Shown one piece after another: positions 1 through 64,000 of a DNA stretch of 64,000 nucleotides. The stretch is taken from the NCBI GenBank assembly GCA_964491475.1, contig CAZBFO010000001.1, positions 189,265-253,264 of the forward strand, given 5' to 3'. This stretch comes from an uncultured Gammaproteobacteria bacterium (GTDB taxonomy: Bacteria > Patescibacteriota > Patescibacteriia > SG8-24). A program made the translations under genes and the position numbers. The notes under the pieces were generated by a model. The model saw only the letters and a list, made by a program, of their open reading frames with translations. It had not been told where the DNA came from and ran no database searches. The first letter of the stretch is position 1; every line of letters starts with the position of its first letter.

Positions 1-312
1 CGCGAGGCATTGGCGCGTTCGGTCCGCACCATCGTCGAGAGCATCAAGTCCACGCTGGAGACGACGCCGCCGGAGCTGGTAGCCGACATCTACGAGCGCG
101 GCATCGTGCTGACCGGCGGGGGAGCGCTGCTCAAGGGCCTCGACCAGGTCATTTCGCGCGCGGCGGAAATCCCGGTGCGCGTGGCCGACGACCCTCTCAC
201 CTGCGTGGTCCGCGGCACGGGCATCCTCATCGACAACATGGACCTGCTCAAGACCATCGCGCTGCCGTCGTCGCAGGAGACGACCGTCGAGCGCCGCGCC
301 ATGTTCGCCTAG
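1..312 (+). CDS. mreB: Rod shape-determining protein MreB, C-terminal fragment (N-terminus lies upstream of the window)
   Basis: The translation [14 protein letters not shown]...[17 protein letters not shown] matches the actin-like MreB C-terminus. It is followed by mreC and mreD. Confidence 0.85.
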
Positions 313-427
313 ACGGCGGCATCGGCCCCGGTCAGCGATATGCGGAGGGGAGCGACGGGCGTCTCGACGCCTTCGCTGACCGCTTATCGCTTTTCTTTTT
401 CCCGAAGCCCCCGCCGCACCCAAAGCC

Positions 428-1243
428 ATGCCCACGCGCAACCCCAACCGAACCCGCAACGCCGTCATCGCCATCGTGGCGGTGCTGCTTTTGGCCATGG
501 GCGCCTTCAAGCCCGTGTCCGCGCCGCTCAAGCGCCTGGTCGCCAACGCCGCCGCGCCCGCCTACGCCGCCGGCGCCGGCATCAGCCGCGCCGCCGCCCG
601 CCTGTTCGACAGCAGCGAAAAGGACAAGGCCGCGCTGGAATCGCAGATCGACCAGCTGCGCATCGAGAACGCCAAGCTGCGCGAGCTGGCCGTGGAGAAC
701 GGCGCGCTCAAGACGGCCATCGGCTACAGCGAGAAGTCCGGCCTGAAGCCGCTGACCGCCCGCGTCATTTCCGAATCGGACGAGGACGTCTTTCACGGCC
801 TGGTCATCGACCGCGGCGCCGACGACGGCGTCAAGCCGGACCAGCCGGTGGTCGTCGGCGAAGGCATCGTCATCGGCAAGATCTTCGAGACCAAGGCGGG
901 CACCGCGTCGGTGCTGCTGCTGTCGGACTCGCGCAGCAGGCTGGCCGTGACCGTGCAGAGCAGCAGCGGCACCGCCGGCGTGCTGGAAGGCGACCGCGGC
1001 TTGAGCATGACCATCAACCTGATCCCGCAGACGGTGACGCTCTCGCCGGGCGACACGGTGGTGACTTCCGGCATCGAGGCCGGCATCCGCCGCGGCCTGG
1101 CGGTCGGCGTCATCGACAAGGTGGTCCAGCACACCCAGGACCCCTTCCAGTCGGCCACGGTGCTGCCGTTCGACAGCGCCGCCCATCCGCCGTTCGTGCA
1201 GGTGCTGACGGGCGACGTCGGCGCGGACGGCGAAAAGAAGTAG
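428..1243 (+). CDS. mreC: Rod shape-determining protein MreC
   Basis: N-terminal TM segment, coiled-coil LRIENAKLRELAVENGALK, then a beta-rich C-terminal domain. It is syntenic between mreB and mreD. Confidence 0.8.
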   Translation: MPTRNPNRTRNAVIAIVAVLLLAMGAFKPVSAPLKRLVANAAAPAYAAGAGISRAAARLFDSSEKDKAALESQIDQLRIENAKLRELAVENGALKTAIGYSEKSGLKPLTARVISESDEDVFHGLVIDRGADDGVKPDQPVVVGEGIVIGKIFETKAGTASVLLLSDSRSRLAVTVQSSSGTAGVLEGDRGLSMTINLIPQTVTLSPGDTVVTSGIEAGIRRGLAVGVIDKVVQHTQDPFQSATVLPFDSAAHPPFVQVLTGDVGADGEKK

Positions 1244-1246
1244 CCT

Positions 1247-1774
1247 ATGCTCCGCGCACTCTTGCTGTTCATGGCGGCCGCGCTCGCGGGCATCGCGCAG
1301 GCAAGCTTCGTCCGGGCGCTGCCCGCGCCGTACTCGTCGCTGCAGCTGCCGCTCATCCTGATCGTCGGCCTGGTGACGGTCTTCCGCGCCCGCGAGGCTT
1401 TCGCCGCCGCGTTCATCGCCGGCCTGACGCTCGACGCGCTTTCCTCGCTGCCGACGGGCACGGAGACGGCGGTGCTGCTGGCGGTGACCGTCTGCACGGT
1501 ATTGCTGTTCAACCGCATCTTCACCCACCATTCCTGGGTGGGCACCGTCGGCCTGAACGCCGCCATCTTCTCGCTGCAGCACCTGGCCTACGTCATCGTC
1601 GACCTGCTGCGCTCGGTGTTCACGGGCATCCCGTACTCGCTGCTGCCGACCGCCGCTTCCTTCTGGGCATTCCTGTCCGCGCTCGGCACGCAGACGGCAT
1701 TCGTGCTCCTGCTGCTGGCCGTGAACGGCGGCATCCGCCGCGCCTTCGTCAAACGTTTCGTCCTTCTCCGCTAA
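1247..1774 (+). CDS. mreD: Rod shape-determining protein MreD (polytopic membrane protein)
   Basis: 175 aa, about five hydrophobic helices, and positioned immediately after mreC. Confidence 0.6.
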   Translation: MLRALLLFMAAALAGIAQASFVRALPAPYSSLQLPLILIVGLVTVFRAREAFAAAFIAGLTLDALSSLPTGTETAVLLAVTVCTVLLFNRIFTHHSWVGTVGLNAAIFSLQHLAYVIVDLLRSVFTGIPYSLLPTAASFWAFLSALGTQTAFVLLLLAVNGGIRRAFVKRFVLLR

Positions 1775-1787
1775 CGCCCCGCGCCGC

Positions 1788-3908
1788 ATGGCCAAGCACC
1801 TCTTCGACGGTTCAGACCCTTTCCCGATTCTCGACGGCGAGAACGGATTTGGCGTCGTCCGCGGCAAGGGTTCCAAGATGATGGTCGACGAGGCCATCAT
1901 GGGCAGCGAGGGCGTGGCGCCGGACGTGGCCAACCAGCCGGCCTACGTCGGCCTGGCCATCGGCGAAAAGAAGCTGCGTGCCGCCTTCGGCGCGCTGCTG
2001 CTGATGCTCGGCGTCGTGGTGGCGCGGGCCGCCTACGTGCAGGTAGTCCAGGGCGCCGACTACCAGCGCCGTGCCGAAGGCAACCGCAGCCGCATCGTGG
2101 CCGTGCCCGTGGAGCGCGGCGTCATGTACGACCGCACCGGCACGCCGCTGGTGCGCAACGTGCCCGACTTCTCGGTCTCCATCGTCCCGACCGACCTCCC
2201 CAAGGATCCCGACCGGCGCCGCGAGTCCATCGGCCGGCTGGCGCTGCTGCTCGACGTCGCCCCCACCGACATCGAGGACAAGCTCAACGAGTTCCGCGAC
2301 TACGCCAGCTCCGGCGTCATCGTGGCCGACAACCTCACCCACGACCAGGCCGTGAAGGTGAGCATCGAGGAGATGCGCACCAGCGGCGTCTCGCTGGTGA
2401 CCGGCACGCGCCGCGAGTACCTGATGACCGACGCGATTCCCGCGCTCTCCCACGTGCTCGGCTACGAAGGCCGCCTCACCCAGAAGGAAATGGAATCCGA
2501 CCGCGGCTTCAGCTACGAGCCCTCCGACTTCATCGGCAAGGCCGGCTTGGAGAAGTCGTACGAGACGGTGCTGCGGGGACGGAGCGGGGAGCAGCGCATC
2601 GAAGTCGACGCCACCGGACGGCAGAAGACGGTCATCTCCGAAGATCCCGGCCAACCGGGCAAGAACCTGGTGCTGACCATCGATGCCGACCTGCAGAAGA
2701 CCGCCGAGAAGGCGCTCCGCGAACAGCTGAAGATCGCCCACAAGTCGCGCGGCACGGTCATCGTGCTGAACCCCAACAACGGCGACGTGCTGGCAATGGT
2801 CAGCGAGCCCGCCTACGACGCAAACAAGTTCGCGCAAGGCATCTCCAAGGACGACTACTCGGCGCTCATCAACGATCCCGACAACCCGCTGTTCTCGCGC
2901 GCCATCTCGGCCAACGTGGCTTCGGGCTCGGTGTTCAAGCCGGTGGTCGGCGCCGCCGCCATGGCCGAGCACACCATCAACGAGAACACTTCGGTGCTGT
3001 CCACGGGAGGCATCCACGTCGGCCAGGCGTTCTTCCCCGACTGGAAGGCCGGCGGCCACGGCGTCACCAACCTGGCCAAAGGCATCGCCGAGTCGGTCAA
3101 CACCTTCTTCTATTCCATCGGCGGCGGCACCGACAGCATCACCGGCCTCGGCGTGGAGCGGATAGTGAATTATGCAAAAAAGTTCGGCTACGGTTCGCCG
3201 CTGGGCATCGACCTGCCCAACGAAGGCGCCGGCTTCCTGCCGTCCAAGGAGTGGAAACAGAAGGTCAAAGGCGAGCGCTGGTACATCGGCGACACCTATC
3301 ACGTGGCCATCGGCCAAGGCGACGTCATCGTGACGCCGCTGCAGGTGGCGATGATGACCACGGTGTTCGCCAACCACGGCACGCTTTACAAGCCGCGCGT
3401 GGTGCAGGCCATGACCGCCAGCGACGGCACGCGCGTCGAAAGGGAACCCGAAGTCATCACCCAGCAAGTGACCGACAAGTTCGCCATCGATGCCGTGCGC
3501 CGCGGCATGCGTCAGACGGTGACCGCAGGCAGCGCCAGGTCTTTGAATGCGCTGCCAGTGCAGGTGGCCGGCAAGACCGGTACCGCCCAGTGGAACTCCA
3601 AAAAGGACAACCACGCCTGGTTCACCTCGTTCGCGCCGTACGACAAGCCGCAGATCACCGTGACCGTCCTGATGGAGGAGGGCATCGAAGGCTCCGTGAA
3701 CGCCTCGCCCGTGGCCCGGCAGATTTACCAGTGGTACTTTGGCGGCCGAAAAGATGCCGGAGCCATGCCGCCGGTGGTGAAGCCGAGCGCCGCGCCGGTC
3801 ACGCCTCCCGCACCAGCCCCGATCGCACCCGTGACGCCCCCTGCGGGCTCAACCAGCCCGATAGCGCCCAATTCTGCGGTAATTGAGCCCAAACCGGCTG
3901 GGGGATAG
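1788..3908 (+). CDS. mrdA: Penicillin-binding protein 2 (peptidoglycan D,D-transpeptidase) with a Pro/Ala-rich C-terminal tail
   Basis: TM anchor, PBP dimerisation region and transpeptidase motifs (SGSVFKP = SxxK; KTGTAQ = KTG). The gene follows mreD. Confidence 0.85.
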   Translation: MAKHLFDGSDPFPILDGENGFGVVRGKGSKMMVDEAIMGSEGVAPDVANQPAYVGLAIGEKKLRAAFGALLLMLGVVVARAAYVQVVQGADYQRRAEGNRSRIVAVPVERGVMYDRTGTPLVRNVPDFSVSIVPTDLPKDPDRRRESIGRLALLLDVAPTDIEDKLNEFRDYASSGVIVADNLTHDQAVKVSIEEMRTSGVSLVTGTRREYLMTDAIPALSHVLGYEGRLTQKEMESDRGFSYEPSDFIGKAGLEKSYETVLRGRSGEQRIEVDATGRQKTVISEDPGQPGKNLVLTIDADLQKTAEKALREQLKIAHKSRGTVIVLNPNNGDVLAMVSEPAYDANKFAQGISKDDYSALINDPDNPLFSRAISANVASGSVFKPVVGAAAMAEHTINENTSVLSTGGIHVGQAFFPDWKAGGHGVTNLAKGIAESVNTFFYSIGGGTDSITGLGVERIVNYAKKFGYGSPLGIDLPNEGAGFLPSKEWKQKVKGERWYIGDTYHVAIGQGDVIVTPLQVAMMTTVFANHGTLYKPRVVQAMTASDGTRVEREPEVITQQVTDKFAIDAVRRGMRQTVTAGSARSLNALPVQVAGKTGTAQWNSKKDNHAWFTSFAPYDKPQITVTVLMEEGIEGSVNASPVARQIYQWYFGGRKDAGAMPPVVKPSAAPVTPPAPAPIAPVTPPAGSTSPIAPNSAVIEPKPAGG

Positions 3909-4000
3909 ACACCTTCGGAGTCTATCCCCGACGCAGCTTGCCCCAACCGAAAACCACTGATACCCTGAGAAAATCGCAGCATAGACCGCATTTCCCACGT

Positions 4001-4468
4001 ATGGACGCCCTGACCCCCATCTACGTCTCCAAAGACGGCCTCGAAAAAATGAAGGAAGAGCTGCATCACCTCAAGACGGTCAAACGTCGGGAGGTTGCGG
4101 CCCGGATTGAGGCTGCCAAGGAACTGGGCGACCTCAAGGAGAACGCCGACTATCACGACGCCAAGGACGAGTCCGGCTGGACCGAGGCCCGCATCCGCGA
4201 GCTGGAAGACGCCGTGAACCGCGCCACGGTCATCGAAGCCCGCGACTCCGACAACGTCGGCATCGGCTGCAAGGTCAAGGTGGAGAGCGACGGCAAGGAG
4301 AAGCTGTTCACCATCGTCGGCTCGCACGAGGCCAACCCGATGCAGGGCCTGATCTCCAACGACTCGCCGCTGGGCCAAGCCTTCCTGGGCAAACGGGTGG
4401 GGGAGACCGCCGAGGTAAAGACCCCCGCCGGCTCCAAGACCTACACGATTAAAGAAATCAGCTGCTGA
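4001..4468 (+). CDS. greA: Transcription elongation factor GreA
   Basis: LKENADYHDAKDE plus a C-terminal FKBP-like domain. The start is chosen at the internal Met (MDALTPIY) of the longer ORF 3938..4468. Confidence 0.85.
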   Translation: MDALTPIYVSKDGLEKMKEELHHLKTVKRREVAARIEAAKELGDLKENADYHDAKDESGWTEARIRELEDAVNRATVIEARDSDNVGIGCKVKVESDGKEKLFTIVGSHEANPMQGLISNDSPLGQAFLGKRVGETAEVKTPAGSKTYTIKEISC

Positions 4469-4480
4469 TTCCCGGTCGCT

Positions 4481-5977
4481 ATGGAAAACCACGAAGAAAA
4501 AGAACCGAATCCGCTGGAGGAACGCTCCGCACGACTCGGCAAATTGCAGGCCGCAGTCGCCATGGGCATCCAGCCGTACCCCTCACGCTGCGAGCGCACC
4601 CACACCATCCAGGAAGTGCAGCACGGTTTTGATACTCTCGCAGGGGAGTCCACCGAAGTGACGGTGACCGGCCGCCTCAAAGCCGTCCGCGGCCACGGGG
4701 GAGCCTGCTTTGCCGACCTCGAGGACGGCACCCAGAAGATCCAGTTGCACCTCAAGAGCGACGTCCTCGGCGCCACGTCCTTCGAGACCTTCGAGAAGCT
4801 GGTGGACCGCGGCGACTTCATCCAGGTGAGCGGCACCTGCTTCGTGACCAAGCGCGGCGAGCGCAGCATCGAGGCCAAGCGCTGGACCTTGCTCACCAAG
4901 TCCCTGGCCCCGCTGCCCGACAAGTGGCACGGCCTGACCGACACCGAAGCCCGCTACCGCCGCCGCGAGCTCGATTTGATTTCCAACCCCGAAGTGCGTT
5001 TGCTGTTCAAGAAGCGCTCGCTGTTGGTGAGCGAACTGCGCCACTTTATGGAAGAGGAAGGCTTCATGGAAGTGGAGACTCCCGTGCTGCAGGGCATCGC
5101 CGGCGGCGCCACCGCCCGCCCGTTCATCACCCACCACAACGCCCTGGGCATCGATATGTACCTGCGCATCGCCACCGAGCTGCACCTCAAGCGCCTGGTG
5201 GTCGGCGGCTTTGAGCGCGTCTACGAGATCGGCCGCATCTTCCGCAACGAGGGCATCGACCATCTCCACAACCCCGAGTTCACCACCATCGAGTTCTACC
5301 AGGCCTACGCCGACTACAACGACCTCATGTCCATGACCGAGCGCATGCTGGCGCGCCTGGTCGAGCGCGTCTGCGGCACGCTGATCGTGGAGCACGACGG
5401 CGCCAAGATCGACTTTGCAGGCACCTACCCGCGCCTGACCTTCCGCGACGCCATCAAGCAGTACGCCGACATCGACATCGAGAACTTCCCCACGCGCCAC
5501 GAACTGGCCGCCGCCGCCGAAGCCAAGGGAGTCAAGGTGGAACCCAAGGACGACCGCGGGGCGATTTTGGACAACCTCTACAAGAGGACAGTCCGCGGCA
5601 GCATCGTCGACCCCACCTTCATCATCGACCACCCCACGGAGATTTTGCCGCTGGCCAAGCGCCGAGCGGACAATCCGAACTACGTGGAGAGCTTTCAGTT
5701 GGTTTTGGGGCGTGGTGTGGAGTTGATAAAAGCCTTTTCCGAGCTTAATGATCCGCTGGATCAGCGGGCGCGCTTTGAGGAGCAGGAGAAGTTACGGGCT
5801 GGGGGAGATGATGAGGCTCAGCCAATGGATGAGGAGTTCATCGCGGCTCTTGAGGCCGGCATGCCGCCGACGGCGGGGTTTGGGATGGGGATTGATCGGT
5901 TGGCGGCGCTTTTGACGGGATCGCATTCTTTGAAAGAAGTGATCTTGTTTCCGACTTTACGGCCGGAGGAGAAATAA
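4481..5977 (+). CDS. lysS: Lysyl-tRNA synthetase (class II)
   Basis: N-terminal OB fold followed by class II motifs ([26 protein letters not shown]; GMGIDRL). Confidence 0.9.
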
Positions 5978-5985
5978 ACATTGCT

Positions 5986-7104
5986 ATGAATTACTACGTC
6001 AACCTATTCTCACCGGAAACCGCGGAAATTTTTTCGCGTTCCGGTAAGAACATAAGCGGCTTCCGTCTGACAAAAAAAACTTACGTTGAGAACAGAAAAA
6101 TCGGTCCGGGGGACCGATTCATTTGTTATGTAACACGCATTCAACGCTTTATTGGCGTTTTAGAAGTTGTCAGCGACCCGTTCGTTGATAGCTCTCCAAT
6201 TTTTGACAAAGAAAATGACCCATTTGTCCTCCGCTTTAAGGTAAAGCCGATGGTATGGCTTCCGCTCGAAAAAGCACTGCCAATTCATGACAAAGCCATT
6301 TGGAACAACCTGTCTTTTACCAAAGGACTTGGGGATGATAGCAATAATTGGACTTACATGGTTTTTTCAAGTCCAAATCATTGGCCGACTGGAGATTGTG
6401 TTTTTCTTGAAAAGAAACTGCTTGGCCAAGCAGAGGACCAAGTTGATTTTCCGTTTAGCGAAGATGACCAGAAGAAACTTAAACCCCAAAAAATTAAGCT
6501 TCCTGGGAAGAAAGCTGTAGCCGTAACGATTCCGGAAGATGAGGAGGTCCCAGATACAGCAGAACAAACTACACCAAAAGACAGTGAACGCGAGTCACTT
6601 ATTGTCCAATCTAAGTTAGCCGAGGTTGGCGAAAAGCTCGGCTTTAAAATTTGGCTACCACGAAACGACAGGGCAGCCATCATCGGAATGTGGAAACCGC
6701 GGCCAGATTCTCTACTTGAAGAGCTGCCGTTTTCTTTTGACGACGCAACCACTCGAACCATAAAAAATATCGATGTACTATGGGTTAAAGGTCGTACAAT
6801 TGCTAGGGCTTTTGAGGTGGAGGGCACCACATCAATATATTCTGGTATTTTGAGGATGGCCGACCTCCTATCACTCGTACCGAACATTGAAATCAAGATC
6901 CACATCGTTGCGCCAGACGGGAGGCGCGAGGAAGTGTTTAAACAAATATCTCGCCCAGTTTTTGCGATAATGGAAAAAGCACCTCTGGCAGAGCTCTGTA
7001 CCTTTATCTCCTATAGTTCGGTATACGAACTGGCCTCTGAGAAAAGATTAGATTTAATGAAAGAATCCGTAGTCGATGAATACGAGGAAGCCTCCGAAGA
7101 GTAG
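5986..7104 (+). CDS. Hypothetical protein with an N-terminal PUA/EVE-like domain and a C-terminal putative nuclease-like domain; candidate modification-dependent (Type IV) restriction enzyme
   Basis: GC drops abruptly at the lysS stop. The N-terminus (MNYYVNLFSPETAEIF...GPGDRFICYVT...FIGVLEVVSDPF) resembles EVE/PUA-like folds. The C-terminus (IDVLWVKG...AFEVEGTT) shows a possible D...ExE/K nuclease-like strand pair. A Type II R-M lies adjacent. Confidence 0.4.
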   Translation: MNYYVNLFSPETAEIFSRSGKNISGFRLTKKTYVENRKIGPGDRFICYVTRIQRFIGVLEVVSDPFVDSSPIFDKENDPFVLRFKVKPMVWLPLEKALPIHDKAIWNNLSFTKGLGDDSNNWTYMVFSSPNHWPTGDCVFLEKKLLGQAEDQVDFPFSEDDQKKLKPQKIKLPGKKAVAVTIPEDEEVPDTAEQTTPKDSERESLIVQSKLAEVGEKLGFKIWLPRNDRAAIIGMWKPRPDSLLEELPFSFDDATTRTIKNIDVLWVKGRTIARAFEVEGTTSIYSGILRMADLLSLVPNIEIKIHIVAPDGRREEVFKQISRPVFAIMEKAPLAELCTFISYSSVYELASEKRLDLMKESVVDEYEEASEE

Positions 7105-7573
7105 TTATATAACTCTTGTGCGCGACAAACAAAAAGATCACACGGTACTCGTCTTCGGCACATTCGACCTGCTTCACCCAGGCCATCTTGCGTTTCTACG
7201 TGCGGCAGCAAAGTACGGCTCAGTGACGGCCATCATAACGCCCGATGCGAAAGTCAAAATAGAGAAAGGGAAAGCACCACACTTTTCTGAACAAGAGAGG
7301 ATGCTTATGGCCGCGGCCATTAAGTATGTCGACCATGTCGTTCTGGGAGACAATGGTACAAAATGGAATGTAGTACGCAATCTGGCGCCTGACGTTATTT
7401 GCGTTGGCCATGACCAGAACGCCAATCACCCAAAGTTCCTCGCGCAGTTGGCGCTGCTAAAAAAGCTTCCGAAAATTGTTCGGCTGCCCAGCCTTAAATC
7501 TTCGCGCTACTCATCCTCAAAAGTTAAGCTTGAAATACACAAAGCCAAACAAAACGAAGCAGCCGCTGATTAG
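7076..7573 (+). CDS. Cytidylyltransferase-like nucleotidyltransferase (RibL FAD synthase / TagD glycerol-3-phosphate cytidylyltransferase family)
   Basis: VLVFGTFDLLHPGHLAFL is the (H/T)xGH nucleotidyltransferase motif. ...VVLGDNG... and PDVICVGHDQ align with archaeal RibL. The gene is low GC and overlaps the upstream ORF by 29 nt, so the true start may be an internal or alternative codon. Confidence 0.55.
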   Translation: MNTRKPPKSSYITLVRDKQKDHTVLVFGTFDLLHPGHLAFLRAAAKYGSVTAIITPDAKVKIEKGKAPHFSEQERMLMAAAIKYVDHVVLGDNGTKWNVVRNLAPDVICVGHDQNANHPKFLAQLALLKKLPKIVRLPSLKSSRYSSSKVKLEIHKAKQNEAAAD

Positions 7574-7659
7574 TGCTCAGCTCCGAATCCATCGCAATGT
7601 GCTGAAACAGCCCATAACTTAATCAAAAACCGTCGCTTTTATGATGGTTTTGTTGCCGT

Positions 7660-7694
7660 TTGACATTGACGCGACAGCTAATTTTTGCTAATAC
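7660..7694 (+). promoter_or_regulatory. Putative sigma70-type promoter for the PLD endonuclease gene (TTGACA/TTGACG - 17 nt - TAATAC)
   Basis: Sequence tttgacattgacgcgacagctaatttttgctaatact lies about 70 nt upstream of the Met at 7766. Confidence 0.4.
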
Positions 7695-7765
7695 TTTGTA
7701 AGGCGCGCCCGTTGCATGCCCGCCGTGACGGACATCGTAAATCACAACGACAACACCTTCTCACA

Positions 7766-8959
7766 ATGCCTACACAAAAATTCATTTTCCAGGGCATTAC
7801 TTCGGAAACACACAAATCTGGTGTTGCATGGCTTTTGGCAACTGCAGATATCCAAAAAATCTTAATGAGCGTGGCCTTCATCAGCGAAGAAGGTGTGGCA
7901 CAGATTGAAAATGATTTGCGAAGCCACGCGACAAGTACCGAGTTTTTTGCAGGGATCCGTAATGAGATAACTTCTCGTCAAGCACTCGCCCGTCTCATTG
8001 GTTTAGGCGCGACTTTGTTTACGGTTGATACCGGTTCAAAGGGCACGCTTTTCCATCCAAAGTTATACTTTGCCAAAGGGCAAAATTTTGCGCGTCTCAT
8101 AGTGGGTAGCGCAAACCTGACTGCTGGTGGCCTCAACGATAATATTGAAGCCAGTATCGCCCTCGAGCTCGATCTTGCTCAAGCCAATGATTCTGCGCTC
8201 AGCGACGATGTCGAGCGGCTGTTGGGTGACATGGTATCCAATCATCCCAGTAACGTAAAAAGAATTTCTGCCGCCACCGAGCTTGATGTGCTACTGAACA
8301 ATGGCTTATTAATTGACGAAAGCCTCGCCGCGCCCCCTCGCGCGGCGACTAAAGGATCTAGCCCGTCGAGCGATATTGTTCCCCGGATTCAGCTGAGCAC
8401 CACCCGGCTGAACCGCATCGTCGCACGCGCACGCACCACTCCTCGACAGGTTCCCCAAGCCGCCAGGGCGGGCCGCTCAACCCAAGCCTCGCCACAAGCA
8501 TCTCCAGCTCCTTTGCTGACCGGGATTGAATTGGTATGGCAAAGCAAACCCCTGGAGGAAAGTGACCTAAACATCCCGAGCGGCAACAACACCCACCCCA
8601 AGGGCTCCATGAGCCTCGATCAGGGTACCCTAGACCCCTCGGTTGATTTCCGTCATTACTTCCGAAATACCGTTTTTCCGCAATTAACTTGGACGGTGAG
8701 TACACGCACCCCTGACGGAGAAGAGGCCAGCGCAAAGTGTGAGCTAATTGTAAAAGGGATTTCCTACGGAGTACATGAATTGACTATCAGTCACCACACA
8801 TCAACGACATCGACCACCTACAGGCAGCGAGGCCCGACGACCCGTCTTCGATGGGGCGCCATGAAAAGTCTTGTAGCCACTCCCGTTTTGCTTGGCCGAA
8901 CACTTTCACTTTACAAGAATACCGCAAGTTCAGACCGCTTTGTTATTGATATTGACTGA
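7766..8959 (+). CDS. PLD-family (HKD nuclease) restriction endonuclease, BfiI/NgoAVII-like
   Basis: HPKLYFAKGQNFARLIVGSANLTAGG carries the HxK...GSxN PLD motif. It is followed by a C-terminal domain of DNA-binding size. Its 3' end overlaps a convergent N6A MTase. The start is taken at the internal Met (MPTQKF) because the longer ORF begins inside the promoter. Confidence 0.6.
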   Translation: MPTQKFIFQGITSETHKSGVAWLLATADIQKILMSVAFISEEGVAQIENDLRSHATSTEFFAGIRNEITSRQALARLIGLGATLFTVDTGSKGTLFHPKLYFAKGQNFARLIVGSANLTAGGLNDNIEASIALELDLAQANDSALSDDVERLLGDMVSNHPSNVKRISAATELDVLLNNGLLIDESLAAPPRAATKGSSPSSDIVPRIQLSTTRLNRIVARARTTPRQVPQAARAGRSTQASPQASPAPLLTGIELVWQSKPLEESDLNIPSGNNTHPKGSMSLDQGTLDPSVDFRHYFRNTVFPQLTWTVSTRTPDGEEASAKCELIVKGISYGVHELTISHHTSTTSTTYRQRGPTTRLRWGAMKSLVATPVLLGRTLSLYKNTASSDRFVIDID

Positions 8960-10596
8960 GCGTTATTTTGCTCGGACGCGGTTCTTTGCCGTCGATTTCG
9001 GAGATTTATCCAATTTTCAAAAATCAACTCTCTTTCGGTTGCCGTCAAGCCCAAATCACCCAAGAGCTTGCGATCCTGCTTGCCCAGCACCGCCTCAGTG
9101 GACAAAGTTCGGACGTCATAATCGAGCTCCTTGATGTTAATCTTCACTCCCTTGGGCATGGGAATCAGCAGTCGCTCGATCTCGGACGGAACAAGTTCCA
9201 ATACACCTCCGCCGTAATGCCTACCCTCCAGCTCCGCACTTAACGAGGTGAGCGAATTTACGAAATTACCGACCAAGACATTCCCCGAAACGCTGTTTGG
9301 CTTAATTCTATATGCAGTGTCAGTGGTAAAAGCGTTTAGCTTGTTCACAATAAGCCTCGGAGTATTGCTCGAACGCTTAAGCATGCCAATCTCGGTTGCA
9401 TGCACAGAAGGAACGGAATACCAAGGCTTTCGAACGCTACACTTATAGCGAGTGTTCAGCTTTTGCCGTTCGCCAAACGCAATGTATTTTCTGGCGGCGG
9501 CATCCTTTGCTGCTGACTTATCAGGGAACCAGATGAAGTTTGTCGGGTAGCCCTTTTGAGCGTTCTCTGCGTGCTGCCGAGCGTCGTAAATAACCCCGGG
9601 GCAGTGCCCACTCCTCCCGAACATCGGGTGTGACCATTTCTCCAACCCATACTCTTGGACGGTATCATCATCCACCAGAAAAAAATCGTTCGCGCCGGTC
9701 ACGATGCCAACGTCGACTGCTGCAATATCAATGAATTGTTTTACGTATTCTTGGTTTGCCAGATCTGACAGAATCGACCGCATCTTTGACGCAAGGAGTG
9801 CGTAGGTCCACTTTCCCTTATTGACATCCGTGTTCATCAACTTTGGCGCGTTAAACACCTCAGAGGGATTCAACTTTAGAAACTCTTTTCCTTGCACAGG
9901 ATAAATGCCGACGCCTTCATTAAAGCCCTTGGGGCCGCGGCGTTTTTCAGCCATCAAGAGGACCGCACCCTGGAGCGTATTACCAAACCAGATTTCCTGA
10001 GGGTCAACGATTACGACTCTCCGACACTCTCGTCCAAGAAATGCTCGCAGCGAGCCAGCGTGGGCTACGTGGATTATTTCCGAAGGCACCACCATCGCCA
10101 AACGACCTCCAGGCCGAAGCATCGCAAGGGATGCTGCAATAAATGGCACCCACGCGTTCGTATGCTTAGTGAAGTCGAGGTTTAGGTGCGAAAAAATTTG
10201 CGCGGCACGTGCTTGGAATTTCTCTGGTAGATACTGATAGCGGATGAATGGCGGATTACCCAAAATGGCATCGAAGGTGGTGTTACCGCGCATTTCTTCG
10301 GTTGCCCAGCCGAGATAGTCACCCTGAACGATTCTTGCCTTCGGAAGAAGACCGCGTACTCGCCTCGCAGACTTCGCGGCCTCGTCTTCGTCCAGCTCAA
10401 GGCCGGTGACGGTGCTATTTGCAAATCCACCAACCTTCGCGAGTGCTTCAAAAAAAATTCCGTCCCCGCAACTAGGCTCGAGGATGTTTGCCGGCTTAAT
10501 TTCCTTCACCCAGCGGCTCAAAAAAACTGCCAAATCTAAGGAAGTGTAGTAGCCGCCCCTAAGCTTTTGTGCACTCTCATTAGCCCTAAAGTTCAT
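8911..10596 (-). CDS. N6-adenine-specific DNA methyltransferase (gamma class, Eco57I/TaqI-like) with a C-terminal target-recognition region
   Basis: ILEPSCGDGIFF is the SAM-binding FxGxG motif and AILGNPPFIRY is catalytic motif IV (NPPF). The gene is low GC and sits opposite the PLD nuclease. Confidence 0.8.
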   Translation of the reverse strand: MNFRANESAQKLRGGYYTSLDLAVFLSRWVKEIKPANILEPSCGDGIFFEALAKVGGFANSTVTGLELDEDEAAKSARRVRGLLPKARIVQGDYLGWATEEMRGNTTFDAILGNPPFIRYQYLPEKFQARAAQIFSHLNLDFTKHTNAWVPFIAASLAMLRPGGRLAMVVPSEIIHVAHAGSLRAFLGRECRRVVIVDPQEIWFGNTLQGAVLLMAEKRRGPKGFNEGVGIYPVQGKEFLKLNPSEVFNAPKLMNTDVNKGKWTYALLASKMRSILSDLANQEYVKQFIDIAAVDVGIVTGANDFFLVDDDTVQEYGLEKWSHPMFGRSGHCPGVIYDARQHAENAQKGYPTNFIWFPDKSAAKDAAARKYIAFGERQKLNTRYKCSVRKPWYSVPSVHATEIGMLKRSSNTPRLIVNKLNAFTTDTAYRIKPNSVSGNVLVGNFVNSLTSLSAELEGRHYGGGVLELVPSEIERLLIPMPKGVKINIKELDYDVRTLSTEAVLGKQDRKLLGDLGLTATERELIFENWINLRNRRQRTASEQNNAQSISITKRSELAVFL

Positions 10597-10697
10597 AGTA
10601 CCTACTTACGCACAATACACAGTGATGGTACTTGAACTGGGGCATATATCCCAGATAAGTTATACCCCCCCACACTCTAGTGCCGCTATTCCGCCCC

Positions 10698-12455
10698 TTA
10701 AGCTTTGGTTGGCTCACCGATATGAGGTTCATTCGGCGTCACGAAAGTCCCTTGAGCCTTGAGCAGCCCCGCATAAGCCCCACCCCGAGCCACGAGCTCC
10801 TCATGCCGCCCGCTCTCCGCAATCCGCCCGTCCTTCAAAACAAGAATCACATCCGCATCCTGCACCGTCCGTAACCGGTGGGCGATGATGAACGTCGTGC
10901 GGTCCTTCATCAAAACGTCGAGCGCGTTCCGCACGGCTTCCTCGGTCTTGCTGTCCAAGTGCGCCGTCGGTTCATCCAAAACGATGATCTTCGGCTTTCG
11001 CAGGAACGCCCGTGCCAACGCCACGCGCTGGCGCTCGCCTCCGGACAACTTCAGGCCGCGTTCGCCGACCATCGTGTTCAGGCCTTCGGGCAGCGCGGCC
11101 ACAAAGGTTTCAAGGCTGGCCAGGCGGACGGCCTCGCGGATCTCCTCTTCGCTGGCCTCGGGGCGGCCGTAGCGGATGTTGAAGCCGAGGGTTTCGTGGA
11201 AGAGGGTCAGGTCTTGGGGGACGTAGGACATCTGGCGGCGCAGGGACACCAAGTTGAGGTCGGCGGCGTTGCGGCCGTCGACCGTGATCTCGCCGGACTG
11301 GGGCAGGTAGTAGCGGCCGAGCAGGTCGACCATGGTGGTCTTGCCCTCGCCCGACTCGCCGACGATGGCCACGCGCTGGCCGGCCTTCACGGCGAACGAC
11401 ACGTCTTCCAGCGTCGGCTTGTCCTCGCTGTAGCGGAAGCGGACGTGACGGTATTCGACGTCGCCGCGCAGCTCGATGGCCTCGCCGCTCATGAAGTCCT
11501 CGGCAGGCTCGGATTCGATATCCTGAATGTCTTTGAGCGCGGCGGACATCCGCATGACCGAACGAAGCTGCCATTGGCAGTAGCGGATGTACCCGAAGAT
11601 GGCGAAGGTGTAGGCGGTGATGGTCGTGACGCGGCCAAAGGTGAACCGTCCGGCGCCGAAGTCCAGCACGGCCAGCAGCAATGCCGCGAACGATCCAAAG
11701 GAGATGATCAGGTTTTGGGTGTTGAGCACGCGCATGTCGATGCCGAAGTCCTCGGCGATGACCGCGCGGAACTCATCGCTGTACTGCTTGAGCGTGGTCG
11801 CGACGAACTGTTCGTTGGTGGTCGACTTCACCACCAGGGCGTTGCGCACGGAATCCCAGCCGAACGACGAAATCTTGCGATCGGCCTTGTTCCACTCCTT
11901 GCGGCTCTCCATCACCTTGGAAAGCGTCGAGCCGGTATACGACATGAAGGCGCAGATGGCCGCCAGCAGAGCCGCCGAAATGCGCCAGTCCAAATACGCC
12001 ACGTATCCCAAAATGCCCACGATGGCCAACAGTGCCGGCCACAAGTCGAACACGATGCCGCTGATGACGTTGTCCACGTCCCAGCGCAGACGGTTCACCG
12101 CCTCGGAAGTCTCGGCGCTTTTCCTGCCGTAATGAAAGGCCAGCGGCTTGTTGAGGATGACCAGCATCAACCGGCGCACCAAGCTTTCGGAGGCGTCCGT
12201 GGATACTTGCTGCCCGCGCTGCAACGTAAAGGAACGCAAGCGCTCCGAAATCACACGCAGTACGAACCAGCCGGCCAAGAAGCCGCCAGCCACCACGAAG
12301 CCCGAGCCGCCCCGAACCAAATCGAACCCACGCCCCATGGCGATGGGAGCGACCGTATCCAAACCGGCTGTCACCACGGAAAGCGCGGTGAAGGCGACGA
12401 CGGTGCGGGAATAAGGCTTGAGTTCGCGCTGGAGGAAGCGGGCGACAGGGTGCAT
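10698..12455 (-). CDS. ABC transporter, fused permease/ATP-binding half-transporter (MsbA-like exporter)
   Basis: Six-TM N-terminal domain. Walker A GESGEGKTT, ABC signature LSGGERQRVALARA and Walker B IIVLDEPTAHLD are all present. Confidence 0.85.
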   Translation of the reverse strand: MHPVARFLQRELKPYSRTVVAFTALSVVTAGLDTVAPIAMGRGFDLVRGGSGFVVAGGFLAGWFVLRVISERLRSFTLQRGQQVSTDASESLVRRLMLVILNKPLAFHYGRKSAETSEAVNRLRWDVDNVISGIVFDLWPALLAIVGILGYVAYLDWRISAALLAAICAFMSYTGSTLSKVMESRKEWNKADRKISSFGWDSVRNALVVKSTTNEQFVATTLKQYSDEFRAVIAEDFGIDMRVLNTQNLIISFGSFAALLLAVLDFGAGRFTFGRVTTITAYTFAIFGYIRYCQWQLRSVMRMSAALKDIQDIESEPAEDFMSGEAIELRGDVEYRHVRFRYSEDKPTLEDVSFAVKAGQRVAIVGESGEGKTTMVDLLGRYYLPQSGEITVDGRNAADLNLVSLRRQMSYVPQDLTLFHETLGFNIRYGRPEASEEEIREAVRLASLETFVAALPEGLNTMVGERGLKLSGGERQRVALARAFLRKPKIIVLDEPTAHLDSKTEEAVRNALDVLMKDRTTFIIAHRLRTVQDADVILVLKDGRIAESGRHEELVARGGAYAGLLKAQGTFVTPNEPHIGEPTKA

Positions 12456-12575
12456 ATCGCTTATAGTATAGCTTTTTCTGCCGAGGAACTGCTCAGTTTC
12501 TTCTTATTTGGCTCGGTTGTCAACATGCCTACAAGAAAACCGTCGAATCGACGACGGTTATGTTTCCCTGTAATC

Positions 12576-13187
12576 CTACGCCGTTACACGATCGAGAAAG
12601 CGGCATGCATTCGCCTGCAATGAACGCCCAACGATGCTCCGCGCGGCTTGTATGGCATCACCGCAGTTGTCGAAGACGAACGCGCGGTCCTTTTGACGGA
12701 ACAGGCGCTTGAACTCCGAATGATTTGCCCGTGCGTCTTGCTCGATTCCGTCCGGCTCCAGGGAACGAATCCTGCCGGTCATTCGGACGTCATGGTGCCG
12801 GCGACGTAGCACGGCATCAGTCGAAGCATTGAGCATAAAGTACGCCCTGCCGTACGGCCGAAACGCCTCGTCCCACATGCACTCGCGGCGCGTAATTCCA
12901 TTCTGCCTGATGCAGACAACCAAGTGCATCTCGCAGACGATCAACGGCGCCTGAGCGTGCAGGGCAAACGCCCTGAGCAGCGCCGATCGCAGCACCTCCC
13001 GCTTCGCAATAACGGATATCCGCTCAATCTCCTCACGGGAAGCGCCGTCGAAGGCGTGCCGCAAGACCTCCGAGCTCGATATCCGCACCGATCCTCTGAC
13101 CATGCTGACCGAGTGACCTGCTATGGTCGATTTTCCGACGCCGTTGATGCCGAACAGAAAGCAGACGTTTTTCATGATGGCCTCCAC
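12576..13187 (-). CDS. P-loop NTPase, small nucleotide/nucleoside kinase-like protein
   Basis: FLFGINGVGKSTIAG is a Walker A motif. Its size of about 200 aa fits NMP-kinase or shikimate-kinase-like folds. It lies downstream in the same orientation as the Ham1-like and ThyA-like genes. Confidence 0.5.
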   Translation of the reverse strand: MEAIMKNVCFLFGINGVGKSTIAGHSVSMVRGSVRISSSEVLRHAFDGASREEIERISVIAKREVLRSALLRAFALHAQAPLIVCEMHLVVCIRQNGITRRECMWDEAFRPYGRAYFMLNASTDAVLRRRHHDVRMTGRIRSLEPDGIEQDARANHSEFKRLFRQKDRAFVFDNCGDAIQAARSIVGRSLQANACRFLDRVTA

Positions 13188-13238
13188 GCCCTGAATGGGC
13201 GCCAGCCGCGTCGTCCGTTTGACGGCGCGGAAAGGCGA

Positions 13239-14201
13239 CTATTCAGGAGAAGCAAAGCGGCTTAGGAATCTGGCCAGCGCAGGCACCTCGGAAGTCCTGC
13301 CGCGCTCTTCGGGCGGCATTTCCGCATAGGTCAGTCCCGCGGGATTGGCAGCGGTCACCGGAATCAAGATCTTATCCATCGGGTACGAAGGGAACGTGCC
13401 TCGGGGTTCTTCGGAAAACCTGACCGGCACCTCGCTCACTTCCACGGACATCTGGAAGCCGTCAAAGAACGCGGCGGCGTTTCGTCTGCTCCCGTTTCGG
13501 TTTTCGACGCCCGCCAGGAGCCGCAACAGGCCCTCCGGCTTCAATTTGGTTGCGGCCTGTTTGGAGTTCGGACCGGGAAAGCCCTCATAGGCGTCCATGA
13601 AAATGCCGCCGTCGGTGCAGAGCACCGGTCTTCCCACGATTGCGTATGCACGTCGCGCCTTGTCGTCGGCAATTTTCTCGATGCTGTCATGTTTCAGTTC
13701 TGGAAGATCAAAGTCGCAAGCGTGGAGGTGCGGATGTTCGACCGCCGAACGCATTTCGCGCAACTTCATCGGATTGCTGGTGACAAAATAAACGGAGTCG
13801 GGGAACGGCCGATGGAATGCGACGACCGTGACACCAGTTTCTTCGTCGTCAGACTGCGCGGTCGGCACCCAGCCGAGTCCGCGCATCGAGCTGCGAATCC
13901 ACCTCGGATCAAAACCGCCGCAGGTACGAACGCGCTCAAAGTCGAAGACCGCATACGTGCCGACCCGAGACAGCCTCGTGAGCTCGGCCATATGCAACTG
14001 CGCTTCGACCTTGTCCGCCGTCAGACGGAGCACGTTCCTCGACGTGAGCACGTCGAACGCGCAAGGCGTCACTGGCATGCCTAACATGATCACCTCCAAA
14101 CACCTTGGCGACTCCAATGCGTCAAGCACTCCCGTGAGCACCGTTTCAAAACGCACGATGTTTCGCCTGCTTACTTCCTCGTTCTGCATGTCGACTCTCA
14201 T
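13239..14201 (-). CDS. Fusion protein: unknown N-terminal domain joined to a Ham1/ITPase-like non-canonical NTP pyrophosphatase domain
   Basis: The C-terminal half carries VYFVTSNPMKLREM (Ham1 S/TxNxxKxxE motif), DFDLPE and DGGIFMDAYEGFPGP. The start is chosen at the Met (MRVDMQ) that overlaps the upstream ThyA-like stop in an ATGA arrangement. Confidence 0.55.
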   Translation of the reverse strand: MRVDMQNEEVSRRNIVRFETVLTGVLDALESPRCLEVIMLGMPVTPCAFDVLTSRNVLRLTADKVEAQLHMAELTRLSRVGTYAVFDFERVRTCGGFDPRWIRSSMRGLGWVPTAQSDDEETGVTVVAFHRPFPDSVYFVTSNPMKLREMRSAVEHPHLHACDFDLPELKHDSIEKIADDKARRAYAIVGRPVLCTDGGIFMDAYEGFPGPNSKQAATKLKPEGLLRLLAGVENRNGSRRNAAAFFDGFQMSVEVSEVPVRFSEEPRGTFPSYPMDKILIPVTAANPAGLTYAEMPPEERGRTSEVPALARFLSRFASPE

Positions 14202-14971
14202 ACCATTCCCGCCATTAACGGCATTAACCTTGGCATCTTTTGCGCGGCGCACTCATTTAGGTACGAACTGACCGTCTCGAGAGCGGCATCATAGGTGTTC
14301 TGATAGATGTGGCCGTCCGTAATCATTCCGTCGATGAAGCCCATGCGTACCGGCGCACTGAGCGTTGACGACAACCGACGCCCCACCTCCTGCGCCAGCA
14401 GTGAGAAAATCACCAAATCGCTGACGTTCTTCTGGAAGATGTCCTGCGAACGCATGTTGTAAATGGTGTTGAGCATGTAGCCGTTGTCGTTCTTGCGGAG
14501 ACGGAACTGCAACGAAACGATACAGGGGAGATAGTCGTTATAGGGCGAATCCAGCACCTTGCCGTAATCCTCGTACGTCGGGAACACCATGACCGCCTTT
14601 TTGGATTCGGGAATTTCCGTCAGCCGTTTCACCACGAAATCGATCATTCGCCCCTCATGCAGCCTCGCATGATAGCTTTTCGCGCCCACGCGAAAGTTCG
14701 GCGTGATGTCGAAGTCTTCCATGACGGGGGACTCGAACACCAGACGGCGCATCTTCTCGATGTTGGCGGCGTTGCCGTAGCGCTCGACCAAGAAATCCTT
14801 TTCGCCGTGCGACCGCACCTTGAGCCGAAGCATCGGCAATGCGAACCTGCCCCGGTTCTCGTCGGGATCGTAAGCCCCGTTCTTAATGACGCACTCGACT
14901 GCCGCCAACCAAGCCTCACCGATAGTGTCTCCGGCAACCGAGTAGCCGAAGCATTCGTGGAAATTAATCAT
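14198..14971 (-). CDS. Thymidylate-synthase-fold pyrimidine C5-methylase/hydroxymethylase homolog
   Basis: [10 protein letters not shown] aligns with the ThyA PCH catalytic Cys loop. [20 protein letters not shown] aligns with [28 protein letters not shown] aligns with GDTHLY. Aligned by eye, Asp occupies the position of the specificity Asn of E. coli ThyA. Confidence 0.6.
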   Translation of the reverse strand: [257 protein letters not shown]

Positions 14972-15152
14972 AGGTGTGATGTGGATAAGTATGGGGTAGT
15001 CGTAACAGACCTCCTAAATACTGTCAAGCCTTTGACAACTTATTATTTACAAAGTGACAGATGGTCATACATAATTAATGCTTAAAGTCCGAAAAAGCTT
15101 GCGTTAATGTCAGCTCTCGACTACCCTCGCGCCCGCCGGTAATCGGACAAGC

Positions 15153-15569
15153 ATGGGTGATTTTCTAAAACGTTTCTTGGAATGGTCACAGCTTAAAATG
15201 GCACTGCATCAATTGCACAAAACGGTGCGATGCAAGGAGCGCGAAATATGGTGGGTGCACCTAGGGGTAAACGTAGGCGACGAAGAGGACGGCAAGAATG
15301 CGTCGTTCGAAAGACCAGCTATCATCATTAGGAGATTTTATGGCGGCAAGATACTTTGGGTTATTCCTCTCACAACATCAAAGAGAGATGGCGATTATTA
15401 CTTCAGCACCCGCTACACTAACTCAAACGGAAAAGTAATTGATCAATTCGCCATGATCCCGCACTTACGTGCAATCAGCCAAAAAAGGCTGGTACGCAAA
15501 TTGCGGATGCTGTCGAAAATCGAGTTCTCATCGTTAGCAGAACGAATAAAACAGTTCTTGGACACATAA
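15153..15569 (+). CDS. MazF/PemK-like endoribonuclease toxin homolog (orphan; no adjacent antitoxin ORF)
   Basis: REIWWVHLGVNVG...ERPAIIIRRF...ILWVIPLTTSKRDGDYYF parallels MazF GDLIWVDFDP...RPAVVLSPF...CLCVPCTTQSKGYPFEV. Confidence 0.5.
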   Translation: MGDFLKRFLEWSQLKMALHQLHKTVRCKEREIWWVHLGVNVGDEEDGKNASFERPAIIIRRFYGGKILWVIPLTTSKRDGDYYFSTRYTNSNGKVIDQFAMIPHLRAISQKRLVRKLRMLSKIEFSSLAERIKQFLDT

Positions 15570-15743
15570 AAAACGACACCCCGTCTGCCGAAGCAGGACG
15601 GGGCGTCTCGGAGCCCGAAGGCACTTGTACGGCTAGGCTACCACTGCCCGCACGGGCGGTCAAGAAACCCATCACATCGGAATTTTTTCGCCTCATTCAG
15701 CATTATTGTCAATACAAACACCTCGTGGCACAATGACCCCCGT

Positions 15744-17072
15744 ATGTTGGACCCCAAACTCATCCGAGAAAACCCCGAGGTGGTCAAAGCCGCCGCCAAG
15801 AACAAGCGCGTGAACGTCGACGTGGACGCCATCGTCTCGTTGGATTCGCAGAAGCGCAAGCTCCAACAGGAGTCCGAAGCCATCAAGGCCGAACAGAACA
15901 AGGCATCGGCTGAAATCGCCAAACTCTCCGCCGAAGAACGTCCCAGCAAGCTCGAGGCAGTCAAAAAGCTCAAAGAATCTTTCAAGGAGCTGGAAGAAAA
16001 GATGACCGCCATCGACGCCGAGCTGCAGCCGCTCCTCTTGAAGCTGCCCAACATCCCCAGCGACGACACGCCAATCGGCCCGGACGAGACCGGCAACGTC
16101 GTGCTGCGCCAAGTGGGGGAGATGCCCAAGTTCGATTTCCCGATCCGCGACCATGTGGAACTCGGCAAGATCAACGATCTCATCGACAACGACCTCGGTG
16201 CCGCCGTGGCCGGCGCACGCTTCACCTACCTGAAGGGCGACTTGGTGCTGCTGCAGATGGCCATGGTCAACTACGCCTTCGCGCTGCTCACCGACCGCGG
16301 TGCCCTTGAACGCATCATCGCCGAAGCCGACCTGCACGACGTCGTGGCCACCCCCTTCGTCCCCGTGGTGCCGCCGCTGATGATCAAGCCCGACGTGTAC
16401 CAGCGCATGGCCCGCCTTGAGCCGCGCGAGGAGCGCTACCACATCCCCAGCGACGACCTCTACCTCATCGGCAGCGCCGAGCATACCCTCGGCCCCATCC
16501 ACATCGACGAGACCATCGACGAGACCCGCCTGCCGCTCCGCTACGTCGCTGCCACCGCCGCCTTCCGCCGCGAGGCCGGCTCGTACGGCAAGGACACCCG
16601 CGGCATCATCCGCCTGCACCAGTTCGACAAGGTCGAGATGGAATCGTTCTCCGCCCCCGAACAGTCGCGCGGCGAGCACGAGTTCTTCGTGGCCGTCCAA
16701 GAGCACATCTGCAAGGCTTTCGGGATTCCATACCAGGTGGTGCAATCCTGCACCGGCGACCTCGGCGATCCGAACGCCCGCAAGATCGACATCGAATGCT
16801 GGATGCCCGGCCAGGGAACCTACCGCGAAACCCACTCCGCCGACTACATGACCGACTACCAGACCCGCCGCCTCGCCACGCGCGTGAAGCGCCGCGAGGG
16901 CGGGAACGAGTTGGCGCACACCAACGACGCGACCTGCATCGCCATCGGGCGCATGCTGGTGGCGGTGATGGAGAATCATCAGCGCGAGAACGGGACGATT
17001 GGCGTGCCGGAAGTGCTGGTGCCTTATATGTTGGGGCGGACGGTGGTTGGGGGAACAGAAAAAAAATCCTAA
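15744..17072 (+). CDS. serS: Seryl-tRNA synthetase
   Basis: N-terminal coiled-coil arm followed by class II core motifs (FRREAGSYGKDTRGIIRLHQFDKVE). Confidence 0.9.
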   Translation: MLDPKLIRENPEVVKAAAKNKRVNVDVDAIVSLDSQKRKLQQESEAIKAEQNKASAEIAKLSAEERPSKLEAVKKLKESFKELEEKMTAIDAELQPLLLKLPNIPSDDTPIGPDETGNVVLRQVGEMPKFDFPIRDHVELGKINDLIDNDLGAAVAGARFTYLKGDLVLLQMAMVNYAFALLTDRGALERIIAEADLHDVVATPFVPVVPPLMIKPDVYQRMARLEPREERYHIPSDDLYLIGSAEHTLGPIHIDETIDETRLPLRYVAATAAFRREAGSYGKDTRGIIRLHQFDKVEMESFSAPEQSRGEHEFFVAVQEHICKAFGIPYQVVQSCTGDLGDPNARKIDIECWMPGQGTYRETHSADYMTDYQTRRLATRVKRREGGNELAHTNDATCIAIGRMLVAVMENHQRENGTIGVPEVLVPYMLGRTVVGGTEKKS

Positions 17073-17081
17073 CGAGAGTAA

Positions 17082-17118
17082 GACCATGCCGCGTTTCAGG
17101 ATGCGGCATGGTCTTTTC
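17082..17118. terminator. Bidirectional rho-independent terminator between serS and the OLD-family gene
   Basis: aagaccatgccgcgtttcaggatgcggcatggtcttttcc forms a 12-bp stem followed by a T-run. A second hairpin aagcggcctgatggccgctttt lies at about 17139-17163. Confidence 0.55.
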
Positions 17119-17165
17119 CTAATGCGAGCGTGGCACCAAAAAGCGGCCTGATGGCCGCTTTTCAG

Positions 17166-18908
17166 CTACTTCTCGGCGGCCAAAGCGTCGAAAAGGCCGT
17201 CGAAGAACTTGGAGACGGATTTCCTGCCGCGCGCCTCCTTTGCGACCAAAAACTGAAAATGCGTTCGCTTGAGGTTGGTGTTGGCAATGTGGCGGCTGTG
17301 AAAGGTCTCGAGCATCTTCTTGCCGTCATAGAACTCGCGCCGGCGGCCATCCTTCTTTATCGAGGCCACTGCAACCTCGGCATTCTTTTGGAGTTTCGCG
17401 ACCTCCTCTGCCGAGAATTTCATCTGAAGCTCTGCAATGAAATCTCCGACCTGCTTCGCGAGCTCGGTGAGCGGCCGCTTCGGGCGGAAACCGTGAAAAC
17501 CGAGAGCCTTGTGGACCCGTCGCTCTATCTCATCCGCCTCCATCTCGTCGGAAATTTTGTCGAGCGCCGCGACAACGTCCTCCTTCGATTTCAGGTCTGT
17601 CTGCTCGACTACGACCTCAATTGCCCTCCAGATGGCGTCAGGATCAATGAGGAAGTTCTCGACCACGGACACAGGTAGGACAAACACGTCCTCGGGCACC
17701 TCTGGCGGAAAACCGACATCCTGATCGACCAAGGCGAAGACCTTGAGGCCACTGCTAAATCCGTCGAGCGCGCTCGAAAGACGCGATCTCAAGCTCATGC
17801 ATTCACTTTTTCCTCCACCAGGGATAACGGTGGCTCCGTCAAACCTTTGGCTAAGTGCACGGAAGAGTTTCCGCGCGCCGACGGCATTCTTCGCCTGCTC
17901 ATCACCCACGCCCTCTGCGATGATGACTGGCTGCATCGCGGTCAGATTGGAAGTACTGCCGAACAGCTCGCGCAAGACGGACAGACGCTCGTCATCGGCG
18001 GCAATCGGAATCAGCTGGTTTTCTCCGTCGGCCACCAGCTCGACTGGCCGCATCAGAAATAGCTCCTCAAAGGATGCATTCTCTACAATGGACGGGGAGT
18101 GGGTCGCAACAATCACCTGTGTATCCTCTTCGGCGGCAAGCACGCGGAGGTAGTCGAGCACTTTCATCTGCAAGTTCGGGTGCAGGTGTAACTCCGGTTC
18201 GTCTATGAGAACACACAAGTCGGTCTTGGCCTTGGGGGCGGAGCGACCATGAAGACCGTCGAGCGCCTCACGAACACGATGTTCGATCAGGGGATAGAAC
18301 ATCTGGATAATCGACTTCTCGCCAGAACTCAGGTCATCGAGGTCCACTTCAGTCGGCTTGCCGTGGACACGCCACACGCACCGAATGTTATCGCGATTCG
18401 ATGTGTCGATCTTCACGAACTCAAGGTGCGGCAATAGACTCTTCGTTAGAGCGCGAAACGGCTCCCAGACGTCGTCGATGGTGCCCTTGAGAATCTCTTG
18501 ATCTCGGTCGAATCGCGCCGTGATAGCTTCCTTCCTGCCAACGTCGATCTGGCAGAGCCCGTGCTTCAGGTAGTTGTATGCGTCATCAACGTTCCACGCG
18601 TCGCGGCTTCCACCCGCAAGAAGATTGATACCCTCGTAGCCCGATACCGATGTCTGTGTGAGGATTTCCTCCAGCTTGATGTCCTGACTTGCTAGGTGGC
18701 GTTGTTGCACTGTCTGCTTGCGCATGGCGCGAGCGGGGCCAACGTAGAGTACGCCGCTGGTGCGGCCGCCGGAGTTTCGGAGTTCGTTCAGGAGTGTGGA
18801 TTTGCCGCAGCCGTTCGGACCGGCGATGATCATCAGACTCGGGACAGCGACGCACTCGGCGAGCCGAACGGCCCGCTTATCGGTGATTTTGAATTCGGGA
18901 ATGCGCAT
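17166..18908 (-). CDS. OLD-family nuclease (ABC-type ATPase with a C-terminal Toprim domain), standalone class 1
   Basis: Walker A GPNGCGKST, signature-like LSSGEKS, Walker B LCVLIDEPELHLHP and H-loop ATHSP are present. The C-terminus carries VIIAEGVGDE...LVDQD Toprim acidic motifs. The start is taken at the internal Met (MRIPEF). No helicase or other partner gene is adjacent. Confidence 0.7.
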   Translation of the reverse strand: MRIPEFKITDKRAVRLAECVAVPSLMIIAGPNGCGKSTLLNELRNSGGRTSGVLYVGPARAMRKQTVQQRHLASQDIKLEEILTQTSVSGYEGINLLAGGSRDAWNVDDAYNYLKHGLCQIDVGRKEAITARFDRDQEILKGTIDDVWEPFRALTKSLLPHLEFVKIDTSNRDNIRCVWRVHGKPTEVDLDDLSSGEKSIIQMFYPLIEHRVREALDGLHGRSAPKAKTDLCVLIDEPELHLHPNLQMKVLDYLRVLAAEEDTQVIVATHSPSIVENASFEELFLMRPVELVADGENQLIPIAADDERLSVLRELFGSTSNLTAMQPVIIAEGVGDEQAKNAVGARKLFRALSQRFDGATVIPGGGKSECMSLRSRLSSALDGFSSGLKVFALVDQDVGFPPEVPEDVFVLPVSVVENFLIDPDAIWRAIEVVVEQTDLKSKEDVVAALDKISDEMEADEIERRVHKALGFHGFRPKRPLTELAKQVGDFIAELQMKFSAEEVAKLQKNAEVAVASIKKDGRRREFYDGKKMLETFHSRHIANTNLKRTHFQFLVAKEARGRKSVSKFFDGLFDALAAEK

Positions 18909-19081
18909 AATAAAAAGTGATATTGACTGGCCGATCTTAGCACTCGCAACGGTGAAGTGCCAAGAGCGTTTAGACCCAAGGTTCTTGAGCCGTGACCGGA
19001 GCATCAAGTACCGATCCAAACGGTTTTCCCATATCCACACCCCGTTGTTTTTCCCGCGCCCAAGTGTCAAAATAAGCTCAC

Positions 19082-20299
19082 ATGCCGCACCGGCCCTCCG
19101 GTCTGTTTTCGCCGTGCAGTTATCCCCATATCGAAAATATCGCCATGCCCTCTGCCGCCAAAAGACCCTATAAAACCTGGGTGGAAGTCTCCAAAAGCGC
19201 GCTGCTGAACAACGCCCTGGTGTTGAAGTCTGCGGCTGGCCGCAAGACGATGCTGATGTCGGTCATCAAGTCGAACGCCTACGGCCACGGCATTGCCGAG
19301 ACCGTCCGCGTGTTGGCCAAGGGGCCCACGGACTGGTTCGGCGTCGACTCCGTCCGCGAGGCCGAGCTGGTCCGCGCTTCGGGGACCAACAAGCCGATCC
19401 TGGTGCTGGGCTACACGCCGTTCAGCGACGCACTGCGCGCGGTCAAACAGGGGTTCAGCCTCACGGTCTACAACCGCGAGAACATCGCCGCCCTGAACAA
19501 AGCGGCCACGGCCAAGCGTCCGGCCAAGATCCACCTCAAGCTGGAGACGGGCACCTCGCGCCAAGGGCTTCTCAAAAAGGACCTGCCCGCGTTCCTGACC
19601 TTCCTCAAGAAGCGCAAGAACGTGGTGCTCGAAGGCGTCTCCACCCACTACGCCAACATCGAGGACACCACCGACTCCACCTACGCCATGGGGCAACTGG
19701 AGCGGTTCCTCACCATGGTCGCCACGGTCCGCCATGCGGGGTTCGACCCCAAGCTGGTGCACACGGCCTGCTCTGCGGCGGCGCTGCTGTATCCGGAGAC
19801 GCACTTCACCATTGTCCGCGCGGGCATCGCGCAGTACGGACTGTGGCCTTCCAAGGAAACGAAGGTGTCGGCCATCCTGAAACGGAAGAGCATCATCCTG
19901 AAACCGGCGCTCACCTGGAAGACCATCGTGGCGCAGGTGAAGACGCTGCCGGAAGGCGCACCGGTCAGCTACGGTCTCACCGAGAAGCTGGCGCGCGAAT
20001 CCAAAGTGGCCGTGGTGCCGGTGGGGTATTGGGACGGGTTTGATCGCAAGCTGTCGTCGGTGGGGCACGTGCTGGTGCGTGGCAAGAGCGCCAAGGTGCT
20101 GGGCCGCGTCTGCATGAACATGTTCGTGGTCGACGTCACCGACATCCCGGGCGTGCGCGTGGAAGACGAAGTTGTGCTGCTCGGCAGGCAGGGCAAAGAA
20201 GTCATCACTGCCGAAGACATCGCTTCATCAGTCGGCACCATCAACTACGAGATCGTCACGCGCATCAATCCGCTGATTCCTCGCGTCCTGGTTTCCTGA
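19082..20299 (+). CDS. alr: Alanine racemase
   Basis: VIKSNAYGHGI is the PLD-lysine motif. A C-terminal beta domain is present. The true start may be the Met at about 19145 (MPSAAKRPYK). Confidence 0.85.
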   Translation: MPHRPSGLFSPCSYPHIENIAMPSAAKRPYKTWVEVSKSALLNNALVLKSAAGRKTMLMSVIKSNAYGHGIAETVRVLAKGPTDWFGVDSVREAELVRASGTNKPILVLGYTPFSDALRAVKQGFSLTVYNRENIAALNKAATAKRPAKIHLKLETGTSRQGLLKKDLPAFLTFLKKRKNVVLEGVSTHYANIEDTTDSTYAMGQLERFLTMVATVRHAGFDPKLVHTACSAAALLYPETHFTIVRAGIAQYGLWPSKETKVSAILKRKSIILKPALTWKTIVAQVKTLPEGAPVSYGLTEKLARESKVAVVPVGYWDGFDRKLSSVGHVLVRGKSAKVLGRVCMNMFVVDVTDIPGVRVEDEVVLLGRQGKEVITAEDIASSVGTINYEIVTRINPLIPRVLVS

Positions 20300-20303
20300 A
20301 CAT

Positions 20304-21464
20304 ATGGGCTCGCGCAAACCTTCCTCCAAAAATCCTTCCGGCAAGAAGCGCATCTCCGTCGCCGTCGTTTTTGGCGGCATGTCGGGGGAGCACGAGGTGT
20401 CTTTGCAGTCGGCGGCCTCGATCATCGCTGCGCTCAACAAGAAGAAGTACGAGGTGCTGCCGGTGCGCGTCGAGAAGACCGGACGCTGGGCGGTGGACGC
20501 GCAGATGCTCGCCGCTCCCAAAGATTCGCAGACGCTGACGGCAAAAGAATCGACCCGCGAAACGCGCCTGCTTGCGCCGGGTTCTGCTCGCGGCGCATTG
20601 CTGGCGGGTGACGCGGCCACGGCTGAACGCGTCGACATCGTGTTTCCCATCGTCCACGGCACAGGCGGCGAAGATGGCGCATTGCAGGGCCTTATGGAGC
20701 TCTCCGGGCTGCCATACGTTGGCAGCGGCATCCTCGGCTCGGCCATCGGCATGGACAAGGTGGCGCAGAAGAAACTGCTCGAGCGCGACGGCTTTCCCGT
20801 GGCGCCGTACGTGCACTTCCGCGCTTCTGATTGGAAAAAAAACGCCAACGCCATCGTCAGCGAAATAGAGAAGTCTCTGAACTATCCCTGCTTCGTGAAG
20901 CCGGCCAACCTCGGCTCGTCGGTGGGCGTTTCCAAAGCGCATCATCGCAAAGAGTTGCGCGCCGGCATCGAAGACGCGCTGACCTATGACTCGAAAATCA
21001 TGGTCGAGAAGGCCGTCTTGAAGTGCCGCGAAATCGAATGTGGCGTGCTTGGGAACGACAAACCGCGCGCTTCGGTGCTGGGCGAAGTCATTCCTTCCAA
21101 CGAGTTCTACGACTACGCCGCCAAGTACGTCGACGGCAAGTCGCAAGTCATCATCCCGGCCGACCTTCCCAAGCAGGTCAGCGAGAACATCCGCGCGATG
21201 GCACTGAAGGCCTTCCGCACCTTGGACATTTCGGGTTTCGCCCGCGTCGACTTCTTCGTGGAGCGCACTACCAACGAGGTGTACATCAACGAGGTCAACA
21301 CGCTGCCGGGCTTCACCAGCATCAGCATGTTCCCCATGCTGTGGGAGGCCAGCGGCGTGCCGTATGCGGAACTGCTCGACGAGCTGATCACGCTCGGCCT
21401 TGCACGCGACCGCGAACGCCGCGGCCTCAAGCGCAGCTTCACGCCGCCTACCAAAAAAGCATGA
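20304..21464 (+). CDS. ddl: D-alanine--D-alanine ligase
   Basis: ISVAVVFGGMSGEHEVSLQSA and an ATP-grasp domain (EVNTLPGFT). The gene is adjacent to alr. Confidence 0.9.
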   Translation: MGSRKPSSKNPSGKKRISVAVVFGGMSGEHEVSLQSAASIIAALNKKKYEVLPVRVEKTGRWAVDAQMLAAPKDSQTLTAKESTRETRLLAPGSARGALLAGDAATAERVDIVFPIVHGTGGEDGALQGLMELSGLPYVGSGILGSAIGMDKVAQKKLLERDGFPVAPYVHFRASDWKKNANAIVSEIEKSLNYPCFVKPANLGSSVGVSKAHHRKELRAGIEDALTYDSKIMVEKAVLKCREIECGVLGNDKPRASVLGEVIPSNEFYDYAAKYVDGKSQVIIPADLPKQVSENIRAMALKAFRTLDISGFARVDFFVERTTNEVYINEVNTLPGFTSISMFPMLWEASGVPYAELLDELITLGLARDRERRGLKRSFTPPTKKA

Positions 21465-22663
21465 GCACTTCTTGGCGCCACTTTCCCAAGAGCCGCAGCA
21501 AGCCCGTCCGAGACTTCCATCGTCCGCGGTACGGGAATCCTTTGTTTGCAAACGCTTCCGGCAGCAAGGTGGTCCGACGCGGCAATGCTGCCGCGTCCAA
21601 CCGCACCGCGCGCCGCCCTTCCGGCGCGGGACTGGGCGACAAGAAGCGCAACCTGCTCATCGCCGCGGGCGTCGTGCTGCTCGGCGCGGCCTGGTACGTG
21701 TTTTGGGGATCGGCTTTCCGCATCACCAAGACCGAGTTCAGCGGCGCCACGCCGTACACCGAAGAAACTCTCCGCAAGGCGCTGGCCGACTACGAAGCCT
21801 CGAACGCGCTGCTGGTCTTTCCGCGCAACAACGTCCTGCTGTTCAGCGAGTCGTCGGCCAAGGACGCCATCAAGGACGCCGTCTACCTGGACGACATCCA
21901 GATCACCAAGAAGCTGCCCGACACGGTCCTCGTGACCGTCAAGGAGAAGGCCATGCGCGCCGTGCTCGAGCGCGGCGGACGCCTTTACGCGGTCGACGAA
22001 TCAGGCTTCGTGCTGCGCGAGCTCACCTCCAAGGAGCACGACATGATGCCCGACCTGCCGCCAGGGCTGAACGCGGTTTCGGTCGAAGGCCTCGGCGCGG
22101 AGACGGTCACGGTATCGAACGGGAAGGTGAACGACCCATCACCGACAAGCGGCGAGGCTGTGTCGAAGGGCGCGGCCGCAAAGACGGCAGCCGCGGCAAC
22201 AAACACCGGTGCCAAACCGTCGGCCGCAGGAACGCAGCCTTCTGCCGCCGCGGCCAAACCCCAAGCACCTGCGGCCCCGCCCGAACCGCCGTCCAAGAAC
22301 GCCTGGCCGCTGATCCTCGATCACAACCCCGACGACGCCATCAAGAAGCCGGCGCGTCCCGGTCTGCAGGCCTACACTCCCTCGACCCTGACCTCCATCC
22401 TGCAAGCCAACGCCCGCCTGCCGGACGTCACCGGCGAAACCGTCCGCTGGTACACGCCCGACGAAACCTCCAACTCCGTGGACGCCGCCATGTCCGGCGG
22501 CTGGCATGTTTTCCTGGCCACCGCCACGCCGTTCGACGTCCAGGTGGACCGCCTGTCAATCATCCTCAAGGACAAGATCGGCCCCAAGAGGGGAGACCTC
22601 GAATACGTGGATTTGCGCTATAACGAGAAGATTTTCTACCGTCTGAAACACCAGACCCAGTAG
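21461..22663 (+). CDS. ftsQ: Cell division protein FtsQ/DivIB-like (POTRA domain) with a Pro/Ala-rich insertion
   Basis: The ATG overlaps the ddl stop (ATGA). A TM helix (LLIAAGVVLLGAAWYVF) is followed by POTRA-like FRITKTEFSGAT...VTVKEKAMRAV. The part of ORF 21023..22663 that overlaps ddl is treated as artifactual. Confidence 0.65.
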   Translation: MSTSWRHFPKSRSKPVRDFHRPRYGNPLFANASGSKVVRRGNAAASNRTARRPSGAGLGDKKRNLLIAAGVVLLGAAWYVFWGSAFRITKTEFSGATPYTEETLRKALADYEASNALLVFPRNNVLLFSESSAKDAIKDAVYLDDIQITKKLPDTVLVTVKEKAMRAVLERGGRLYAVDESGFVLRELTSKEHDMMPDLPPGLNAVSVEGLGAETVTVSNGKVNDPSPTSGEAVSKGAAAKTAAAATNTGAKPSAAGTQPSAAAAKPQAPAAPPEPPSKNAWPLILDHNPDDAIKKPARPGLQAYTPSTLTSILQANARLPDVTGETVRWYTPDETSNSVDAAMSGGWHVFLATATPFDVQVDRLSIILKDKIGPKRGDLEYVDLRYNEKIFYRLKHQTQ

Positions 22664-22778
22664 GGGAGGGGCGACCCTCCCTTTCGGTTTGCCTATTCTT
22701 GACCATCTGCTACGGTGGCTTAGACGACCGTTTTTCGGCCGATCAGCGTTCCTTTCCCATCGTTAAGGAGATAGCGCC

Positions 22779-24590
22779 ATGAAGCGACAAGGACCTATTA
22801 CGGCGCTTTTGGTTTTGCTCGGCCTGGTGTTCCTGACGTTCATGATCGCCAGCCCCCAGGGGCAGGACATCCGCAACGTCCCCGTCAGCGAGTTCATCGC
22901 CGACGTGGAGCGCGGCGACATCAAGGACGTGACCATCGACGGCGACCACGTCGTCGGCATGAGTCCGGGAATCGGCGCGGGCAAGGAGGTGGAGTACGTC
23001 ACGTACGCCACCGACAAGACCGAGCTGATCCGCGTCATGCACGAAAAGCACGTCACCTACCGCGAAAAGCAGCCGTCCGGCCTGGCCGCGGCGCTCTGGC
23101 TGGTGCTGCCGCTGCTGTTCCTGGTGGTTGTCGGATCGCTGGTCCTCAAACGGATGGCCAACGTCAACGCCTCGACCATCAAGCGGACCATTTCCAACAA
23201 GGCCACGCTTCACCATTCGGTGAAGGTGACCTTCCAGGACGTGGCCGGCATCGACGAGGCCGTCGAGGAAGTGCGCGACCTGGTCACGTACCTCAAGGAC
23301 CCCAAAGGCGCCCGACGCCTCGGCGGTCGCGGACCCAAAGGCGTGCTGCTGATCGGGCCGCCCGGCAACGGCAAGACCCTGCTTGCCAGGGCCATCGCCG
23401 GGGAAGCCGGCGTGCCGTTCTTCTCGGCCGACGCTTCCAGCTTCGTGGAGATGTTCGTCGGCGTCGGCGCGGGCCGCGTCCGCGACCTGTTCGAAGACGC
23501 GCGCAAGCACGCCCCCTGCATCATCTTCATCGATGAGCTGGATGCGGTAGGCAAGAAGCGCGGCGGGCTGGCCAGCGGCGGAGGCAACGACGAGCGCGAA
23601 CAGACGCTCAACCAGCTGCTCATCGCCATGAACGGCTTCTCGTCGAACGACGGCATCATCGTCCTCGCGGCGACCAACCGTCCCGAGACGCTCGACAGCG
23701 CGCTGATCCGTCCCGGACGGTTCGACGCCAAGGTGGTCGTGCCCCGGCCCGACCTCCGCGGCCGCGAGAAGATCCTCAAGGTGCATTCGCGCGACAAGAT
23801 CATCTCGCCGGACGTCGACTACACCATCATCGCCCGGCGTACCACCGGCATGAGCGGCGCGGACCTCGAAGGCGTCATGAACGAGGCGGCATTGCGGGCG
23901 AACAAGCTCGGCAAGGCGGCCATCGACATGGCCGACGTCGAGTACGCCTGCAAGAAGCTGCAGCTCGGCGCGGAACGGAAGAGCGCGGTGATTCCCGAAG
24001 AGGTCAAGAAGGTCATCGCGGTGCACGAGTGCGGCCATACCATGGCCGGATGGTTCACCGTGGCGGCAGACCAGGTCCGGGAGGTGACTATCGTTCCTCG
24101 CGGACCGGCCCTCGGCCTTACCTGGACCATGCCGGAAGAGGACCGCATGCTGCTGTCCAAGACGCAGCTGCTCGCCGAGATCCAGCTCCTGTATGGGGGA
24201 CGGGTCGCAGAGCAGGTGGTCTTCGGATCGGATTTCATCACCACCGGCGCCAGCAACGACCTGGAACGGCTGACCTCGATCGCCAAAGGCATGGTCAAGC
24301 GCTACGGCATGTGCCCCGAGCTCGGCCCGCCGCAAGTCTACGGCGACAACGACAGCGGCTTCGTCTTCCAGGAGAGCCGCAAGGACTACAGCGAGAAGAC
24401 CGAAGCCGCCATCGACGACCAGGTCAACAAGCTGCTCAAGGGCTGCTATGAAACGGTGCTGCAACTCCTGACGGAGAAGCGGGACCTGCTCGACAAGCTC
24501 ACCGCGGCGCTGCTCGACAAGGAATCGCTGGGCCAGAGGGACATCGAGGCCATTCTCGGCGTCCGCGGCAAGACGCCCATCACGGCCTGA
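22779..24590 (+). CDS. ftsH: ATP-dependent zinc metalloprotease FtsH
   Basis: Two N-terminal TM helices. The AAA module carries [23 protein letters not shown]. The M41 peptidase domain carries HECGHTMAG (HExxH). Confidence 0.9.
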
Positions 24591-24591
24591 C

Positions 24592-24625
24592 CGCCAGCCC
24601 GCCTTAAAACGGCGGGTTTTTTATT
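24592..24625 (+). terminator. Rho-independent terminator after ftsH
   Basis: ccgccagcccgccttaaaacggcgggttttttattt is a GC stem followed by a T-tract. Confidence 0.6.
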
Positions 24626-25509
24626 TGGCGACACATCATCGATAAGTGAAAACATTTTGCGACACAGGAGGCGCTGCGGTAGAAAGGAAGAAAAAGAAAA
24701 GCCGTCGCAACAAGGACGGCTGACGGAAAAGCTTATCGGCTGCAGATGAGCGACCGCGCATGCGGTCGTTCCAGGAAACCTTTGAGATCGGACTCGCACG
24801 GTCGCGCCGAATGCCAACCGACCAGCAGCAGCGCAGCTGCAGGAACCGCAATGGCGGCAGCGACGCCGAAGCCGGCCACGCGGCTGAAGGTCCATTGCCG
24901 CCGGCTCAAGGGGCGCAACGAATGACCAGGCCGACGGGGCCGCAGGACGGCCGCAGTCCAGCTGCCAAGCCGCCACATGACTACGATGACCAAAGGAACC
25001 CCTATAAGGGTCAGTGTCAGCATTACGCAAGTGCTCACTTGGCGTACCTCCCGGCAAGCGATGGGTGAGTCGTTCACCCAAAGGCATGAACATAATGCTG
25101 TAGCATACCAAAAAGAGCAAGGAGCCACCTTATAGGCCATTTAAATGCCAAGGCCTATATTTTGCCTTATTTTAGCCAAATAATTGATACTTGGATTGAT
25201 ACGGGCAAAAGAACCTCGAATCCGCAACCTAAAAACCATTAATCGGATCGACGCCGCGTTCAACCGACAAAACCCAAGAAATAGAGGCGCGTGGAGATCA
25301 TTGCGAAAGTACCAAAAACAGACCGATGTCTGACGGGGAAGCCCGGTAAAACCCGCCGTACCCCTCCTTTTAGCCTTAAATAGTGTCGTCTAAGATATAT
25401 TGGGCGACACAATGTATGCCTAAAAATTGGCCCTTCCCCATCGCCCCTTGTTGCATTGCCGCCAAGACCGATACGATAGAGAAGTCCTTCGCCCGAAAGG
25501 AGATGGGCA

Positions 25510-26184
25510 ATGGCAGAAAACGGTCCGTTTGGACGACTGAAGGAGGCGATAGAACGTCTCCTTGATCGGCTAAGAGGGAAGCAGGAAACCGAGGCAACCG
25601 GCGACTCCCCTCTTACATGGCCAAAAGATGAAAAACACCGGGTGGCCGTGCACGAAGCTGGGCACGGAGTGGTCGCCTGGACGTCGGCGACGGTAACGGA
25701 GGTCTCCTCTATCGTCGTGTCCCCGGGCGGAAACGGACGGACAGTCTGGGCCGGCAGTTCGCTGCTCGGCAGCGGACATCCGCTCGCCCTTTGGGAACGT
25801 TGCGCCGTGTGCTTCGGTGGCATCGCCGGCGAGGCGTTCACCTACGGCAACTACTACCGCAACGGGTCGATGTTCGACATGCAGCAAGCCCTCGCCGTGG
25901 CGAACCAGCTTGCCGCAGCGGCATTGCTCTATCCCTCGGTGCTCGCTTCGCCCTGGGGTCAGCCGGAACCCGCCCTGCTGAACGACTTCGGCAACATCTA
26001 CGTCATCCGGCTCCCCTCCCCGCAGGCAGATATCCTTTACGCGGCGTACTATCATGCCTGCATGATGGTCGTCGTGAACAAGAGCAAGCTGTTGGCCCTC
26101 GCCGCCGCTGCCGCCAAGCACCGAACGCTCAACGCCAAGGACATTTCACGCGTCCTCGGCCCGCGACCGTGGGCCCTCCCTTGA
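25510..26184 (+). CDS. FtsH-like M41 peptidase-domain protein lacking the AAA module (truncated paralog)
   Basis: DEKHRVAVHEAGHGVVAW matches FtsH EKRIVAYHEAGHAIVGW (HExxH). CFGGIAGEAFTYG matches LYGGRLAEEIIYG. No ATPase motifs are present. Confidence 0.5.
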   Translation: MAENGPFGRLKEAIERLLDRLRGKQETEATGDSPLTWPKDEKHRVAVHEAGHGVVAWTSATVTEVSSIVVSPGGNGRTVWAGSSLLGSGHPLALWERCAVCFGGIAGEAFTYGNYYRNGSMFDMQQALAVANQLAAAALLYPSVLASPWGQPEPALLNDFGNIYVIRLPSPQADILYAAYYHACMMVVVNKSKLLALAAAAAKHRTLNAKDISRVLGPRPWALP

Positions 26185-26250
26185 ATCCCGTGCCTTGCCA
26201 CACGGGATTTTTTCATACGAAAAAGCGGCCATGCTGGCCGCGGAAGACGA

Positions 26251-26610
26251 TTAGCCGGAACGAGATACCCACCACAGGCGGAATATCGCGTACGCCGCGC
26301 AGATGAGGGTGGCCGGCAGGACGATCGGCAGCACCTGCTGCCTGAATCGCGTCCAGGTCATCACCGTCTGTGACTCGCGGCATCGGCCGCAGTGAATGCG
26401 CTCGGCGTATCCTGCCGGGTGCGATACGGAGTACCGCTCGCACTTGGCGCACCAGCGCACGTAAATCGGCAGGTTGCCCGACCAGCCCGGTTGGCGGTCC
26501 TGGCGCAAATACATCGGCCTGCCCAACGCGCGGGCAAGGCTGAAGCGCGTCGGGTGGCGCCGCTGTTCGGCGGCAATGTCGTACGTGTCTTGAAACGGTT
26601 TTCTTAGCAT
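26251..26610 (-). CDS. Small hypothetical protein with a Cys-cluster (CxxC...CxxC) and a C-terminal TM helix
   Basis: The sequence contains WCAKCERY...HCGRCRES followed by a hydrophobic tail. An AAGGAG Shine-Dalgarno lies 9 nt upstream of the ATG (MLRKPF). Confidence 0.3.
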   Translation of the reverse strand: MLRKPFQDTYDIAAEQRRHPTRFSLARALGRPMYLRQDRQPGWSGNLPIYVRWCAKCERYSVSHPAGYAERIHCGRCRESQTVMTWTRFRQQVLPIVLPATLICAAYAIFRLWWVSRSG

Positions 26611-26706
26611 CCCCACTTGCTCCTTTGCGTGACAGGGCTGTGCGGCGAGGAAAGGACGACGCGAAGATGCTATCCCCTTTCAGCCCATAAAACAAGACGT
26701 CCCGGC

Positions 26707-27987
26707 CTAGCGGCCAAGGACGTCCACGGCGGAGATGAGATAGCGCATGGGATCAACCGGAATGCCCTTGAGGCGCGATTCGAAGTGCAGGTGCGGGCCG
26801 GTGGTCAGGTTGCCGGCGCCCGGCGTGCCCGGCATGCCGCCCGAATACCCGATGATCTCGCCGCGCTCCACGAAGGCGTCTTCCCTGGCCAAGACCTTGG
26901 AGAGATGGCCGTAGACGGTGGAGATGTTGTTGTTGTGGATGATCATCACGTAGCTGTAGCCCATGCCGCCGTTCTGGGCGCGGGCGACCACGCCTGCCGC
27001 AGCCGCCTTGACCGGCGTGCCCTGCGGCGCGGGAATGTCGATGCCCGGATGCTCGAAGACGTAGCGGAAAGGATAATCGGGATCATGGAAGCGCGTAGAG
27101 ATGCCGCGTGCCGGAACCACCGGCCACTGCAGCGTGGCGTTCTGGCCCTTGAGACGGTCGGCCAGGTCGATCTTGTCGCGGAGCTTGCGCTCGAGCGCGG
27201 TAATCTCCTCGTCGGCGTCATCCTGCTGCCGCTTGAGCTCGGCCAGCATGTAGCGGTACTCCAGCTCCGACGATTGCGTCTGTGCCAGCAGCGTTTCCTT
27301 CACCGACTTGTCGTCCTCGATTTCGCGCTTGGAAATGTCGAGCTGCCGCTGGGTGTCGGCCACGGCCAGCTTCTTGGCCTCGTTTATGCCGTGCTCCTCG
27401 GCCAGGCTCGCGCGGATTTCCTGCACCGCGCGCAGCGTCTTGGTGACGCCGGACTCGAGGTCGGCTACTTGGCGCATGGCGTCGAAAAACTCCGACAAGG
27501 TCTTGCCCGCCAGCAGGATGTCCAAGGCGCTCTTGCGGAACTGCGCGCGATACAGCTGGCGCGCCAGCACGCCCAGCAGCTTGCGCTCCTGCACCATGCG
27601 CTGCTCCTGCGTCTTCATCTTGTCGTCCAGCACCGACATCTCCAGCGTCAGCTGGTTGATCTGGTCCTGCGCGATGTCGATGTCCAGCTGCGTCTGGGCG
27701 ACACGGTTGTCCATCAGGGCGATATCGTCCTGCAGCGAGGCCGATTCGGCCTTTTTCTGGCTGATGGCCACCCGATATTTTTCCTGGCTGCGGGTGAGGT
27801 CCTGCAGCTGCGCCTTCTTCCTGTTGACGTCAGCGGTGATGTCGTTGATCTGCTTGCCGACGCTGCCTTCCAATCCGGTGTCGGCCAGCGCAGTCGTCAC
27901 GGGCAGGAGCGCCAAAGACGCAAAGACCGTCACGGCCAATGCCGCGCGCCCGAACTTTCGGGAAATGGTCCTTGCGAAGTGCGTCAT
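26707..27987 (-). CDS. M23 family peptidase with an N-terminal coiled-coil (EnvC/murein hydrolase activator-like)
   Basis: Signal/TM segment, a long coiled coil, and a C-terminal M23 domain (HPGIDIPAPQGTPV...GHLHFE). Confidence 0.75.
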   Translation of the reverse strand: MTHFARTISRKFGRAALAVTVFASLALLPVTTALADTGLEGSVGKQINDITADVNRKKAQLQDLTRSQEKYRVAISQKKAESASLQDDIALMDNRVAQTQLDIDIAQDQINQLTLEMSVLDDKMKTQEQRMVQERKLLGVLARQLYRAQFRKSALDILLAGKTLSEFFDAMRQVADLESGVTKTLRAVQEIRASLAEEHGINEAKKLAVADTQRQLDISKREIEDDKSVKETLLAQTQSSELEYRYMLAELKRQQDDADEEITALERKLRDKIDLADRLKGQNATLQWPVVPARGISTRFHDPDYPFRYVFEHPGIDIPAPQGTPVKAAAAGVVARAQNGGMGYSYVMIIHNNNISTVYGHLSKVLAREDAFVERGEIIGYSGGMPGTPGAGNLTTGPHLHFESRLKGIPVDPMRYLISAVDVLGR

Positions 27988-27997
27988 GCGAAGTGCG

Positions 27998-29509
27998 TCA
28001 CGAGAGAGAAGCTATGGCCGCGTCGAGTCGCGCCAAGGTCCGTTCCTTGCCGATCGCCCAAGCGCACTCGAAAGGCCCCGGCGACATTTCGCGGCCGCTC
28101 AATGCCACGCGGAACGGCCACAGCGATTCGCCGTTGGTCCAGCCCTTTTCGGCGATGTGCGCGACCGTTGCCTGTTCCAACGCCTTGGCATCTGCAAACT
28201 GCGACTCCCCTGCCCCGACGACGAATGCCCGCAGTCCCAGCAGCCGATCCTTGGCGACCTCGGCGGTCGATTTCTTCCAGACCAGCATCGCAGCGGAAAC
28301 GGCGATTTCCTCGAACACGAAGCGCGTGGATTCGGGCAGCTCGGCGAGCGTGGTCGCCCGCCGCTGTTCCAGAGTTACCGCCTTTTCGAGCAAATCCATA
28401 CCGACGGCCAGCCCGCCCTTCACCGCAGAGAGCTTGCCGCCGTCCTCGCGCAGCACCTCCTGTTTCAGGTAGAACGGACGCGCGGCTTGCGCCAACGCGG
28501 AGGCCGACAGCGCCCGGAGGTACTCCTTGTTGAACCAGTCCAGCTTCTCGCGGTTGAACACCGCACCGGCCTTGTTTACCTTGCCGATGTCGAACTCCCT
28601 GATGAACTCGTCCTTAGTGTACAGGTCGCGATCCGCCCGCGGGTTCCAGCCCATCAGCGCGACGAAATTGACCAGCGCTTCCGGCAGGTAGCCCTTATCG
28701 AGATAATCCTCGACGGCAACGTCGCCCTGGCGTTTGGACAGCTTGGAACGATCGGGATTGAGCAGCAACGGCACGTGCGCGAATTGCGGCGGTGCCCAGC
28801 CGAAAGCCTTGTACAGCGCGATGTGCTTTGGCGTGGACGGCAGCCATTCCTCCGCACGGATGACGTGCGTGATGCCCATCAGGTGATCGTCGACGACGTT
28901 CGCCAGATGATACGTCGGAAAGCCGTCGGATTTCATCAATACCTGGTCGTCGATCAGCGCGTTCTCGAACTCCACGTGGCCGCGGATGCTGTCGTTGAAC
29001 ACCGTGGTCCCTTCAGCGGGCATCTTCATGCGGATGACGTGCGGCATGCCTTTGTCGAGCTGTGCCTGCGCCTCCTCGGGCGTGTGCATGCGGCAGTGCT
29101 TGTCGTACATGATGGGCAGCTTGGCCGCCGCCTGGCCCTGCTTCACCTGCTCAAGCCGCTCCGCAGTGCAAAAACAGTAGTAGGCGTGACCGCGCTTCAC
29201 GAGCAGGTCGGCCTGTTCCTTGTACAGGTGCAGGCGCTTCGATTGCACGTACGGACCGCAAGTGCCTCTTTCGGCCAGTTTCCCCTGCTCGTCAAGGTAC
29301 GGCCCTTCGACCGGACGGATGCCGCAGCGTTCAAGCGAGCGCAGCAAGCTCTCAATCGCCCCTTCGACATAGCGAGTGCGGTCGGTGTCTTCGATGCGCA
29401 AAATGAACTGGCCGCCGTTATGCAGGGCGAACAGTTCGTTGTAGAGGGCAGTGCGAAGACCGCCAATGTGGAGATAGCCTGTAGGTGAGGGGGCAAATCG
29501 GACGCGAAC
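27998..29509 (-). CDS. gltX: Glutamyl-tRNA synthetase
   Basis: MVRVRFAPSPTGYLHIGGLRTALYN (HIGH region) and KLSKRQG (KMSKS). The start is taken at the internal Met of ORF 27998..29695. Confidence 0.85.
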   Translation of the reverse strand, partial: VRVRFAPSPTGYLHIGGLRTALYNELFALHNGGQFILRIEDTDRTRYVEGAIESLLRSLERCGIRPVEGPYLDEQGKLAERGTCGPYVQSKRLHLYKEQADLLVKRGHAYYCFCTAERLEQVKQGQAAAKLPIMYDKHCRMHTPEEAQAQLDKGMPHVIRMKMPAEGTTVFNDSIRGHVEFENALIDDQVLMKSDGFPTYHLANVVDDHLMGITHVIRAEEWLPSTPKHIALYKAFGWAPPQFAHVPLLLNPDRSKLSKRQGDVAVEDYLDKGYLPEALVNFVALMGWNPRADRDLYTKDEFIREFDIGKVNKAGAVFNREKLDWFNKEYLRALSASALAQAARPFYLKQEVLREDGGKLSAVKGGLAVGMDLLEKAVTLEQRRATTLAELPESTRFVFEEIAVSAAMLVWKKSTAEVAKDRLLGLRAFVVGAGESQFADAKALEQATVAHIAEKGWTNGESLWPFRVALSGREMSPGPFECAWAIGKERTLARLDAAIASLS

Positions 29510-29546
29510 CATAGCAATCAGGAAAGAAAGACTTGTGGCAATTTTA

Positions 29547-30296
29547 TCAATTTTTCTCTCGTAAGGCCAGCCACGGGAATACCGCGACCGCCGTCCAAAT
29601 GCGGCCCAACCTGCTGGGCTGCTGCACGAGCCGCCACAGCCACTCAAGACCGATTTTTCGCAGGAATCTCGGCGCCCTGCGCACGTCTCCGGCAATGAAA
29701 TCGAAAGCGCCGCCGATGCCGATGGCCACCCGCACCGAGGGCAACGCCGCCAAGTGATCTGCTATCCACATCTCCTGCTTGCCGTGACCAAATGCCACCA
29801 ACAGCATGGCCGGCTCCGCCTTCCGAATGCGCCCGATCAGGCCCTGATCCATCTGCCAGCTGCCATCGGCATTCCGGCTGATCTGCCCGCCGCTTTCCGC
29901 GCCAACGACGTTCAGGCCCTGATATTTCTTCCGTAAAACGGCCGCTGCTCGCTCGGCCACGTCCTTTTTGCCGCCGCCAAGCAGATACACCGACAGGTCC
30001 TTATGCTCGGCAAGCCCGGCCAGCTCTTCCGCAAAATCCGTGCCGCTGACGCGCTCTGGTATGCGCTGACCGCGGATTCTCGCGGCCAACAGCAGACCAA
30101 AGCCGTCCGGAAGCGCCAAATCGGACTTTCGCAGGGTATCCCGGAAAACGGGGTCCTTGGATGCCAAGACCAGCATCTCCGGATTCGGCGTCGTCAAAAA
30201 GTGCCCGCGGCGCTCCGCGAGCATGTTGGCGACCTTCATGGAGGCCTCGACCTTGGTCATGGCGTCGACGGGGACGCCCAGGATTTCGATCCGCAT
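29547..30296 (-). CDS. WecB/TagA/CpsF family glycosyltransferase
   Basis: MRIEILGVPVDAMT...LLGGGKKDVAERAAAVLRKKYQGLNVVG...GLEWLWRL are typical of the family. The start is taken at an internal Met. Confidence 0.7.
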   Translation of the reverse strand: MRIEILGVPVDAMTKVEASMKVANMLAERRGHFLTTPNPEMLVLASKDPVFRDTLRKSDLALPDGFGLLLAARIRGQRIPERVSGTDFAEELAGLAEHKDLSVYLLGGGKKDVAERAAAVLRKKYQGLNVVGAESGGQISRNADGSWQMDQGLIGRIRKAEPAMLLVAFGHGKQEMWIADHLAALPSVRVAIGIGGAFDFIAGDVRRAPRFLRKIGLEWLWRLVQQPSRLGRIWTAVAVFPWLALREKN

Positions 30297-30424
30297 ACTC
30301 CCCTGCAGTGTAACAAATAAGCCGAAATTAAGCTTATCCACTCCCCGCTTGACATCCCTTCCGACCTGGTGCAAGAATGAGATTAGCACTCGCACTTGTT
30401 GAGTGCTAATACCCTCACCATCCG

Positions 30425-33088
<2,664 letters not shown>

Positions 33089-33098
33089 CGACACACTC

Positions 33099-33281
33099 AT
33101 GACGCGAGCTGAATTTGAGCAAATCCTCGGGAGGGCCAGCAAGCAGATGACTGCTGAATCGCGTCATAAAAAATACGCGACTTCTAAGGAGTTCGAGAAC
33201 CGTGTTCGTGAAGTAGTGCAGGAGCTCGTGCTACCGCATGGCATTTCTTTGGACTTCGATCCGGAACGGAACTGGCGGTAG
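33099..33281 (+). CDS. Small hypothetical protein (about 60 aa), uncertain
   Basis: The ORF sits in a lower-GC tail after clpB. It has no recognisable motif. Confidence 0.2.
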   Translation: MTRAEFEQILGRASKQMTAESRHKKYATSKEFENRVREVVQELVLPHGISLDFDPERNWR

Positions 33282-33384
33282 AACGCGCGGATTTTGCGCT
33301 TGGCCATAGTGTTATGGACGCGTCTGTGGTAGGTTGGACCTACCACTCACTGCGTGGTTATACGTTTCGCAGAAATGCGAAGCG

Positions 33385-33425
33385 TGTGGGAAACACCGCT
33401 GTCTCTCCCAAGGAGCGGTGTTTCT
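33385..33425. terminator. Bidirectional terminator between clpB and lexA (convergent)
   Basis: aaacaccgctgtctctcccaaggagcggtgtttcttttt is an 8-bp stem followed by a T-run. Confidence 0.5.
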
Positions 33426-33478
33426 TTTTGTAAACGAAGGGAAAAGGAACGGTCTTCAGGGTCTGCCGCATTTGCCCG

Positions 33479-34129
33479 CTACGTCATTCTGCGGTAGTCG
33501 CGAACGACTCCCCGAACGACACCCTGCACGATGATGTCTTTGACATAGAAGGGTTTCATGGTGCGGTTGGCCGGCTGCAAGCGGACGCGTCCGTCTTCCT
33601 TGTAGAACCGCTTGAGCGTGGCGTTGGTGTTTTCGAGCAGGGCGACCACGGTGTCGCCGTTCTTGGGCTGGGTGGTGGCGATGACCACCACGTAGTCGCC
33701 CGAAAGGATGCCGTCGTCGATCATCGACTCCCCTTTCACCTTGAGGACGTAGGCGTCTTCGCCGTCGTTGACCATTTCTGCGGGAACCGGGAAGGATTCG
33801 TTGGTTTCGACGGCTTCGATGGGTTCGCCGGCGGTGATGAGGCCCTTGAGCGGCAGGAGCATGGCCTTGGCGGTGGACAGCAGCGAGGATTCGACCTCGA
33901 TGCTGCGGGCCGAGTCGGCATCTCCGGTGAGGTAGCCCTTGCGCTCCAAGTTTTTGATGTGCTCATGGACCGTGGCGGTCGAGGAGATGCCGAAGTGCGC
34001 GCCGATCTCCCGGTACGACGGCGGGTAGCCGCGTTCCTGGATGTACTCGACCACGAAGGCCAAGATGTCGGACTGCTTCTTGGTCAGTTTTTCGCGTTCG
34101 GCGTTTGTGGCGCGCATAACGTTATCCAC
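33479..34129 (-). CDS. lexA: LexA repressor
   Basis: N-terminal wHTH (LTKKQSDILAFVVEYIQERGYPPSYREIG) and a C-terminal S24 peptidase (VLKVKGESMIDDGI; Ser-Lys dyad). The start codon is GTG, or the internal ATG a few codons downstream. Confidence 0.85.
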   Translation of the reverse strand: MDNVMRATNAEREKLTKKQSDILAFVVEYIQERGYPPSYREIGAHFGISSTATVHEHIKNLERKGYLTGDADSARSIEVESSLLSTAKAMLLPLKGLITAGEPIEAVETNESFPVPAEMVNDGEDAYVLKVKGESMIDDGILSGDYVVVIATTQPKNGDTVVALLENTNATLKRFYKEDGRVRLQPANRTMKPFYVKDIIVQGVVRGVVRDYRRMT

Positions 34130-34148
34130 ATCGTGACTTATCTGCTTA

Positions 34149-34163
34149 CACTATACCCGAACA
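34149..34163 (-). promoter_or_regulatory. Putative LexA operator of the direct-repeat type (GTTC-N7-GTTC on the lexA sense strand)
   Basis: The plus strand reads cccGAACaaaaaccGAACgtc, about 20-35 nt upstream of the lexA start. Confidence 0.4.
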
Positions 34164-34308
34164 AAAACCGAACGTCAAAGCTCTTCTGTGGACAAGTCGA
34201 GAAAAGAGCCGTCTTTTTTGACCATTTTTGGGTCGAAAAAGGCATCTTTCGTGCCTCGAAGACCTTATGCTTTGTGCCTGACCGTGGTAGAATGCAGCGG
34301 TAAACGTT

Positions 34309-35103
34309 ATGGCTTTAGTCTACGCCTGCATCACCGCGCACACTCCCCTGCTCATGCCGACCATCGGCAAGGAGGGGCTTAACGTCATCGAAAAGACCAA
34401 GAACGCGCTGATTCAGCTGGAGCAGGAGCTGTACATCGCCCAGCCGGAAACCATAATCGTGATATCGCCGCACGGCGACTCGCTGCCGGACGCGCTGTCC
34501 ATCAACCTCAACTCCAAGTACGTCACCAACTTCGAGGAGTTCGGCGACTTGGTGACCAAAATCGAATGGAAGTCGGACATCATGCTGACCGACCGCATCC
34601 GCGAAGACTTCAAGGAAAAACATTTGCCGCTGGTGCTGGGCAGCTCCGAATACGTCGACTACGGCTGCGCCGTGCCGCTGTCGTACCTGACGCAGCACTT
34701 GCCCAACGTGCGCATCGTCCCGCTGCACACTTCGCAGCTCGACATGAAGGCCCATCACGGCTTCGGCAAGGAGTTCAAGGACGAGATCATGAGCTCGACG
34801 CGACGCATCGCAATTGTGGCCTCTGCCGACCTTTCGCATCGCGTCAGTGAAACCTCGCCCGACGGCCTTTCGCCCCGTGGCGTGGCTTTCGATGAAAAGA
34901 TCATCGACGTCGTTACCAAGCAAGACCCTATCGCCATTCTCGACATCGACGAGGAGTGGATCAAGGAAGCGCAGTCGTGCGGCGCGAAAGTGATCGCCAC
35001 GCTCTGCGGCATGCTTGACGACGTCAATCACACCGCCAAGGTGCTCTCGTACGAGAAGCCGTTCGGCGTCGGCTACCTGATGGCCGGCATGAAAATCGGC
35101 TGA
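34309..35103 (+). CDS. Class III extradiol dioxygenase / MEMO1-like (AmmeMemoRadiSam system protein B-like) protein
   Basis: ACITAHTPLLMP...VISPHGDS...IVASADLSHRV matches the LigB/Memo superfamily signature (S-D-x-S-H). Confidence 0.5.
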   Translation: MALVYACITAHTPLLMPTIGKEGLNVIEKTKNALIQLEQELYIAQPETIIVISPHGDSLPDALSINLNSKYVTNFEEFGDLVTKIEWKSDIMLTDRIREDFKEKHLPLVLGSSEYVDYGCAVPLSYLTQHLPNVRIVPLHTSQLDMKAHHGFGKEFKDEIMSSTRRIAIVASADLSHRVSETSPDGLSPRGVAFDEKIIDVVTKQDPIAILDIDEEWIKEAQSCGAKVIATLCGMLDDVNHTAKVLSYEKPFGVGYLMAGMKIG

Positions 35104-35194
35104 TTCGCGGCGTGTTCACGGGACGGTTTTTCGCCGCAGGAAGGCGATTTTTTGTTCCTCCCGGAACTTTACGGAAAGACCGACCAATGCTAGG

Positions 35195-35521
35195 GTGAAA
35201 ACCGCTAAGATAAGGCCCTGTGCAGCTATGGACGACCTCAAAGACATCCTCAAAAAGCGTGCTCCCAAGGTGATTCCCAAGGACAAGCACCTGCATTCCG
35301 CAGCGCATGTGCTGGCCGACGAGATCAGCACGGCCTTCGGGGAGCGGAAGCGCTTTGCGATGTACCTGGGCGTCATCAACCGCGTGGGCGTGGAGAACGC
35401 CCGGCGCATCTTCCGCCAGCTCCATCAGGAAGCCAAGGGCGACCTGGGCAAGCTGTTCATGTACCTGTGCCGCAAGGAACCCAAGGAGCAGAAACCCCAG
35501 GACGCTCCCCCGAACCCGTAA
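35195..35521 (+). CDS. Small hypothetical basic protein
   Basis: ORF upstream of def with no recognisable motifs. The start could be the Met at MDDLKDIL. Confidence 0.3.
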   Translation: MKTAKIRPCAAMDDLKDILKKRAPKVIPKDKHLHSAAHVLADEISTAFGERKRFAMYLGVINRVGVENARRIFRQLHQEAKGDLGKLFMYLCRKEPKEQKPQDAPPNP

Positions 35522-35525
35522 CGAT

Positions 35526-36011
35526 ATGGCCGTCAGAAAAATCACCATGAAAGGCACGCCGGTCCTGCATGCGCGGGCCAAGGAGGTCGACCTCAAGGAG
35601 ATCGGCTCTCCGGAGTTCCGCGCGTTCATCGACGACATGGTCGAGACGATGTATGCCGCCAACGGCGTGGGCATCGCCGCCACGCAGGTCGGTGACGGAC
35701 GTCGCGTGTTCATCGCCGAAAGCGCCAAGGGACCCATCGCCCTGGTGAATCCGGTGTTCACCGAAAAGTCAAAGAAGATGCTTTCCGACGACGAGGGCTG
35801 CCTTTCCGTCCCCGGCAAGTTCGACCGCGTGAAGCGCCACAAGACCGTGACCGTCGAGGCCTACACCATCGAAGGCGAAAAAATCTCGTTCACCGCCGAA
35901 GGATTCTTTGCCCGGATTTTGCAGCACGAGCTGGATCACTTGGACGGCCTGCTGTACGTGGACCGCGTGGCCGAGCAGAAGAAGGCCAAGGACGATGCCG
36001 CTAAGAAGTAA
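35526..36011 (+). CDS. def: Peptide deformylase
   Basis: GVGIAATQVG, EGCLSVPG and HELDHLDG are the three PDF motifs. The start is taken at the internal Met of ORF 35307..36011. Confidence 0.85.
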   Translation: MAVRKITMKGTPVLHARAKEVDLKEIGSPEFRAFIDDMVETMYAANGVGIAATQVGDGRRVFIAESAKGPIALVNPVFTEKSKKMLSDDEGCLSVPGKFDRVKRHKTVTVEAYTIEGEKISFTAEGFFARILQHELDHLDGLLYVDRVAEQKKAKDDAAKK

Positions 36012-36021
36012 TCTCGTTGTC

Positions 36022-36999
36022 ATGCTTCGCATCGTCTACTTTGGTACCGCCGCGTTCGCCGTTCCGCCGCTCAAGGCGCTGCTTGGCGACTCGCGCTTCG
36101 AAGTCGCAGCGGTGGTGTCGCAGCCGGACAAGCCGACGGGCCGCGACGGCGCGGTCAGTTCCTCTCCCGTCGCCAAGGTGGCGCGCGAGGCCGGCGTGAC
36201 TTTGTTGCAGCCTGCCAAGATGAAAACGGACGAGACTCGCGAGATGTTGGCAGCGCTGAACGCCGACCTGTTCGTGGTGGCGGCGTACGGCCGCATCATT
36301 CCCAAGGCGCTGCTGGACCTCCCCCGCCACGGCTGCCTGAACTTGCACGGCTCGCTGCTGCCCAAGTACCGCGGTGCCTCCCCTATCCAAGCGGCCATCG
36401 CCGCCGGCGACGCCGAGACCGGCGTGACGCTGATGCGGATGGACGAGGAAGTCGACCACGGTCCCACCTACGCCATGGCACGCGTGACCATCGAGCCGAC
36501 CGACACCTACGCGACTCTGGAAGCCAAGCTGGCGGACGTCGGAGCCGACCTGTTGCTCGCAGAGATAGACGCAGTAGTGGCCGGGACGCGCGAGGCGAAC
36601 GAGCAGAATCATTCCGAAGCGTCTTTCACCGGCATCATTGATCGCCGCGACGGCTTCGTGGGCTGGACCGCCGACAGCGCCTCGGCGATCGAGTGCCGAC
36701 GCAGGGCCTTTACGCCGTGGCCGGGGCTGTATGCCGTCTGGAAGCGCAAGGGCGTGGCGTTGCGCATCAAGCTGCTCGACCTGGCGACGTTGCCTGACGC
36801 CAGCGTGCCGACCGGCACCGTGCCGGGAACGGTCTTCAAAACCGCTGACGGCTTCCCTGCAGTTGCCGCCGCCTCCGGCGCGCTCAAGCTGCGCACGGTC
36901 CAACCCGAAGGCAAGAAACCCATGGAAGGCAAGCTGCTGCTCAACGGCTATCAAGACTTCATCGGCAGCGTTCTGGAAAAAGAAGAGACGCCCGCGTAG
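36022..36999 (+). CDS. fmt: Methionyl-tRNA formyltransferase
   Basis: MLRIVYFGTAAFAVPPLKAL...NLHGSLLPKYRGASPIQ. The gene follows def. Confidence 0.85.
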   Translation: MLRIVYFGTAAFAVPPLKALLGDSRFEVAAVVSQPDKPTGRDGAVSSSPVAKVAREAGVTLLQPAKMKTDETREMLAALNADLFVVAAYGRIIPKALLDLPRHGCLNLHGSLLPKYRGASPIQAAIAAGDAETGVTLMRMDEEVDHGPTYAMARVTIEPTDTYATLEAKLADVGADLLLAEIDAVVAGTREANEQNHSEASFTGIIDRRDGFVGWTADSASAIECRRRAFTPWPGLYAVWKRKGVALRIKLLDLATLPDASVPTGTVPGTVFKTADGFPAVAAASGALKLRTVQPEGKKPMEGKLLLNGYQDFIGSVLEKEETPA

Positions 37000-37011
37000 G
37001 GCGTCTTTTAG

Positions 37012-37488
37012 TCAGGGATGAAGGATGACGTGAGAAGGGTGCTTAACCGTATACTCCTCCGTGTACAGGAGCAGCATGCTCAAATGGTCATCGCCGGCGT
37101 AAATGAACTGCCGGTCGGCCAAGTGCTCCTCGATGGCCGCAATCCAGGCGTCCAGACCGGCAAATCCCGGAGAGACTTCGCAGTCGCTATCGACGACGAT
37201 AATTCGCGTTTCCTGCCGCGACGCCAGAGTGGCGAACACCTGTCGCAGCGCGTCGCTCACGCCCGGCTCGCCGGTCAGACAACCGCTTACGCAAAGGAGC
37301 ATCGTCGATGGCTGGCATATCTTATCTTGCCAACCGAACACCAGCGGCCGGCCGTCAGATACCGTCTTGAGATCTCCGCTTTCTCCAGGATGCATGTCCG
37401 TTCTCCTCTTGACAAAGGACTCGTGCGCAAAGTACATGGTACCCTGCCATGCTCGATTGTCAACCAGCCGTTCAAGAGGTCTTTTCAT
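37012..37488 (-). CDS. Hypothetical Rossmann-like protein
   Basis: ORF with MLLCVSGCLTGEPG...RIIVVDSD. It has no confident family assignment. Confidence 0.3.
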   Translation of the reverse strand: MKRPLERLVDNRAWQGTMYFAHESFVKRRTDMHPGESGDLKTVSDGRPLVFGWQDKICQPSTMLLCVSGCLTGEPGVSDALRQVFATLASRQETRIIVVDSDCEVSPGFAGLDAWIAAIEEHLADRQFIYAGDDHLSMLLLYTEEYTVKHPSHVILHP

Positions 37489-38371
37489 CCCCGATCCTGT
37501 CGACGGTCTTCTTCGCATCGATGATCGCCAACACGTCGTCCGGCGGCTTGTCGCTGCCGAACAGCCGCTTCGAGATGGCTTTGCGGAGGTCGCGCAACGC
37601 CTTCATCTGCGGCAGCACTTCCAGCGTGGCGCGGCGGTGCTCGCCCTGTTCGGGCTTGCCCAAGCCGGCATCGGCATCCGTGCGGCGCAAGTCCTTGGCG
37701 ACGGTTTCGGCCATGCGGCCGCCCATCTGCTCCAGGACGCCGTCCACATGCGCCAGTGCCTCGATGGACGACATCTCGGCCGAGGCGTCAGCGTCCAGCG
37801 CGCCGCGAAAGTCGGTGAACGATCCGCGTTCGGGCAGCTGGTTGCCGATGCGCGAAAGCAGTTCGCCGTAGCGGCCTTCCTCCAAGTCGGCTTCGTTCAG
37901 GTTGCTTGAAGGGTAGCGCTCGAACATCGCGTCCATCGCCTTCCGGGCGGTCTCGCGCGACCACTTCATGTCGCCCTTGGCGCCCTGCTCGGACGCCTGC
38001 TTCTGATCCTCGGGGCTGAAACGGCGGAAGGCGCGTTCGGCCATGACGGAAACGGGATCGGCAAGTTCTTCGCGTTCGCGAATGACGGTCCCCTTCGGTT
38101 CCTTGAGCGCGACCTCGACCTCCGCGGCCCACTTCGGCTCGGCTTCCTCCATCTGTTTGGAAAGCAGCGGGTCCCGCTCGTGCGAGCGCACGGCGTCGTT
38201 CAAGGTCATCTTGGCGTTGCGGACGTCGTCGATGACCGACTGCTCCTCGGGGGAAGGGACGGGCGTGTCTTCGGTCTTCAGCTCGGCGATTTCTGCGGCG
38301 ACCTCGCGGTTGTGGGCCTCCAACCTGGATTCCTGGGTCTGTTCCTGCATACTATGATTCGTTCTTGGCAA
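37472..38371 (-). CDS. Hypothetical acidic, Glu/Asp/Arg-rich protein
   Basis: Long ORF with coding-like composition, charged and probably helical. It has no motif. Confidence 0.4.
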   Translation of the reverse strand: MPRTNHSMQEQTQESRLEAHNREVAAEIAELKTEDTPVPSPEEQSVIDDVRNAKMTLNDAVRSHERDPLLSKQMEEAEPKWAAEVEVALKEPKGTVIREREELADPVSVMAERAFRRFSPEDQKQASEQGAKGDMKWSRETARKAMDAMFERYPSSNLNEADLEEGRYGELLSRIGNQLPERGSFTDFRGALDADASAEMSSIEALAHVDGVLEQMGGRMAETVAKDLRRTDADAGLGKPEQGEHRRATLEVLPQMKALRDLRKAISKRLFGSDKPPDDVLAIIDAKKTVDRIGDEKTS

Positions 38372-40004
38372 ATGCGCCGTTGGCCGCCAGCGTGCCCATC
38401 AGCATCAGGATGCCGATGCCCAGCGGATGATTCAGGTACGGGCTGAAGACGTTGGTGCCGATGAGCGCGAGCAAGCCGATCAGCAGCCCGGCGGCAACCA
38501 GCGATTGCTGCTTGGCGCCCCCGTCGAAAGCCAAATCGGCGTTCTTGAAGTCGCCTCGCGCCAGGCGGACGCGACGCAGCATCGGGCGCAGCAGCGAGAG
38601 CAGGAACCAGGCGTAGATGGCCGCGCCGACCGCGCCGATCTTCAGCCAGATGTCATGATAGCCCCACTCGAAGGCGTAGGTGGTGTAGCTGCCGGTCTCG
38701 TCCGAAGCCTTGAGGCGCGGATCGTGGGTTTCGTAGGTGACGGTCTTGCCGTAGCCGGAACCGAACAGCGGATGCTCCATGGCGGCCGCGGTCAGTTTGG
38801 GCAGCAGCGCCCAGCGGCTCTTGGCGGCGTCGTCGTTCAGGGAGAAGGCGCGGTCTCCGAAGATGGAGGCCAGGGAAATGCCGCCGTTCTTGTTGGGGTA
38901 CGGGAAGGAATAAGTGACCGCGATGATGCCGACGGCCAGCAGCACGGAGCCTGTGCCCAACAGGACCAAACGCTTCCAGACCTTTGCTTCCGCCTTGCCC
39001 CAGACAAGGACGGCGAACAGCGCGGCGGTCGCCGCCGCTCCCCCGAACCAGAAGCTGCGCGAAAGCGACAGCAGCATGCTGACCATCGCCCAGGTCACGA
39101 AGGCCGCAGCGAATTTGGCGCCGCGTTCCTTCATGGAGCGCGAGTAGGCCACGAACAGGGCCGCCAGGAACATCGAGACCAGGATGAAAATCTGCGACTG
39201 GAAGAAGATGCGGTAGAAGTCGGCCACCATGATGGTGATTTCGCCCACGCGGGTGTCGCGCACCCACAGGTACAGCATCTTGGCGATGGCGAAGACGCGG
39301 TGCGAGAAGAAGAACAGCACCACCAGCGCCTTGAGCACGGCCACGGTCACGGCCGAGCACAGCAGCGCGGCGGCGCGCTCGATCATCTTGGGTGCCGCGA
39401 AGACGGTGATCAGCGCCGGGAACAGCGCAAAGTACAACGAGCGGTCGACGTCAAAGAAGACCAGGTTGTAGGGATGGCCGAAGACGACGCCGCGGGCGAT
39501 GCCGAACAGGATGGTGACCATCAGCAGCGCGAAGGGTGCCAGGACGCGCGAGGCGTTCAGTTTCTGCAGCCAGGCCCAGGCGGCCTTGCGGCGCTCTCCT
39601 CCGGCGAAGCTGGCGGCCAGCAGCTCGGCGAACCAGATGGCCACGACGATCAGGAACAGCGCGTGGCGGATCGACAGCTCCAGTCCCTGTTCGGCGCCGA
39701 AGGTGAGCATGTAGCCGCCCTGCGAACCGACGAACAGCTCGGCCAGCAGCACCAGCACGGCCAGCTCGAAGCGGATCAGCGCCAGCACGGTTACCGCGGC
39801 CAGGACGATCAGGAACAGGGGCGAAGACGCGGCCGGGACCACCCAGGCGGAAAATGAAATCAGCTCGTACAGCACCATCAGCGGCAACGCGAAGCGATAC
39901 GCGGCACGAAACGCGGTTGCATCGAGCCGCAGCGCCGCAGGCGGCAGCAAGGCGCGAAGATACTCCTTGATTCGCGTGAGGAAAGCAGGAGTGCTAATAG
40001 TCAT
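38352..40004 (-). CDS. O-antigen ligase/polymerase family membrane protein (Wzy/WaaL-like)
   Basis: Ten or more TM helices. The periplasmic loop contains LLSLSRSFWFGG. It is the last gene of the glycosyltransferase operon. Confidence 0.65.
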   Translation of the reverse strand: MTISTPAFLTRIKEYLRALLPPAALRLDATAFRAAYRFALPLMVLYELISFSAWVVPAASSPLFLIVLAAVTVLALIRFELAVLVLLAELFVGSQGGYMLTFGAEQGLELSIRHALFLIVVAIWFAELLAASFAGGERRKAAWAWLQKLNASRVLAPFALLMVTILFGIARGVVFGHPYNLVFFDVDRSLYFALFPALITVFAAPKMIERAAALLCSAVTVAVLKALVVLFFFSHRVFAIAKMLYLWVRDTRVGEITIMVADFYRIFFQSQIFILVSMFLAALFVAYSRSMKERGAKFAAAFVTWAMVSMLLSLSRSFWFGGAAATAALFAVLVWGKAEAKVWKRLVLLGTGSVLLAVGIIAVTYSFPYPNKNGGISLASIFGDRAFSLNDDAAKSRWALLPKLTAAAMEHPLFGSGYGKTVTYETHDPRLKASDETGSYTTYAFEWGYHDIWLKIGAVGAAIYAWFLLSLLRPMLRRVRLARGDFKNADLAFDGGAKQQSLVAAGLLIGLLALIGTNVFSPYLNHPLGIGILMLMGTLAANGAFAKNES

Positions 40005-40860
40005 ACTTCTTGCGTTTGGCCTTGAGCGCGGCGACCAGCCAGGCGAGCGCCATGGCCACGGGGTGCAGAAGGGTCAGCAGCAGGTACCCGCCGACGCCGT
40101 CGTGTATCTGGAAGTAGGTGCGGAGGCTGTTGTCGAAGTAGCGCTGCTTGACCGGGCTGAACACCTGCCCGAAGGACTCCCCTCCCCGATGGGTCACGTC
40201 GGCGACCGGCGCGTACCAGACCTCCAGGCCGGCGTCGATGGCCCGCTTGCAGAAGTCGGCCTCCTCGAACCAGATGAAGTAGCGCTCGTCGAGGGTGCCG
40301 ATGGTCTCGAGCACCGAACGGCGGATCAGGAAGACCGCACCGATGACTTGCTCGACCCGCGCGGCCTTGGCGTAGTCGAAATCGGCGGCAAAGTAGTCGC
40401 GCAAAACGTCGAGCTTCGGGAAAACGTGATGCAGCTTGAGGATGATGAGCACCTGCGACCACAGCGTCGGCAGGCGGCGCACCGAATGCTGCACGGTGCC
40501 GTCGAGGTTCAGTACGCGCGGCCCCATGATGCCCGCCTGCGGGTTCTGGCGCATCCATGCCACCATCTTGGCCAACGCGCCTTCGGAGCAGTCGGTGTCG
40601 GGATTGAGCAGCAGCACGAACTCGCCAGCGCATTGCTGGATGGCCTGGTTGTTGGCCGCAGCGAAACCCAGGTTGCGGTTGTTGGCGATGACCGTGGCTT
40701 CGGGGAATTCCCTGACGACCATCTCGACGCTGCCGTCGCGCGAGTCGTTGTCGACCACGAACACCTCGAAGCTGACGCCGGTCTGGCGGTAGACCGAAGC
40801 CAGGCACTGCCGCAGCAGGTCCTTCACTTTCCAATTGACGATGATGATGGAGAGGTCCAT
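39994..40860 (-). CDS. Glycosyltransferase family 2
   Basis: LSIIIVNWKVKDLLRQCLASV...VFVVDNDSRDGS (GT-A fold DxD). Confidence 0.8.
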   Translation of the reverse strand: MDLSIIIVNWKVKDLLRQCLASVYRQTGVSFEVFVVDNDSRDGSVEMVVREFPEATVIANNRNLGFAAANNQAIQQCAGEFVLLLNPDTDCSEGALAKMVAWMRQNPQAGIMGPRVLNLDGTVQHSVRRLPTLWSQVLIILKLHHVFPKLDVLRDYFAADFDYAKAARVEQVIGAVFLIRRSVLETIGTLDERYFIWFEEADFCKRAIDAGLEVWYAPVADVTHRGGESFGQVFSPVKQRYFDNSLRTYFQIHDGVGGYLLLTLLHPVAMALAWLVAALKAKRKKYDY

Positions 40861-40879
40861 GAGGGCGCAGTTCGATGTT

Positions 40880-41599
40880 TTACCCTAAACGATGTTTCTC
40901 TTTCATGACCTGCCGCGCCGCTTCCAGCTTCTCCATGTTGGCCATGCGGATGCCCAGCCTGCTCCAAGGAATCAGGTTGAATGCCTTGGGCACCCATAGG
41001 CTGATGCCGCCGGCGTGCGGCAGGCACTTGAACAGGTACTCGGGGATCCAGACGCCGACGTGTCCCTGTTCCAGCATGGTCAGCCACAAGTCCCAGTCTT
41101 GCAGCCGCCTGATCTTCTCGTCGAAGCCGGGGAAATGCTCGCGGCGGATGAGCGAGGTGGTGTGCACGTAGTTCATCTTGCGGAGCCGGGCGGCGTCGAA
41201 CGGCCACAGGCGGAACTTTTTCCAGCCGAACTTGAACGAAGAGTAGGCGTAAGAGGCTTCGTGATGCTGCCGCAGCGTCTCGACCATCTTGGCCAGCATG
41301 TCCGCCCGCATGATGACGTCGGCGTCGCAGAACAGCAGGAACTCCCCCCTGGCTTCGGCAGCCCCGCGGTTGCGGGCGGCGTTGCCTCCGCGGTTTTCCT
41401 GGACGACGTAGGCGATGCGGCTCATGAACGGCCGCAGCGCCTCTTCGGTGCCGTCGGTGGAACCGTCGTTGACCACGATCACCTCGAAATCGGCAAACGT
41501 CTGCGCGAAGATGCTCTCCAGACAGAGCGGGAGTTCTTTGGCGTGCTGATATGACGGGATGATGATGCTGATGACCGGTGTCTTTTGCAATGCGTCCAT
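40880..41599 (-). CDS. Glycosyltransferase family 2
   Basis: ISIIIPSYQHAKELPLCLESIFAQT...VIVVNDGSTDGT. Confidence 0.8.
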   Translation of the reverse strand: MDALQKTPVISIIIPSYQHAKELPLCLESIFAQTFADFEVIVVNDGSTDGTEEALRPFMSRIAYVVQENRGGNAARNRGAAEARGEFLLFCDADVIMRADMLAKMVETLRQHHEASYAYSSFKFGWKKFRLWPFDAARLRKMNYVHTTSLIRREHFPGFDEKIRRLQDWDLWLTMLEQGHVGVWIPEYLFKCLPHAGGISLWVPKAFNLIPWSRLGIRMANMEKLEAARQVMKEKHRLG

Positions 41600-41636
41600 A
41601 CGGCTAAAGTGCTTCCGCCACGTCAGTGGCTCCGTT

Positions 41637-42788
41637 TCAACCCTTTGCTTCCGTTTTCATCAGCGCCTCGACGAGACCTCCGGCCTGGCGCTTCCAGCCG
41701 AAGTCCTCCTGCACGCGCTTGCGGCCGTCGGCGCCCAGCCGTTCGGCGAGAGCCGAATCGTCCATCAGCTTGCGGACCGCCTCGGCAATCGCTGCCGCGC
41801 TGCCCGGCTCGACCAGCAGGCCGGTCTTGCCGTCGACCACCGCGTCGGCCACTCCCCCGGTCCGCGACCCGATGACCGGTCGGCCCATCAAGTTGGCTTC
41901 CAGGTAGACAATGCCGAACCCTTCCACGTCCGCGCCGATGCTCTTGGGCGCCATCACGAAGGCGTTGGCCGCAGCGTACAGACCCGGCAGGTCCTCGTCG
42001 GGCACTCTGCCAAGGAAGCTGACGCGGTCGGCGACGTCCTGGCTCTTGGCCAACGCCTCCAGCTTTTGGCGCTGCGGGCCGTCACCGGCGATGACCAAGT
42101 GCACCTGCCTGCCTTCCTGCTTGAGCAATGCCGCCGCCTGAATGGCTTCGGCAAATCCCTTGCGCTCCACCAGCCGCCCAACGGAAAGCAGCGTATAGCC
42201 TGCGGGCATGGCGTAGAACTTGCGAACGGCTTCGACTCGGTCCGAAGGCAGGGCGATGTCCAACGGGAAGCCCGGGGACGGACGCACGATGGCAATCTTG
42301 TCCCTGGTCGCACCGAGCGCTTCGGCCAGCTGGGCGGTGTGGACGCTGTTGGCCACGACCATCTGGGCGCCGGCCAGCACGGCCTTGGCGCGGGCGCGCT
42401 TCGGGCCGCCGGCCTTCAGGGCCAGTGCCACGTCCATGCCATGAACGATGACCACGTAAGGCAGGCCGCGACGCCGTTTGAGGATGCGTGCCACCAGTCC
42501 CATCGGCAGCAGGTGGCTGACGATCAGCAGTTCGGCACGCTCCTTTTTGCGCAGCCAGTCGGTCCAATACAGCGCGCCGAGCCAACGGGGGCGAATCCAC
42601 CCGAGCAGCAGGTTGCGGCGGTAGATGGGCGCGTCCGAGAGCATGTCGATGTCGTGCGACGCCGGGTCTTCCGGTGCCAGCACCTGCACGCTCCCCTTGG
42701 GAAAACAGGCCACCAGATTCGCCAAATAAGTGGCGACGCCGCCTTTCTGACCGGGGTATTCCAAAGTGGCAAGGATGATCGACTTCAT
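41637..42788 (-). CDS. Glycosyltransferase family 4 (GT-B, group 1)
   Basis: LEYPGQKGGVATY...VMAPKSIGADVEGFGIVYLEANLMGRPVIGS is an E-x7-E type motif. Confidence 0.8.
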   Translation of the reverse strand: MKSIILATLEYPGQKGGVATYLANLVACFPKGSVQVLAPEDPASHDIDMLSDAPIYRRNLLLGWIRPRWLGALYWTDWLRKKERAELLIVSHLLPMGLVARILKRRRGLPYVVIVHGMDVALALKAGGPKRARAKAVLAGAQMVVANSVHTAQLAEALGATRDKIAIVRPSPGFPLDIALPSDRVEAVRKFYAMPAGYTLLSVGRLVERKGFAEAIQAAALLKQEGRQVHLVIAGDGPQRQKLEALAKSQDVADRVSFLGRVPDEDLPGLYAAANAFVMAPKSIGADVEGFGIVYLEANLMGRPVIGSRTGGVADAVVDGKTGLLVEPGSAAAIAEAVRKLMDDSALAERLGADGRKRVQEDFGWKRQAGGLVEALMKTEAKG

Positions 42789-44254
42789 GTAGCTACGATA
42801 TCAGAAAACTTCTTGCCGCGCCGCAGGAACACGGCCATCACGTCCTTGACCTCGCGCCAGGTGACTCCCCCGACGCCCACCAGCACCAGCAGGTACTCGG
42901 CCGCCCCCAGCGGCATCAGCGCCGCAAAGTAGACGTGCGGCCGCAGCAACGCCAAAGTCATGGCCATGAACGATGCCGCGAACAGGCATTGCGCGGCAGA
43001 CACCAGCAACGGCTTGCGCTCGAACGGCGTGACGGTCCGCACCAACCGCAGGGTCAGGGCGAACAGCAGCGTGTTGGCGGCCAGCGCCGAAATGGCCGCG
43101 CCGACCGACCCGAGCAGCGGGATCATGAAGGCGTTCAGCGCCAAGTTGGCCACCATGGTGATGCCGAGCACGGTGGTGTGCTTGGCCTGACGGTCGCTGG
43201 CGTTGAGCAGCGAACCGGCCGGCCAGTACAGGAAGGCGAAGATCAACGAGAAGGCCAGTATCTCCAAGGGCGCGGCAGCCCCCTCGAACTGCTTGCCGTA
43301 GACGGTCTTGATGAGAGGCTCCGCCAACATGGCGATGCCGAAGGCCAGCGGCACCACCATGTACATCAGGTACTTGATGGATTGGTCGAAGATGACGCCC
43401 AGCTTTTTGCGGTCGCTGACGTAGTACTGGCTCATCGCCGGATAGACGGCCGCGGCGAAGGACATTGGCAGGAACTGGAAGGCGAAGGAGAGCTTGTTTG
43501 CCACGCCGTACAGGCCGACGTCAGCGGTGGTGCCCAGCTTGGAGAGCATCACCGAGTCGGCATAGGAGTAAACGCGCGAAAAGATGCCCGCCAAGGCGAA
43601 CGGCACGGTCACGTCGCGCAGGAACTTGACCATGACCGGCTCCAGCTTGAGGGTGACCTTCATGGGGAACTTGCGCAGCAGCATGGTCGAGGACCACAGC
43701 ACGTTCCAGGTGCTGCCGCAGAGCAGGGCGAAGATCAAGGAGACCAGCGGCAGGTGCAAGCCGAACAAAAAGAGTCCTCCCGCCGCGATGGTCACCGCCT
43801 GGCCGGTAACCACGCCGACGGCCTCGTACTTGAGGTTCTGGAAGCCGCGCATCACGGCGTAGAACACCAGATGAATCGAGTCCAACACCATCACCGCCGA
43901 AGCGACGGCGATCATGGTGCGCAGTTCCGAGGAATAGCCGAACAGCCAAGCGCTGATTTCCACGACCACGATCGTGGCTGCGGCCAGCACCGCCTTGATG
44001 CCCAGCACGTTGGAGAGCAGCGTCCCGGCCTTCTCCGGAAACTTGGCCGCTTCGCGCACCAGCACGTTGGACAACCCCAGGTCCACGAAAATCGAAAAGA
44101 TGGTGGTGAAGGAGGTGGCAATGACGTACTTGCCCGCACCCTCCACTCCCACCGCACGCGCTGCCAGCGTGAAATAGACGAAAGAAAGGATCTTTTGCCC
44201 CACGAAAGCCGCCACCAGGTAAGCCGTATTTTTCGCCACCCGTCCTTCAGCCAT
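42785..44254 (-). CDS. Polysaccharide biosynthesis protein / Wzx-like flippase (MOP superfamily)
   Basis: 489 aa with about 12-14 TM helices. It is the first gene of the glycosyltransferase operon. The revcomp of 44263-44291 reads TTGCCG-17-TAAAAT, a putative promoter. Confidence 0.7.
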   Translation of the reverse strand: MAEGRVAKNTAYLVAAFVGQKILSFVYFTLAARAVGVEGAGKYVIATSFTTIFSIFVDLGLSNVLVREAAKFPEKAGTLLSNVLGIKAVLAAATIVVVEISAWLFGYSSELRTMIAVASAVMVLDSIHLVFYAVMRGFQNLKYEAVGVVTGQAVTIAAGGLFLFGLHLPLVSLIFALLCGSTWNVLWSSTMLLRKFPMKVTLKLEPVMVKFLRDVTVPFALAGIFSRVYSYADSVMLSKLGTTADVGLYGVANKLSFAFQFLPMSFAAAVYPAMSQYYVSDRKKLGVIFDQSIKYLMYMVVPLAFGIAMLAEPLIKTVYGKQFEGAAAPLEILAFSLIFAFLYWPAGSLLNASDRQAKHTTVLGITMVANLALNAFMIPLLGSVGAAISALAANTLLFALTLRLVRTVTPFERKPLLVSAAQCLFAASFMAMTLALLRPHVYFAALMPLGAAEYLLVLVGVGGVTWREVKDVMAVFLRRGKKFSDIVAT

Positions 44255-44390
44255 AACGTAGCGATTTTACGCCGTATTCCCGCTTTCGGCAATGCTGGAT
44301 ATGCACCGTTTTTTGGCTAAAAATAAAGCTAAGTTTGCCAAAGGAAAGACGGGCCTCTGCAAGAGACCCGGGAAGGAACGGAAGGAAGGA

Positions 44391-46370
44391 TCAGCGGAGC
44401 AACACTTTGCCACCCTGGCCGTCGTCGGCCACGCGGCATATGCCAGTTACCGACCACTTGGCGAGGTCGAACCAATAGGCGCGGTTGCGGGAAGGCGACC
44501 AGACCCAGAGGTTGAAGCGCGTGACGGTCGGCGGAAGGTCGAGAACCAGCTCGGCCCCGTTACCGCCATAGCTTACGCGCGGCAGCGTTGCAGACGTCGG
44601 CGCCCAAGAAAGGCTACCGTCGCCGCCCGCAGCCACGAAGGCGAAGTCGGCATCGGTGAGCGCACCCGCATCCACGAGGGCGTGAGGAGAGACTCCCTTT
44701 ATGACCACGCGTAGCGAGCTCACGGTGACGGAACAGGCCAGGGTTGGAGCAGCAGATGAGGCATTTGCCGCGCCCTCAACCGCAGTTCCGCCATCGGTCA
44801 ACGACGGCACGACCGACTTCTGGCACTCGCCACTTACCGGATCGCAGGCATAGCCGTCATTGCAGGAACCGGTGCTCCAGAAGGTGCAGCCGTCCGGAGC
44901 CGTCGCGCATACTGCCGGCGATTGCGCGTTCATGCAGGCGTGCGTGCCCGCGATGCAAGTCATCGCGCATCCGCCCGGTTGTGACGGCGGCGGAATGCCG
45001 GAATCGGTCCCGCCTCCACGCGCTCCCCCGGAAGCCGAGGAAGAGATGATACGACTGCCGTTGGGACAGTTCGTAGCATCGGTGACCGTGAACTCGCGAT
45101 GCGCGGAATCCATCCGCCGCACCAACGAAGGCACCGAGCCATCCGGCACCTGAATAACCTGCGGCCAGCCGCGACCGTACAGCACCGGCATCAGGTTGCG
45201 ATACAGCCGATATGCCGTTCCGTCGTCGGAAATGACGTAGAAGTCGTCGTCCGAAGCCTGCTCGATGACTGAACCGTCGCGCAACGGCAATGGCGTCGTG
45301 TCCGGCGCGATGGCGCAGGAACGGCCGTTCACCAGCACGTCGGCTGCACGGAAGCCCCAGGAACGGAGCAAGATGGCGTACTCGTTCGCGGCCGGCGCGA
45401 ACGGCACTTTTCGCCGCCAGCGCATGACGCCGTCGTCGAAGGTGACGAAGGTCGGCCAGGCGGCACCGTCCAGACAGGTCGTGGCGGCTAGTTGCGCCGG
45501 CCTGTCGAGATCGAGTCCGCGGTCGTGGCAGGCCAGCTCGTCGTCGCTGACCGTCACCACGGTGTCCCACTCGCGGGAACGGTCCTGCCAGAACTGATAC
45601 GAGCGGTAGACCGTCTCGTCGCGGATGTGGCAGAGCCTGTCCGGCGCGCAGACCAGGTAAATCTCCGGTCCGTTTGCGCCTTTCACCAACGTGCCCACGG
45701 CATGATGCAGCGCGTGATGCGACAACTTTGCGCCCGCCGCCGCACCGAGACCGCTGTATCCCGAAATGGGCTCCGGCACGATGGCGCTGTCGCCGCAGAA
45801 TAGCTTGAAGTGCAGGTGAGCACCGTCGGTTTTGGGGTCGGCATGGCATGCCGAGATGACGTTGCCGAGGTTGCCGACCGTGCCGATCTGCTCGCCTTGC
45901 TGCACCCGTTGGCCGACCTTCACGGTCCGCGAGGCCAAGTGGCCGTAATGGCTGAAACAGCCGTTGCCGTGGTCGATGAACACCTGGTTTGGGCCGTAGG
46001 AACCGTCGAGCCGTTCGCGAGAGGCCGCGCTGCCAGGCAACGGATACTCGGCAATCGTTCCGGCCGCCGCCGCCAACGCCGGCGTGCCCCAGGCTGCGCC
46101 GCAGCCTTCACCGGCAAAATCGAGCGCGTAGCCGTCGTCCCACTCCCCCGCGCCGTGGCGGAGGTGCGTGGTCGGCGTCTGATACGAGCGCGTCAGCACT
46201 CGAGTCTCGCCGGCAGGAAAGGGCAGCATCAGCGCCATCGAGCGGTCGGCGGCGCTTTCCACCAACGCGTCCGAGCGGTCGCTTTCCGAGGGACTGCTTC
46301 CGGTGTCGCCGCTGCAAGAGGCGGCCAGGACGATGACGCACACGAGCAAGAAACGGATGAATGCGGACAT
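44391..46370 (-). CDS. M23 family peptidase lipoprotein with a large Cys-rich C-terminal region
   Basis: Lipobox LAASC. The M23 core carries HYGHL...GAHLHFKL. The C-terminal ~400 aa contain many Cys and Gly. Confidence 0.7.
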   Translation of the reverse strand: MSAFIRFLLVCVIVLAASCSGDTGSSPSESDRSDALVESAADRSMALMLPFPAGETRVLTRSYQTPTTHLRHGAGEWDDGYALDFAGEGCGAAWGTPALAAAAGTIAEYPLPGSAASRERLDGSYGPNQVFIDHGNGCFSHYGHLASRTVKVGQRVQQGEQIGTVGNLGNVISACHADPKTDGAHLHFKLFCGDSAIVPEPISGYSGLGAAAGAKLSHHALHHAVGTLVKGANGPEIYLVCAPDRLCHIRDETVYRSYQFWQDRSREWDTVVTVSDDELACHDRGLDLDRPAQLAATTCLDGAAWPTFVTFDDGVMRWRRKVPFAPAANEYAILLRSWGFRAADVLVNGRSCAIAPDTTPLPLRDGSVIEQASDDDFYVISDDGTAYRLYRNLMPVLYGRGWPQVIQVPDGSVPSLVRRMDSAHREFTVTDATNCPNGSRIISSSASGGARGGGTDSGIPPPSQPGGCAMTCIAGTHACMNAQSPAVCATAPDGCTFWSTGSCNDGYACDPVSGECQKSVVPSLTDGGTAVEGAANASSAAPTLACSVTVSSLRVVIKGVSPHALVDAGALTDADFAFVAAGGDGSLSWAPTSATLPRVSYGGNGAELVLDLPPTVTRFNLWVWSPSRNRAYWFDLAKWSVTGICRVADDGQGGKVLLR

Positions 46371-46474
46371 GATGTCGCTCCCCGCCGATTCGGCGGATGG
46401 GGTTGTAAAGAACGGTCTTCACTTTGCCGACCGAACGAACCGGCTCGGTCGGCAAACAAAAGGGCGCAGTGCAA

Positions 46475-47170
46475 TCACTGCGCCTGAAACGTCTCGGCGA
46501 CCTTCTCGAGAAGCGTCTGCCGCGAAAGGTTTCCCTTTTTTACCGCCAGTCCGACGACGAACTCGCCGCGCCCCGTGAACACCCGCGTTTCCCGAACCAT
46601 CAGCGACGAAGACGAGCCGTCGCCGTTCACCGTCTCTTCCCACGCCCCGCGCAGAACCTCCGCTCCCGGCGCAACGCCGTATTTTTTGGCAAAAGCTTCG
46701 TACTCGCTCTCCTCGTCCGCAAACGTCCCTGACGGCTTGGTGATGACCACGTCGGCATCCCAATACCGGTAAGAGGTGCCGTCCTTCGGCGTGTCTGCCC
46801 AAAGGTGCACCGCGCTTTCGTTTTCTTCCAGGTGCCACGTGGCCGGGTACGAAATGACGAAGCAGCGGTGCGGATCGCGATAGTGCGTCCACCCATTCGC
46901 ACGGACCTGGACTCCCCCTTTCCCCGCGGCAAGCGGGCAAAAATGCTCGGTGAAAGTCAGGGTGCCCGCAATCTCCGCGTTACCGCTTCCCTTCGGCGTC
47001 TGACCGTTCGATGCGGCCGGCGAGGCAACCGCACGTTTCTCCCCTGCCGGCCTCGCCGTCCCTCGCGGCCACGCCAACAAACCCACGCAAGCGATGCCGA
47101 CTGCCAATCCCGCCATCGTCAGTCCGATCGTAACCCGTTCTCGCACCGCAAACCGAGGACGTTGTTCCAT
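46475..47170 (-). CDS. Hypothetical membrane-anchored exported protein
   Basis: N-terminal TM/signal segment (GLAVGIACVGLLAW). No motif. Confidence 0.4.
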   Translation of the reverse strand: MEQRPRFAVRERVTIGLTMAGLAVGIACVGLLAWPRGTARPAGEKRAVASPAASNGQTPKGSGNAEIAGTLTFTEHFCPLAAGKGGVQVRANGWTHYRDPHRCFVISYPATWHLEENESAVHLWADTPKDGTSYRYWDADVVITKPSGTFADEESEYEAFAKKYGVAPGAEVLRGAWEETVNGDGSSSSLMVRETRVFTGRGEFVVGLAVKKGNLSRQTLLEKVAETFQAQ

Positions 47171-47297
47171 AAGAAGCGTTTAAAGGATTCAATGCGGCGC
47201 GCACCATGCCTACGTCGAAAAATCCCGTCAAGAAAAACTTATCCACATAACGAAAAGCCCGGCCAAAGATGGCCGGGCCGGGTGCGCACGATGCGCG

Positions 47298-48263
47298 TCA
47301 GAAGGTCTTGTTGCCCTTGGGGATGTTCCCCAGGAAGCTGCCGCCGCTCGGAGCGGGCGGACCGCTGCCGATGATCTCGGCCAGCTCCTCTGGCGAGCAG
47401 TAGTAGATGCGGATCAGCGCCGTCGGCTGCTCCTGCCAGAACTCGATCGGCTGGGTGTCGTCGTGGACGGTCTGGTTGACCATCGCGCCGGCGCCGACTT
47501 CGACGCGCGGTGCCGCCGAACGGAGCGAGCGCATGCCGCCGCCACCGAGCGTCTTGGGCGCGGCGCTGAAGACGCTTTCCTCGTCGCCGGGCGTGCTCTC
47601 GAAGCCGCCGCGCATGCGGCGGGTCGGCCGGGGCTTCGGCTCCTTGGAGAGGAAGAATGCCAGGCTGAAAGCGTCGACGCGCTCGTTGCCGATGATCTGC
47701 GCCGCCACGCCGCGCTCCACTTGTTCCGTGAACAAGAATTCGCGGGTGACGCCGCCTTCGCCGCGGAACCCGTCGCGCCAGAACGAACGGCCGGGCGTGA
47801 CGTTGGAAGCCAGGTAGTTCTGGCCGGGCCACTCGAAGCCGCAGTCGGCGCAGTAGCGGTTGCCGCTGAACGGCTTGTCGTGGTTGGGGCAGCGTCGCTT
47901 GTACTGCTCCATCGAGAGCGGCCAGGTGACGCGCCGTCCGGTGATGGCGTTGACGCCCTGGGCCGAGATGATCGCGGCGACGTGGTGCGGATTGTGCAGG
48001 CTGTCGTTGAGGTCGATCCACACCATGTGGCCGACCTTGGAAGCGAAGAAGAAGCTGCGCAGGTTGATGCTCGGATCGCTGCGGTCCCAGTTCTTCGGAC
48101 ACGCCTCGAAGTCGTCGACGGAGTAGACGGTGACCGGCGCTTGCGGCGCCAGATTGCCTACCTGCTCGTTACCCCGGGCGTCGAATCGCGACGTGGTCGC
48201 CTTCGGCATGTGCAACGTAGCGCTCACGCCGTTGACGTTCATCTGGGTGGTTCCTCTGCTCAT
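47298..48263 (-). CDS. Hypothetical protein with a putative zinc-ribbon (CPNHD...CADCGF)
   Basis: Long ORF with coding composition. No family recognised. Confidence 0.4.
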   Translation of the reverse strand: MSRGTTQMNVNGVSATLHMPKATTSRFDARGNEQVGNLAPQAPVTVYSVDDFEACPKNWDRSDPSINLRSFFFASKVGHMVWIDLNDSLHNPHHVAAIISAQGVNAITGRRVTWPLSMEQYKRRCPNHDKPFSGNRYCADCGFEWPGQNYLASNVTPGRSFWRDGFRGEGGVTREFLFTEQVERGVAAQIIGNERVDAFSLAFFLSKEPKPRPTRRMRGGFESTPGDEESVFSAAPKTLGGGGMRSLRSAAPRVEVGAGAMVNQTVHDDTQPIEFWQEQPTALIRIYYCSPEELAEIIGSGPPAPSGGSFLGNIPKGNKTF

Positions 48264-48404
48264 TTCCTACCTCTTTTTGGTCTGTTTCACGACGAACGAC
48301 GGCCAACGTGGTCCGTCACTCGACGCCACAGAGTAACTGGTTTCGACCCGAAGGTCAAGGAGCCGGGCTTCTGCTATACTGACCGCGTTACCCCCTATTC
48401 TTTT

Positions 48405-49895
48405 ATGCGCAGACGCCACATTATCGCCGCAGCCTTAGCCTGCGGCTCGTTGCTCATCGCCGCCGGCGTCTTGGCCGCGACGACAACGGCCCACGACGGC
48501 ACCCTCATCAAGAGCAAATCGTCCGCTTCCGTCTACTACTACGGCGGCAACGGCAAGCGTTATGCCTTCCCCAACGAGCATACCTACTCCTCGTGGTACG
48601 ACGACTTCAGCGGCGTAGCCACCATCACCGATGCCGACCTGGCGGCCATCCCGCTCGGCGGCAACGTCACTTATAAACCGGGCGTCCGTCTGGTGAAGGT
48701 CCAGACCGACCCCAAGGTGTACGCGGTGGATGCCAACGGCACCCTGCGCCCCATAAAGGACGAGGCCGCGGCCAAGGCGCTTTACGGCGACGATTGGAAC
48801 AAGCGGATTGACGACATCCCCGACGCCTTCTTCACCAACTACGCCGTCGGCGCGGAAATCGACTCTGCCGACGACTTCAGCCCGGACGATGCCGAAACCG
48901 AAGCGGCCGACATCGCCACCGACCGGCACATCCCCAAGAACGAGGGCGGCATTCCCGGCAGCTCCGTCACCCTCGACCTGACCAAGCTCCCCCTCGGTGA
49001 CGGCAAATACACTTCGAACGGCGCCAAGAAAGGGTACGTCTATGTCTGCCAGACCGCCTTTAACGGCGGCGGCGCGCAGCAGAACGGCTCATGGATAAAC
49101 ACCTCCGCCAAAACCTGGGACGCTACAAAGAAAATCGCCGTCAAGGGGAGCGTCGATTGGCCGACCGCCGCATATTCGATGACGGTTTCCGGCAGCGACC
49201 GCAAGATCACCTCCAACGGCCTGCCCGTCGGCAGCAACACCGGCACCTTCCCCGTCGCCGCCTCCGACCCCGCCTACCAGATCGACCGCAACCCCAACAC
49301 CATCAAGGCCACTTCGATTTCGCTGACGCTGCCCGCCAACCCCACGCTCGGCACCACGGCCAAATGCGTCCGCGGCCAGGTCGGCATCGGCGTGAACGGC
49401 GTCCCCATCTTTGACGGCTTCGACGCCGAAGGCCGCGACGCCGTGGCCCACGAAGTGCAGGACTCCTGCGGCGGCCACCCGCAAGAATCCGGCAACTACC
49501 ACTACCACAGCGCCAGCGACTGCATCGTCAGCGGCGGCGCGAACAGTTCCAAGCTGCTCGGCTACGCTTACGACGGCTTCGGCATCTACGGCAGCAAGGA
49601 CGCCAGCGGCAAAACGCTGACCACCGCCGACCTCGACGAATGCCACGGCATCACCAGCCAGGTGCTGTGGGACGGCAAATCGGTGAGCATGTACCACTAC
49701 GTGGCCACCAGCGACTTCCCCTACACCGTCGGCTGCTTCAAGGGCTCGGTGAGCAAGGAGCCGACGCCCAGCGGAGCGCCGAGCGGCGGAACGACGCAGC
49801 AGGGCGGCGGATCAAGCACGATGCCTCCCCCACCGCCAGAGGACAGCCCGTTGCCGATGGGCCCGGGCAGCCTGATGATGGGCAGGCTGCACTAA
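48405..49895 (+). CDS. Secreted YHYH-domain protein
   Basis: Signal peptide (MRRRHIIAAALACGSLLIAAGVLA). YHYHSASDC...LLGYAYDGFGIYG matches the YHYH motif family. A Pro-rich C-terminal tail is present. Confidence 0.7.
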   Translation: MRRRHIIAAALACGSLLIAAGVLAATTTAHDGTLIKSKSSASVYYYGGNGKRYAFPNEHTYSSWYDDFSGVATITDADLAAIPLGGNVTYKPGVRLVKVQTDPKVYAVDANGTLRPIKDEAAAKALYGDDWNKRIDDIPDAFFTNYAVGAEIDSADDFSPDDAETEAADIATDRHIPKNEGGIPGSSVTLDLTKLPLGDGKYTSNGAKKGYVYVCQTAFNGGGAQQNGSWINTSAKTWDATKKIAVKGSVDWPTAAYSMTVSGSDRKITSNGLPVGSNTGTFPVAASDPAYQIDRNPNTIKATSISLTLPANPTLGTTAKCVRGQVGIGVNGVPIFDGFDAEGRDAVAHEVQDSCGGHPQESGNYHYHSASDCIVSGGANSSKLLGYAYDGFGIYGSKDASGKTLTTADLDECHGITSQVLWDGKSVSMYHYVATSDFPYTVGCFKGSVSKEPTPSGAPSGGTTQQGGGSSTMPPPPPEDSPLPMGPGSLMMGRLH

Positions 49896-49908
49896 TCGCG
49901 CCAGATGC

Positions 49909-49940
49909 AAAAACACCGCCCGAAGGCGGTGTTTTTCGAT
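49909..49940. terminator. Bidirectional terminator between the YHYH gene and rpsI
   Basis: aaaacaccgcccgaaggcggtgtttttcg. Confidence 0.6.
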
Positions 49941-49953
49941 TCGTTGGAAGCGG

Positions 49954-50550
49954 TTAGCGCTTCGCCCACTGCGAGCTCTTGCGGGCCTTCTTGTGGCCGT
50001 ACTTTTTGCGTTCCTTCTCGCGGGGGTCGCGGGTCAGGTAGCCGAGCTTTTTGAGGGACTTGCGGTAGGCGGGGTTCAACTCGATCAGGGCGCGGGCGAT
50101 GCTGTGGCGGGCCGCTTCGGCCTGGCCGTGCATGCCGCCGCCGGAGACCTTGAGGTCGACGTTGGCAGCCATGGAACCGACGGCCTTGAGGGGCGCGGTC
50201 ACGGCTTCCTGGTGATCGTACACCGTGAAGTAGGTCTTGAAGGGCTTGCCGTTGACCTTGATTTCGCCGCCCATGTTGGGGAAAAGGCGGGCCTGCGCGA
50301 TCGAGGTCTTGCGACGACCGAGAGCGTAGACGTACTCGCCAGCGGGAAGCTTCCTCGAAGGTGGGAGGGCTTCGACCTCGGCAAACGCGCCGACGGCAGC
50401 GGACTCATCGGACGACTCGGCTTTGGCGACCGTCTCCTTGGCTTCCGCCTTCTTGGGAGCAGCGTGCTTGGCAGGAGCCTTGGCCGCGGCCTTGTGGGCG
50501 CGAGGCTTCTTCTCGGCTGCTTCCTCGGTATTTTTCTTGGCAGTCGTCAT
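49954..50550 (-). CDS. rpsI: 30S ribosomal protein S9 with a ~70-aa Lys/Ala-rich N-terminal extension
   Basis: The C-terminal 128 aa (GRRKTSIAQARL...YLTRDPREKERKKYGHKKARK) is S9. The N-terminus is AKKNTEEAAEKKPRAHKAAAKAPAKHAAPKK. Confidence 0.85.
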   Translation of the reverse strand: MTTAKKNTEEAAEKKPRAHKAAAKAPAKHAAPKKAEAKETVAKAESSDESAAVGAFAEVEALPPSRKLPAGEYVYALGRRKTSIAQARLFPNMGGEIKVNGKPFKTYFTVYDHQEAVTAPLKAVGSMAANVDLKVSGGGMHGQAEAARHSIARALIELNPAYRKSLKKLGYLTRDPREKERKKYGHKKARKSSQWAKR

Positions 50551-50552
50551 AG

Positions 50553-50921
50553 TTAGTCGTTCTTGATCGTGAGTCTCTTCATGCGGTCCTTGCGCTGGCT
50601 GTTCTTCGGGAGCATGGAGTAGACGGCGTGCTCGATGGCCTTGGCCGGGTTCTTGGCCATGACCTCCTTGAGCTGCGTCTTGCGCATGCCGCCCGGGTAA
50701 CCGGAGTAGGCGTAGAAATGCTTGCTGTCGAGCTTCTTGCCGGTGACCTTCACCTTGGCGGCGTTGCGGACTTCGACGATGTCTCCGCGGTCCTGATACT
50801 GCACGTAGTCCGTGCGGTTCTTACCCTGGAGCATCATGGCCACCTTGGTGGCGATGCGTCCGACGCTCTCCCCCGTCGCGTCGATGGTCGTGGTGTTGCG
50901 ATTGATGGGTTTGCGCGGCAT
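50553..50921 (-). CDS. rplM: 50S ribosomal protein L13
   Basis: TTTIDATGESVGRIATKVAMMLQGK. The start is taken at an internal Met (MPRKPI), although an upstream non-ATG start is possible. Confidence 0.8.
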   Translation of the reverse strand: MPRKPINRNTTTIDATGESVGRIATKVAMMLQGKNRTDYVQYQDRGDIVEVRNAAKVKVTGKKLDSKHFYAYSGYPGGMRKTQLKEVMAKNPAKAIEHAVYSMLPKNSQRKDRMKRLTIKND

Positions 50922-50922
50922 A

Positions 50923-51273
50923 TCAGACAAGTTCAATCTGGACCATCTCGGCGCCATCGCCTTCGCGGCGAACGAGGTTAGTGATGCGGGTGTATCCGCC
51001 GGCGCGATCCTTGTAGCGGGGGCCAAGCTCTTCGATGACCTTCTTGGCAGCGTTCTCGCTGTAGAAGAACGAGGAGAGCTTGCGGCGTCCGACCAGTCCG
51101 CCGGCCTTGCCGGTAGTGATGGCGCGCTCGACGAGCGGGCACACCGCCTTGGCCTTGGCGCGGGTGGTCTTCACTTTTTCGAACAGGACGATGCTCGTCG
51201 CGAGGTTCCTAAGCAAGGCTTCGCGCGGGCCCTTCTTCCGATCGAGGATTTTTCCTGAATTTCGGTGGCGCAT
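50923..51273 (-). CDS. rplQ: 50S ribosomal protein L17
   Basis: MRHRNSGKILDRKKGPREALLRNLATSIVLFEKVKTT. Confidence 0.85.
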   Translation of the reverse strand: MRHRNSGKILDRKKGPREALLRNLATSIVLFEKVKTTRAKAKAVCPLVERAITTGKAGGLVGRRKLSSFFYSENAAKKVIEELGPRYKDRAGGYTRITNLVRREGDGAEMVQIELV

Positions 51274-51320
51274 AATGTGAGCTAACTTGCTGGAACCGTA
51301 TCGTCCTTATCAGCGGTGGA

Positions 51321-52154
51321 TTACTTCTTAGCCTTCTTGGCGGCCTTCTTGGCCTTCTTGGGCTTTTCTTCGGACTCGCCTTCCTGCATCGGAGCTTCTT
51401 CCATTTCGGCCGGTGCTTCCGAGGAGGCCATCTCGGCTGCCGGCGCTTCGGTGACCGCGGCCTCCATGCCCATGGCGGCGACGAGGTTGAAGTGGTCGAG
51501 AATGATCTTGACCGACTGGTCGACCGCCTCGCGAGGAGTGATCGTGCCGTCCGTCTCGATGTTCATGAGGAGCTTGTCGAAGTTGGTGATCTGCCCGACG
51601 CGGACGTTCTCCACCTTGTAGCCCACTTCGCGAATAGGCGAATAAACGGCGTCGATGGCGATCATGCCCAGCTCCGGCTTCTCCTTGGAGCGCTCTTCGA
51701 CCGTGACGTAGCCGCGGCCGCGACCCACGAAGATCTCCATCTCGAACTCTGCCTTCTTGTCGGTGAGCGTCGCGATGTGGAGGTCGGGGTTGACCACCTC
51801 GACGTCGGCGTTGGCCTCGATGTCGGCGGCGGTAACGTTCTTCTCGCCCTTGGCCTTCAAGGTCAGGCGGACCGGCTCGTCGGAGAAGAGGCGGAAGCGC
51901 AGCGACTTGAGGTTCAGGATGAGCTCGAGCATGTCTTCCTGCACGCCCGGAATGGCGGAGAACTCATGCGAGGCACCCTTGATTTTGACGGCGGTGACGG
52001 CCGCGCCCGGAAGGGACGACAGCATGACACGGCGCATGGCGTTACCGAGCGTGGTTCCGTAGCCGTGCCAGCAGGGCTCCACGACGAGCGTGGCCTTGCG
52101 TGCATCTTCGCCGGGAATAAGCTCGATTTTCGACGGAAGCAAGATTTCTTCCAT
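51321..52154 (-). CDS. rpoA: DNA-directed RNA polymerase alpha subunit, N-terminal domain only; C-terminal domain replaced by an acidic/Lys-rich tail
   Basis: The alpha-NTD (GYGTTLGNAMRRVMLSSLPGAAVTAVKI) is present. After about residue 230 only low-complexity ...EAPMQEGESEEKPKKAKKAAKKAKK follows. Confidence 0.85.
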   Translation of the reverse strand: MEEILLPSKIELIPGEDARKATLVVEPCWHGYGTTLGNAMRRVMLSSLPGAAVTAVKIKGASHEFSAIPGVQEDMLELILNLKSLRFRLFSDEPVRLTLKAKGEKNVTAADIEANADVEVVNPDLHIATLTDKKAEFEMEIFVGRGRGYVTVEERSKEKPELGMIAIDAVYSPIREVGYKVENVRVGQITNFDKLLMNIETDGTITPREAVDQSVKIILDHFNLVAAMGMEAAVTEAPAAEMASSEAPAEMEEAPMQEGESEEKPKKAKKAAKKAKK

Positions 52155-52193
52155 AGGTGTTTCCTCCTTATTGAATGAGTTCTTCTCGTTTTT

Positions 52194-52823
52194 TTAGCGC
52201 GAGTAGAATTCGACGATCAGCTTCGGATCAAAGCTCTGCTTGAGCTCCTCGCCCTGCGGCTTGGTGAGCACCTTGCCCGTCATGGCGGCGGCATCGAGAT
52301 GCAGCCACTTGGGAGCCTGGTACTTTTCGAGGCGAGCGGTTTCATCCGCGAACAGCTTGCTCTTGGCGATGCGGCCGGAAAGGGTGATGACGTCTCCGAC
52401 CTTCACCTGGTACGACGGGATGGTCACCTTCTTGCCGTTGACGCGGATGTGGCCGTGGCCGGCAATCTGGCGGGCCAGCGCGCGTGACTTGGCGAATCCG
52501 AGGCGATAGATGACGTTGTCGAGGCGCATCTCCAGCATCTGGACCAGGAACTCTCCGGTGTTACCGACCTGGCGAGTGGCCTTGCTGAAGTAGTTGCCGA
52601 ACTGGCGCTCCATCAGGCCGTAGGTGTTCTTGGCCTTCTGCTTCTCGCGAAGCTGGATGCCGTACGGCGTCGGGCGGGTGCGCGAGGTGGGTCCGTGCTG
52701 GCCCGGTTTGAAGGGGCGGCGGGTCACCGGGCACTTGGGGGTAAAGCACTTGTCGCCCTTCAGGTAAAGCTTTTCACCCTCGCGGCGGCACTGCTTGCAT
52801 TTTGCTTCAAGTCTTCGTCCCAT
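52194..52823 (-). CDS. rpsD: 30S ribosomal protein S4
   Basis: CKQCRREGEKLYLKGDKCFTPKCP zinc ribbon followed by an S4 domain. Confidence 0.9.
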   Translation of the reverse strand: MGRRLEAKCKQCRREGEKLYLKGDKCFTPKCPVTRRPFKPGQHGPTSRTRPTPYGIQLREKQKAKNTYGLMERQFGNYFSKATRQVGNTGEFLVQMLEMRLDNVIYRLGFAKSRALARQIAGHGHIRVNGKKVTIPSYQVKVGDVITLSGRIAKSKLFADETARLEKYQAPKWLHLDAAAMTGKVLTKPQGEELKQSFDPKLIVEFYSR

Positions 52824-52834
52824 AGGTGGAAATG

Positions 52835-53296
52835 CTAGACGCGGCGGGGTTTAGGGGCACGGCAGCCGTTGTGCGGAATAGGGGTGATGTCTTTGATGGA
52901 GGAAACGTTGAGGCCGTTGGCGTGGAAAGCGCGGACGGCGCCTTCGCGGCCCGAGCCGACGCCGCAGACGAAGACAGAGACTTCCTTGAGGCCGGACTCC
53001 TTCACCTTGTCGCAGACGTCCTTCACGATGAGGGAGGCGGCGTAAGGGGTGGACTTCTTGGGGCCCTTGAAGCCGACGACGCCGGCGCTGGACCAACCGA
53101 GCACGTTGCCGTTGTTGTCGGTCAGCGTGACGATGGTGTTGTTGTAGGTGGCCTGCACGTAAGCGCGGCCGATGCTGACCTGCTTCACGGCCTTCTTCTT
53201 GCCGCGGGGGCGAGTCGAGGACTTGGCGGCATCAGCGGCACCAGCTTCGGCGGTGACCGGAGCTGCTGCTTCAGTTTTGATCATTTCATCAGCCAT
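52835..53296 (-). CDS. rpsK: 30S ribosomal protein S11
   Basis: IVTLTDNNGNVLGWSSAGVVGFKGPKKSTPYAA. Confidence 0.9.
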   Translation of the reverse strand: MADEMIKTEAAAPVTAEAGAADAAKSSTRPRGKKKAVKQVSIGRAYVQATYNNTIVTLTDNNGNVLGWSSAGVVGFKGPKKSTPYAASLIVKDVCDKVKESGLKEVSVFVCGVGSGREGAVRAFHANGLNVSSIKDITPIPHNGCRAPKPRRV

Positions 53297-53320
53297 ACGT
53301 CAGGTAAGAGACATCATTGA

Positions 53321-53704
53321 TTACTTCTTTTCGACCTTCGTGCGACCGGAGCCCATCGTGCGGCGGGTGTTGCCGCGAACGGTGCGGGAGTTGGTCTTGG
53401 TGCGCTGCCCGCGGACCGGAAGGCCCTTGGCGTGGCGCGAACCGCGGTAGCTGCCGATTTCCTTCAGGCGCTTGATGCTGGCCTGCTGGTCGCGGCGGAG
53501 TTCGCCTTCGACCTTGTAGTTCTTTTCGATCTCGTCGCGGAGCTGCTTTTCTTCCGTGGCGGAGAGGTCGGCGGAACGGGTGTCCTTGTCGATGCCGCAC
53601 TTTTCCAGAATCTCCTTGGATCGGGTCTTACCGATGCCGTAGATGTACTGGAGCGCGACTTCGATGCGCTTGTTCGGAAGGGTGATACCTGCGATACGGG
53701 CCAT
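53321..53704 (-). CDS. rpsM: 30S ribosomal protein S13
   Basis: [25 protein letters not shown]. Confidence 0.9.
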
Positions 53705-53737
53705 AGTTTGTGTAGTGAATGATGGGAATGCTGCCGG

Positions 53738-53852
53738 ATCAACCTTGGCGCTGCTTGTGCTTCGCGGTCTTGCAGATCACGCGGAGACGGCCGTAGCGGC
53801 GGATGATTTTGCAGTTCATGCAGATTTTCTTCACTGAAGCGCGGACTTTCAT
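53738..53852 (-). CDS. rpmJ: 50S ribosomal protein L36
   Basis: The minus strand translates to [37 protein letters not shown]. It falls below the 60-aa cutoff of the ORF track. Coordinates are +/-1. Confidence 0.75.
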
Positions 53853-54006
53853 GTGGATTCCCGGGTTGCGACGGCGTAGTTAGTATGGACGGAAACTTCC
53901 GAAAGGAAGTTTCCCACAATGCCGGCTATAATAAAGAGTGGCGCCTTCTAAGGCGTAAGTAGTAACGAGCAATGCTCATTTCCTACCCGCGCAAGTACGT
54001 TGCGCT

Positions 54007-54255
54007 TCAGAAGCGGTAGACGATTCTACCCTTAGTCAAATCGTACGGAGTCATCTCCAGTTTGACCTCGTCGCCGGGAAGGAGACGAATGCGGTTCATT
54101 CGCATCTTTCCGGAGAGATGTCCCAGAATGGTCTGGCCACCCTCGAGACGGATCTTGAACGTTGCTGCAGGAAGACATTCTTCGACGACACCGTTCATTT
54201 CGATGAACCCTTTGGACACCGATTGCGCGTTGTCGTTAGAGGTGTTTCCTGCCAT
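54007..54255 (-). CDS. infA: Translation initiation factor IF-1
   Basis: [65 protein letters not shown]. The start is taken at the internal Met. Confidence 0.85.
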
Positions 54256-54494
54256 AACGCCTTGAAGTGTACCGTGGACGATAAAAAATCGCAAGCCTAG
54301 GGCCTACGACTCTGCGGGACTTTTCCACAAAGCGTTGCCATTGTAGCAGTCCCTGTTTATCTGTCAAGGATTTTGGGGTGATAATTAAATCAGCCTTATT
54401 TTGACCTTTTCAACTCCTGCCTTTTGTACATTTTTAAGGCTAAAAAGTGCAAAAAATATGTCGTTTTTTTGGCTAAAATTAGCCATTTTTACTC

Positions 54495-54523
54495 TTGACA
54501 AAAAGGGCGTTTTGTGCTATACT
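54495..54523 (+). promoter_or_regulatory. Consensus sigma70 promoter (TTGACA - 17 nt - TATACT) upstream of the small repeat protein gene
   Basis: cTTGACAaaaagggcgttttgtgcTATACTcg. A GGAGG Shine-Dalgarno lies 6 nt upstream of the ATG at 54577. Confidence 0.55.
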
Positions 54524-54576
54524 CGTCTTAGGTCAGTAACGAAGCATACAACCAAGTCACACATTCGGAGGAATAC

Positions 54577-54918
54577 ATGCTCATTGCCATCGCCATCGCG
54601 TTCTGCCTCTGCCTGGTCGTCACGCTTGCGTTCGTTCCCGTGATGATGAACTCCGGCCAAATCAGCCGAGAGGAAGAGGTCAAGGAGGTCATCTACAACA
54701 AGACCCTGACCTTCAAGAACAAGATCATCATCGACGCCGAGTTCGAAGACTGCCTGGACAACCTCCCGGTCGTCCAACAGCCCTCGTCCGGCATCGTGCG
54801 CATCATGTCATCGTACGACCTGGACAACTTCCCGGTCGTTTACAAGCCTTCGTCCGGCACGGTACGCGTGTCGGCCTACAGCCCGCCCAGCGCTCGCAAG
54901 GTCAACCTCTTCGTCTGA
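54577..54918 (+). CDS. Small membrane-anchored protein with an internal ~19-aa tandem repeat
   Basis: N-terminal TM segment (LIAIAIAFCLCLVVTLAFVPVMM). The repeat units are DNLPVVQQPSSGIVRIMSSYDL and DNFPVVYKPSSGTVRVSAYSP. Confidence 0.45.
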   Translation: MLIAIAIAFCLCLVVTLAFVPVMMNSGQISREEEVKEVIYNKTLTFKNKIIIDAEFEDCLDNLPVVQQPSSGIVRIMSSYDLDNFPVVYKPSSGTVRVSAYSPPSARKVNLFV

Positions 54919-54948
54919 AACGGACAACTCTCGCCAGGGAGCAAAAAA

Positions 54949-55134
54949 ATGAAGAACGAAAACGTTCACACCGCAGAGACCGTTCGTCCGCCCGCCGGCT
55001 ACCCCAACGACATGCCGACCATGCGGCCGGAAGCGCCCTTCGTCGAGTTCGGCGAAGTACAGCTCGAGAAGCCCGAGCCCACCCTGGCCGAGCAGTCGGC
55101 CGCCCAGCTCAAGCGCCTCGAACAGCGCAAGTAA
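54949..55134 (+). CDS. Small hypothetical protein (61 aa)
   Basis: Short ORF followed by the hairpin aaacggcctcccacttggtgaggccgtttt. Confidence 0.3.
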   Translation: MKNENVHTAETVRPPAGYPNDMPTMRPEAPFVEFGEVQLEKPEPTLAEQSAAQLKRLEQRK

Positions 55135-55280
55135 CCTCTCTCAAAACGGCCTCCCACTTGGTGAGGCCGTTTTACGTTGCGGCTTTTTTGCCGCCCATGC
55201 TAGGGTGGAATATCTTCGCTTCGTGCGAAGGCGTTCTTTTTTGCGCCGGCCAGCAAGGGCCAACCAAGGAGATCTGGGTC

Positions 55281-56012
55281 ATGCATGATATCTGTCACGA
55301 TATCAATATCGCGGAAATCCGACTTTCCGATGAACAACAGTTCCAAAAGCACGTGTCCAAGGACAAGATCAGCTTCAACTGGGAGTCGATACCGGCGGTA
55401 GGATTCGCGGGCCTGATACTTTCCATCGCGCTGTTCGTGCTCGCGAAGTGCTTCTGGGAAGCGCAGATCGACATCCTCCTCACCCTGATCACGGGCGGCG
55501 GTGTCGGCACGGCGCTCGGCATCTTGAATGAACGTCGCAGGCTCAAGCTGATTCCCGACGAGGAAAAACGATGGCATGCCGACTACGTCGCGGTTTGCGA
55601 CGACATCGAACGGTTCAGCGAACGCCTGGAGGCTTTTCGGAAACTGGCCAAGACGATCGAACGGACGCACGAGATCGATGCAACGCTCACCGACAGGTAC
55701 TTGGCGGAACGCAATGAGCTGGCCCGTCGACTCCGCGTGTTCCTCCGTGTCCTGGCGCTCAAGCACTACGAAGCGGTGGTCGCCAAGAACACCGACGGTC
55801 GCTTCCGCGATACCCGCGACGTGAGCGAACAGGTGTTCGCCAATCGCGTACGCGTGGCCGAGGGTGAAGCGGAAATCGAGAAGCTCCTGGCCAAGGACCG
55901 CTCGCCGAACGAGGCGGAGTTCCGAAGGCTGGAGGCGCAAAGCGGCGGCGACGCCGAGCGCGAAGACGAACCGGTCGCATCGGTGCGCACGTTGCGGGCC
56001 CACGGCGACTAG
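55281..56012 (+). CDS. Two-TM membrane protein, paralog 1 of a tandem three-gene family (unknown function)
   Basis: AAGGAG Shine-Dalgarno. 2-TM hairpin, then RRRLKLIPDEEKRWHADYV...ERLEAFRKL...GRFRDTRDVSEQVFANRVRVAEGE. A terminator follows at 56019-56055. Confidence 0.55.
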   Translation: MHDICHDINIAEIRLSDEQQFQKHVSKDKISFNWESIPAVGFAGLILSIALFVLAKCFWEAQIDILLTLITGGGVGTALGILNERRRLKLIPDEEKRWHADYVAVCDDIERFSERLEAFRKLAKTIERTHEIDATLTDRYLAERNELARRLRVFLRVLALKHYEAVVAKNTDGRFRDTRDVSEQVFANRVRVAEGEAEIEKLLAKDRSPNEAEFRRLEAQSGGDAEREDEPVASVRTLRAHGD

Positions 56013-56175
56013 GCGACGAGAAGATGCGTAAGGACCTCTCTACTACGACGGTCCTTTTTTATTTTCTCACTATCAAACGGGCGCTTGCCGCTGATTGACT
56101 CCCCCGCCGTTCTGGGCTAGGTTGGAAATCCTGTAGCGTTTCGACGCAACGGGAGCACAGATACGGAGCAATAAG

Positions 56176-56901
56176 ATGCAGTCTACGTACAGGGAAAGCG
56201 CCGTGACGGTCGGAGAAATCGAACCGTTCGCGAGGAACGACGGTGAACGCGTCGAACGATGGCAGCAGACGCAGCGCTCGATGAACGCCATCGAGGAGTG
56301 CCGGCCGGTACGGGTGAGCGACTGGTTCTGGGAATGCAGCAGTCTGGGCGTGTTCCTGACGGCGCTGACCGTTCTTATCTCGCTTCCAGCTGCCGTTCTC
56401 CTGGATGTGAGCCTGAAGCCCAGTGCCATGCAGTGGCTCATCATCGGTGGCGCCGCGCTTGCATTCCTGCTGACGGCTAACGTCCTCCTCTCTCGCCGGC
56501 ACTGTCGCCGAAAGCGGCTTGCCGCCTTGAAGGAGATCGCTCCCGAAGAGCTCGCCTGGCATCACCGAACGGTCGAGATCAACGATCTGCTGGGGAAGTT
56601 CGACAGCCGCCTCGAAGCGCTGAAGGACTATGACGCGAACGCGGAGAAGGGTTACGGCGTCAGCCCCTCGGATGCCGCCAGATGCGCAACCGAGCGCGCG
56701 GTTTTGGATGCCCGAAGGCGCGCCCTCGGACGCGAGGAAGCCATCAGAAAACTGAAGGCGTCGGGCTACTACGGCATGGTCGAACTGTTCGCCGAAAAAG
56801 AAGTGGAAGAGAGGAAGCGCGTTGACACGCGGCTCATCGACCACGGCGTGGACGGGACGGACTTCACCGTCGCCGATTACCGGAACAGATGGCAGGGATG
56901 A
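56176..56901 (+). CDS. Two-TM membrane protein, paralog 2
   Basis: 2-TM hairpin, then RRKRLAALKEIAPEELAWHHRTV...FDSRLEALKDYDANAEKG. A terminator follows at 56905-56940. Confidence 0.55.
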   Translation: MQSTYRESAVTVGEIEPFARNDGERVERWQQTQRSMNAIEECRPVRVSDWFWECSSLGVFLTALTVLISLPAAVLLDVSLKPSAMQWLIIGGAALAFLLTANVLLSRRHCRRKRLAALKEIAPEELAWHHRTVEINDLLGKFDSRLEALKDYDANAEKGYGVSPSDAARCATERAVLDARRRALGREEAIRKLKASGYYGMVELFAEKEVEERKRVDTRLIDHGVDGTDFTVADYRNRWQG

Positions 56902-57026
56902 CGAAACCCCCGCGGCTCTTGCCGACGGGGGTATTTTTTTGCGTGAGCGGGGCGGGACGGTCAGCGTTGACCCAGCGGCACAAAACTGCTACGTTCGGAC
57001 AGCCAGAAGCAAGGAGTCCTTTTTCA

Positions 57027-57787
57027 TGGCGACGAACATCATGGCTGTCAGGCGATTCATCTTGGACCGGTACGTCAACGAGTACGGGGCCAAAGACTTT
57101 CGCTGGTTTGAGGAACGGCGAGAAAAGTGGCTTAAGGAGAGCCAAGAAGCGAACATCAAGCAGGTGGACGGTTACGAAACGGCGTCCATCGCCCGGCTGG
57201 TGGCGGCGATAATCGGCGGTTTCGTCTTGCTCCTGGCCGGGGCGGCAGGCACCGCCACGCACCTGCTGCCCATGGTCGCGTATGCTGCGGCGCTCATCTG
57301 CATGCTGCTGTGCACGCTGCGCATCAGCCGCCTGCGAAGCTCGGAACGCCGCAGGATCGCCGCCATTCCGGCGCCGCGCCGCGAGTGGCACGAGCGGCTG
57401 GTAGCGCTCATGGCCAGGGTCGAGGCGTTCAATTCGCGTCTGCACGCCTTCCAGCTGTATGCCGCCAACGCGGAGTCGGGCCAGGAGGTCGACCCTGCGG
57501 TGGTCGAAAAGTACGCCGCGGAACGGCAGGAGCTCGTCAACCTCGAGTGCAAGCTGATGCGCGACCATGCGACCATGGAGTTCGACGCTGCCAACGCCGA
57601 AGACGGCGGCAGCTTCCGCGAAACGCGCGACCTCTCCGACGCCATCTTCATGAACAAGGTGCGTTACGCGGCGGAAGACGGGCAGCCGGCCGGTTCGGTC
57701 ACCGAACTCCCTCCCGACGAACGCTTCCGAGCCTTCGACGAGGCGGCGGATCGGGAATCTGCATCCACGAAAAACCACGCGGGCTGA
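57027..57787 (+). CDS. Two-TM membrane protein, paralog 3
   Basis: AAGGAG Shine-Dalgarno. 2-TM hairpin, then ERRRIAAIPAPRREWHERLV...FNSRLHAFQLYAANAESG...SFRETRDLSDAIFMNKVRYAAEDG. A terminator follows at 57803-57835. Confidence 0.55.
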
Positions 57788-57857
57788 AATGCCCGAAAAC
57801 GAAAGACCCCCGCGCTTGCGGAGGTCCTTTTTTATCGTCTTTATTTATCGTCGTCCT

Positions 57858-59795
57858 TTACTGCACCACGGCCTTGATTCGGCGCACGCCGGCCGAGGAA
57901 GCTTCTTCCTTGAGAATCTTGAACTTGCCGACCATGGCGGTGTGCTCCACATGCGGGCCGCCGCAGATTTCCTTGGAGAAGTAGCCGCGTTCGTCGTCGC
58001 CGACCATGTAGACCTTGACCTTGTTGCCGAGCGTGGCGTACTTGTCCTCGAACAGGCCGATGGCTCCGGCGGCCTTGGCCTCGTCGACGGTGAGCATGTC
58101 GAAGTGGACGGGCAGGTCTTTGACGATCTGCTCGTTGACCATGTCCTCGACCTGCTTGATCTGCTCGGGCGTCATCTTGGCGCCGTGCGAGAAGTCGAAG
58201 CGAAGGCGCTCGGCGGTGATGTTGCTCCCCTTCTGCTCGACGTGCTCGCCTAGCACGTTGCGGAGCGCCTTGTGCAGCAGGTGCGTGGCGGTGTGCATGC
58301 GCACGACGATCTCGGAGTGATCGGCCAGGCCGCCGGCGAACTTCTGCTCGGCGCCGGCGCGGGACTTTTCCTGATGCTTCTTGTACTCGTCTTCCCATTC
58401 GCGGGAGTTCACTTTTTTGCCGAGCACTTCTTCGGTCAGTTCCATCGGAAAACCGAAAGACTCGTACAGGTAGAATGCCGCGGAACCGGGAACCTCGACG
58501 TGCTGGGCGTACTGGTCCTTGAGCTTTTTGGCTTCCTGCAAGCCGCGCTGCAAGGTCGCCGAGAACTTGTCCTCCTCGTTCTTGAGCTCGTCCATGACGC
58601 GCTGGCGGTTGGAGACGAGTTCGCCGTAATGCTCGCCGTACATGGCGATTATTTTTTCCGCGATTGCACCGGTGAACGAACCTTCGATGCCAAGCTGGCG
58701 TCCGAAGCGCACGGCGCGGCGGATGAGGCGGCGCACGATGTAACCCTGGTCGGTGTTCGACGGGCCCACGCCGCGGGGATCGCCGATGATGAAGGTGGCG
58801 GTCTTGATGTGGTCGGCGACGATTCTCATTAACCGATTCGTGAATATGGCTGGAATTGGATACTCTTCGCCGTCATCCTTGTGAAAAGTACTGACGTGCA
58901 TCGAGCCCATTTTCTGCTTCAGATCATTTTCTGCCAATGGCTGGTAGGCCTTACCCGACAAATTCTCGATGACCTCAATAATCGGTTCAAAAAAATCTGT
59001 TTCAAAGACAGTCGGTGCCTTCTGCAGCATCATCGCCATGCGCTCCAGTCCCATGCCGGTGTCGACGTTGGGCTTGGCCAACGGCTCGAACTTGCCCTCG
59101 GCGGTCTTGTTGAACTGCATGAAGACGTCGTTCCAGATTTCGACGTAACGACCGCAGTCGCAGTTGGGGTGGCAGGCCTCTCCCCCGCCCCAGCCCGGCG
59201 CGTGCGCCTTGGGGTCGGCGAGGTGCAGCGTGTCGTAGAACATTTCGGTGTCGGGACCGCACGGACCGGTCTGGCCGGCGGGGCCCCACCAGTTCTTGGC
59301 TTTGGGATAGGCGAAAATCTTTTCGCCGAACTTGGCGTCGATGCCACCCTTCTTGAATTGTTCCTGCCAGTAGCCGATCGACTCGTCGTCGCGCGGCGCG
59401 TCGGTGTCGCCTTCGAAAACGGAAACGTACAGGCGCTGCGGATCGAGTCCGTAGCCGTCGGCCTTCGAAGTGAGCAGGTCGTAGCTCCACTCGATGGCTT
59501 CCTTCTTGAAGTAGTCGCCTAGCGACCAGTTGCCGAGCATCTCGAAAAAGGTCAGGTGACGGTTGTCGCCGACCTCGTCGATGTCGCCGGTGCGGACGCA
59601 TTTTTGCGCGTCGGCCAGGCGCTTGCCTTCCGGGTGCGGTTCGCCCATCAGGTACGGCACCAGCGGGTGCATGCCGGCCGTGGTGAACAGGACGGTGGGA
59701 TCGTTCTCGGGAATCAATGACGCCGAAGGGATGATCTTGTGTCCGCGCTTCTCGTAGAAAGCCAGGAATCGGTTGCGGATGTCGTTGCCAGTCAT
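57858..59795 (-). CDS. alaS: Alanyl-tRNA synthetase, short form lacking the C-terminal C-Ala domain
   Basis: MTGNDIRNRFLAFYEKRGHKIIPSASL...FTTAGM is the class II catalytic core. The editing-domain zinc motifs (HTATHLLH...CGGPHV) are present. The protein ends about 30 aa after CGGPHV at 646 aa. Confidence 0.8.
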   Translation of the reverse strand: MTGNDIRNRFLAFYEKRGHKIIPSASLIPENDPTVLFTTAGMHPLVPYLMGEPHPEGKRLADAQKCVRTGDIDEVGDNRHLTFFEMLGNWSLGDYFKKEAIEWSYDLLTSKADGYGLDPQRLYVSVFEGDTDAPRDDESIGYWQEQFKKGGIDAKFGEKIFAYPKAKNWWGPAGQTGPCGPDTEMFYDTLHLADPKAHAPGWGGGEACHPNCDCGRYVEIWNDVFMQFNKTAEGKFEPLAKPNVDTGMGLERMAMMLQKAPTVFETDFFEPIIEVIENLSGKAYQPLAENDLKQKMGSMHVSTFHKDDGEEYPIPAIFTNRLMRIVADHIKTATFIIGDPRGVGPSNTDQGYIVRRLIRRAVRFGRQLGIEGSFTGAIAEKIIAMYGEHYGELVSNRQRVMDELKNEEDKFSATLQRGLQEAKKLKDQYAQHVEVPGSAAFYLYESFGFPMELTEEVLGKKVNSREWEDEYKKHQEKSRAGAEQKFAGGLADHSEIVVRMHTATHLLHKALRNVLGEHVEQKGSNITAERLRFDFSHGAKMTPEQIKQVEDMVNEQIVKDLPVHFDMLTVDEAKAAGAIGLFEDKYATLGNKVKVYMVGDDERGYFSKEICGGPHVEHTAMVGKFKILKEEASSAGVRRIKAVVQ

Positions 59796-59895
59796 AACGT
59801 TAAAAAGATATATGATTTGCCGTGGAGGGGCAAGACGAGCGCCATGCAACAAAAAAGGCCGCGAGGAACGCGACCCGGAAGCGCCGATGCCGAAG

Positions 59896-60174
59896 TTACG
59901 ACAGGTACCGGTGATATTGCACCGAGCGCCAATAGAGAAAGGCGACGACGGTGGTGACCACCAGCAGCGCCAAGTGCAGGACGACGAGGGCGCCGACGAT
60001 GACCGCGTAGGCGTTGAGCACAGACAGGGCCAGTGCGGTTGCCGAAGCCGCTTGGGCAAACACGACGGCTGCTCCGTGCTTCTTCGTCTTGGCCGCCACC
60101 AAATGCGCGATGGCGCTCACGGCCCACACCAGCAGAATCACAGCAGAGAACAATTCGAGCGGCGTATGCTGCAA
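59896..60174 (-). CDS. Small hydrophobic two-TM protein
   Basis: 92 aa, strongly hydrophobic, directly upstream of alaS. Confidence 0.3.
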   Translation of the reverse strand: MQHTPLELFSAVILLVWAVSAIAHLVAAKTKKHGAAVVFAQAASATALALSVLNAYAVIVGALVVLHLALLVVTTVVAFLYWRSVQYHRYLS

Positions 60175-60225
60175 AAGAACCTCCTTTTCGGAGGTTCTTT
60201 ATCAGCCGAATCACGTCCGGTCAAA

Positions 60226-60921
60226 TTACTTGCACTTTCCGGTCATGTCGCCCAGGCAGCGGTAGTTGGCCTCGCTGCCGTTGAAGAACATCTTGTAGTG
60301 GGGGCGGTAGCGTTTGACCACGGCCTCGATCTGGGCCTTGATGCGCGGGCCGTCGCAGGCGCCGCTGGGCTTGATCTCGCCCTTGAGCCAGACTTCGGTG
60401 TTGACGCCGTCGGTGCTCTGAATCTTGTCGACTTGCAGCTTGCCATTGGCGAGGGAGTTGTACAAAGGGGTGTGCGTGCCGCTGCCGTGCAGGCCGAAGA
60501 GGGTCAGCAGCGCGTCATGGACGATGCTGTCCGTGGCGGCTGCCTTGTGTTCCGACACGAAGGCGATCTTGTCGTTGCAGCCGAAGGTCTCTTCCGCGAC
60601 CTTGGCGTCGGCAGGCGCGGTCGTGTTTTCCGTGAGAACGAATGGCACGGGAATGTCGTCATTTGCCATGTCCACCTGTTCGTTTTGCTGCGCCTTTTCC
60701 ACGGCGGCGACCTCCTTGGCCTTTTGCAGCGCTTCGAGCGAGGTCTTTGCCGGCATCAGCACGTCGCTGCCGACCTGATTGCCGACCTTCATGGCAGTCT
60801 GCCCGGCATCCGTGACCGACTGCGTCACCGACTGAAAACAGCCGGCTCCAAGCAGGATGAGGCCGATGGGAACGGCGAAGGCCGCGATGACGGTCGAGGT
60901 TTTCAGACGCTGTTCGGGCAT
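60226..60921 (-). CDS. Putative lipoprotein of unknown function
   Basis: Signal peptide with lipobox (LILLGAGC). The start is taken at MPEQRLK. Confidence 0.45.
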   Translation of the reverse strand: MPEQRLKTSTVIAAFAVPIGLILLGAGCFQSVTQSVTDAGQTAMKVGNQVGSDVLMPAKTSLEALQKAKEVAAVEKAQQNEQVDMANDDIPVPFVLTENTTAPADAKVAEETFGCNDKIAFVSEHKAAATDSIVHDALLTLFGLHGSGTHTPLYNSLANGKLQVDKIQSTDGVNTEVWLKGEIKPSGACDGPRIKAQIEAVVKRYRPHYKMFFNGSEANYRCLGDMTGKCK

Positions 60922-61024
60922 AGGAAAGACGAAATTTGTACCTGCAAACAATAGCGAGAACGGCCGTTCTTCGCAAGAAGCGCCAGGCAAAGAAAAACCG
61001 CCTCTGATAAAGGCGGAAAAGGGT

Positions 61025-61336
61025 TCAGGCAGCGCCGATTTTTCGGAGCAGGGCGTAGGAGTTCGCGGAGAAGAACGCCCAAAGGCCGGCCATGAACAGG
61101 GTCATGAGCACGCCGTCGCCGGCGCCGAAGCGGACAATGAGCACGGCGCGTCCGACGTAGCTGACGGTGACCAGCACGCAGCTGATGAACGACGTCCAAG
61201 CCAGCAGCCGCGTCTTTCCGCCGAGGTTGCCGGAGCGGATTCGCGAATTGGCCCAGATGCCGGCAATCAGCGCGGCGATGAAAAAGGGCGTCTGCAGGCT
61301 CAAGATGAGACCCACGATGATGTTTGCAGCGTTCAT
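61025..61336 (-). CDS. Small membrane protein (3 TM)
   Basis: MNAANIIVGLILSLQTPFFIAALIAG. Confidence 0.3.
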   Translation of the reverse strand: MNAANIIVGLILSLQTPFFIAALIAGIWANSRIRSGNLGGKTRLLAWTSFISCVLVTVSYVGRAVLIVRFGAGDGVLMTLFMAGLWAFFSANSYALLRKIGAA

Positions 61337-61377
61337 GCGTCCTCCAGTGCAGACTGTAGCCCTGCGGTCGTCGACGG

Positions 61378-62496
61378 TCAATGCGAGGCGTTCTCAAGAT
61401 GACGCCCGATGACCGCTCCGCCGAGGCAGACGTCGCCGTGGTAGAACACCACGAACTGGCCGGGGGAGATGGCGCGCTGCGGCTGATCGAATTCCGCCTG
61501 CAGCGTGCCGTCGTGGGCAACCGACACGGTACAGTCCTGGAGCGGCTGGCGGTAACGGATGCGGGCACGGCAACGGAACTTCCGTGACGGCGGTGCGCCG
61601 GCAATCCAGTGCGCCTGATCGGCGACAAGCGCCGACGCGAGCAGATCCGACTCGTTCCGCGAGACGGTCACGACGTTGCGGGCCAGGTCCTTGTCGACGA
61701 CGAAGTACGGCGCTCCCCCGCCGATGCCCAGGCCGTGGCGCTGGCCGACGGTGTACGGGGCGATGCCCTCGTGCCTACCGACCGACCTGCCATCCCGAGT
61801 GACCACTTCGCCGGGCACGCCGGAAATTTTTTCTCCGAGGAATTCGCGCAGGTCCACCTGCCCGATGAAGCAGATGCCCTGGCTGTCCTTCTTGTCCGCC
61901 GTCGGCAAACCGAACTCGGCTGCGAGCCTGCGCACCTCCGGCTTGGGAAGCTGACCGACAGGGAAAAGCGTGCGCGAAAGTTGCTCCTGCGTAAGCTGGT
62001 TCAGGAAATAGGACTGATCCTTGTTTCCGTCGACGCCGGCGAGCAGTTCGTGCGTCGATGTGACGGTGCCGTCTGGTCGGGCCTCCCCCGCATGAGTGAC
62101 GCGCGCGTAATGCCCGGTCGCAATCATGTCCGCGCCGATCTCCAGCGCTTTCTGCAGGAATAGTTTGAACTTCACTTTGCTGTTGCACAGCACGTCCGGA
62201 TTCGGGGTTCGGCCTGCGGCGTACTCGCGAACCATGTACTCGACCACGTCGCGGCGGTACTCGGCCTCGAAGTCGAAAGTCTCGAAGGGGATGCCGAGCG
62301 TGGCCGCCACGCGCAGCGCGTCCTGGCGCTCCTTCTTCCAGCCGCACTCCCCCGTGCAGGGGTCGGCTTCGTCGGACCAGTTCTTCATGAAGGCACCAGT
62401 GACTTCATGCCCCTCGCGCAGCAAAAGCGCGGCGGCGACGCTGGAGTCGACGCCGCCGGACATGGCGACCATGATTTTGCGCTTGGGCTGGGACAT
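61378..62496 (-). CDS. mnmA: tRNA-specific 2-thiouridylase MnmA
   Basis: KIMVAMSGGVDSSVAAALL is the PP-loop SGGxDS motif. CNSKVKF and the C-terminal domains are present. Confidence 0.85.
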   Translation of the reverse strand: MSQPKRKIMVAMSGGVDSSVAAALLLREGHEVTGAFMKNWSDEADPCTGECGWKKERQDALRVAATLGIPFETFDFEAEYRRDVVEYMVREYAAGRTPNPDVLCNSKVKFKLFLQKALEIGADMIATGHYARVTHAGEARPDGTVTSTHELLAGVDGNKDQSYFLNQLTQEQLSRTLFPVGQLPKPEVRRLAAEFGLPTADKKDSQGICFIGQVDLREFLGEKISGVPGEVVTRDGRSVGRHEGIAPYTVGQRHGLGIGGGAPYFVVDKDLARNVVTVSRNESDLLASALVADQAHWIAGAPPSRKFRCRARIRYRQPLQDCTVSVAHDGTLQAEFDQPQRAISPGQFVVFYHGDVCLGGAVIGRHLENASH

Positions 62497-62614
62497 AACG
62501 GAGGAACCTAGCATAGCACGACCGGACGGGCAAGCTGCCGAGGCCGTGAAACGTCTTGACCGACGTGCTAAAAATCGCTATGTTGAGGCCTCACGGCAAC
62601 GAAAGGAGGCACAA

Positions 62615-63040
62615 GTGACAACTTTGGTCTTTACGGTACACAACGTCGAAGCGAACCGCGAAAGCGGATTTCCCAGCGCCGCCCGAGGCGGTCTCGTGCG
62701 CGCACTGCGCGCCGTCGCAAAGGAGCACTTCGGCGAGGAGACGCAAACCCTGGTGTCGCTGGTGGGCGACGCGCCGTCGGGCGAAAGCAGCTTCGAGAAG
62801 GCGGAGGGGCCGGTCGTCGTCGTTCTCGACATGCTCGGAGGTGACGTGGGATGGGGCCACCTCAAGTTGGACCAAGTCGCCGAGCGCATCGGCAAGGCGG
62901 CCAAGGCCGTCGTCCGCCACAGGGATTTCACGGTCTCGGTCCGAGACACGGAGTCCTCCGTCCATCACGGCCGGTTCAGCACCGCGGCAGCGTCGCCGAA
63001 CGCGGAGCCGGAAACGAAAGTCGCGACGGAAACCCGATAG
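62615..63040 (+). CDS. Hypothetical protein (about 141 aa) with a GTG start
   Basis: A perfect Shine-Dalgarno AAAGGAGG lies 6 nt upstream of the GTG. A putative promoter TTGACC-17-TATGTT lies at about 62566-62594. Confidence 0.4.
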   Translation: MTTLVFTVHNVEANRESGFPSAARGGLVRALRAVAKEHFGEETQTLVSLVGDAPSGESSFEKAEGPVVVVLDMLGGDVGWGHLKLDQVAERIGKAAKAVVRHRDFTVSVRDTESSVHHGRFSTAAASPNAEPETKVATETR

Positions 63041-63042
63041 AC

Positions 63043-63076
63043 CGCCGACCGACCTGATCAGGTCGGTTTTTTCTTT
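63043..63076. terminator. Bidirectional terminator (ccgacctgatcaggtcgg + T-run)
   Basis: gaccgccgaccgacctgatcaggtcggttttttctttg. Confidence 0.55.
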
Positions 63077-63124
63077 GTATGCAATCCGCACAAAGAAAAA
63101 GCTCCCCGTTGGGGGAGCTTTGGT

Positions 63125-64000
63125 TCAGATGCCGTAGATCCGTTCGTACTTTTCCTCGACGTATTCGAGGAAAAAACGGGCGTCGGGCTCTTCGTCGGTG
63201 GCCTCGCGGACGATCTGCTCGGCGGTCTTGAGCGAGCCGTGCCGATGGACCTTGTCGCGCAGCCAGCCGAGGATCGGCGCGAAGTCGCCGGCGGCGATGC
63301 AGGCACGGAGGTCGTGCTTGCCGTCGAAGTCGTCGCGCATGGCGCGATACAGCTGCGCCGCATGCAGGTTGCCGATGGCGTAGGTCGGGAAGTACCCGAA
63401 CAGGCCGGCGGCCCAGTGGACGTCCTGCAGGCAGCCTTCGGCCAGCGTCGGCGGCACGATGCCCAGGTACTTCTTGGACAGCGCGTTCCAGGTTTCCGGA
63501 ACGTCCCTCACCTCCAGGCGTCCTTCGATGAGCGCAAGCTCGATCTCGAAGCGCATGCAGATGTGCAGGTTGTAGGTGACCTCGTCGGCCTCGGTGCGGA
63601 TGAATGACGGGCGGACCGCGTTCAGGTAAGCGTGCAGGTCCTCGGCCTTCGGCGTCAGTCCGACCGTGGCCAGCTGCTTCTGCAAGAAGAGGCAGAAAGC
63701 GTAACTGCCGCCGATGCAGCGCTCCCAGAACCGCGACTGCGATTCGTGGATGCCCAGCGACGGCGCCTCGCCGGCCACGGTGGAGAACAGCTCCACGGGG
63801 AGGCCCTGCTCGTACATGCCGTGTCCGGCTTCGTGTACGGTGCTGCCCAGGCCGTAGAGGAAGTCCTCCTCGCGAAAGCGCGTGGCAATGCGCGCGTCGT
63901 TGGCATGCAGGCGCATCATGAACGGATGCGTCGTTTCGGCCATGAGCCCGCGCGAGAAGTCGAAGCCCAGCTTGGCGGCGATGCGCTTGTTGAGCGTCTT
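63125..64000 (-). CDS. M32 carboxypeptidase (Taq-like), C-terminal part; N-terminus lies beyond the window end
   Basis: VHEAGHGMYEQG is the HExxH...E zinc motif of M32. The reading frame is still open at position 64000. Confidence 0.7.
   Translation of the reverse strand, partial: KTLNKRIAAKLGFDFSRGLMAETTHPFMMRLHANDARIATRFREEDFLYGLGSTVHEAGHGMYEQGLPVELFSTVAGEAPSLGIHESQSRFWERCIGGSYAFCLFLQKQLATVGLTPKAEDLHAYLNAVRPSFIRTEADEVTYNLHICMRFEIELALIEGRLEVRDVPETWNALSKKYLGIVPPTLAEGCLQDVHWAAGLFGYFPTYAIGNLHAAQLYRAMRDDFDGKHDLRACIAAGDFAPILGWLRDKVHRHGSLKTAEQIVREATDEEPDARFFLEYVEEKYERIYGI

Follow-up and report, generated by a model that had tools for sequence, protein, structure and literature searches.

Between lysS and the gene of an ABC exporter, the window analysed here (the whole stretch of 64,000 nucleotides, from an uncultured bacterium) contains a tract of anomalous composition, and the question is what this tract contains and how it reached its position. 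In the original prediction it was described as a single inserted island of 4.7 kb carrying an R-M pair, with an unclear mode of acquisition. The tract is instead probably a composite, in which two unrelated defence modules occupy two variable slots that flank a resident core gene, and its import is likely to have occurred by homologous recombination.

Composition and gene content of the tract

Between positions 5978 and 10697 the GC content is 0.44-0.52, compared to about 0.62 in the surroundings, and the GC3 drops from about 0.83 to 0.43-0.55. In 500-nt windows both flanks lie at 0.60-0.71, whereas the segments 6001-8000 and 8001-10750 show values of 0.42-0.48 and 0.49-0.57, respectively; the mean of the 1-kb windows is 0.617 (sd 0.037) outside the tract versus 0.492 inside. 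The tetranucleotide deviation reaches 0.56 (6001-8000) and 0.41 (8001-10000), compared to 0.19-0.36 in the rest of the window. The predicted sharp drop in GC content and codon usage is therefore borne out by the windowed GC, the GC3 of the individual genes (listed below) and the tetranucleotide deviation. The predicted contrast in antisense open reading frames also holds, as the long ones in the flanks measure 349-600 aa and the longest inside the tract 175 aa. The features of the region are the following:

5600-5977 (start approximate; gene 4481-5977), plus strand: 3' end of lysS, protein conserved, codons deviant; GC3 of the gene 0.83
5986-7104, plus strand: ORF1, 372 aa, N-terminal EVE (PUA-like) domain and C-terminal NmeDI_C/FokI-like PD-(D/E)XK nuclease; GC3 0.43
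7076-7573, plus strand: ORF2, cytidylyl/adenylyltransferase-like, 'FAD synthetase' in sources (PF01467 at 2.9e-16); GC3 0.51
7574-7765: spacer of 192 nt upstream of the PLD gene, start of slot 2
7766-8959, plus strand: PLD-B3 restriction endonuclease candidate, 397 aa; GC3 of the R-M pair 0.51-0.55
8911-8959: overlap of the PLD and methyltransferase (MTase) 3' ends, exactly 49 nt
8911-10596, minus strand: gamma-class N6-adenine DNA MTase, 561 aa, M.Eco57I type, predicted cognate modification enzyme
10597-10697: spacer of 101 nt from the MTase start to the ABC exporter stop, right edge of the low-GC tract
10698-12455, minus strand: ABC exporter with ABC_membrane and ABC_tran domains, resident right flank; GC3 0.84

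The tract contains four genes, two of which (5986-7104 and 7076-7573) had gone unmentioned. The identity of lysS is given by a match to NF001756 at 3.5e-191. The ABC exporter has an ortholog with 61% identity in the relative L174, in the same place and orientation. The right-hand spacer has a GC content of 0.50, the GC3 returning to 0.84 in the ABC gene, and in L174 a corresponding spacer of 79 nt separates the ORF2 ortholog from the ABC gene. The low GC of 5978-10697 agrees with the limits first proposed, but in evolutionary terms the left edge lies before the lysS stop codon, within the gene.

No integrase or transposase domain is present in the four tract genes, no tRNA was found from 1 to 20 kb of the window and no Rfam family within the window, and the repeats found are only short, imperfect and of a size that chance would give. 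The domain, tRNA and repeat searches agree on this point with the original prediction, which had reported no integrase, transposase, tRNA or flanking direct repeats. An integrative island or mobile element was also considered as a candidate and rejected, given the lack of integrase or transposase, tRNA and non-chance repeats and the core gene inside the tract.

The two predicted defence modules

In the PLD protein a flexible linker joins a PLD nuclease domain to a B3-like DNA-binding domain; this is the architecture of BfiI, the best match of the protein both by sequence and by fold. The predicted HxK…GSxN motif is present as FHPK...GSANLT, and the catalytic set HxK...N...E is placed in a PLD fold. 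The two structure models reach a mean pLDDT of 69.6 and 65.2, which is a moderate confidence, with domain cores at 80-90. The protein scores 20.2 bits against PLDc_2, for which the gathering threshold is 27, and this family is matched by 14 of 14 aligned homologs (best 2.2e-8). Against RE_NgoFVII (PF09565) it scores 16.6 bits, below the cut-off of 23.8 for membership; this model is matched by nine of the 14 homologs, the best (7.8e-4) being only slightly stronger than the sub-threshold match of the window protein. No Pfam model covers the C-terminal domain. The nearest homolog shows 49% identity, the database homologs are named 'phospholipase D family protein' or 'HKD family nuclease', and the PLD-B3 family is a large one, amounting to 243 clusters at 50% identity. 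The spacer upstream of the gene holds one promoter-like match (7666-7695), the number of matches not being above that of shuffles.

The assignment of the convergent gene to the gamma-class N6-adenine MTases stands. The AdoMet motif I precedes NPPF/Y, and the motifs EPSCGDG and NPPF align with those of the M.TaqI catalytic domain (5.4e-8). The Pfam families M_Eco57I_C (PF22837, 3.4e-82, 276 bits, cut-off 27), Eco57I (PF07669, 4.1e-12, 47 bits, cut-off 25.3) and N6_Mtase (PF02384, 6.5e-9, 36 bits, cut-off 20.4) are all above threshold, and the PADLOC model MTase_II (PDLC03267) matches over its full length at 1.1e-182. The nearest homolog shows 64% identity, and homologs at 54-64% follow a PLD gene. 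The MTase adjoins the PLD gene in 65 of the 66 loci with enough flank and is convergent with it in 64, so that nuclease and MTase are adjacent and co-inherited, as in a Type II system. Clustering of the open reading frames in 80 PLD loci gives these two genes as the only conserved ones, with no conserved ATPase, helicase or C-protein. The module is also found on small Yoonia and Roseobacter plasmids.

The convergent ends overlap as predicted, by exactly 49 nt. Of the 76 homologous loci with convergent genes, 65 have an overlap of 4 nt, eight have one of 20 nt and three have small gaps instead. In the homologs the PLD gene ends in GAT TAG, in which the MTase stop is read as TTA (TAA on the minus strand). 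In the window the corresponding end is GAC TGA, which gives the minus-strand codon CAG and extends the MTase by 15 codons. Judged from these sequences, the 49-nt overlap is a derived lengthening, caused by the loss of the overlapping stops that usually share 4 nt in this family.

Slot 2 (7574-10697) would hold a two-gene Type II R-M module. By analogy with BfiI, the PLD enzyme would act as a dimer, joined via the PLD domains and with one HKD active site. The B3-like domains would bind the recognition site and the enzyme would cleave the DNA close to it, with no need of ATP and probably none of metal. The convergent MTase would N6-methylate an adenine in the same site and in this way protect the host DNA.

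ORF1 is a second defence gene, absent from the earlier account. It combines an EVE/PUA-like reader domain with a fused nuclease domain whose acidic catalytic residues are intact. The C-terminal region of about 165 residues is homologous to R.NmeDI (PADLOC PDLC03534 at 9.5e-16; Pfam NmeDI_C), and residues 198-363 align to positions 172-338 of the 351 positions of a PADLOC 'Type II REase' model. Full membership in the R.NmeDI family was rejected, as the match is limited to residues 198-363 and an EVE domain takes up the N-terminal half. The nearest homolog shows 70% identity. Homologs occur without a linked MTase in four unrelated contexts (Taylorbacteria, Draconibacterium, an archaeon-like contig and L179), and since ORF1 stands alone in other genomes it is predicted to be a stand-alone modification-dependent (Type IV) endonuclease. 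The EVE-PD(D/E)XK architecture had previously been predicted as Type IV (Bell et al. 2020; PMC7641849). In slot 1 (5978 to about 7117) the EVE pocket would read a modified base and the FokI-like PD-(D/E)XK domain would cut the modified DNA, no methylase being required. The presence of an m6A methylase and an EVE/YTH-like reader-nuclease in one locus sets limits on what the reader can recognise.

Three other assignments of these proteins have to be weighed. The PLD protein might be the R-subunit of an ATP-dependent system of the NgoAVII/CglI kind, with its helicase/ATPase encoded elsewhere. Such systems depend on a DEAD-family helicase/ATPase gene next door and use a C5 MTase, the three genes lying side by side (PMC4267653), but across the 80 loci the PLD gene has no conserved ATPase or helicase neighbour and the window tract contains none, and the ATP-independent BfiI is the better match in structure and sequence; we consider this reading very improbable. 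There is even less to expect from a role outside restriction, as a Nuc-like nuclease, a lipid enzyme or a DISARM (DrmC)-type fragment beside an orphan MTase. The weak PADLOC and NCBIfam matches to DrmC and ZacB, together with the name 'phospholipase D family protein' given to homologs by annotation pipelines, speak for it. However, those matches cover the HKD motif region only, no DISARM or Zorya partners are conserved, a B3-like domain of the sequence-specific type is fused to the nuclease, and the pairing with the MTase is near-obligate, with overlapping stops. The slimmest chance is given to ORF1 as the cognate, NmeDI-like Type II endonuclease of the MTase, or to an MTase that protects against both nucleases. 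The MTase is about 1.8 kb away, and a PADLOC 'Type II REase' model exactly as long as R.NmeDI (351; PMC2095814) matches ORF1 in its C-terminal half. Nevertheless, the match is restricted to this nuclease half, the N-terminal half being an EVE reader, the homologs in the four contexts have no MTase neighbour and no PLD-MTase locus contains an ORF1 homolog. Moreover, R.NmeDI is paired with a C5 methylase.

Resident core gene, lysS and the origin of the tract

The probable true start of ORF2 is the GTG at 7118, which gives a protein of 151 aa and removes the overlap with ORF1. Only 38 homologs were found, named as Patescibacteria/Uhrbacteria adenylyl- or cytidylyltransferase or as FAD synthetase. 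ORF2 is a resident core gene and not cargo, because its orthologs are placed directly downstream of lysS in three relatives, L174 (72% identity), L176 (59%) and L007 (39%); lysS ranks them in the same way (85, 69 and 65%). The gene order is lysS, a 268-aa low-GC gene, ORF2, the reversed ABC gene and serS in L174; lysS, a 405-aa NTase-like low-GC gene, ORF2 and serS in L176; and lysS, ORF2 and serS, with no cargo, in L007. The slots on either side of ORF2 thus hold other cargo or none in these relatives, contrary to the single inserted island first proposed. The DNA of the tract is alignable to the relatives across ORF2 only, and the homology to L174 and L176 stops at the ORF2 stop codon.

The GC3 of ORF2 (0.51) compares with 0.74, 0.62 and 0.63 in the relatives, 0.74 being that of the closest, and in all of them the ortholog lies below its neighbours. 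A homolog with 73% identity is located on a contig of 0.49 GC (GC3 0.54), so lower-GC relatives exist. In a neighbour-joining (NJ) tree ORF2 forms a clade with L174; the tree does not separate vertical descent from block import.

The 3' end of lysS (5600-5977) is a probable left recombination tract. At identical amino acids, the fraction of codons shared with L174 is 0.67 over the first 380 codons or so and 0.29 over the last 120, in which the amino-acid identity is 0.90 (Fisher p = 5e-12 for the synonymous excess). Comparison with L006, L176 and L008 gives the same drop, the window being the outlier in all pairwise comparisons. Among the relatives themselves it is mostly absent (one pair with p 0.02, one with 0.056), and control genes show it slightly or not at all, the fraction going from 0.66 to 0.50, from 0.51 to 0.52 and from 0.63 to 0.59. 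Within lysS the change point of GC3 follows codon 404 (coordinate 5693), with 0.88 before it and 0.62 beyond. In serS, PBP2 and the ABC gene GC3 is likewise lower at the 3' end, and GC3 alone is not specific for the tract. In the ABC gene the synonymous-site test detected no break that would mark a right-hand crossover.

The synonymous-site excess in lysS points to import via homologous recombination. Most likely, the donor was a relative of lower GC and the tract was swapped in through the conserved flanks, one of the crossovers falling within the 3' end of lysS. Such recombination makes the machinery of mobile elements unneeded, and import as one block would account for the island-like composition of the core gene ORF2. 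The lack of an integrase and a transposase was rightly noted in the original prediction, but the mode of acquisition need not stay unclear, as the break in lysS suggests a likely answer.

Two accounts compete with the composite imported by recombination. One of them, possible though doubtful, holds that ORF1 entered slot 1 and the R-M pair slot 2 in two separate insertions, that ORF2 is vertical and AT-shifted, and that the odd lysS 3' end goes back to an earlier exchange with no connection to these insertions. In its favour, the identities to the nearest homologs are unequal (given above for ORF1, PLD and MTase), the modules co-occur in none of the 80 PLD loci and none of the four EVE contexts, slot 1 has been filled independently in L174 and L176, and the ORF2 orthologs of all relatives have a GC3 below that of their neighbours. 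The difference in GC3 between ORF1 and the R-M pair (0.43 against 0.51-0.55) also speaks for separate origins, though it fits a single block as well. However, this account requires an extra explanation for the GC3 of ORF2 against that of the closest relative, and leaves unexplained a continuous low-GC tract that begins within lysS. The other account, a single foreign island of 4.7 kb entering between lysS and the ABC exporter by one site-specific or illegitimate insertion, agrees with this continuity and with the sharp composition edges. It is very unlikely, as the ORF2 ortholog follows lysS in three relatives without the cargo, integrase, tRNA and flanking repeat are lacking, and the anomaly reaches into the lysS coding sequence with the protein unchanged.

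In a more far-reaching reading, a single homologous-recombination event with a lower-GC relative may have brought in about 5.1 kb, beginning within lysS and reaching to the start of the MTase, with both defence modules and the core gene between them. Separately, the PLD restriction enzymes may include a third subfamily, independent of ATP and represented by the PLD-B3/m6A-MTase module. This reading is proposed tentatively, at somewhat under an even chance. If the import was a single event, defence genes move in an uncultured Patescibacteria-like lineage by allelic replacement between core genes, with no mobile-element machinery. If the subfamily is real, it could offer new metal-independent Type IIS specificities. 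The locus itself is an ordinary defence cluster, with nothing surprising to R-M or defence-island specialists; its anatomy is corrected from one island to four genes, with two slots for cargo and a core gene that is resident, and a testable answer is offered as to how the DNA entered.

Comparison with known systems

BfiI (Type IIS, metal-independent; PDB 2c1l, 3zi5) and the PLD protein share a size of about 360-400 aa and the lack of an ATPase partner. Their identity is only about 16%, the similarity is confined to the HKD region, and the window protein has a disordered linker of about 65 residues, much longer than that of BfiI. The partners of BfiI are cytosine methylases, whereas the PLD protein is paired with a single gamma-class m6A MTase of the M.Eco57I type. 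No characterised member of the PLD-B3 and m6A-methylase family was found in published experimental work. Since BfiI-type enzymes are rare, metal-free cutters, a characterised member might serve as a reagent. R.NgoAVII and R.CglI (ATP-dependent; PDB 4rct, 4rd5) differ in their adjacent DEAD-family helicase/ATPase gene, which has no conserved counterpart here.

The MTase shares with the M.Eco57I/M.TaqI type the Eco57I catalytic region, the M_Eco57I_C target-recognition domain and a motif I placed before NPPF. M.Eco57I, however, is partnered by a large Type IIG PD-(D/E)XK enzyme and the window MTase by a PLD enzyme, and the latter MTase bears a non-conserved C-terminal tail of 15 residues, from the stop-codon loss.

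ORF1 shares the N-terminal EVE and C-terminal nuclease domains of the EVE-HNH enzymes VcaM4I and TspA15I and of the EVE-PD(D/E)XK proteins, which are Type IV modification-dependent endonucleases, predicted or shown, and it is likewise a solitary gene with no linked methylase (PMC7641849, PMC6765204, PMC7897488). With R.NmeDI (Type II, cutting on both sides of RCCGGY) the homology covers the C-terminal 165 residues or so, but in ORF1 an EVE domain replaces the N-terminal half and no methylase is linked.

Finally, the locus resembles the defence hotspots between core genes, in which the same intergenic positions hold varying low-GC cargo or none, mobility genes are absent and a flanking core gene, here lysS, carries a recombination signature. 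It differs from them in its host, an uncultured and probably Patescibacteria-like lineage, and in its slots, which contain one or two genes set tightly against the core genes, with a spacer of 8 nt after lysS.

Composition and gene order of the tract

The composition break between lysS (NF001756, 3.5e-191) and the ABC exporter gene is confirmed, and no other in the window is as strong. Measured in 500-nt windows, the GC content is 0.60-0.71 in both flanks and falls to 0.42-0.48 at 6001-8000 and to 0.49-0.57 at 8001-10750; in 1-kb windows the mean is 0.492 within the region versus 0.617 (sd 0.037) outside. The tetranucleotide deviation reaches 0.56 and 0.41 in the two 2-kb blocks of the region, versus 0.19-0.36 in all other blocks of the window, and GC3 is 0.83 in lysS, 0.84 in the ABC exporter gene and 0.43, 0.51, 0.51 and 0.55 in the four enclosed genes. 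Antisense ORFs of 349-600 aa occur throughout the flanks, and the longest within the region is 175 aa. The original prediction, which described a sharp drop in GC and codon usage and spurious antisense ORFs confined to the flanks, is therefore borne out. The borders also carry none of the marks it had reported missing: no tRNA was found at 1-20 kb of the window, the whole window gave no Rfam match, the repeat search at the tract returned short imperfect repeats only, leaving the island ends unmarked, and integrase or transposase domains are absent from all four proteins. Promoter- and terminator-like matches show no clear excess over shuffled sequence. More low-GC patches, with short ORFs only, lie at 25000-26000 (0.55) and 54000-55000 (0.51).

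The predicted pair of a phospholipase D (PLD)-type nuclease and an N6-adenine methyltransferase (MTase) is present, but the gene inventory was incomplete, with two of four genes described.

Genes of the low-GC tract (5978-10697)
5986-7104, ORF1, EVE-NmeDI_C nuclease, 372 aa
7076-7573, ORF2, small cytidylyl/adenylyltransferase-like protein (PF01467, 2.9e-16)
7766-8959 (+), PLD nuclease, 397 aa
8911-10596 (-), MTase, 561 aa

ORF2 has just 38 detectable homologs, named FAD synthetase or adenylyl/cytidylyltransferase, in Patescibacteria-group bacteria. The nearest lysS relatives in the species collection, which does not contain the window genome, are MAGs at 65-75% identity. A closer relative, contig L174, was reached through the ORF2 homologs (lysS 85%, serS 83%, greA 80%, ORF2 72% and ABC exporter 61% identical).

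Gene order in the window and in three relatives (variable genes in square brackets; < marks reverse orientation)
Window: PBP2-greA-lysS-[ORF1]-ORF2-[PLD, <MTase]-<ABC-[four more genes]-serS
L174: mreB-mreC-PBP2-greA-lysS-[268-aa gene, GC 0.48]-ORF2-<ABC-serS-alr-ddl
L176: ...lysS-[405-aa nucleotidyltransferase-like gene, GC 0.50]-ORF2-serS-alr-ddl
L007: lysS-ORF2-serS-alr

Since the relatives share this gene order, ORF2 identity (72/59/39% for L174/L176/L007) ranks as lysS identity does (85/69/65%), DNA homology to the relatives covers exactly the ORF2 and lysS reading frames and ends at their ends, and a neighbour-joining tree groups the window ORF2 with L174 (clade support 49%), the ABC exporter gene and ORF2 are residents. 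The tract is thus a composite, with cargo in two slots. The first slot, between lysS and ORF2, holds differing low-GC genes among the relatives or is empty; the second, between ORF2 and the ABC exporter gene, is a 79-nt spacer in L174. In the first slot of L174 (7188-7994), the 268-aa protein has no family match; in that of L176 (6647-7864), the 405-aa protein matches Aminoglyc_resit (1.2e-6) and, weakly, AbiEii. Both genes are packed tightly against lysS.

Route of acquisition and neighbourhood

ORF2 has a GC3 of 0.51 in the window and of 0.74, 0.62 and 0.63 in relatives. As this core gene has an island-like composition, lysS was checked for an extension of the foreign tract. The same-codon test was used, which gives the fraction of positions with an identical amino acid at which window and relative use the same codon. 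Against L174, this fraction is 0.67 up to about codon 380 of lysS and 0.29 in the final 120 codons (Fisher p = 5e-12), down to 0.18-0.20 in sliding windows, at an amino-acid identity of 0.90 over the last 120 codons. The window also shows the drop against the relatives L006 (0.64 to 0.42), L176 (0.59 to 0.40) and L008 (0.59 to 0.44). Between relatives it is mostly absent (L174-L008, p = 0.02; L174-L006, 0.056), and the control genes compared with L174 go from 0.66 to 0.50 (PBP2), 0.51 to 0.52 (ABC exporter) and 0.63 to 0.59 (serS). The window-specific drop, together with these controls, makes the synonymous sites of the lysS 3' end look foreign over a conserved protein, a pattern that reads as the signature of a homologous-recombination crossover at ~5530-5690.

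The GC3 change point of lysS is significant, but was set aside as tract-specific evidence because similar drops occur at other 3' ends. GC3 falls significantly in the last 20-95 codons of lysS, ABC, serS and PBP2, that is, in all four core genes tested (serS 0.88 to 0.52, PBP2 0.91 to 0.68, for example), and this seems to be a general codon-usage feature of the genome.

The crossover within lysS and the composition of ORF2 are consistent with homologous recombination having brought in the entire tract as one block, a scenario that we propose tentatively. The closest ORF2 homolog (73% identical, GC3 0.54) lies on a 1.3-kb contig of 0.49 GC. This contig lacks lysS and so adds nothing on synteny, but it indicates that lower-GC relatives, potential donors, exist. 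The same-codon test located no right-hand crossover in the ABC exporter gene, and the ORF2 tree is compatible with vertical descent as well as with block import. Two separate arrivals of the cargo are considered somewhat less likely than block import. The single inserted island of the original prediction was not borne out, since ORF2 follows lysS in L174, L176 and L007 and the cargo occupies two slots; a classic single-site insertion is therefore unlikely. Block import, if correct, would have carried ORF2 together with the cargo.

The neighbourhood from lysS to serS is defence-rich, and conserved core genes that flank variable defence cargo are well known. A second low-GC patch (14750-15750, GC 0.45-0.49) contains a PemK/MazF-type toxin gene (15198-15569, +; PF02452, 4.1e-10) just upstream of serS, for which no antitoxin was identified. 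Immediately past serS, where GC is slightly low (0.55-0.58), a 580-aa AAA_15/AAA_21 protein (17166-18908, -) matches the PADLOC fused PARIS model AriAB at 2.6e-56, as well as PtuA, GajA and OLD-type ATPases, and seems to be a further defence gene beside the same core block. The interval between the ABC exporter gene and serS (12576-14971, -) encodes a 199-aa AAA_17 kinase-like, a 320-aa Ham1-like (with an N-terminal extension of ~136 residues) and a 257-aa thymidylate-synthase-like protein. All three are missing from the corresponding spacer of L174 (~190 nt) and possibly form a third variable slot or a nucleotide-metabolism cassette.

The PLD nuclease, its methyltransferase and ORF1

The PLD gene starts at ATG 7766 and not at TTG 7685, in agreement with the homolog N-termini and the database gene call. 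The protein scores below threshold against the Pfam models PLDc_2 (20.2 bits, cut-off 27) and RE_NgoFVII (16.6 bits, cut-off 23.8), and its match to BfiI is weak (7.7e-5). The BfiI alignment spans the catalytic region, and H97, K99, N117 and E128 correspond to H105, K107, N125 and E136, whose catalytic roles have been described (PMC4267654). These four residues are invariant across 14 aligned homologs (44-50% identity). The family is large: clustering at 90% gives at least 756 members, and at 50% identity with E <= 1e-30 there are 243 clusters. In literature searches, no paper characterising any member of this PLD-B3/m6A family was found.

By sequence comparison, the identity of the MTase is clear-cut: it matches M_Eco57I_C (3.4e-82), Eco57I and N6_Mtase, the PADLOC Type II MTase model over its full length (1.1e-182) and the M.TaqI catalytic domain (5.4e-8), in which EPSCGDG and NPPF align. 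Scanning metagenomes with the PLD alignment gave 80 loci, 66 of them with at least 1.7 kb downstream. An MTase homolog (54-64% identity) directly follows the PLD gene in 65 of these 66 and is convergent in 64. Clustering of all ORFs from the 80 loci left PLD (80) and MTase (77) as the only conserved genes, the next independent cluster occurring in 10; hence no helicase/ATPase partner or controller protein is conserved in these loci. The same pair lies between lgt and a HipA module in an NCBI MAG, and on small Yoonia and Roseobacter plasmids, annotated as 'phospholipase D family protein' and 'N-6 DNA methylase'. Two loci depart from the convergent rule: L149 lacks an MTase in the 4.9 kb downstream of PLD, and the MTase of L153 runs in the same direction as the PLD gene, 154 nt past it. 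In L003 (6394-8657; ENA ERZ27236914 k141_781975), a metagenome variant of the L002 locus, an intact PLD gene is followed by an MTase call of only 144 aa and ~1.8 kb of other sequence. Either the methylase has been disrupted and the neighbouring nuclease spared, or the assembly is at fault here.

The convergent coding ends of the window pair (8959 and 8911) overlap by 49 nt, as originally reported. In 76 convergent homologous loci, the overlap is 4 nt (65 loci) or 20 nt (8), and three pairs are slightly apart. The homologous PLD genes end in ...GAT TAG, whose embedded TTA serves the MTase as its stop (TAA) on the opposite strand. The window gene ends in ...GAC TGA, so that the opposite-strand codon is CAG (Gln) and not a stop, and the MTase reads 15 codons further into the PLD gene, with the non-conserved tail QSISITKRSELAVFL. 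The long overlap is thus a local accident, the loss of the overlapped stop codon, and not a designed feature.

A PADLOC Type II REase model of 351 positions matches the C-terminal half of ORF1 (9.5e-16), and ORF1 bears the precomputed Pfam family PF27126, NmeDI_C; R.NmeDI is 351 aa long (PMC2095814). Its modelled C-domain resembles FokI-type PD-(D/E)XK cleavage domains (N.BspD6I 8.6, R.BspD6I small subunit 8.3, FokI 7.0), and D263 and E277-x-E279 are invariant. The family has >4000 members, 60-70% identical, across bacteria and archaea. Four homolog contexts were examined (Taylorbacteria, a low-GC contig, Draconibacterium, with an adjoining integrase and group II introns, and an archaeon-like contig); none has a methylase or ORF2-like neighbour. 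A conserved small HTH gene upstream was discarded as a candidate: a 30-48-aa XRE-type remnant immediately precedes the nuclease gene in the Taylorbacteria loci L086/L087 (5852-5998), and none was found in Draconibacterium, the archaeon-like contig or the window. The L174 ortholog of ORF2 begins with MHKVLVFG, which makes GTG 7118 the probable ORF2 start and would remove the apparent 29-nt overlap of ORF1 with ORF2. A functional link between the two genes, suggested by that overlap, was rejected on account of this start and of the homolog contexts examined, none of which has an ORF2-like neighbour. A role as Type IV modification-dependent endonucleases was earlier predicted for EVE-PD(D/E)XK fusions (PMC7641849; see also PMC6765204, PMC7897488), and ORF1 is best read as a predicted member of the same class.

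Proposed mechanism and relation to known systems

The analysis shows the fold, residues and gene pairing of the PLD enzyme; beyond these, the enzyme would follow BfiI in dimerisation, binding and cleavage mode. By this analogy, the PLD domains would dimerise into one active site (PMC4267654, PMC3973309). The two B3-like domains of the dimer would bind the target, and cleavage would need no ATP and probably no metal. The M.Eco57I-type MTase would protect the host through m6A in the same site. M.Eco57I methylates its asymmetric site on both strands, and this would fit a partner of Type IIS-like character. In ORF1, the EVE pocket may bind a modified base and the FokI-like domain cut. Since an m6A methylase is encoded alongside it, ORF1 presumably does not recognise the base made by that methylase, and modified cytosines are the likelier target.

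Among known systems, the restriction-modification pair is likened to BfiI in its working mode, at an identity of ~16%, and differs from NgoAVII and CglI, which have an ATPase/helicase partner (PMC4267653), whereas the pair described here has no ATPase. The sub-threshold Pfam scores, a C-terminal domain without a Pfam model and the low BfiI identity set it apart from the BfiI/NgoFVII group at the sequence level. The best description of the pair is a further widespread, apparently uncharacterised PLD-B3 Type II subfamily with a different methylase class, and ORF1 falls within the EVE-PD(D/E)XK Type IV class predicted earlier.

Follow-up and report, generated by a model that had tools for sequence, protein, structure and literature searches.

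Many bacteria attack phages with modified DNA by means of proteins in which a modified-base reader is fused to a nuclease, and several of these enzymes now serve to map 5mC and 5hmC. In enzymes of the MspJI/AspBHI and PvuRts1I/AbaSI types, an SRA-like reader of modified cytosine is joined to a PD-(D/E)xK-type nuclease that cuts at a fixed distance. Background on these types is also given by PMC6765204 and PMC11037411. The characterised fusions of an EVE domain to a nuclease are EVE-HNH members only; they include TspA15I and VcaM4I, which are proven 5mC/5hmC-dependent restriction enzymes (PMC6765204, PMC7897488). Residues Q10/T11/E15, W82 and Y130 belong to the pocket of VcaM4I, and the linker of that enzyme keeps the nuclease off the DNA until the reader is engaged (PMC7897488). 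Removal of reader and linker together turns VcaM4I into a toxic nuclease that lacks specificity. Fusions of EVE to a PD(D/E)XK nuclease were catalogued by Bell, Wolf and Koonin in 2020 as putative Type IV restriction endonucleases (PMC7641849), and Lutz et al. describe PUA-PD-(D/E)XK fusions as rare, with YenY4I, which has a different architecture, as the only one tested (PMC6765204). R.NmeDI of Neisseria meningitidis is a protein of 351 aa that cleaves 12/7 nt to either side of RCCGGY and so releases fragments of 25 bp; its gene overlaps that of its C5 methylase (PMC2095814). In the review of Pingoud et al., NmeDI is a symmetric Type IIS enzyme made up of a recognition domain, a linker and a non-specific C-terminal cleavage domain (PMC4081073).

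Here we analyse a gene whose 372-aa product (ORF 5986..7104) consists of an EVE-like reader, a linker and an NmeDI_C nuclease-like domain. The C-terminal ~170 aa of this protein are homologous to those of R.NmeDI, and cleavage at a fixed distance is expected on that account (PMC2095814, PMC4081073); however, whereas the N-terminal half of NmeDI recognises unmodified RCCGGY and the enzyme is paired with a C5 methylase, the protein described here has an EVE reader and no cognate methylase. Like the MspJI/AspBHI- and PvuRts1I/AbaSI-type enzymes, it joins a putative reader of the PUA superfamily to a putative cleavage domain that is modelled with a restriction-endonuclease-like fold, but the reader is of the EVE/PH1033 kind instead of SRA, the nuclease is NmeDI_C, and the domain order differs from that of some of these enzymes; no sequence similarity to either type was detected. 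The archaeal proteins PH1033 (P. horikoshii) and MJECL36 are stand-alone, single-domain UPF0310 EVE proteins without a nuclease. As for Mrr, there are relatives of our protein that carry Mrr_N instead of EVE in front of NmeDI_C, but the protein itself lacks the winged helix. Mrr has a catalytic domain of a different family. END nucleases, which are iEndoIII fusions, were considered and set aside as unrelated. In architecture the protein falls within the EVE-PD(D/E)XK class of Bell, Wolf and Koonin, and since such fusions have already been catalogued as putative Type IV enzymes, it adds to a known, predicted kind. An earlier reading of the locus from its letters alone (the sequence-only reading) had called EVE-nuclease fusions a known architecture of modification-dependent restriction, which is correct in that EVE-HNH fusions are proven and EVE-PD(D/E)XK fusions predicted (PMC7641849). 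The main text of PMC7641849 does not mention NmeDI or PH1033, and no paper that links NmeDI to EVE or to Type IV enzymes turned up in the literature searched.

An intact gene directly downstream of lysS

The gene lies in a window of 64,000 nt (the whole stretch of DNA that was analysed), and its ATG at position 5986 is separated by 8 nt from the TAA stop codon (5975-5977) of the lysS ORF (4481..5977). The sequence-only reading had delimited the same ORF and had placed its beginning just past the lysS stop, where GC content collapses. Both points hold: every peptide quoted from the ORF is present in its translation, and GC content drops from 0.62 in lysS to 0.44 in the EVE-nuclease gene, with values of 0.49-0.52 for the next three genes and 0.61 for the whole window. 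A promoter scan returned no promoter-like site within the 8-nt gap, the closest plus-strand match lying inside lysS (5723-5752), and the gene is therefore likely to be transcribed by read-through from lysS. The possible ribosome-binding site and the other features of the locus are collected in Table 1. A protein identical to the window protein is on record (P0001). Of the family positions with at least 90% conservation, only five differ in the window protein, all of them conservatively; the protein therefore looks intact.

Table 1 Coordinates of the EVE-nuclease gene, its parts and its downstream neighbours, numbered from the first letter of the window
Feature	Position	Strand	Residues	Basis or remark
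Possible ribosome-binding site, GGAGGAG	5965..5971	+		Inside lysS 3' end, 14 nt before ATG; sequence read directly
EVE-nuclease gene (gene under study)	5986..7104	+	372 aa plus stop	Complete ORF; ORF list
PUA-superfamily EVE domain, PH1033/UPF0310 type, putative modified-base reader	5986..6435	+	aa 1-150
FSPET loop after strand 1, candidate base-edge contact	6007..6021	+	aa 8-12	Invariant in 83 relatives
Stretch with W91, W106, W122, candidate aromatic pocket for flipped base	6256..6351	+		Conservation
Helix, then charged linker (basic, then acidic)	6436..6585	+	aa 151-200
NmeDI_C domain, restriction-endonuclease-like alpha/beta fold, putative non-specific cleavage module	6586..7101	+	aa 201-372
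Candidate catalytic D...ExE triad: D263 (before strand 2), E277-V-E279 (end of strand 3)	6772..6822	+		Conservation and models
R290-M-A-D293 on helix after strand 3, candidate DNA contact, dimer contact or active site	6853..6864	+		Conservation
Cytidylyltransferase-like gene	7076 or 7118..7573			Overlaps EVE-nuclease 3' end; internal GTG at 7118 removes overlap
PLD/NgoFVII-like nuclease gene	7685 or 7766..8959			Convergent with the methylase gene below; 49-nt overlap
M.Eco57I-like N6-adenine methylase gene	8911..10596	-		PADLOC MTase_II, 1e-182; 1.8 kb downstream, same low-GC segment

The N-terminal domain is a putative base reader of the PH1033 branch of EVE

The N-terminal domain matches the Pfam EVE family (PF01878) marginally, with 23.1 bits against a gathering score of 23 (E=8e-5, aa 34-98), and NCBIfam PRK00809 over aa 1-113 (E=1.4e-8); several homologues carry precomputed PF01878 matches. 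When the PDB was searched by sequence, the sole match was PH1033, the UPF0310 protein of Pyrococcus horikoshii, at E=0.0016 over aa 1-144, or E=0.00043 when the query was a profile of 36 sequences. On the strength of the EVE, PRK00809 and PH1033 matches we therefore assign the domain to the PUA superfamily, as a reader of the PH1033 branch of EVE. The model of the domain agrees with the five-stranded mixed beta "pseudobarrel" fold common to EVE, YTH and ASCH, and the proposal that the N-terminal ~130 aa are EVE/PUA-like is thus borne out by sequence matches and fold alike. In structural comparisons the reader lies nearer to PH1033 and to YTH domains than to the EVE domain of VcaM4I, which binds 5mC/5hmC, and its best functionally characterised matches are YTH domains bound to m6A RNA. 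The domain is, in structure, closer to YTH than to the bacterial EVE domains with known ligands.

Conservation suggests where a modified base might be held. The FSPET loop is a candidate equivalent of Q10/T11/E15 of VcaM4I, as judged from its position in the fold, not from superposition. W106 and W122 are found in 83 of 83 relatives and W91 in 81 of the 83; together these tryptophans are candidates for the walls of a pocket that would receive a flipped base, given their conservation and a positional analogy with W82/Y130 of VcaM4I.

The C-terminal domain resembles the cleavage module of NmeDI

Residues 198-363 align to positions 172-338 of the PADLOC REase_II model PDLC03534 (E=9.5e-16), whose 351 positions equal the length of R.NmeDI, and both P0001 and all of the homologues listed have a precomputed match to Pfam PF27126 (NmeDI_C) with E at most 1e-5. 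In its model (pLDDT 96) the domain is built around an alpha/beta core like that of restriction endonucleases, and the structural neighbours of the domain are restriction or nicking enzymes that act on DNA. Sequence searches of the PDB with the protein and with the 36-sequence profile gave no match to this domain.

Candidate catalytic residues are D263, E277 and E279, which are present in 83 of 83 relatives and in at least 90% of 114 representatives with various N-termini, and which the models place on adjacent strands. Such a D...ExE arrangement is known from BamHI (D94/E111/E113). The lysine of the canonical PD-(D/E)xK motif is absent, its place being taken by E279. E216 was tried as a catalytic glutamate on helix 1 and rejected, as only 44 of the 83 relatives conserve it. 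R290, D293, H306 and R323 likewise occur in all 83 family members, and the R290-M-A-D293 motif is invariant in these and also across 114 and 95 representatives with other N-termini. From the homology to NmeDI, the modelled fold and the invariant D263/E277/E279 we infer that the C-terminal domain is a nuclease. The sequence-only reading had noted in the C-terminal third a spacing reminiscent of a PD-(D/E)xK-like core; NmeDI_C homology and the modelled restriction-endonuclease-like fold support a nuclease-like domain, but with the lysine replaced the motif is not the canonical one. Fold prediction, which had been put forward as a check, shows a PUA-like reader together with a restriction-endonuclease-like core.

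Between the two domains, residues 170-200 are modelled at low confidence (pLDDT 26-31), and the linker is partly conserved, with K164, I170, K176 and P183 found in close relatives. By analogy with the linker of VcaM4I, it may be autoinhibitory or may act as a spacer.

NmeDI_C occurs behind interchangeable N-terminal modules

Clustered at 50%, the matches of an exhaustive HMMER search with the C-terminal domain come to 1,499 representatives, of which 174 have values below 1e-30. NmeDI_C is C-terminal in almost every representative, behind an N-terminal region of 40 to 305 aa. An EVE-type N-terminus is shared by 48 of the 114 representatives examined, and nine have Mrr_N (best E=2e-30), the N-terminal domain of the Type IV enzyme Mrr, to which this version of the fusion is a parallel. 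Further N-termini consist of Mrr_N with a weak EVE match, ParB_N with HTH_ParB, DnaA_C, or an HNH-associated repeat, and the remaining ones comprise several unrecognised families and one TIR-like region (TIR_2, E=0.015, sub-threshold). Examples of such fusions are P0124 (314 aa, Mrr_N plus NmeDI_C) and P0204 (Mrr_N plus EVE plus NmeDI_C). A Type IIS-like cutter would be expected to combine one cleavage module with exchangeable modules that bind DNA or modifications, and the domain combinations point to interchangeable modification sensors on one NmeDI_C module. That NmeDI_C serves as a general plug-in module for cleavage is indicated by its fusions to Mrr_N and ParB.

The same fusions bear on the nature of the target. 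An EVE/YTH-like domain might read a modified base in tRNA, rRNA or viral RNA, with the C-terminal domain cleaving RNA: EVE/PUA domains have long been regarded as RNA binders (PMC6765204), the best characterised structural matches of the reader come from complexes with m6A RNA, and some Type IV-like systems are predicted to target RNA (PMC11090510). [quoted passage not shown]

A related possibility is that the PUA-type domain responds not to a base within DNA but to a modified nucleotide in free form, or to some other small danger signal set free during infection, and that binding activates the nuclease as an abortive-infection effector. There is a precedent in a PUA-Calcineurin-HAD module, reported in a preprint to be triggered by m6-dAMP from the degraded host methylome (bioRxiv 10.64898/2026.01.15.699771); moreover, the reader is YTH-like and YTH domains read m6A, an m6A methylase is encoded in the same island, and one relative of the nuclease module is the protein with the weak, below-threshold TIR-like N-terminus, which would hint at use as an effector. 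The nuclease module, however, derives from a Type IIS enzyme, in which it acts while linked to a domain for DNA recognition, the other fusion partners (Mrr_N, ParB) are DNA-binding domains, methylase adjacency is rare among homologues, and the protein shows no sign of oligomerisation or filament elements. We accordingly give this possibility a slim chance only.

A conserved family with a patchy distribution in bacteria and archaea

A protein search over 5.8 billion proteins returned 4,161 homologue clusters, most of ~372 aa. The best 120 of these clusters are all full-length, with 60-70% identity, and come from Taylorbacteria, Pacebacteria, Draconibacterium, Deltaproteobacteria, Marinilabiliales and an Aenigmarchaeote. 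When one genome per species was considered, at least 394 of 185,579 species representatives (~0.2%) encode a relative; the best 80 of these 394 matches are 47-69% identical to the window protein and belong to CPR groups, Proteobacteria, Nitrospirota, Acidobacteriota, Bacteroidota, Planctomycetota, Chloroflexota, Cyanobacteria and Bacillota, as well as to several archaeal lineages. Pairwise identity among 83 members ranges from 44 to 100% (median 55%), and 79 positions are at least 97% identical. PHROGs contains no model that matches the protein. Horizontal spread is therefore indicated by the patchy distribution over bacteria and archaea, taken with the foreign composition of the gene in the window.

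Conservation of this degree across phyla, which we judge unusually high for a restriction enzyme, could also speak for a role outside defence: the protein might be a repair nuclease that recognises lesions, a nuclease of the selfish or homing type, or a DNA-binding protein without catalytic activity. In keeping with such a role, housekeeping genes surround many of the loci, the gene in the window comes immediately after lysS and probably shares its transcript, and the canonical catalytic lysine is missing. On the other hand, presence in ~394 of 185,579 species representatives is too patchy to resemble a housekeeping function, the gene is compositionally foreign in the window, integrases, transposases or other defence genes adjoin some loci, and the invariance of the acidic triad argues against a dead enzyme. 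A non-defence role thus appears improbable.

The gene has no regular partner and no methylase of its own

To look for conserved partners, flanking ORFs of ~80-87 loci from different species were compared by all-against-all BLAST. No neighbour was conserved across these loci; the one group that clustered consisted of Parcubacteria loci that are nearly identical to each other. In a Pfam scan, the 149 ORFs nearest to the gene on either side matched 214 different families, with a DNA-methylase domain in only four of the ORFs; the Eco57I methylase was the commonest family, found in these four and accompanied by MmeI_Mtase in three of them, and no C5 methylase was among the 25 most frequent families listed. 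Methylase neighbours are missing in ~95% of the homologue loci, and the idea of a methylase partner as a rule was rejected on the basis of the scan. At the loci of the Aenigmarchaeote, of another archaeal contig and of CPR bacteria the gene stands alone amid housekeeping genes, at the Draconibacterium locus it adjoins an integrase, at Taylorbacteria loci a tiny HTH_3 ORF lies directly upstream, and at some further loci integrases, transposases or other defence genes are next door.

In the window, the gene had been said to be followed by a Type II restriction-modification pair. The pair does lie downstream, but a cytidylyltransferase-like gene intervenes. Within the pair, the PLD/NgoFVII-like nuclease is the obvious natural partner of the M.Eco57I-like methylase, and the EVE-nuclease is therefore solitary. 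Further DNA methylases in the window were considered and rejected: NPPY-type motifs elsewhere fall in a glycosyltransferase and an unassigned ORF. A functional link to the cytidylyltransferase-like gene was considered and rejected, since this gene is not conserved beside homologues. At one archaeal locus a cytidylyltransferase-like gene lies 2 kb away on the other strand, which we regard as coincidence.

To be solitary is the hallmark that separates Type IV nucleases from Type II enzymes. No cognate protective methyltransferase was found for the EVE-nuclease, neither the window nor the homologous loci provide the adjacent cognate methyltransferase of a Type II or IIS system, and an EVE fold stands where NmeDI has its N-terminal recognition domain. 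A conventional Type IIS-like enzyme that cuts unmodified DNA and is restrained by the methylase at 8911..10596 would nevertheless account for the match of the C-terminal domain to a PADLOC Type II restriction enzyme model, for the kinship with NmeDI, a Type II enzyme with a cognate methylase, and for the M.Eco57I-like N6-adenine methylase in the same low-GC segment, and the short HTH_3 ORF upstream in Taylorbacteria could then be a controller protein. We consider such an enzyme very improbable: the methylase gene is convergent with and overlaps by 49 nt that of the PLD/NgoFVII-like nuclease, an obvious partner; ~95% of homologue loci have no methylase neighbour and no neighbour of any kind is conserved; the gene is alone in Draconibacterium, CPR and archaeal loci; and in place of the recognition domain of NmeDI the protein has a base reader at its N-terminus, with a PADLOC match confined to profile positions 172-338. 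We thus favour the Type IV over the Type II reading because there is no conserved neighbour and because methylase adjacency is rare among homologues.

The lysS-to-serS interval varies in two segments

A metagenomic relative, L089, shares serS and an ABC-transporter gene with the window at 85% and 79% nucleotide identity, respectively. In L089 the ABC gene and serS are ~155 bp apart, versus 3,285 bp in the window, where the insertion contains P-loop kinase-like, Ham1-domain, ThyA-like and MazF-like genes. On the other side of the ABC gene L089 has unrelated genes, one of them with a SocA_Panacea domain, and lacks in that interval the methylase, the PLD nuclease, the cytidylyltransferase-like gene and the EVE nuclease. 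The comparison on both sides of the ABC gene thus shows that the lysS-to-serS interval consists of two independently variable segments. No tRNA genes were found at the boundaries of the island, and promoter and terminator scans of the island gave nothing above shuffled expectation.

The best solved relative of the ThyA-like protein is the CMP 5-hydroxymethylase MilA, a weak match (E=0.003). The sequence-only reading had noted a putative cytosine-modification operon, to which the ThyA-like gene corresponds, within ~6 kb of the nuclease gene and had raised the question of what modification state the nuclease senses. A link between the two has no support, as the genes are not conserved beside homologues and belong to a separate variable segment, and the ThyA-like gene is ~7 kb distant. 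We also rejected, as unsupported, a link of the EVE-nuclease to the ThyA-like, Ham1 and kinase genes as a group, which do not recur beside homologues and form a separate insertion that is missing in L089. For the source genome, the EVE-nuclease gene marks the lysS-to-serS interval as a variable, presumably defensive region.

Discussion

We propose, with a probability of about 65%, that the protein is a self-contained, NTP-independent, modification-dependent (Type IV-like) DNA endonuclease. Its architecture, its homologies and its solitary context lend computational support to the earlier suggestion of a Type IV restriction enzyme that depends on modification. In the mechanism that we envisage, the PH1033-type EVE domain would attach to DNA and take up a flipped modified base into its aromatic pocket, and the charged linker of ~50 residues would tether the C-terminal cleavage domain and set its reach, perhaps also holding the nuclease off the DNA until the reader is engaged, as in VcaM4I. 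The NmeDI-type cleavage domain would have little or no sequence specificity of its own and would cleave the two strands a short, constant distance away from the base captured by the reader, probably once two cleavage domains have paired, as happens in Type IIS enzymes such as FokI. Host DNA, being unmodified, would be spared, so that no methyltransferase would be needed. The gene itself would have been acquired by horizontal transfer into the variable low-GC segment downstream of lysS. The analysis shows the domain architecture, the homologies, the conservation of residues, the solitary context and the patchy distribution over both domains; in this scheme we infer the DNA substrate, base flipping, distant cleavage, dimerisation and the role in defence.

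As to the base that is read, a cytosine modification of the 5mC/5hmC type is the single most likely, at about one chance in three, with N6-methyladenine and bulkier hypermodified bases as real alternatives. Cytosine 5-modification is favoured because of the TspA15I/VcaM4I precedent and, weakly, because N6-adenine methylases adjoin the gene here and at a few loci without apparent conflict; m6A stays in play because the reader is YTH-like in shape. We entertain as an unlikely, broader interpretation that the protein represents a widespread and conserved single-gene restriction family, common to both domains, whose PH1033/YTH-like reader may recognise something other than 5mC/5hmC, be it N6-methyladenine, a bulky hypermodified base or a free modified nucleotide, and whose nuclease makes an NmeDI-like cut at a fixed distance. 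If the reader does recognise such a ligand, this would be the first function for PH1033-type archaeal EVE proteins and possibly a new enzyme for mapping modifications.

The C-terminal domain already has a Pfam family, and what deserves attention is the breadth and conservation of the protein family, its PH1033-type reader and its Type IIS cleavage module. Because the family is well conserved and extends from CPR bacteria to archaea, thousands of genes would gain an annotation from a single biochemical study, which would also show the ligand of the PH1033-type pocket.

Genomic context of the EVE-nuclease gene

The low-GC segment that holds the EVE-nuclease gene also holds a probable Type II restriction-modification (R-M) pair, consisting of a gene for a PLD/NgoFVII-like nuclease and a gene for an M.Eco57I-like N6-adenine methylase, which are convergent and overlap by 49 nt. 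Between this pair and the EVE-nuclease gene lies a small cytidylyltransferase-like gene with an island-like GC content (0.49). If the ATG at 7076 serves as its start, its first 29 nt lie within the 3′ end of the EVE-nuclease gene; with the GTG at 7118 as the start there is no overlap. Its adjacency to homologues of the EVE-nuclease gene is not conserved. At three loci from Taylorbacteria/Parcubacteria (L002, L003, and L004), the homologue is preceded by a very short HTH_3 ORF, whose end lies 3 nt ahead of the start codon and which is reminiscent of R-M controller proteins. This ORF is absent from the window and from most of the other homologue loci.

Features of the window and of homologous loci
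Feature	Position	Strand	Evidence or locus
Hairpin	6099-6119	both	terminator scan
Cytidylyltransferase-like gene	7076(7118)-7573	+	RfaE domain II/TagD-like; phrog_7878
PLD/NgoFVII-like nuclease gene	7685(7766)-8959	+	weak Pfam and PADLOC matches
M.Eco57I-like methylase gene	8911-10596	-	PADLOC MTase_II, 1e-182
Block between ABC-transporter gene and serS	12576-15569
Gene in block	12576-13187	-
Gene in block	13239-14252	-
Gene in block	14198-14971	-
Gene in block	15153-15569	+
634-aa ATPase gene	17166-19070	-	sub-threshold, retron/Septu effector ATPase PtuA, 1.3e-14
333-aa ORF	19067-20068	-
HTH_3 ORF	7906-7998		L002
HTH_3 ORF	7852-7998		L003
HTH_3 ORF	407-499		L004

The scan for terminators returned a hairpin, AATCGGTCCGGGGGACCGATT, with a near-perfect 9-bp stem. 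It lies within the EVE-nuclease coding region, where it spans the conserved GPGDRF codons, and is probably due to chance or driven by codon content.

Further downstream, the ABC-transporter gene and serS are 3,285 bp apart in the window, a distance filled by four genes: a P-loop kinase-like gene, a gene for a Ham1-domain NTP pyrophosphatase with an N-terminal extension of 150 aa, a distant ThyA-like gene, for which the CMP 5-hydroxymethylase MilA gives the best match in the PDB (E=0.003), and a gene for a MazF/PemK-like toxin. Because the same two flanking genes are only ~155 bp apart in a metagenomic relative (L089), the block is an insertion or a variable segment. These genes could constitute a nucleotide or DNA hypermodification pathway. 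Just past serS, the gene for a 634-aa ATPase is followed, with an overlap of 4 nt, by an ORF of 333 aa for which a search for family matches found none; the two may form another defence pair.

Conservation and domain fusions of the EVE-nuclease family

The NmeDI_C module of the EVE-nuclease follows other N-termini in relatives of the C-domain (P0124, P0204, P0214, and P0123), namely Mrr_N, Mrr_N together with a weak EVE match, ParB_N with HTH_ParB, or a weak TIR-like region (TIR_2 E=0.015, sub-threshold). Several further N-terminal families of 100-250 aa that precede the module are without a Pfam match.

Alignments of the EVE-nuclease family (A1 and A2; loci L008-L087), which span many phyla as well as archaea, give a median pairwise identity of 55% and contain 79 near-invariant positions. 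Among the near-invariant positions are parts of the "disordered" charged linker, with K164, I170, K176, and P183 in close relatives, and an acidic C-terminal tail (…DEYxExxEE). We judge conservation of this kind to be unusual for a restriction-type enzyme.

Follow-up and report, generated by a model that had tools for sequence, protein, structure and literature searches.

A three-gene operon on a Patescibacteria (CPR) chromosome, located within the 64,000-nucleotide stretch of DNA analyzed here (the window), may produce a deoxycytidine nucleotide modified at C5, the change being made on the mononucleotide, in a route leading from dCTP through dCMP and 5-(hydroxy)methyl-dCMP to the diphosphate. 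This is the reading that we favor, tentatively and with a confidence somewhat short of even. The operon encodes a protein with a thymidylate synthase (ThyA)-like fold, a Ham1-domain protein, and a small kinase, and it represents a pared-down form of a module found more widely in CPR and DPANN. Conserved and under selection in ultra-small symbiotic bacteria and archaea, this module has apparently not been described before.

The three open reading frames were borne out at the positions given in an earlier note on this DNA, all on the minus strand. The predicted ThyA-fold pyrimidine-nucleotide C5-modifying enzyme (positions 14198 to 14971; 257 aa), which belongs to the Asp-type (cytosine-type) clade, is followed by the Ham1 gene (14201 to 13239; 320 aa) and by the kinase gene (12576 to 13175; 199 aa counted from the ATG of the public record, with a GTG at 13187 as an alternative start). 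As also noted earlier, the stop codon of the ThyA-like gene and the start codon of the Ham1 gene overlap, with the Ham1 ATG lying inside ATGA (reverse complement ...ATGGTATGAGAGTC). The order of the three genes and the 4-nt overlap of the first two recur in at least seven other genomes at unrelated chromosomal positions, indicating that the linkage of the trio is above chance. Purifying selection acts on all three genes: in comparison with an 89%-identical relative, the ThyA-like gene has a dN/dS of 0.08, the Ham1 domain 0.06, and the kinase 0.24, against 0.09 for SerRS, these ratios being approximate because dS is saturated (>1). A consensus scan placed a terminator-like hairpin at positions 12538 to 12559 of the minus strand, 17 nt past the kinase stop codon, with an 8-bp stem containing 5 GC pairs and then a T-rich tail. 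Since the region shows no significant excess of terminator-like sites (9 found versus 5.8 ± 2.5 expected), a function for this hairpin is argued by its position only. Overall, the overlap, the low dN/dS, and the hairpin after the kinase support the integrity of the operon. The MsbA/HlyB-type ABC exporter encoded next (10698 to 12455, minus strand; 585 aa; Pfam ABC_membrane and ABC_tran) is a neighbor outside the operon core.

The ThyA-like protein scored 28 bits against the Pfam family Thymidylat_synt (PF00303; cut-off, 24.3). The best NCBIfam model was a methanogen-type thymidylate synthase, which aligned end to end, and the scores fell below the thresholds of the thymidylate synthase equivalogs (TIGR03283, 34.5 versus 174.55; NF002495, 29.2 versus 327). 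The solved folds closest to its AF2 model (pLDDT 90) were a phage dCMP 5-hydroxylase and then MilA, before the true thymidylate synthases; MilA was also the top PDB sequence match, with an identity of about 19%. Diagnostic residues were mapped by an hhalign profile-profile alignment of 74 family members with E. coli ThyA, which paired LAPCHAFFQF of E. coli with the Cys block of the family and GDTHLY with TDGHIY. The resulting equivalences (window protein to E. coli) were Cys150 to Cys146, Ser175 to Ser167, Asp177 to Asp169, and Asp185 to Asn177. In the HMMER alignment, the specificity Asp of MilA also falls on Asp185, and the Asp that the earlier note had placed by hand at the ThyA specificity Asn was therefore correctly aligned. 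Cys150, Arg174-Ser175, and His221/Tyr223 are invariant in the 74 sequences and aligned with the E. coli residues, so that the Cys of the (A/L)PC motif, the Arg166-Ser167 pair, and the His207/Tyr209 pair that characterize the superfamily are all present. A residue equivalent to the general base Glu58 was not located in the protein.

Asp at position 177 denotes cytosine, and Ser at position 167 is the main determinant of deoxyribose (PMC5175136, PMC13326640), the presence of Ala or Ser there having been rated the main ribose/deoxyribose determinant (PMC5175136). Asp185 and Ser175 are common to the window protein and T4-type dCMP hydroxymethylase, and the specificity Asp was found in every clade-D (Asp-type) member examined. 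Sequence and structure comparison place the protein in the C5-modifying enzyme class, with cytosine as the base recognized. It resembles canonical ThyA (EC 2.1.1.45) in its fold, catalytic Cys-Pro motif, Arg166-Ser167, Asp169, and His207/Tyr209, but differs from it in the change of Asn177 to Asp, in having Lys-Lys for Arg126/Arg127, in the lack of a conserved C-terminal lid, and in its sporadic phyletic distribution.

The published marker of hydroxymethylases is an Asp or Glu at the position of E. coli Leu143, thought to let in water that hydrates the methylene intermediate (PMC13326640). This marker is absent from the window protein, in which the residue alignment places Tyr147, invariant in the family, at that position; a methyl product is therefore possible. 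The pyrimidine hypermodification module suggested in the earlier note is partly supported: the ThyA-like fold, the catalytic Cys, the specificity Asp, and the trio operon hold, and the marker of a hydroxymethyl product is lacking. Lys124 and Lys125 stand at the positions of the phosphate-binding Arg126 and Arg127. A Lys at the Arg126' position is the state of the ribo-preferring MilA and BcmA (PMC5175136), and CMP might accordingly be a substrate as well. Of the two candidate products, hydroxymethyl and methyl, the former is favored.

In the second protein, Ham1p_like (PF01725) covers residues 137 to 304 (69.8 bits), and the closest solved relative, matched over the full domain, is Mj0226 (1b78; E = 2.6e-18). 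From these matches, a Ham1/ITPase-fold NTP pyrophosphatase domain was assigned to residues 136 to 320 (positions 13239 to 13796, minus strand), although the Ham1 equivalog thresholds were missed (NF011396, 84 versus 203; TIGR00042, 67 versus 145). The C-terminal S-H-R motif contacts hypoxanthine O6 (His177/Arg178 in human ITPA). In the PDB alignments, in which the comparison covers the Ser and His positions of the motif and not the Arg, the His of both aligned archaeal ITPases is replaced by Glu in the window domain (S-E-V). The fused Ham1 group has (S/T)-E-(V/L) at this site, almost every system-linked Ham1 protein shows a changed motif, and we count this departure from the archaeal ITPase S-H motif as support for the pathway. 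The domain is predicted to carry out the (d)CTP-to-(d)CMP step, for which the substrate is purely what we infer.

The Ham1 domain had previously been described as part of a fusion; the domain is present, but its partner is a decayed methyltransferase. The N-terminal 135 aa (positions 13797 to 14201, minus strand) align with the intact Ham1-methyltransferase-Ham1 or methyltransferase-Ham1 proteins of the relatives at loci L006, L007, L055, L060, L062, and L063 and are what is left of the C-terminal half of a class I SAM methyltransferase. Motif I (GxGxG) and all sequence upstream of it have been lost, and Pfam methyltransferase domains were found in the L055 protein (L055_10), not in the second protein of the window. 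Constraint on the remnant is relaxed, with a dN/dS of 0.29 versus 0.06 for the Ham1 domain.

The third gene encodes a predicted nucleoside-monophosphate kinase of the archaeal adenylate kinase (AdkA) type. Pfam returned generic P-loop kinase models only, all under their cut-offs, and the family profile matched the archaeal adenylate kinases 6pjw, 3h86, and 1ki9 weakly over residues 3 to 183 (E = 4.5e-4 to 2e-3), a span that takes in the Arg-rich LID segment. In the family alignment, the Walker A sequence is GINGVGKS, and R125, R126, D129, R135, and R137 are invariant; Walker A and the end-to-end adenylate kinase match agree with the small P-loop kinase first proposed for this gene. At 21 of 57 loci, the kinase gene accompanies the ThyA-like gene.

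In the proposed pathway, the Ham1-fold domain would cleave dCTP to dCMP and pyrophosphate, which would supply the substrate and lower the canonical triphosphate. Cys150 of the ThyA-fold enzyme would attack C6 of dCMP while Asp185 reads the cytosine N3/N4 face, and the one-carbon unit of methylene-tetrahydrofolate would be transferred to C5, giving 5-hydroxymethyl-dCMP (favored) or 5-methyl-dCMP. The AdkA-type kinase would then turn the modified dNMP into the diphosphate, and the last phosphate of the triphosphate would be added by a general NDP kinase. The same three-step logic is found in the T-even 5hmC pathway (gp56 dCTPase, gp42 dCMP hydroxymethylase, and gp1 dNMP kinase). This analogy, already drawn in the earlier note, holds and gains weight from the relatives, in which the pyrophosphatase may be a Ham1, a Nudix, or a CYTH protein, one standing in for another. 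T4 also has a GT-B glycosyltransferase, as do some relatives of the window module.

Of 185,579 species genomes, only 56 carry the ThyA-like family, nearly all of these being CPR or DPANN; among 1.84 billion representatives, only 14 clusters of 50% identity match it at E ≤ 1e-30. Such a restricted presence argues against a housekeeping thymidylate synthase, and the public annotations that label family proteins as thymidylate synthases are probably wrong. Neither a canonical thyA nor a ThyX motif was found within the 64-kb window. A phage-borne gene or a recent import from phages is ruled out by the lack of any family member on 2.9 million viral contigs; this is a cellular CPR/DPANN family.

An NTP pyrophosphatase gene is nearly always found beside the ThyA-like gene, a kinase gene usually, and a gene for a QueC-like ATPase often. 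In clade D, a Ham1, Nudix, or CYTH NTP hydrolase, in some cases fused to the ThyA-like protein, lies within 4 kb at 28 of 31 loci (22 of the 23 with full flanks). The wider module of the relatives also has a Ham1-fused SAM methyltransferase or a PP-loop ATPase of the QueC-like kind, in some cases with a glycosyltransferase as well. These extra genes imply that the base is decorated further, a step lost in the lineage of the window, and since most relatives carry such enzymes (QueC-like or methyltransferase), the ancestral product was probably more complex than hm-dC. Five loci are flanked by GT1 glycosyltransferase and dNK genes, three of them also by HD; the glycosyltransferase is consistent with a hydroxyl acceptor.

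The sister clade is Asn-type (uracil-type), and its members are flanked in nine loci by a protein, c11, that is absent from the window. The N-terminal domain of c11 matches DNPH1/Rcl, a 5-hydroxymethyl-dUMP N-hydrolase, along its whole extent (E = 1.5e-14), and a ribbon-helix-helix DNA-binding domain is fused to it. The residue aligned with the Rcl motif Ser is kept, and Gln stands where the GYE motif of Rcl has Glu. This Gln, together with the fusion, points to a ligand sensor and not a hydrolase, and c11 is probably a catalytically dead, hmdUMP-hydrolase-like regulator that senses a modified dNMP. Its presence at Asn-type loci was counted as support for a product that is both deoxy and hydroxymethylated.

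By analogy with T-even phages, the most economical fate of the product would be incorporation into the cell's own DNA. The broadest form of this proposal, which we regard as possible but doubtful, is that CPR/DPANN carriers replace one of the canonical pyrimidines of their own chromosome, wholly or in part, before replication, via the dNTP pool. The Asp-type clade, including the window, would use 5-hydroxymethyl- or 5-methyl-dC and the Asn-type clade 5-hydroxymethyl-dU, while lineages with QueC-like, methyltransferase, or glycosyltransferase partners would decorate the base further. To our knowledge, base replacement before replication through the nucleotide pool has been known so far from viruses only and is regarded as a viral invention, and the cellular DNA modifications that we know of are added after replication. 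The module holds, in CPR/DPANN cells, the parts needed for that viral strategy. If the product enters DNA, the genomes of carriers would be chemically distinct, with consequences for resistance to the nucleases of hosts and phages, for sequencing, and for methylation assays (bisulfite or enzymatic), and with a bearing on the origin of the phage pathways. If it is a free nucleotide or base, organisms credited with hardly any secondary metabolism would be the source of a new nucleoside metabolite. CPR metabolic reconstructions that credit dTMP synthesis to these genes need to be re-examined. Since cultured oral Saccharibacteria lineages carry the module, it is directly testable.

Two neighbors count against the favored pathway. 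An EVE-domain protein with a restriction-endonuclease-like C terminus, encoded 7 kb from the trio (23.1 bits, marginal to the cut-off of 23), would be incompatible with genome-wide self-modification if it recognizes 5mC or 5hmC. Orthologous ABC exporter genes adjoin the trio in the three related genomes where it is linked to SerRS, lying downstream of it in the window and in L004 and upstream in L063 (56% identity), which fits an exported product. A small molecule instead of a DNA precursor is a rival reading that we judge unlikely: 5-hydroxymethyl-(d)CMP or a derived base or nucleoside would be secreted or used in signaling, as in the mildiomycin (MilA/MilB) and bacimethrin (BcmA-D) systems, with Ham1 and the kinase providing precursor supply or self-protection and the ABC protein providing export. 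In addition to the exporter, it is favored by the rank of MilA among the sequence and fold matches, by the Lys at the Arg126' position, which the window protein shares with MilA/BcmA as it does the specificity Asp, and by the ancestral fused methyltransferase, which recalls BcmC. A few distant Asn-type members in non-CPR bacteria, and no other members, adjoin a SLOG/LOG-like protein (family LDcluster4), and L035 and L044 also have an adenylating enzyme and a carrier-protein/thioesterase-like protein nearby, annotated by motif reading only; these neighbors point the same way. However, Ser175 is deoxy-type where MilA has Ala176, position 143 is not acidic in the window protein, and its partners, an NTP pyrophosphatase and an NMP kinase, follow a nucleotide-pool logic unlike that of known cytosine-nucleoside antibiotic clusters. 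No MilB/BcmB-type N-glycosidase was found in the window or in clade D, the hairpin lies between the kinase and ABC genes, and the ABC gene is missing from the L060 and L062 contexts. The MilA/BcmA-like natural product offered as an alternative in the earlier note is thus weakened by Ser175, the lack of a base-releasing glycosidase in the window, and the hairpin, and retains the Lys124 state in its favor.

A conditional anti-phage or conflict system, which on infection would deplete dCTP and/or swamp the pool with 5-substituted dCTP, poisoning or marking invader DNA (for example, for a modification-dependent nuclease) with no permanent modification of the host genome, seems quite unlikely to us. 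The family is sporadic and accessory, the window trio lies among defense genes (a fused AriA-AriB [PARIS]-like gene [E = 4e-56], MazF, a Type II methyltransferase with a PLD nuclease, and the EVE/REase-like gene), and HAM1-like and QueC-like proteins are known from defense systems, KomB being among the PDB matches of the Ham1 domain and QatC among the NCBIfam matches of the QueC-like partner. Against this, PADLOC v2 gave no match at E ≤ 0.001 for the three operon proteins, the operon has no sensor or effector domain, and in relatives it lies among housekeeping genes (MraZ/RsmH, SerRS/Alr/Ddl, and a MetRS-type synthetase) without defense neighbors. Thymidylate supply, by an unusual true thymidylate synthase or by a dCMP methylase followed by deamination of its product to dTMP, with Ham1 as dUTPase/dCTPase and the kinase as dTMP kinase, is improbable. 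It would agree with the public annotations, the best NCBIfam model, the bulky Tyr147 at the "methyl-product" position, and a dCMP deaminase gene 1 kb downstream in L060; de novo nucleotide synthesis is also missing in CPR bacteria (PMC10633639). Nevertheless, the specificity residue is Asp and not Asn in all of clade D, the equivalog scores are 5- to 11-fold under the cut-offs, a family in 56 species genomes cannot be a general CPR solution, and QueC-like, methyltransferase, and glycosyltransferase partners fit nowhere in dTMP synthesis. Moreover, hydride transfer by ThyA requires the C-terminal lid, and the C terminus of the window protein is neither conserved nor confidently modeled by AF2. 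Very improbable is a flavin-dependent dCMP 5-hydroxylase (5-hydroxy-dCMP synthase) like RB69 gp48, DLP3 gp80, or HY126 AfhB. Asp at position 169 marks the folate-dependent class and not the flavin hydroxylase class, and all experimentally verified 5hodCMP synthases have Asn there (PMC13326640); the change is absent from the window protein, which has Asp like almost all family members, Asn being confined to a Nudix-fused subgroup. The hydroxylase would also require O2, whereas most carriers are CPR and DPANN organisms presumably living in groundwater or sediment.

The trio had been placed in a low-GC accessory region with restriction-modification and Type IV-like genes, which the base composition and gene order refute. 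Its GC content is 55 to 60%, compared with 44 to 52% for the restriction/Type IV islands and 61 to 65% for housekeeping genes, and the nearest genome has the same order of SerRS, trio, and ABC genes with other restriction genes around. The neighboring restriction and defense genes are separate insertions.

The ThyA-like gene (14971..14198, minus strand; a 257-aa ORF), the Ham1 gene (14201..13239, minus strand; 320-aa product), and the AdkA-type kinase gene (13175..12576, minus strand; a 199-aa ORF) follow one another as an operon. The in-operon ATG of the Ham1 gene at 14201 overlaps the TGA of the ThyA-like gene as ATGA (reverse complement, ...ATGGTATGAGAGTC), and the kinase gene begins 63 nt after the Ham1 gene. 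In Pfam searches, the ThyA-like protein matched Thymidylat_synt barely over the threshold (28 bits versus 24.3), residues 137 to 304 of the Ham1 gene product matched Ham1p_like with 69.8 bits, and the kinase-gene product matched generic P-loop kinase models only; matches to the NCBIfam thymidylate-synthase and XTP/dITP-diphosphatase equivalogs fell far short of the cutoffs. These ORFs and matches confirm what the earlier note had described, three co-directional genes with an ATGA overlap encoding a ThyA-fold protein, a Ham1 protein, and a P-loop kinase. A terminator-like hairpin (12559..12538, minus strand) with an 8-bp stem and a T-rich tail lies 17 nt past the kinase stop codon, and the next gene encodes an MsbA-type ABC exporter (12455..10698, minus strand; 585 aa). 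Given this hairpin and two loci of relatives that carry no ABC gene (L060 and L062), the exporter was downgraded as an operon component.

Residue equivalences in the ThyA-like protein were obtained from a profile-profile alignment (hhalign) to E. coli ThyA covering residues 105 to 235; the equivalents of Glu58 and of the folate-contacting Trp80 and Trp83 could not be placed. Cys150, Ser175, Asp177, His221, and Tyr223 correspond to E. coli Cys146, Ser167, Asp169, His207, and Tyr209, while Tyr147 takes the place of Leu143, and Asp185 that of Asn177, as a hand alignment had proposed. Lys124 and Lys125 were paired with Arg126 and Arg127 from the alignment to the CMP hydroxymethylase MilA and the motif order; a profile alignment to T4 dCMP hydroxymethylase (probability of 9.6%) was usable at the Cys and RS(N/Q)D motifs only. 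As aligned, the enzyme has an intact nucleophile and nucleotide-binding set together with a cytosine-type specificity residue. Asp at position 177 switches the base specificity from uracil to cytosine, and at position 143 an acidic residue goes with a hydroxymethyl product and a hydrophobic one with a methyl product (PMC13326640). The choice between deoxyribose and ribose depends mainly on Ser or Ala at position 167, with Arg or Lys at position 126' as an auxiliary determinant (PMC5175136). By these residues, the ThyA-like protein reads as a cytosine-specific, folate-dependent, deoxyribose-leaning enzyme, and its product, methyl or hydroxymethyl, appears ambiguous. The last 20 C-terminal residues lack conservation and are of low confidence in the model. 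Since true thymidylate synthases require a C-terminal lid for hydride transfer, this state leans toward hydroxymethylation.

The ThyA-like protein had 460 relatives in a search of 5.8 billion proteins; the few named ones belong to Parcubacteria, Saccharimonadales, and one DPANN archaeon, and in every case the label is "thymidylate synthase" or missing. A scan with two invariant family peptides across 185,579 species, one genome each, found 56 loci, about 30 of them in Saccharibacteria and the others in further CPR phyla, Nanoarchaeota, and a few MAGs labeled Gammaproteobacteria, Clostridia, Parvibaculaceae, Holophagaceae, or Desulfobacteraceae. Exhaustive profile searching of 1.84 billion cluster representatives gave only 14 clusters at an E value of ≤1e-30, beyond which the next relatives were short ThyA-like proteins of ~210 aa. 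When 2.9 million viral contigs were scanned with the family's invariant peptides, none of the 34 pattern matches was confirmed, and a phage origin of the family was therefore ruled out. Against PHROGs, the ThyA-like protein gave a generic thymidylate-synthase match only, and the Ham1 protein and the kinase matched nothing. An exact copy of the window's ThyA-like protein was absent from the contig index, and an 89% relative was used in its place. By its SerRS homologues, the window organism belongs to the Patescibacteria.

In relatives whose ThyA-like proteins are 70 to 80% identical to that of the window, the ThyA-like gene is followed by a Ham1-MTase-Ham1 or MTase-Ham1 gene (509 to 577 aa) and then by the kinase gene. 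The 4-nt overlap is kept, and the chromosomal contexts are three unrelated ones (MraZ/RsmH, TatD/LRR, and SerRS/ABC). The 135-aa N-terminal extension of the window Ham1 protein aligns with the C-terminal half of the relatives' methyltransferase, lacks motif I and everything upstream of it, and has a dN/dS of 0.29 versus 0.06 for the Ham1 domain. Therefore, of the Ham1 "fusion" in the earlier note the Ham1 domain stands, but its N-terminal partner is what remains of a methyltransferase after decay, and the module in the window is a reduced one. This loss raised the possibility of a degenerate or pseudogenised operon, which was rejected on a dN/dS of 0.06 to 0.24 and the retention of every family-invariant residue.

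Two archaeal ITPases, Mj0226 and PH1917, aligned with the entire Ham1 domain; their C-terminal S-H motif is S-E-V in the window. Nearly all system-linked Ham1 proteins have a changed motif here, (S/N)HR being retained in only two. The equivalent residues of human ITPA, His177 and Arg178, contact hypoxanthine O6, and S-E-V fits an altered base specificity of the Ham1 domain. The kinase belongs to a small, divergent family (11 word-indexed relatives), whose profile aligns with archaeal adenylate kinases from end to end and includes an Arg-rich LID-like segment. By their alignments, the two proteins are an NTP pyrophosphatase of the Ham1 fold whose base pocket is altered and an NMP-kinase-type P-loop protein. 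L060 has, directly downstream of the operon and on the other strand (11282-12669, minus strand), one gene for a stand-alone Ham1 protein that likewise lacks the SHR motif and one for a dCMP deaminase.

In an alignment of full-length members, the family splits cleanly into clade D (at least 50% identity to the window; Asp185 with Asn225), which takes in the window's group and Saccharibacteria, and its sister clade N (38 to 49% identity; Asn185, mostly with Glu225). Window position 225 is E. coli Asn211 by motif register, and residues 185 and 225 co-vary across all 57 loci (the 56 loci and the window). The kinds of partner genes are common to both clades; the module therefore exists in cytosine-type and uracil-type versions, as phage hydroxymethylases likewise do.

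One neighbor, the ~200-aa protein c11, is confined to clade N, where its gene flanks the ThyA-like gene at L030, L032, L036, L037, L038, L047, L049, and L051, with a fragment in L042. At the N terminus, c11 has a domain matching DNPH1/Rcl (E value of 1.5e-14), a 2'-deoxynucleoside-5'-phosphate N-hydrolase currently named 5-hydroxymethyl-dUMP N-hydrolase, and its C terminus matches the NikR/CopG ribbon-helix-helix. The residue aligned with the motif Ser of Rcl, which binds phosphate, is kept, and Gln is found in place of the Glu of the GYE motif, the catalytic nucleophile Glu93 of Rcl. Thus read, c11 is probably a catalytically dead hm-dUMP-hydrolase fold joined to a DNA-binding domain, a sensor-regulator for modified dNMP, and would give indirect support to a family acting on deoxynucleotides with hydroxymethyl products.

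To define the partners, ORFs were called around the 57 loci and classified with iterated HMMs seeded with Pfam-annotated examples. A QueC-like PP-loop ATPase was found at 37/57 loci, a Nudix hydrolase at 31, an AdkA-like kinase at 21, Ham1 at 20, a 160-aa protein termed c3 at 15, the DNPH1-like/RHH protein c11 at 9, CYTH at 6, a GT1 glycosyltransferase with a dNK-family kinase at 5 (3 of them with an HD phosphohydrolase), and a SLOG/LOG-like protein at 4. Nudix-ThyA-like fusions exist among the relatives. An NTP hydrolase lies within ≤4 kb of the ThyA-like gene at 28 of the 31 clade D loci (22 of 23 with complete flanks). Ham1, Nudix, and CYTH thus place three unrelated folds in the NTP-hydrolase slot, and this non-orthologous displacement is the strongest argument for an NTP-to-NMP step in the pathway. 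The operon is a selected three-gene unit, and the linkage of its three functions is family wide.

Several of these partners have features of their own. The divergent QueC-like protein, the most frequent one, carries an SGGxDS motif and a C-terminal CxxCxxC and sometimes occurs in two copies; its gene lies directly downstream of the ThyA-like gene in L008-L059 (L008 731..1480, L042 757..1623, match relative) and is not in the window. The conserved c3 is the fourth cluster gene in Saccharibacteria L008-L027, L046, and L059 and was without a match in Pfam, NCBIfam, and the PDB. Judged by eye only, its FGYIKSEG... and NYMHAAD motifs look like two NDP kinase motifs, those of strand 1 and the catalytic His, and c3 may replace the AdkA-like kinase at Saccharibacteria loci. 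In both clades, the dNK-family kinase and GT1 glycosyltransferase stand beside the ThyA-like and QueC-like genes (L020, L030, L034, L036, and L057), with the HD phosphohydrolase added in L030, L034, and L036, a set that is reminiscent of phage hydroxymethyl-base glycosylation.

In the proposed pathway, Ham1 would convert dCTP to dCMP, the ThyA-like enzyme would use CH2-THF to turn dCMP into 5-(hydroxy)methyl-dCMP, and the kinase would phosphorylate the latter, which would then be completed to the triphosphate and used by DNA polymerase. The rivals are a thymidylate route, a flavin hydroxylase, an exported or free metabolite, and conditional defense. As regards a thymidylate route, within the 64-kb window there is no canonical thyA, ThyX motif, or other partner gene of the family, and at the specificity position the protein has Asp185. 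The nearest solved fold is the flavin-dependent dCMP 5-hydroxylase of phage HY126 (9iqc; score of 20.2), ahead of MilA (18.0) and of true thymidylate synthases and T4 dCMP hydroxymethylase (15.4 each), and the Foldseek ranking of these structures was unchanged. MilA was the sole significant PDB sequence match, and Asn at position 169, the mark of flavin-dependent 5-hydroxy-dCMP synthases (PMC13326640), is Asp177 in the window. We consider it likely that the ThyA-like protein is a cytosine-nucleotide C5-modifying enzyme, not a housekeeping thymidylate synthase.

The two other rivals concern the fate of the product. A free or exported metabolite has a possible parallel in two MAG loci, L035 (Parvibaculaceae) and L044 (Holophagaceae), whose genes together resemble a small MilA/MilB-type cluster for a nucleobase natural product; the window residues are deoxyribose leaning. 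Conditional defense would suit an operon next to defense genes, and no trio protein matched a PADLOC model. The full pathway, with its Ham1, ThyA-like, and kinase steps, is put forward tentatively, at somewhat under an even chance, and replacement of dC by the product in the chromosome seems unlikely. If true, pre-replicative base replacement in a cell, a minority chance, would be categorically new. The enzyme class and pathway logic are already known from phages and nucleoside-antibiotic clusters. What appear to be new are the cellular CPR/DPANN setting, the families used (Ham1/Nudix/CYTH and an AdkA-type kinase), the recurrent QueC-like and methyltransferase partners, and the DNPH1-like regulator. 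The family and gene set were undescribed in CPR, DPANN, and Saccharibacteria in the literature searched, a scope that excludes the 2013 Iyer/Aravind DNA-base-modification survey.

In L035 and L044, the Asn-type ThyA-like gene lies ≤3.5 kb from a SLOG/LDcluster4 protein (E value of 4e-38, scored on the L053 homologue), together with, by eye only, a ~500-aa adenylate-forming-enzyme-like and a ~400-aa carrier-protein-plus-hydrolase-like protein. In a Nudix-fused subgroup (the proteins P0043 and P0069 and locus L055), Asp169 is replaced by Asn (MRSWNI), the published flavin-dependent 5-hydroxy-dCMP synthase signature; its members would be candidate cellular 5hoC-nucleotide makers.

The nearest genome, GCA_023246195.1, encodes proteins 58 to 89% identical to those of the window in the order FtsH-Ddl-Alr-SerRS, ThyA-like-Ham1-kinase-ABC, and then a Type I R-M system. 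The window has this backbone plus insertions (MazF-like, PARIS-like, and a low-GC block). The GC content of the operon (55 to 60%) is slightly under that of housekeeping genes (61 to 65%). On this value and the synteny, membership of the trio in the low-GC R-M island was rejected. The trio is a resident accessory operon adjoining a variable defense hotspot, outside the R-M island.

The MazF/PemK-like toxin gene (15153-15569, plus strand; GC of 45%) is an insertion that separates SerRS from the operon; L005 has a homologous ORF of 139 aa upstream of its ThyA-like gene. Between SerRS and Alr, a 634-aa ABC-type ATPase (17166-19070, minus strand) matches the fused AriA-AriB (PARIS) PADLOC model (E value of 4e-56); this gene is missing at the matching position in the syntenic relative L001. 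Beyond the ABC gene lies the low-GC block (5986-10596; four genes, GC of 44 to 52%). It holds a PLD-family nuclease, an M.Eco57I-like N6-adenine methyltransferase in convergent orientation (PADLOC MTase_II, E value of 1e-182), and a gene for a protein that joins a marginal EVE domain to a Type II REase-like C terminus, overlapped by a cytidylyltransferase-like gene. If the EVE protein is a reader of modified cytosine, it would bear on whether the genome can self-modify.

Follow-up and report, generated by a model that had tools for sequence, protein, structure and literature searches.

A probable single-chain PARIS-type defence gene inserted between serS and alr

Between serS and alr in the window (the whole stretch of 64,000 nucleotides that was analysed) lies a minus-strand gene, 17166–18908, whose product is probably a PARIS-type defence protein of the merged AriAB form, a single chain in which an AriA-like ATPase is fused to an AriB-like Toprim nuclease. 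The gene encodes 580 amino acids plus a stop codon. A longer form of the same open reading frame starts with TTG and extends to 19070; the start is placed at the ATG at 18908 because the resulting N-terminus, MRIPEF, agrees with the consensus MRIPSF... of 40 homologues. The reading frame is a genuine gene and did not arise by chance: at least 589 homologues were found (best E 1e-205), all of them about 575–600 amino acids long. The family has a patchy occurrence and strong sequence divergence, and its members also turn up within restriction operons and on a plasmid. Genome and metagenome scans gave one close relative (L002) among the matches listed, the others being distant. Statements on conservation below refer to an alignment of 41 family sequences.

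The gene was acquired as a one-gene insertion between serS (15744–17072, plus strand) and alr (within the open reading frame 19082–20299, plus strand, with its true start probably at 19145). In the relatives L036 and L037, whose serS genes are 88% and 83% identical to the one in the window, alr directly follows serS. Gene maps and blastn breakpoints delimit an inserted segment of 2113 bp (17053–19165) that stands where the closest relative has a serS–alr spacer of 101 bp. The gene has a GC content of 0.570 and a GC3 of 0.70, against 0.629 and 0.86 in both serS and alr, and the inserted segment as a whole has a GC content of 0.56. Neither a target-site duplication, a terminal inverted repeat nor flanking repeats were found at the insertion borders, and RNA scans of the whole window found neither tRNA genes nor Rfam families. 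An origin from a phage or satellite is unsupported, because searches of viral contigs and phage records gave no close family member.

A preliminary description of this DNA had reported an open reading frame of about 580 codons at 17166–18908, flanked by serS and alr and lower in GC than both, and had proposed that it was acquired independently as a single-gene cassette. All of this holds, the last point through the adjacency of serS and alr in L036 and L037 and the 2113 bp that replace 101 bp. The absence of an adjacent helicase or retron partner is also confirmed: the insert and the adjoining DNA contain no helicase, no reverse transcriptase and no small partner reading frame. The statement that the gene is bracketed by terminators is right for one side. 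At the 3' end there are two strong hairpins close together, each with a U-run behind it, namely the gene's own intrinsic terminator (17139–17162, minus strand, inverted repeat I7; 10-bp perfect stem, −22.1 kcal/mol, z −4.5), which begins 4 nt past the stop codon, and the terminator hairpin of the convergent serS (17080–17115, plus strand, inverted repeat I3; 13-bp perfect stems, −28.9 kcal/mol, z −5.2). On the 5' side, the gene and alr diverge from a common region of 236 bp, in which no terminator was found. A consensus scan places a putative sigma-70-like promoter upstream of the gene, with TTGGCA, an 18-nt spacer and TG-TAAGAT (18934–18963, minus strand).

The N-terminal half of the protein (aa 1–300; 18009–18908, minus strand, as are all the protein features that follow) is a compact AriA-like ABC ATPase, as seen from Pfam, PADLOC and the secondary structure of an AF2 model. 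All of the ABC-ATPase motifs quoted in the preliminary description were located in the translation. Walker A, GPNGCGKST (aa 30–38 with K36; 18795–18821), is invariant in the 41 sequences, as are the ABC signature LSSGEKS (aa 193–199; 18312–18332) and Walker B, CVLIDEPE (D236 and E237; 18192–18215), which is followed by the D-loop LHLHP. Residues 232–244 read CVLIDEPELHLHP. The H-loop ATHSP (aa 268–272 with H270; 18093–18107) is nearly invariant. Pfam matches AAA_15 (E 1e-19, 71.9 bits, cut-off 32.1) and AAA_21 (E 3e-16, 60.7 bits, cut-off 27). One feature by which PARIS is recognised is present here, namely an AAA_15/AAA_21-type ABC ATPase in which none of the four motifs (Walker A, signature, Walker B, H-loop) is missing. 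With the ATPase half alone, PADLOC gives AriAB at 3.6e-32, PtuA at 1.6e-22 and AriA at 2.9e-22. The distance from K36 of Walker A to D236 of Walker B is 200 amino acids; the insert between them is short, about 100 amino acids, and the AF2 model gives it one long helix (111–136) and one short one (149–158), with no coiled-coil bundle in this half.

The C-terminal half consists of an AriB-type Toprim domain (aa 328–422; 17643–17927), in keeping with the C-terminal Toprim that had been claimed, and a helical bundle (aa 423–580; 17169–17642). The translation has AEGVGDE at aa 331–337 and DQD at aa 395–397, and E332, D395, D397 and E417 are invariant among the 41 family sequences. The published metal ligands of AriB are E26, D30, D88, E90 and E122. 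Together with D336, the four invariant residues appear to mirror these ligands in a comparison of motif order, with order and spacing alike and with DxD in the window protein in place of DxE in AriB. In the PDB, a phmmer search with the C-terminal half alone (E up to 10) returned no AriB, OLD or RNase M5 chain, and a search with the family profile gave ATPase matches alone, again with none of these three; a structure comparison was therefore required. AF2 models the C-terminal half with a pLDDT of 90, and Foldseek against the PDB gave E ≤0.01 only for the AriB chains 8ux9_A and 8v46_D, with probabilities of 1.00 and 0.99. The Foldseek alignment to AriB has 329 columns and takes in about the whole 306-residue chain; across the structural alignments to AriB identity is only 10–12% and TM about 0.4. 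The bundle is all-helical in the model, is aligned to AriB by Foldseek and carries the basic residues R463, R523, K530 and R562, invariant in the family; judged from the model, it is the predicted equivalent of the helical/dimerisation domain of AriB. By analogy with AriB, aa 325–580 would form a two-metal Toprim nuclease with a helical bundle.

Merged forms of ariAB are already known, from Rousset et al. 2022 (PMC9122126) and from Burman et al. 2024, where they form the clades 'merged 1' and 'merged 2' (PMC11464382), and the window protein belongs to this PARIS (class 4) lineage. A literature search found no merged AriAB with experimental characterisation. Searched at full length, the protein has AriAB as its top PADLOC match (E 2.6e-56, 189.7 bits). 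The match spans aa 133–560 and model positions 263–674 of 694, and it beats every PtuA, GajA and retron ATPase-Toprim model by more than 30 orders of magnitude. AriAB is also the best PADLOC match in all 41 aligned family members. For single-gene PARIS fusions, the published detection rule sets a minimum HMM score of 80 and accepts a loner gene (AAA_15+DUF4435; PMC9122126). The window protein scores 189.7 bits against that cut-off, which was here applied to the single PADLOC profile PDLC02981 AriAB and is assumed to derive from the DefenseFinder fusion profile. PARIS is the best reading of these matches, with a score of 190 bits for a profile of 694 positions that marks the protein as a distant and not a close member. 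In common with merged ariAB PARIS, the window gene is a stand-alone loner well beyond the published cut-off and encodes one chain in which a DUF4435-type Toprim and a helical bundle come after the AAA_15/AAA_21 ATPase. It differs in length, 580 against about 700 amino acids, and about 130 AriAB model positions in the ATPase insert are without a counterpart.

The preliminary description had called the protein a class 1 OLD nuclease and had stated that no AriB partner is adjacent. The second statement is unsupported in that wording, as PADLOC and Foldseek both show the C-terminal half of the protein to be AriB-like. For the first, the reading to be weighed is that of a genuine OLD nuclease of class 1, as known from P2, Thermus scotoductus and Vibrio cholerae, defending by nicking or degrading DNA, and we consider it unlikely. 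Class 1 OLD proteins have DNA exo- and endonuclease activity, with a catalytic lysine (K562 in Bp OLD) that is without counterpart in AriB and RNase M5. The gene does stand alone without a conserved partner, Ts OLD (6p74) comes second in the whole-chain Foldseek search (E 7e-7), and the PADLOC Old model is matched by all family members, the best at 1e-22. The Old matches, however, are attributable to the ATPase half, which the families share. The whole-chain Foldseek ranking is likewise not discriminating because the ATPase half dominates it: the retron Eco8 effector and Ts OLD are on top at about 5e-7, and PtuA and GajA also lie near 1e-6. With the C-terminal half alone, PADLOC matches solely AriAB (E 1.6e-18) and AriB (E 1e-3), and no Old, GajA or retron model. 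The OLD-like Toprim family PF20469 is not among the Pfam matches of the window protein up to E = 1, nor among the 25 Pfam families most widely matched across the 41 family members, 17 of which match DUF4435 (best E 5e-6; the window protein's own match is sub-threshold, E 0.17). Further differences from class 1 OLD are the 160-aa helical bundle beyond the Toprim domain, an ATPase whose insert appears in the AF2 model to fall short of the Ts OLD dimerisation domain in size, and a substrate that we expect to be RNA and not DNA. The OLD classes are defined through gene context (PMC10568477), so the label 'class 1' is tenable only in that contextual sense, as a single ATPase-Toprim gene with no conserved adjoining partner, and not by homology. 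Where OLD class 1 is called by gene context only, fused PARIS genes may be mislabelled.

Three further readings were rejected. Gabija (OLD class 2) would need an adjacent UvrD/PcrA-like helicase GajB, while the neighbours are serS and alr, and GajA models match the ATPase half only (1e-15 to 1e-17). A type I-B retron (OLD class 3) would need an adjacent reverse transcriptase and ncRNA, but there is no reverse transcriptase gene at the locus and no Rfam match in the window, and the retron effector models align with the ATPase half only. Septu PtuA lacks its partner gene here, and its model matches the ATPase half only.

How a fused PARIS protein would work can be sketched from the system of E. 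coli B185, which is a two-protein complex, AriA6-AriB3 (8UX9, 8V46). In PARIS, an anti-restriction protein sets off the anti-phage activity, and the Toprim nuclease cleaves tRNA. By that analogy, the ATPase half would act as sensor and switch and hold the nuclease half off in the uninfected cell, until a phage-made trigger together with ATP binding or hydrolysis causes a conformational change. Two nuclease halves would then pair as an AriB-like dimer and cleave host RNA, most likely specific tRNAs, leading to a stop in translation and abortive infection. In E. coli AriA, K39 and D392 are 353 amino acids apart, against 200 for the corresponding Walker A–B distance in the window protein, which means that neither the release-and-dimerise mechanism nor the recognition of Ocr can simply be transferred. 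The four-helix coiled-coil (IS1/IS2) that builds the E. coli hexamer and binds Ocr is missing from the window protein; it belongs to the E. coli complex and does not define the PARIS family. Because the fused nuclease cannot be released and this coiled-coil is missing, activation would take place within or between fused chains, with ATP-driven dimerisation of the ATPase heads as the probable route and possibly a trigger other than Ocr. Trigger, substrate and oligomeric state are in this sketch all suppositions drawn from the E. coli complex. A fused AriAB without the coiled-coil would offer a simple single-protein model of an ABC ATPase gating a Toprim nuclease.

In the 11 family contexts on which the neighbourhood statistics rest, no conserved neighbour gene was found, which fits the stand-alone character that the gene had been given. 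In three of the 11, hsdS and hsdM flank the gene, in one case overlapping it by 4 bp on each side, and in one more it lies inside a DISARM-like operon; these four homologues are consistent with a restriction-linked role. The gene could then be a guardian of restriction, kept latent through a resident restriction-modification (R-M) complex, like PrrC on EcoprrI, and firing when a phage inhibits that complex. The tRNA-targeting prrC likewise lies within a type IC locus (PMC12707154), and the partner in the present genome would be the type II R-M pair at 7766–10596 of the window, about 6.5 kb from the gene, or an R-M system elsewhere in the genome. For the window gene itself this is unlikely. The gene forms a separate transcription unit among housekeeping genes, complete with a promoter-like site and a terminator; seven of the 11 contexts have no R-M neighbour; and the R-M-embedded homologues form a subclade of their own, 60–72% identical to each other and 50–52% identical to the window protein. 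PARIS of E. coli functions without type I R-M or BREX (PMC9122126). The likeness to PrrC is one of logic, an ABC-like NTPase joined to a nuclease with an expected shutdown of translation upon subverted restriction, and of position, in that homologues of the window gene fill a similar slot among type I R-M genes. The window protein is not itself an anticodon nuclease of PrrC type: its nuclease domain (Toprim) and the PrrC C-terminal domain are unrelated, a weak AAA_13 match (E 0.002) is the sole Pfam link, and the gene lies outside any R-M operon.

Within the preferred assignment to PARIS, a wider but tentative interpretation is possible, namely that the family of about 580 amino acids is a compact single-chain PARIS that has lost the AriA coiled-coil and works by a distinct mechanism: repression within the chain, ATP-dependent head-to-head dimerisation, and triggers other than Ocr. 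The hsdS–hsdM subclade would then read the state of the restriction complex as a Toprim counterpart of PrrC, convergent with it and occupying the place that prrC has in EcoprrI, and the window copy would be a freed module that left its operon and entered a genome which is probably that of a member of the Patescibacteria (CPR). The homologues between hsdS and hsdM and in the DISARM-like operon offer a testable genomic tie between PARIS-type sensors and restriction.

A role outside defence, as a housekeeping ATPase-nuclease that repairs DNA or as a cell-cycle factor comparable to Cran1 of archaea, which is of the OLD family, is very improbable in spite of the core genes around the locus (serS, alr, ddl, ftsH) and of an archaeal OLD-family ATPase that is reported to have a non-defence role (PMC12796447). 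The closest relatives, L036 and L037, lack the gene at this site, its codon composition is unlike that of its neighbours (GC3 0.70 against 0.86), and its family is patchy, divergent, recurrent in restriction operons and present on a plasmid.

The named relatives of serS, at 57–67% identity, point to Patescibacteria as the probable host, a few of the names being discordant. If the host is a small-genome member of the Patescibacteria, the locus shows that such genomes acquire abortive-infection modules at a variable site beside serS. In public records, members of this family appear as 'AAA family ATPase', 'hypothetical protein' or ATPase subunits of ABC transporters, and the evidence above places them in PARIS.

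The gene between serS and alr is an intact open reading frame of 580 codons on the reverse strand (17166-18908), beginning with an ATG at 18908. The same frame could also be read from a TTG at 19070, which would lengthen it; the ATG is taken as the start because the N-terminus that it gives, MRIPEF, matches the consensus of 40 homologues (MRIPSF...). The reverse-strand translation contains every motif quoted in the preliminary description, each where it was claimed: GPNGCGKST (aa 30-38), LSSGEKS (193-199), VLIDEPELHLHP (233-244), ATHSP (268-272), AEGVGDE (331-337) and DQD (395-397). Apart from the wording on terminators, what had been observed there is confirmed. The gene is indeed lower in GC than its flanks (GC 0.570 and GC3 0.70, against 0.629 and 0.86 for each of the forward-strand genes serS, 15744-17072, and alr, ORF 19082-20299 with its true start most likely at 19145). 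It had also been called bracketed by terminators, which is half right, since the hairpins lie on the 3' side only. There, with serS convergent, two strong hairpins with U-runs adjoin each other, one of serS (17080-17115, forward strand, -28.9 kcal/mol, z -5.2) and one of the gene itself (17139-17162, reverse strand, -22.1 kcal/mol, z -4.5). On the 5' side, the gene and alr diverge from a common region of 236 bp, which holds a sigma-70-like site (18963-18934, reverse strand) and no terminator.

The gene had been described as a class 1 OLD nuclease. OLD classes follow gene context, class 1 being the single genes (PMC10568477), and so the label is defensible in that contextual sense, as the architecture is that of a single gene. 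Within the OLD-like systems PARIS forms class 4 (PMC11464382), and its fusions have been found by a dedicated profile with a cut-off of 80 bits (PMC9122126). On homology, the gene belongs to merged PARIS. The fusion profile AriAB is the top PADLOC model for the protein (E 2.6e-56, 189.7 bits; aa 133-560 on profile positions 263-674 of 694), with an E-value over 30 orders of magnitude better than that of any other; the profiles for PtuA, AriA, retron ATPase-Toprim and GajA reach 1e-15 to 1e-22. The N-terminal half alone matches AriAB best (3.6e-32), then PtuA and AriA, while the C-terminal 281 aa match only AriAB (1.6e-18, positions 411-674) and AriB (1e-3), with no match to the Old, GajA or retron PADLOC profiles. 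In Pfam, the N-terminal 300 aa are AAA_15 (E 1e-19) and AAA_21 (E 3e-16); the protein has no match to the OLD-type Toprim PF20469, and a sub-threshold one to DUF4435 (aa 359-446, E 0.17). A database search gave at least 589 homologues, the best 120 of which are 49-55% identical and 549-678 aa long, nearly all of them 560-610 aa. For all 41 aligned family members AriAB is the top PADLOC model, with Old reaching 1e-22 at best; 17 match DUF4435 (best E 5e-6), and PF20469 is not among the 25 Pfam families with most matching members. Searched exhaustively with phmmer, the C-terminal half matched no more than 171 clusters out of 1.84 billion representatives. In the longer matches (about 470-700 aa) the domain is preceded by an N-terminal part of ~300-320 aa, as fusions would show. 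AriAB scores of 128-200 bits were obtained for seven longer relatives, of about 670-700 aa, and for two others of 573 and 619 aa. The shorter matches could be truncated reading frames on short contigs, or stand-alone genes.

An AlphaFold2 model of the full chain, built from the 41-sequence family alignment, is confident (pLDDT 88, pTM 0.82) and packs the two halves in a fixed arrangement. Foldseek with the full chain places the retron Eco8 effector, Ts OLD, PtuA and GajA all near 1e-6, an undiscriminating ranking driven by the ATPase. The C-terminal half modelled alone (pLDDT 90) matches only AriB chains in the whole PDB at E ≤0.01, namely 8ux9_A and 8v46_D from two PARIS cryo-EM structures; the former (E 9.9e-4, probability 1.00) spans 329 columns and nearly the full 306-residue chain. 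The claim of a C-terminal Toprim thus holds, though the domain is a Toprim of AriB type and is followed by the helical bundle typical of AriB. The metal ligands of AriB, E26, D30, D88, E90 and E122 (PMC10802264), correspond by motif order and spacing, rather than by superposed coordinates, to E332, D336, D395, D397 and E417, of which E332, D395, D397 and E417 are invariant in the alignment. On this comparison the putative AriB-type two-metal site is shown to be complete and conserved, as is the ABC ATPase. The bundle carries the invariant basic residues R463, R523, K530 and R562. The AriB said to be missing next to the gene is therefore the C-terminal half of the same protein; the earlier interpretation is supported in part.

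The gene adds a new member to the already known merged PARIS group, a distant and compact one given its short Walker spacing, the unmatched profile positions and the few C-terminal relatives. In E. coli AriA, 353 residues separate Walker A K39 from Walker B D392, and a coiled-coil four-helix bundle between them makes the hexamer and the Ocr-binding site. Here the distance from K36 to D236 is 200 residues, the model has only one long helix (111-136) and a short one (149-158) in that region, and some 130 positions of the AriAB profile are left unmatched. Standard defence-finding tools should recognise the gene. By analogy with E. coli PARIS (PMC11464382; PMC12409363), the ATPase half would keep the nuclease half inactive until a phage product and ATP turnover cause a conformational change; two nuclease halves would then pair like AriB and cleave specific tRNAs to give 3'-OH and 5'-P ends, bringing translation to a halt. 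Since the fusion bars release of the nuclease and there is no Ocr-binding coiled-coil, the fused chains are presumably activated by ATP-dependent head dimerisation. The merged PARIS assignment together with this general mechanism seems to us rather probable; that tRNA would be the substrate has about an even chance. Scans of the whole 64-kb window gave neither a tRNA gene nor an Rfam family at gathering threshold. Two points draw attention: the switch that turns on a fused PARIS lacking the coiled-coil, and the signal sensed by the relatives embedded in restriction-modification (R-M) operons.

These relatives belong to the 11 family gene contexts examined, none of which revealed a conserved partner that the preliminary description had overlooked. 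Seven have no conserved neighbour (the window, loci L002, L026, L030, L033 and L035, and a Gloeobacter plasmid, whose homologue RefSeq names 'AAA family ATPase'). In three (L025 6537-11451; L028 6695-12787; L096 59-7495) the homologue lies between hsdS and hsdM of a type I R-M operon, with McrBC, Mrr or NERD genes adjoining and, in L096, a 4-bp overlap with the neighbour on either side; the last (L034 581-16069) is a DISARM-like operon with an SNF2 protein, MmeI-type methylase, helicase, DUF1998 protein and PLD protein. The R-M-embedded proteins form a subclade (mutual identity 60-72%, against 50-52% with the window protein). This links the family to restriction, which fits PARIS as a sensor of the anti-restriction protein Ocr, and the position is similar to the one that prrC has within EcoprrI (PMC12707154). 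E. coli PARIS works without any R-M system in the cell (PMC9122126), and no mention of a PARIS homologue between hsdS and hsdM was found in the literature searched. Among viral contigs and phage records, no close relative from this family turned up. In L033, ~0.8 kb downstream of the homologue P0069, stands a stand-alone RelA_SpoT-domain protein of 332 aa (10525-11523), possibly a small alarmone synthetase that acts as a toxin, or else a defence gene of the CapRel kind.

The proposal of an independently acquired single gene is borne out by the closest serS relatives, L036 and L037 (88% and 83% amino acid identity), where serS is followed directly by alr and then ddl, with the same genes downstream as in the window. 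In the window, alr is followed by ddl, an FtsQ-like gene and ftsH. DNA synteny with L036 stops at 17052 and resumes at 19166, so that 2113 bp in the window stand against 101 bp in L036. This insert holds the gene with its own promoter-like site and terminator; it contains no second plausible reading frame, and no direct or inverted repeats lie at its borders. The serS-adjacent site is variable in the lineage, since L038 (serS 91%) carries different small genes there, and the flanks of serS appear to be a hotspot where accessory and toxin-antitoxin-type cargo collects. The host is probably a Patescibacteria (CPR) bacterium, going only by named serS relatives of 57-67% identity, a few of whose names are discordant. 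The L038 genes downstream of serS encode 81 aa, a 159-aa UCP032817-like protein and 199 aa, with no alr there, and a SocA_Panacea-domain gene lies upstream (L038 1-6976).

A second small insertion relative to L036 is seen at 15077-15694 (about 0.6 kb in the window, 116 bp in L036; GC 0.446, GC3 0.52). It carries a lone PemK/MazF-like toxin gene on the forward strand (15153 or 15198 to 15569; Pfam PemK_toxin E 6e-10) with no evident antitoxin reading frame and a promoter-like site at 15046-15075. A three-gene module on the reverse strand (12576-14971), present in L036 and absent in L037 and L038, comprises a weakly matching thymidylate-synthase-like gene (PF00303), a Ham1-like NTP pyrophosphatase extended by 150 aa at its N-terminus and an AAA_17-type kinase; the module has no PADLOC match and may be a nucleotide-modification or nucleotide-pool module. 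At 7766-10596 lies a type II R-M pair of low GC (about 0.51), consisting of a reverse-strand methyltransferase (8911-10596; PADLOC MTase_II E 1e-182) and a convergent, overlapping PLD-like candidate endonuclease on the forward strand (7766-8959) with weak REase_II and DrmC matches. At the equivalent position L036 carries a type I R-M system (hsdS, hsdR), which marks the stretch to the left of the ABC transporter as a variable site for defence genes.
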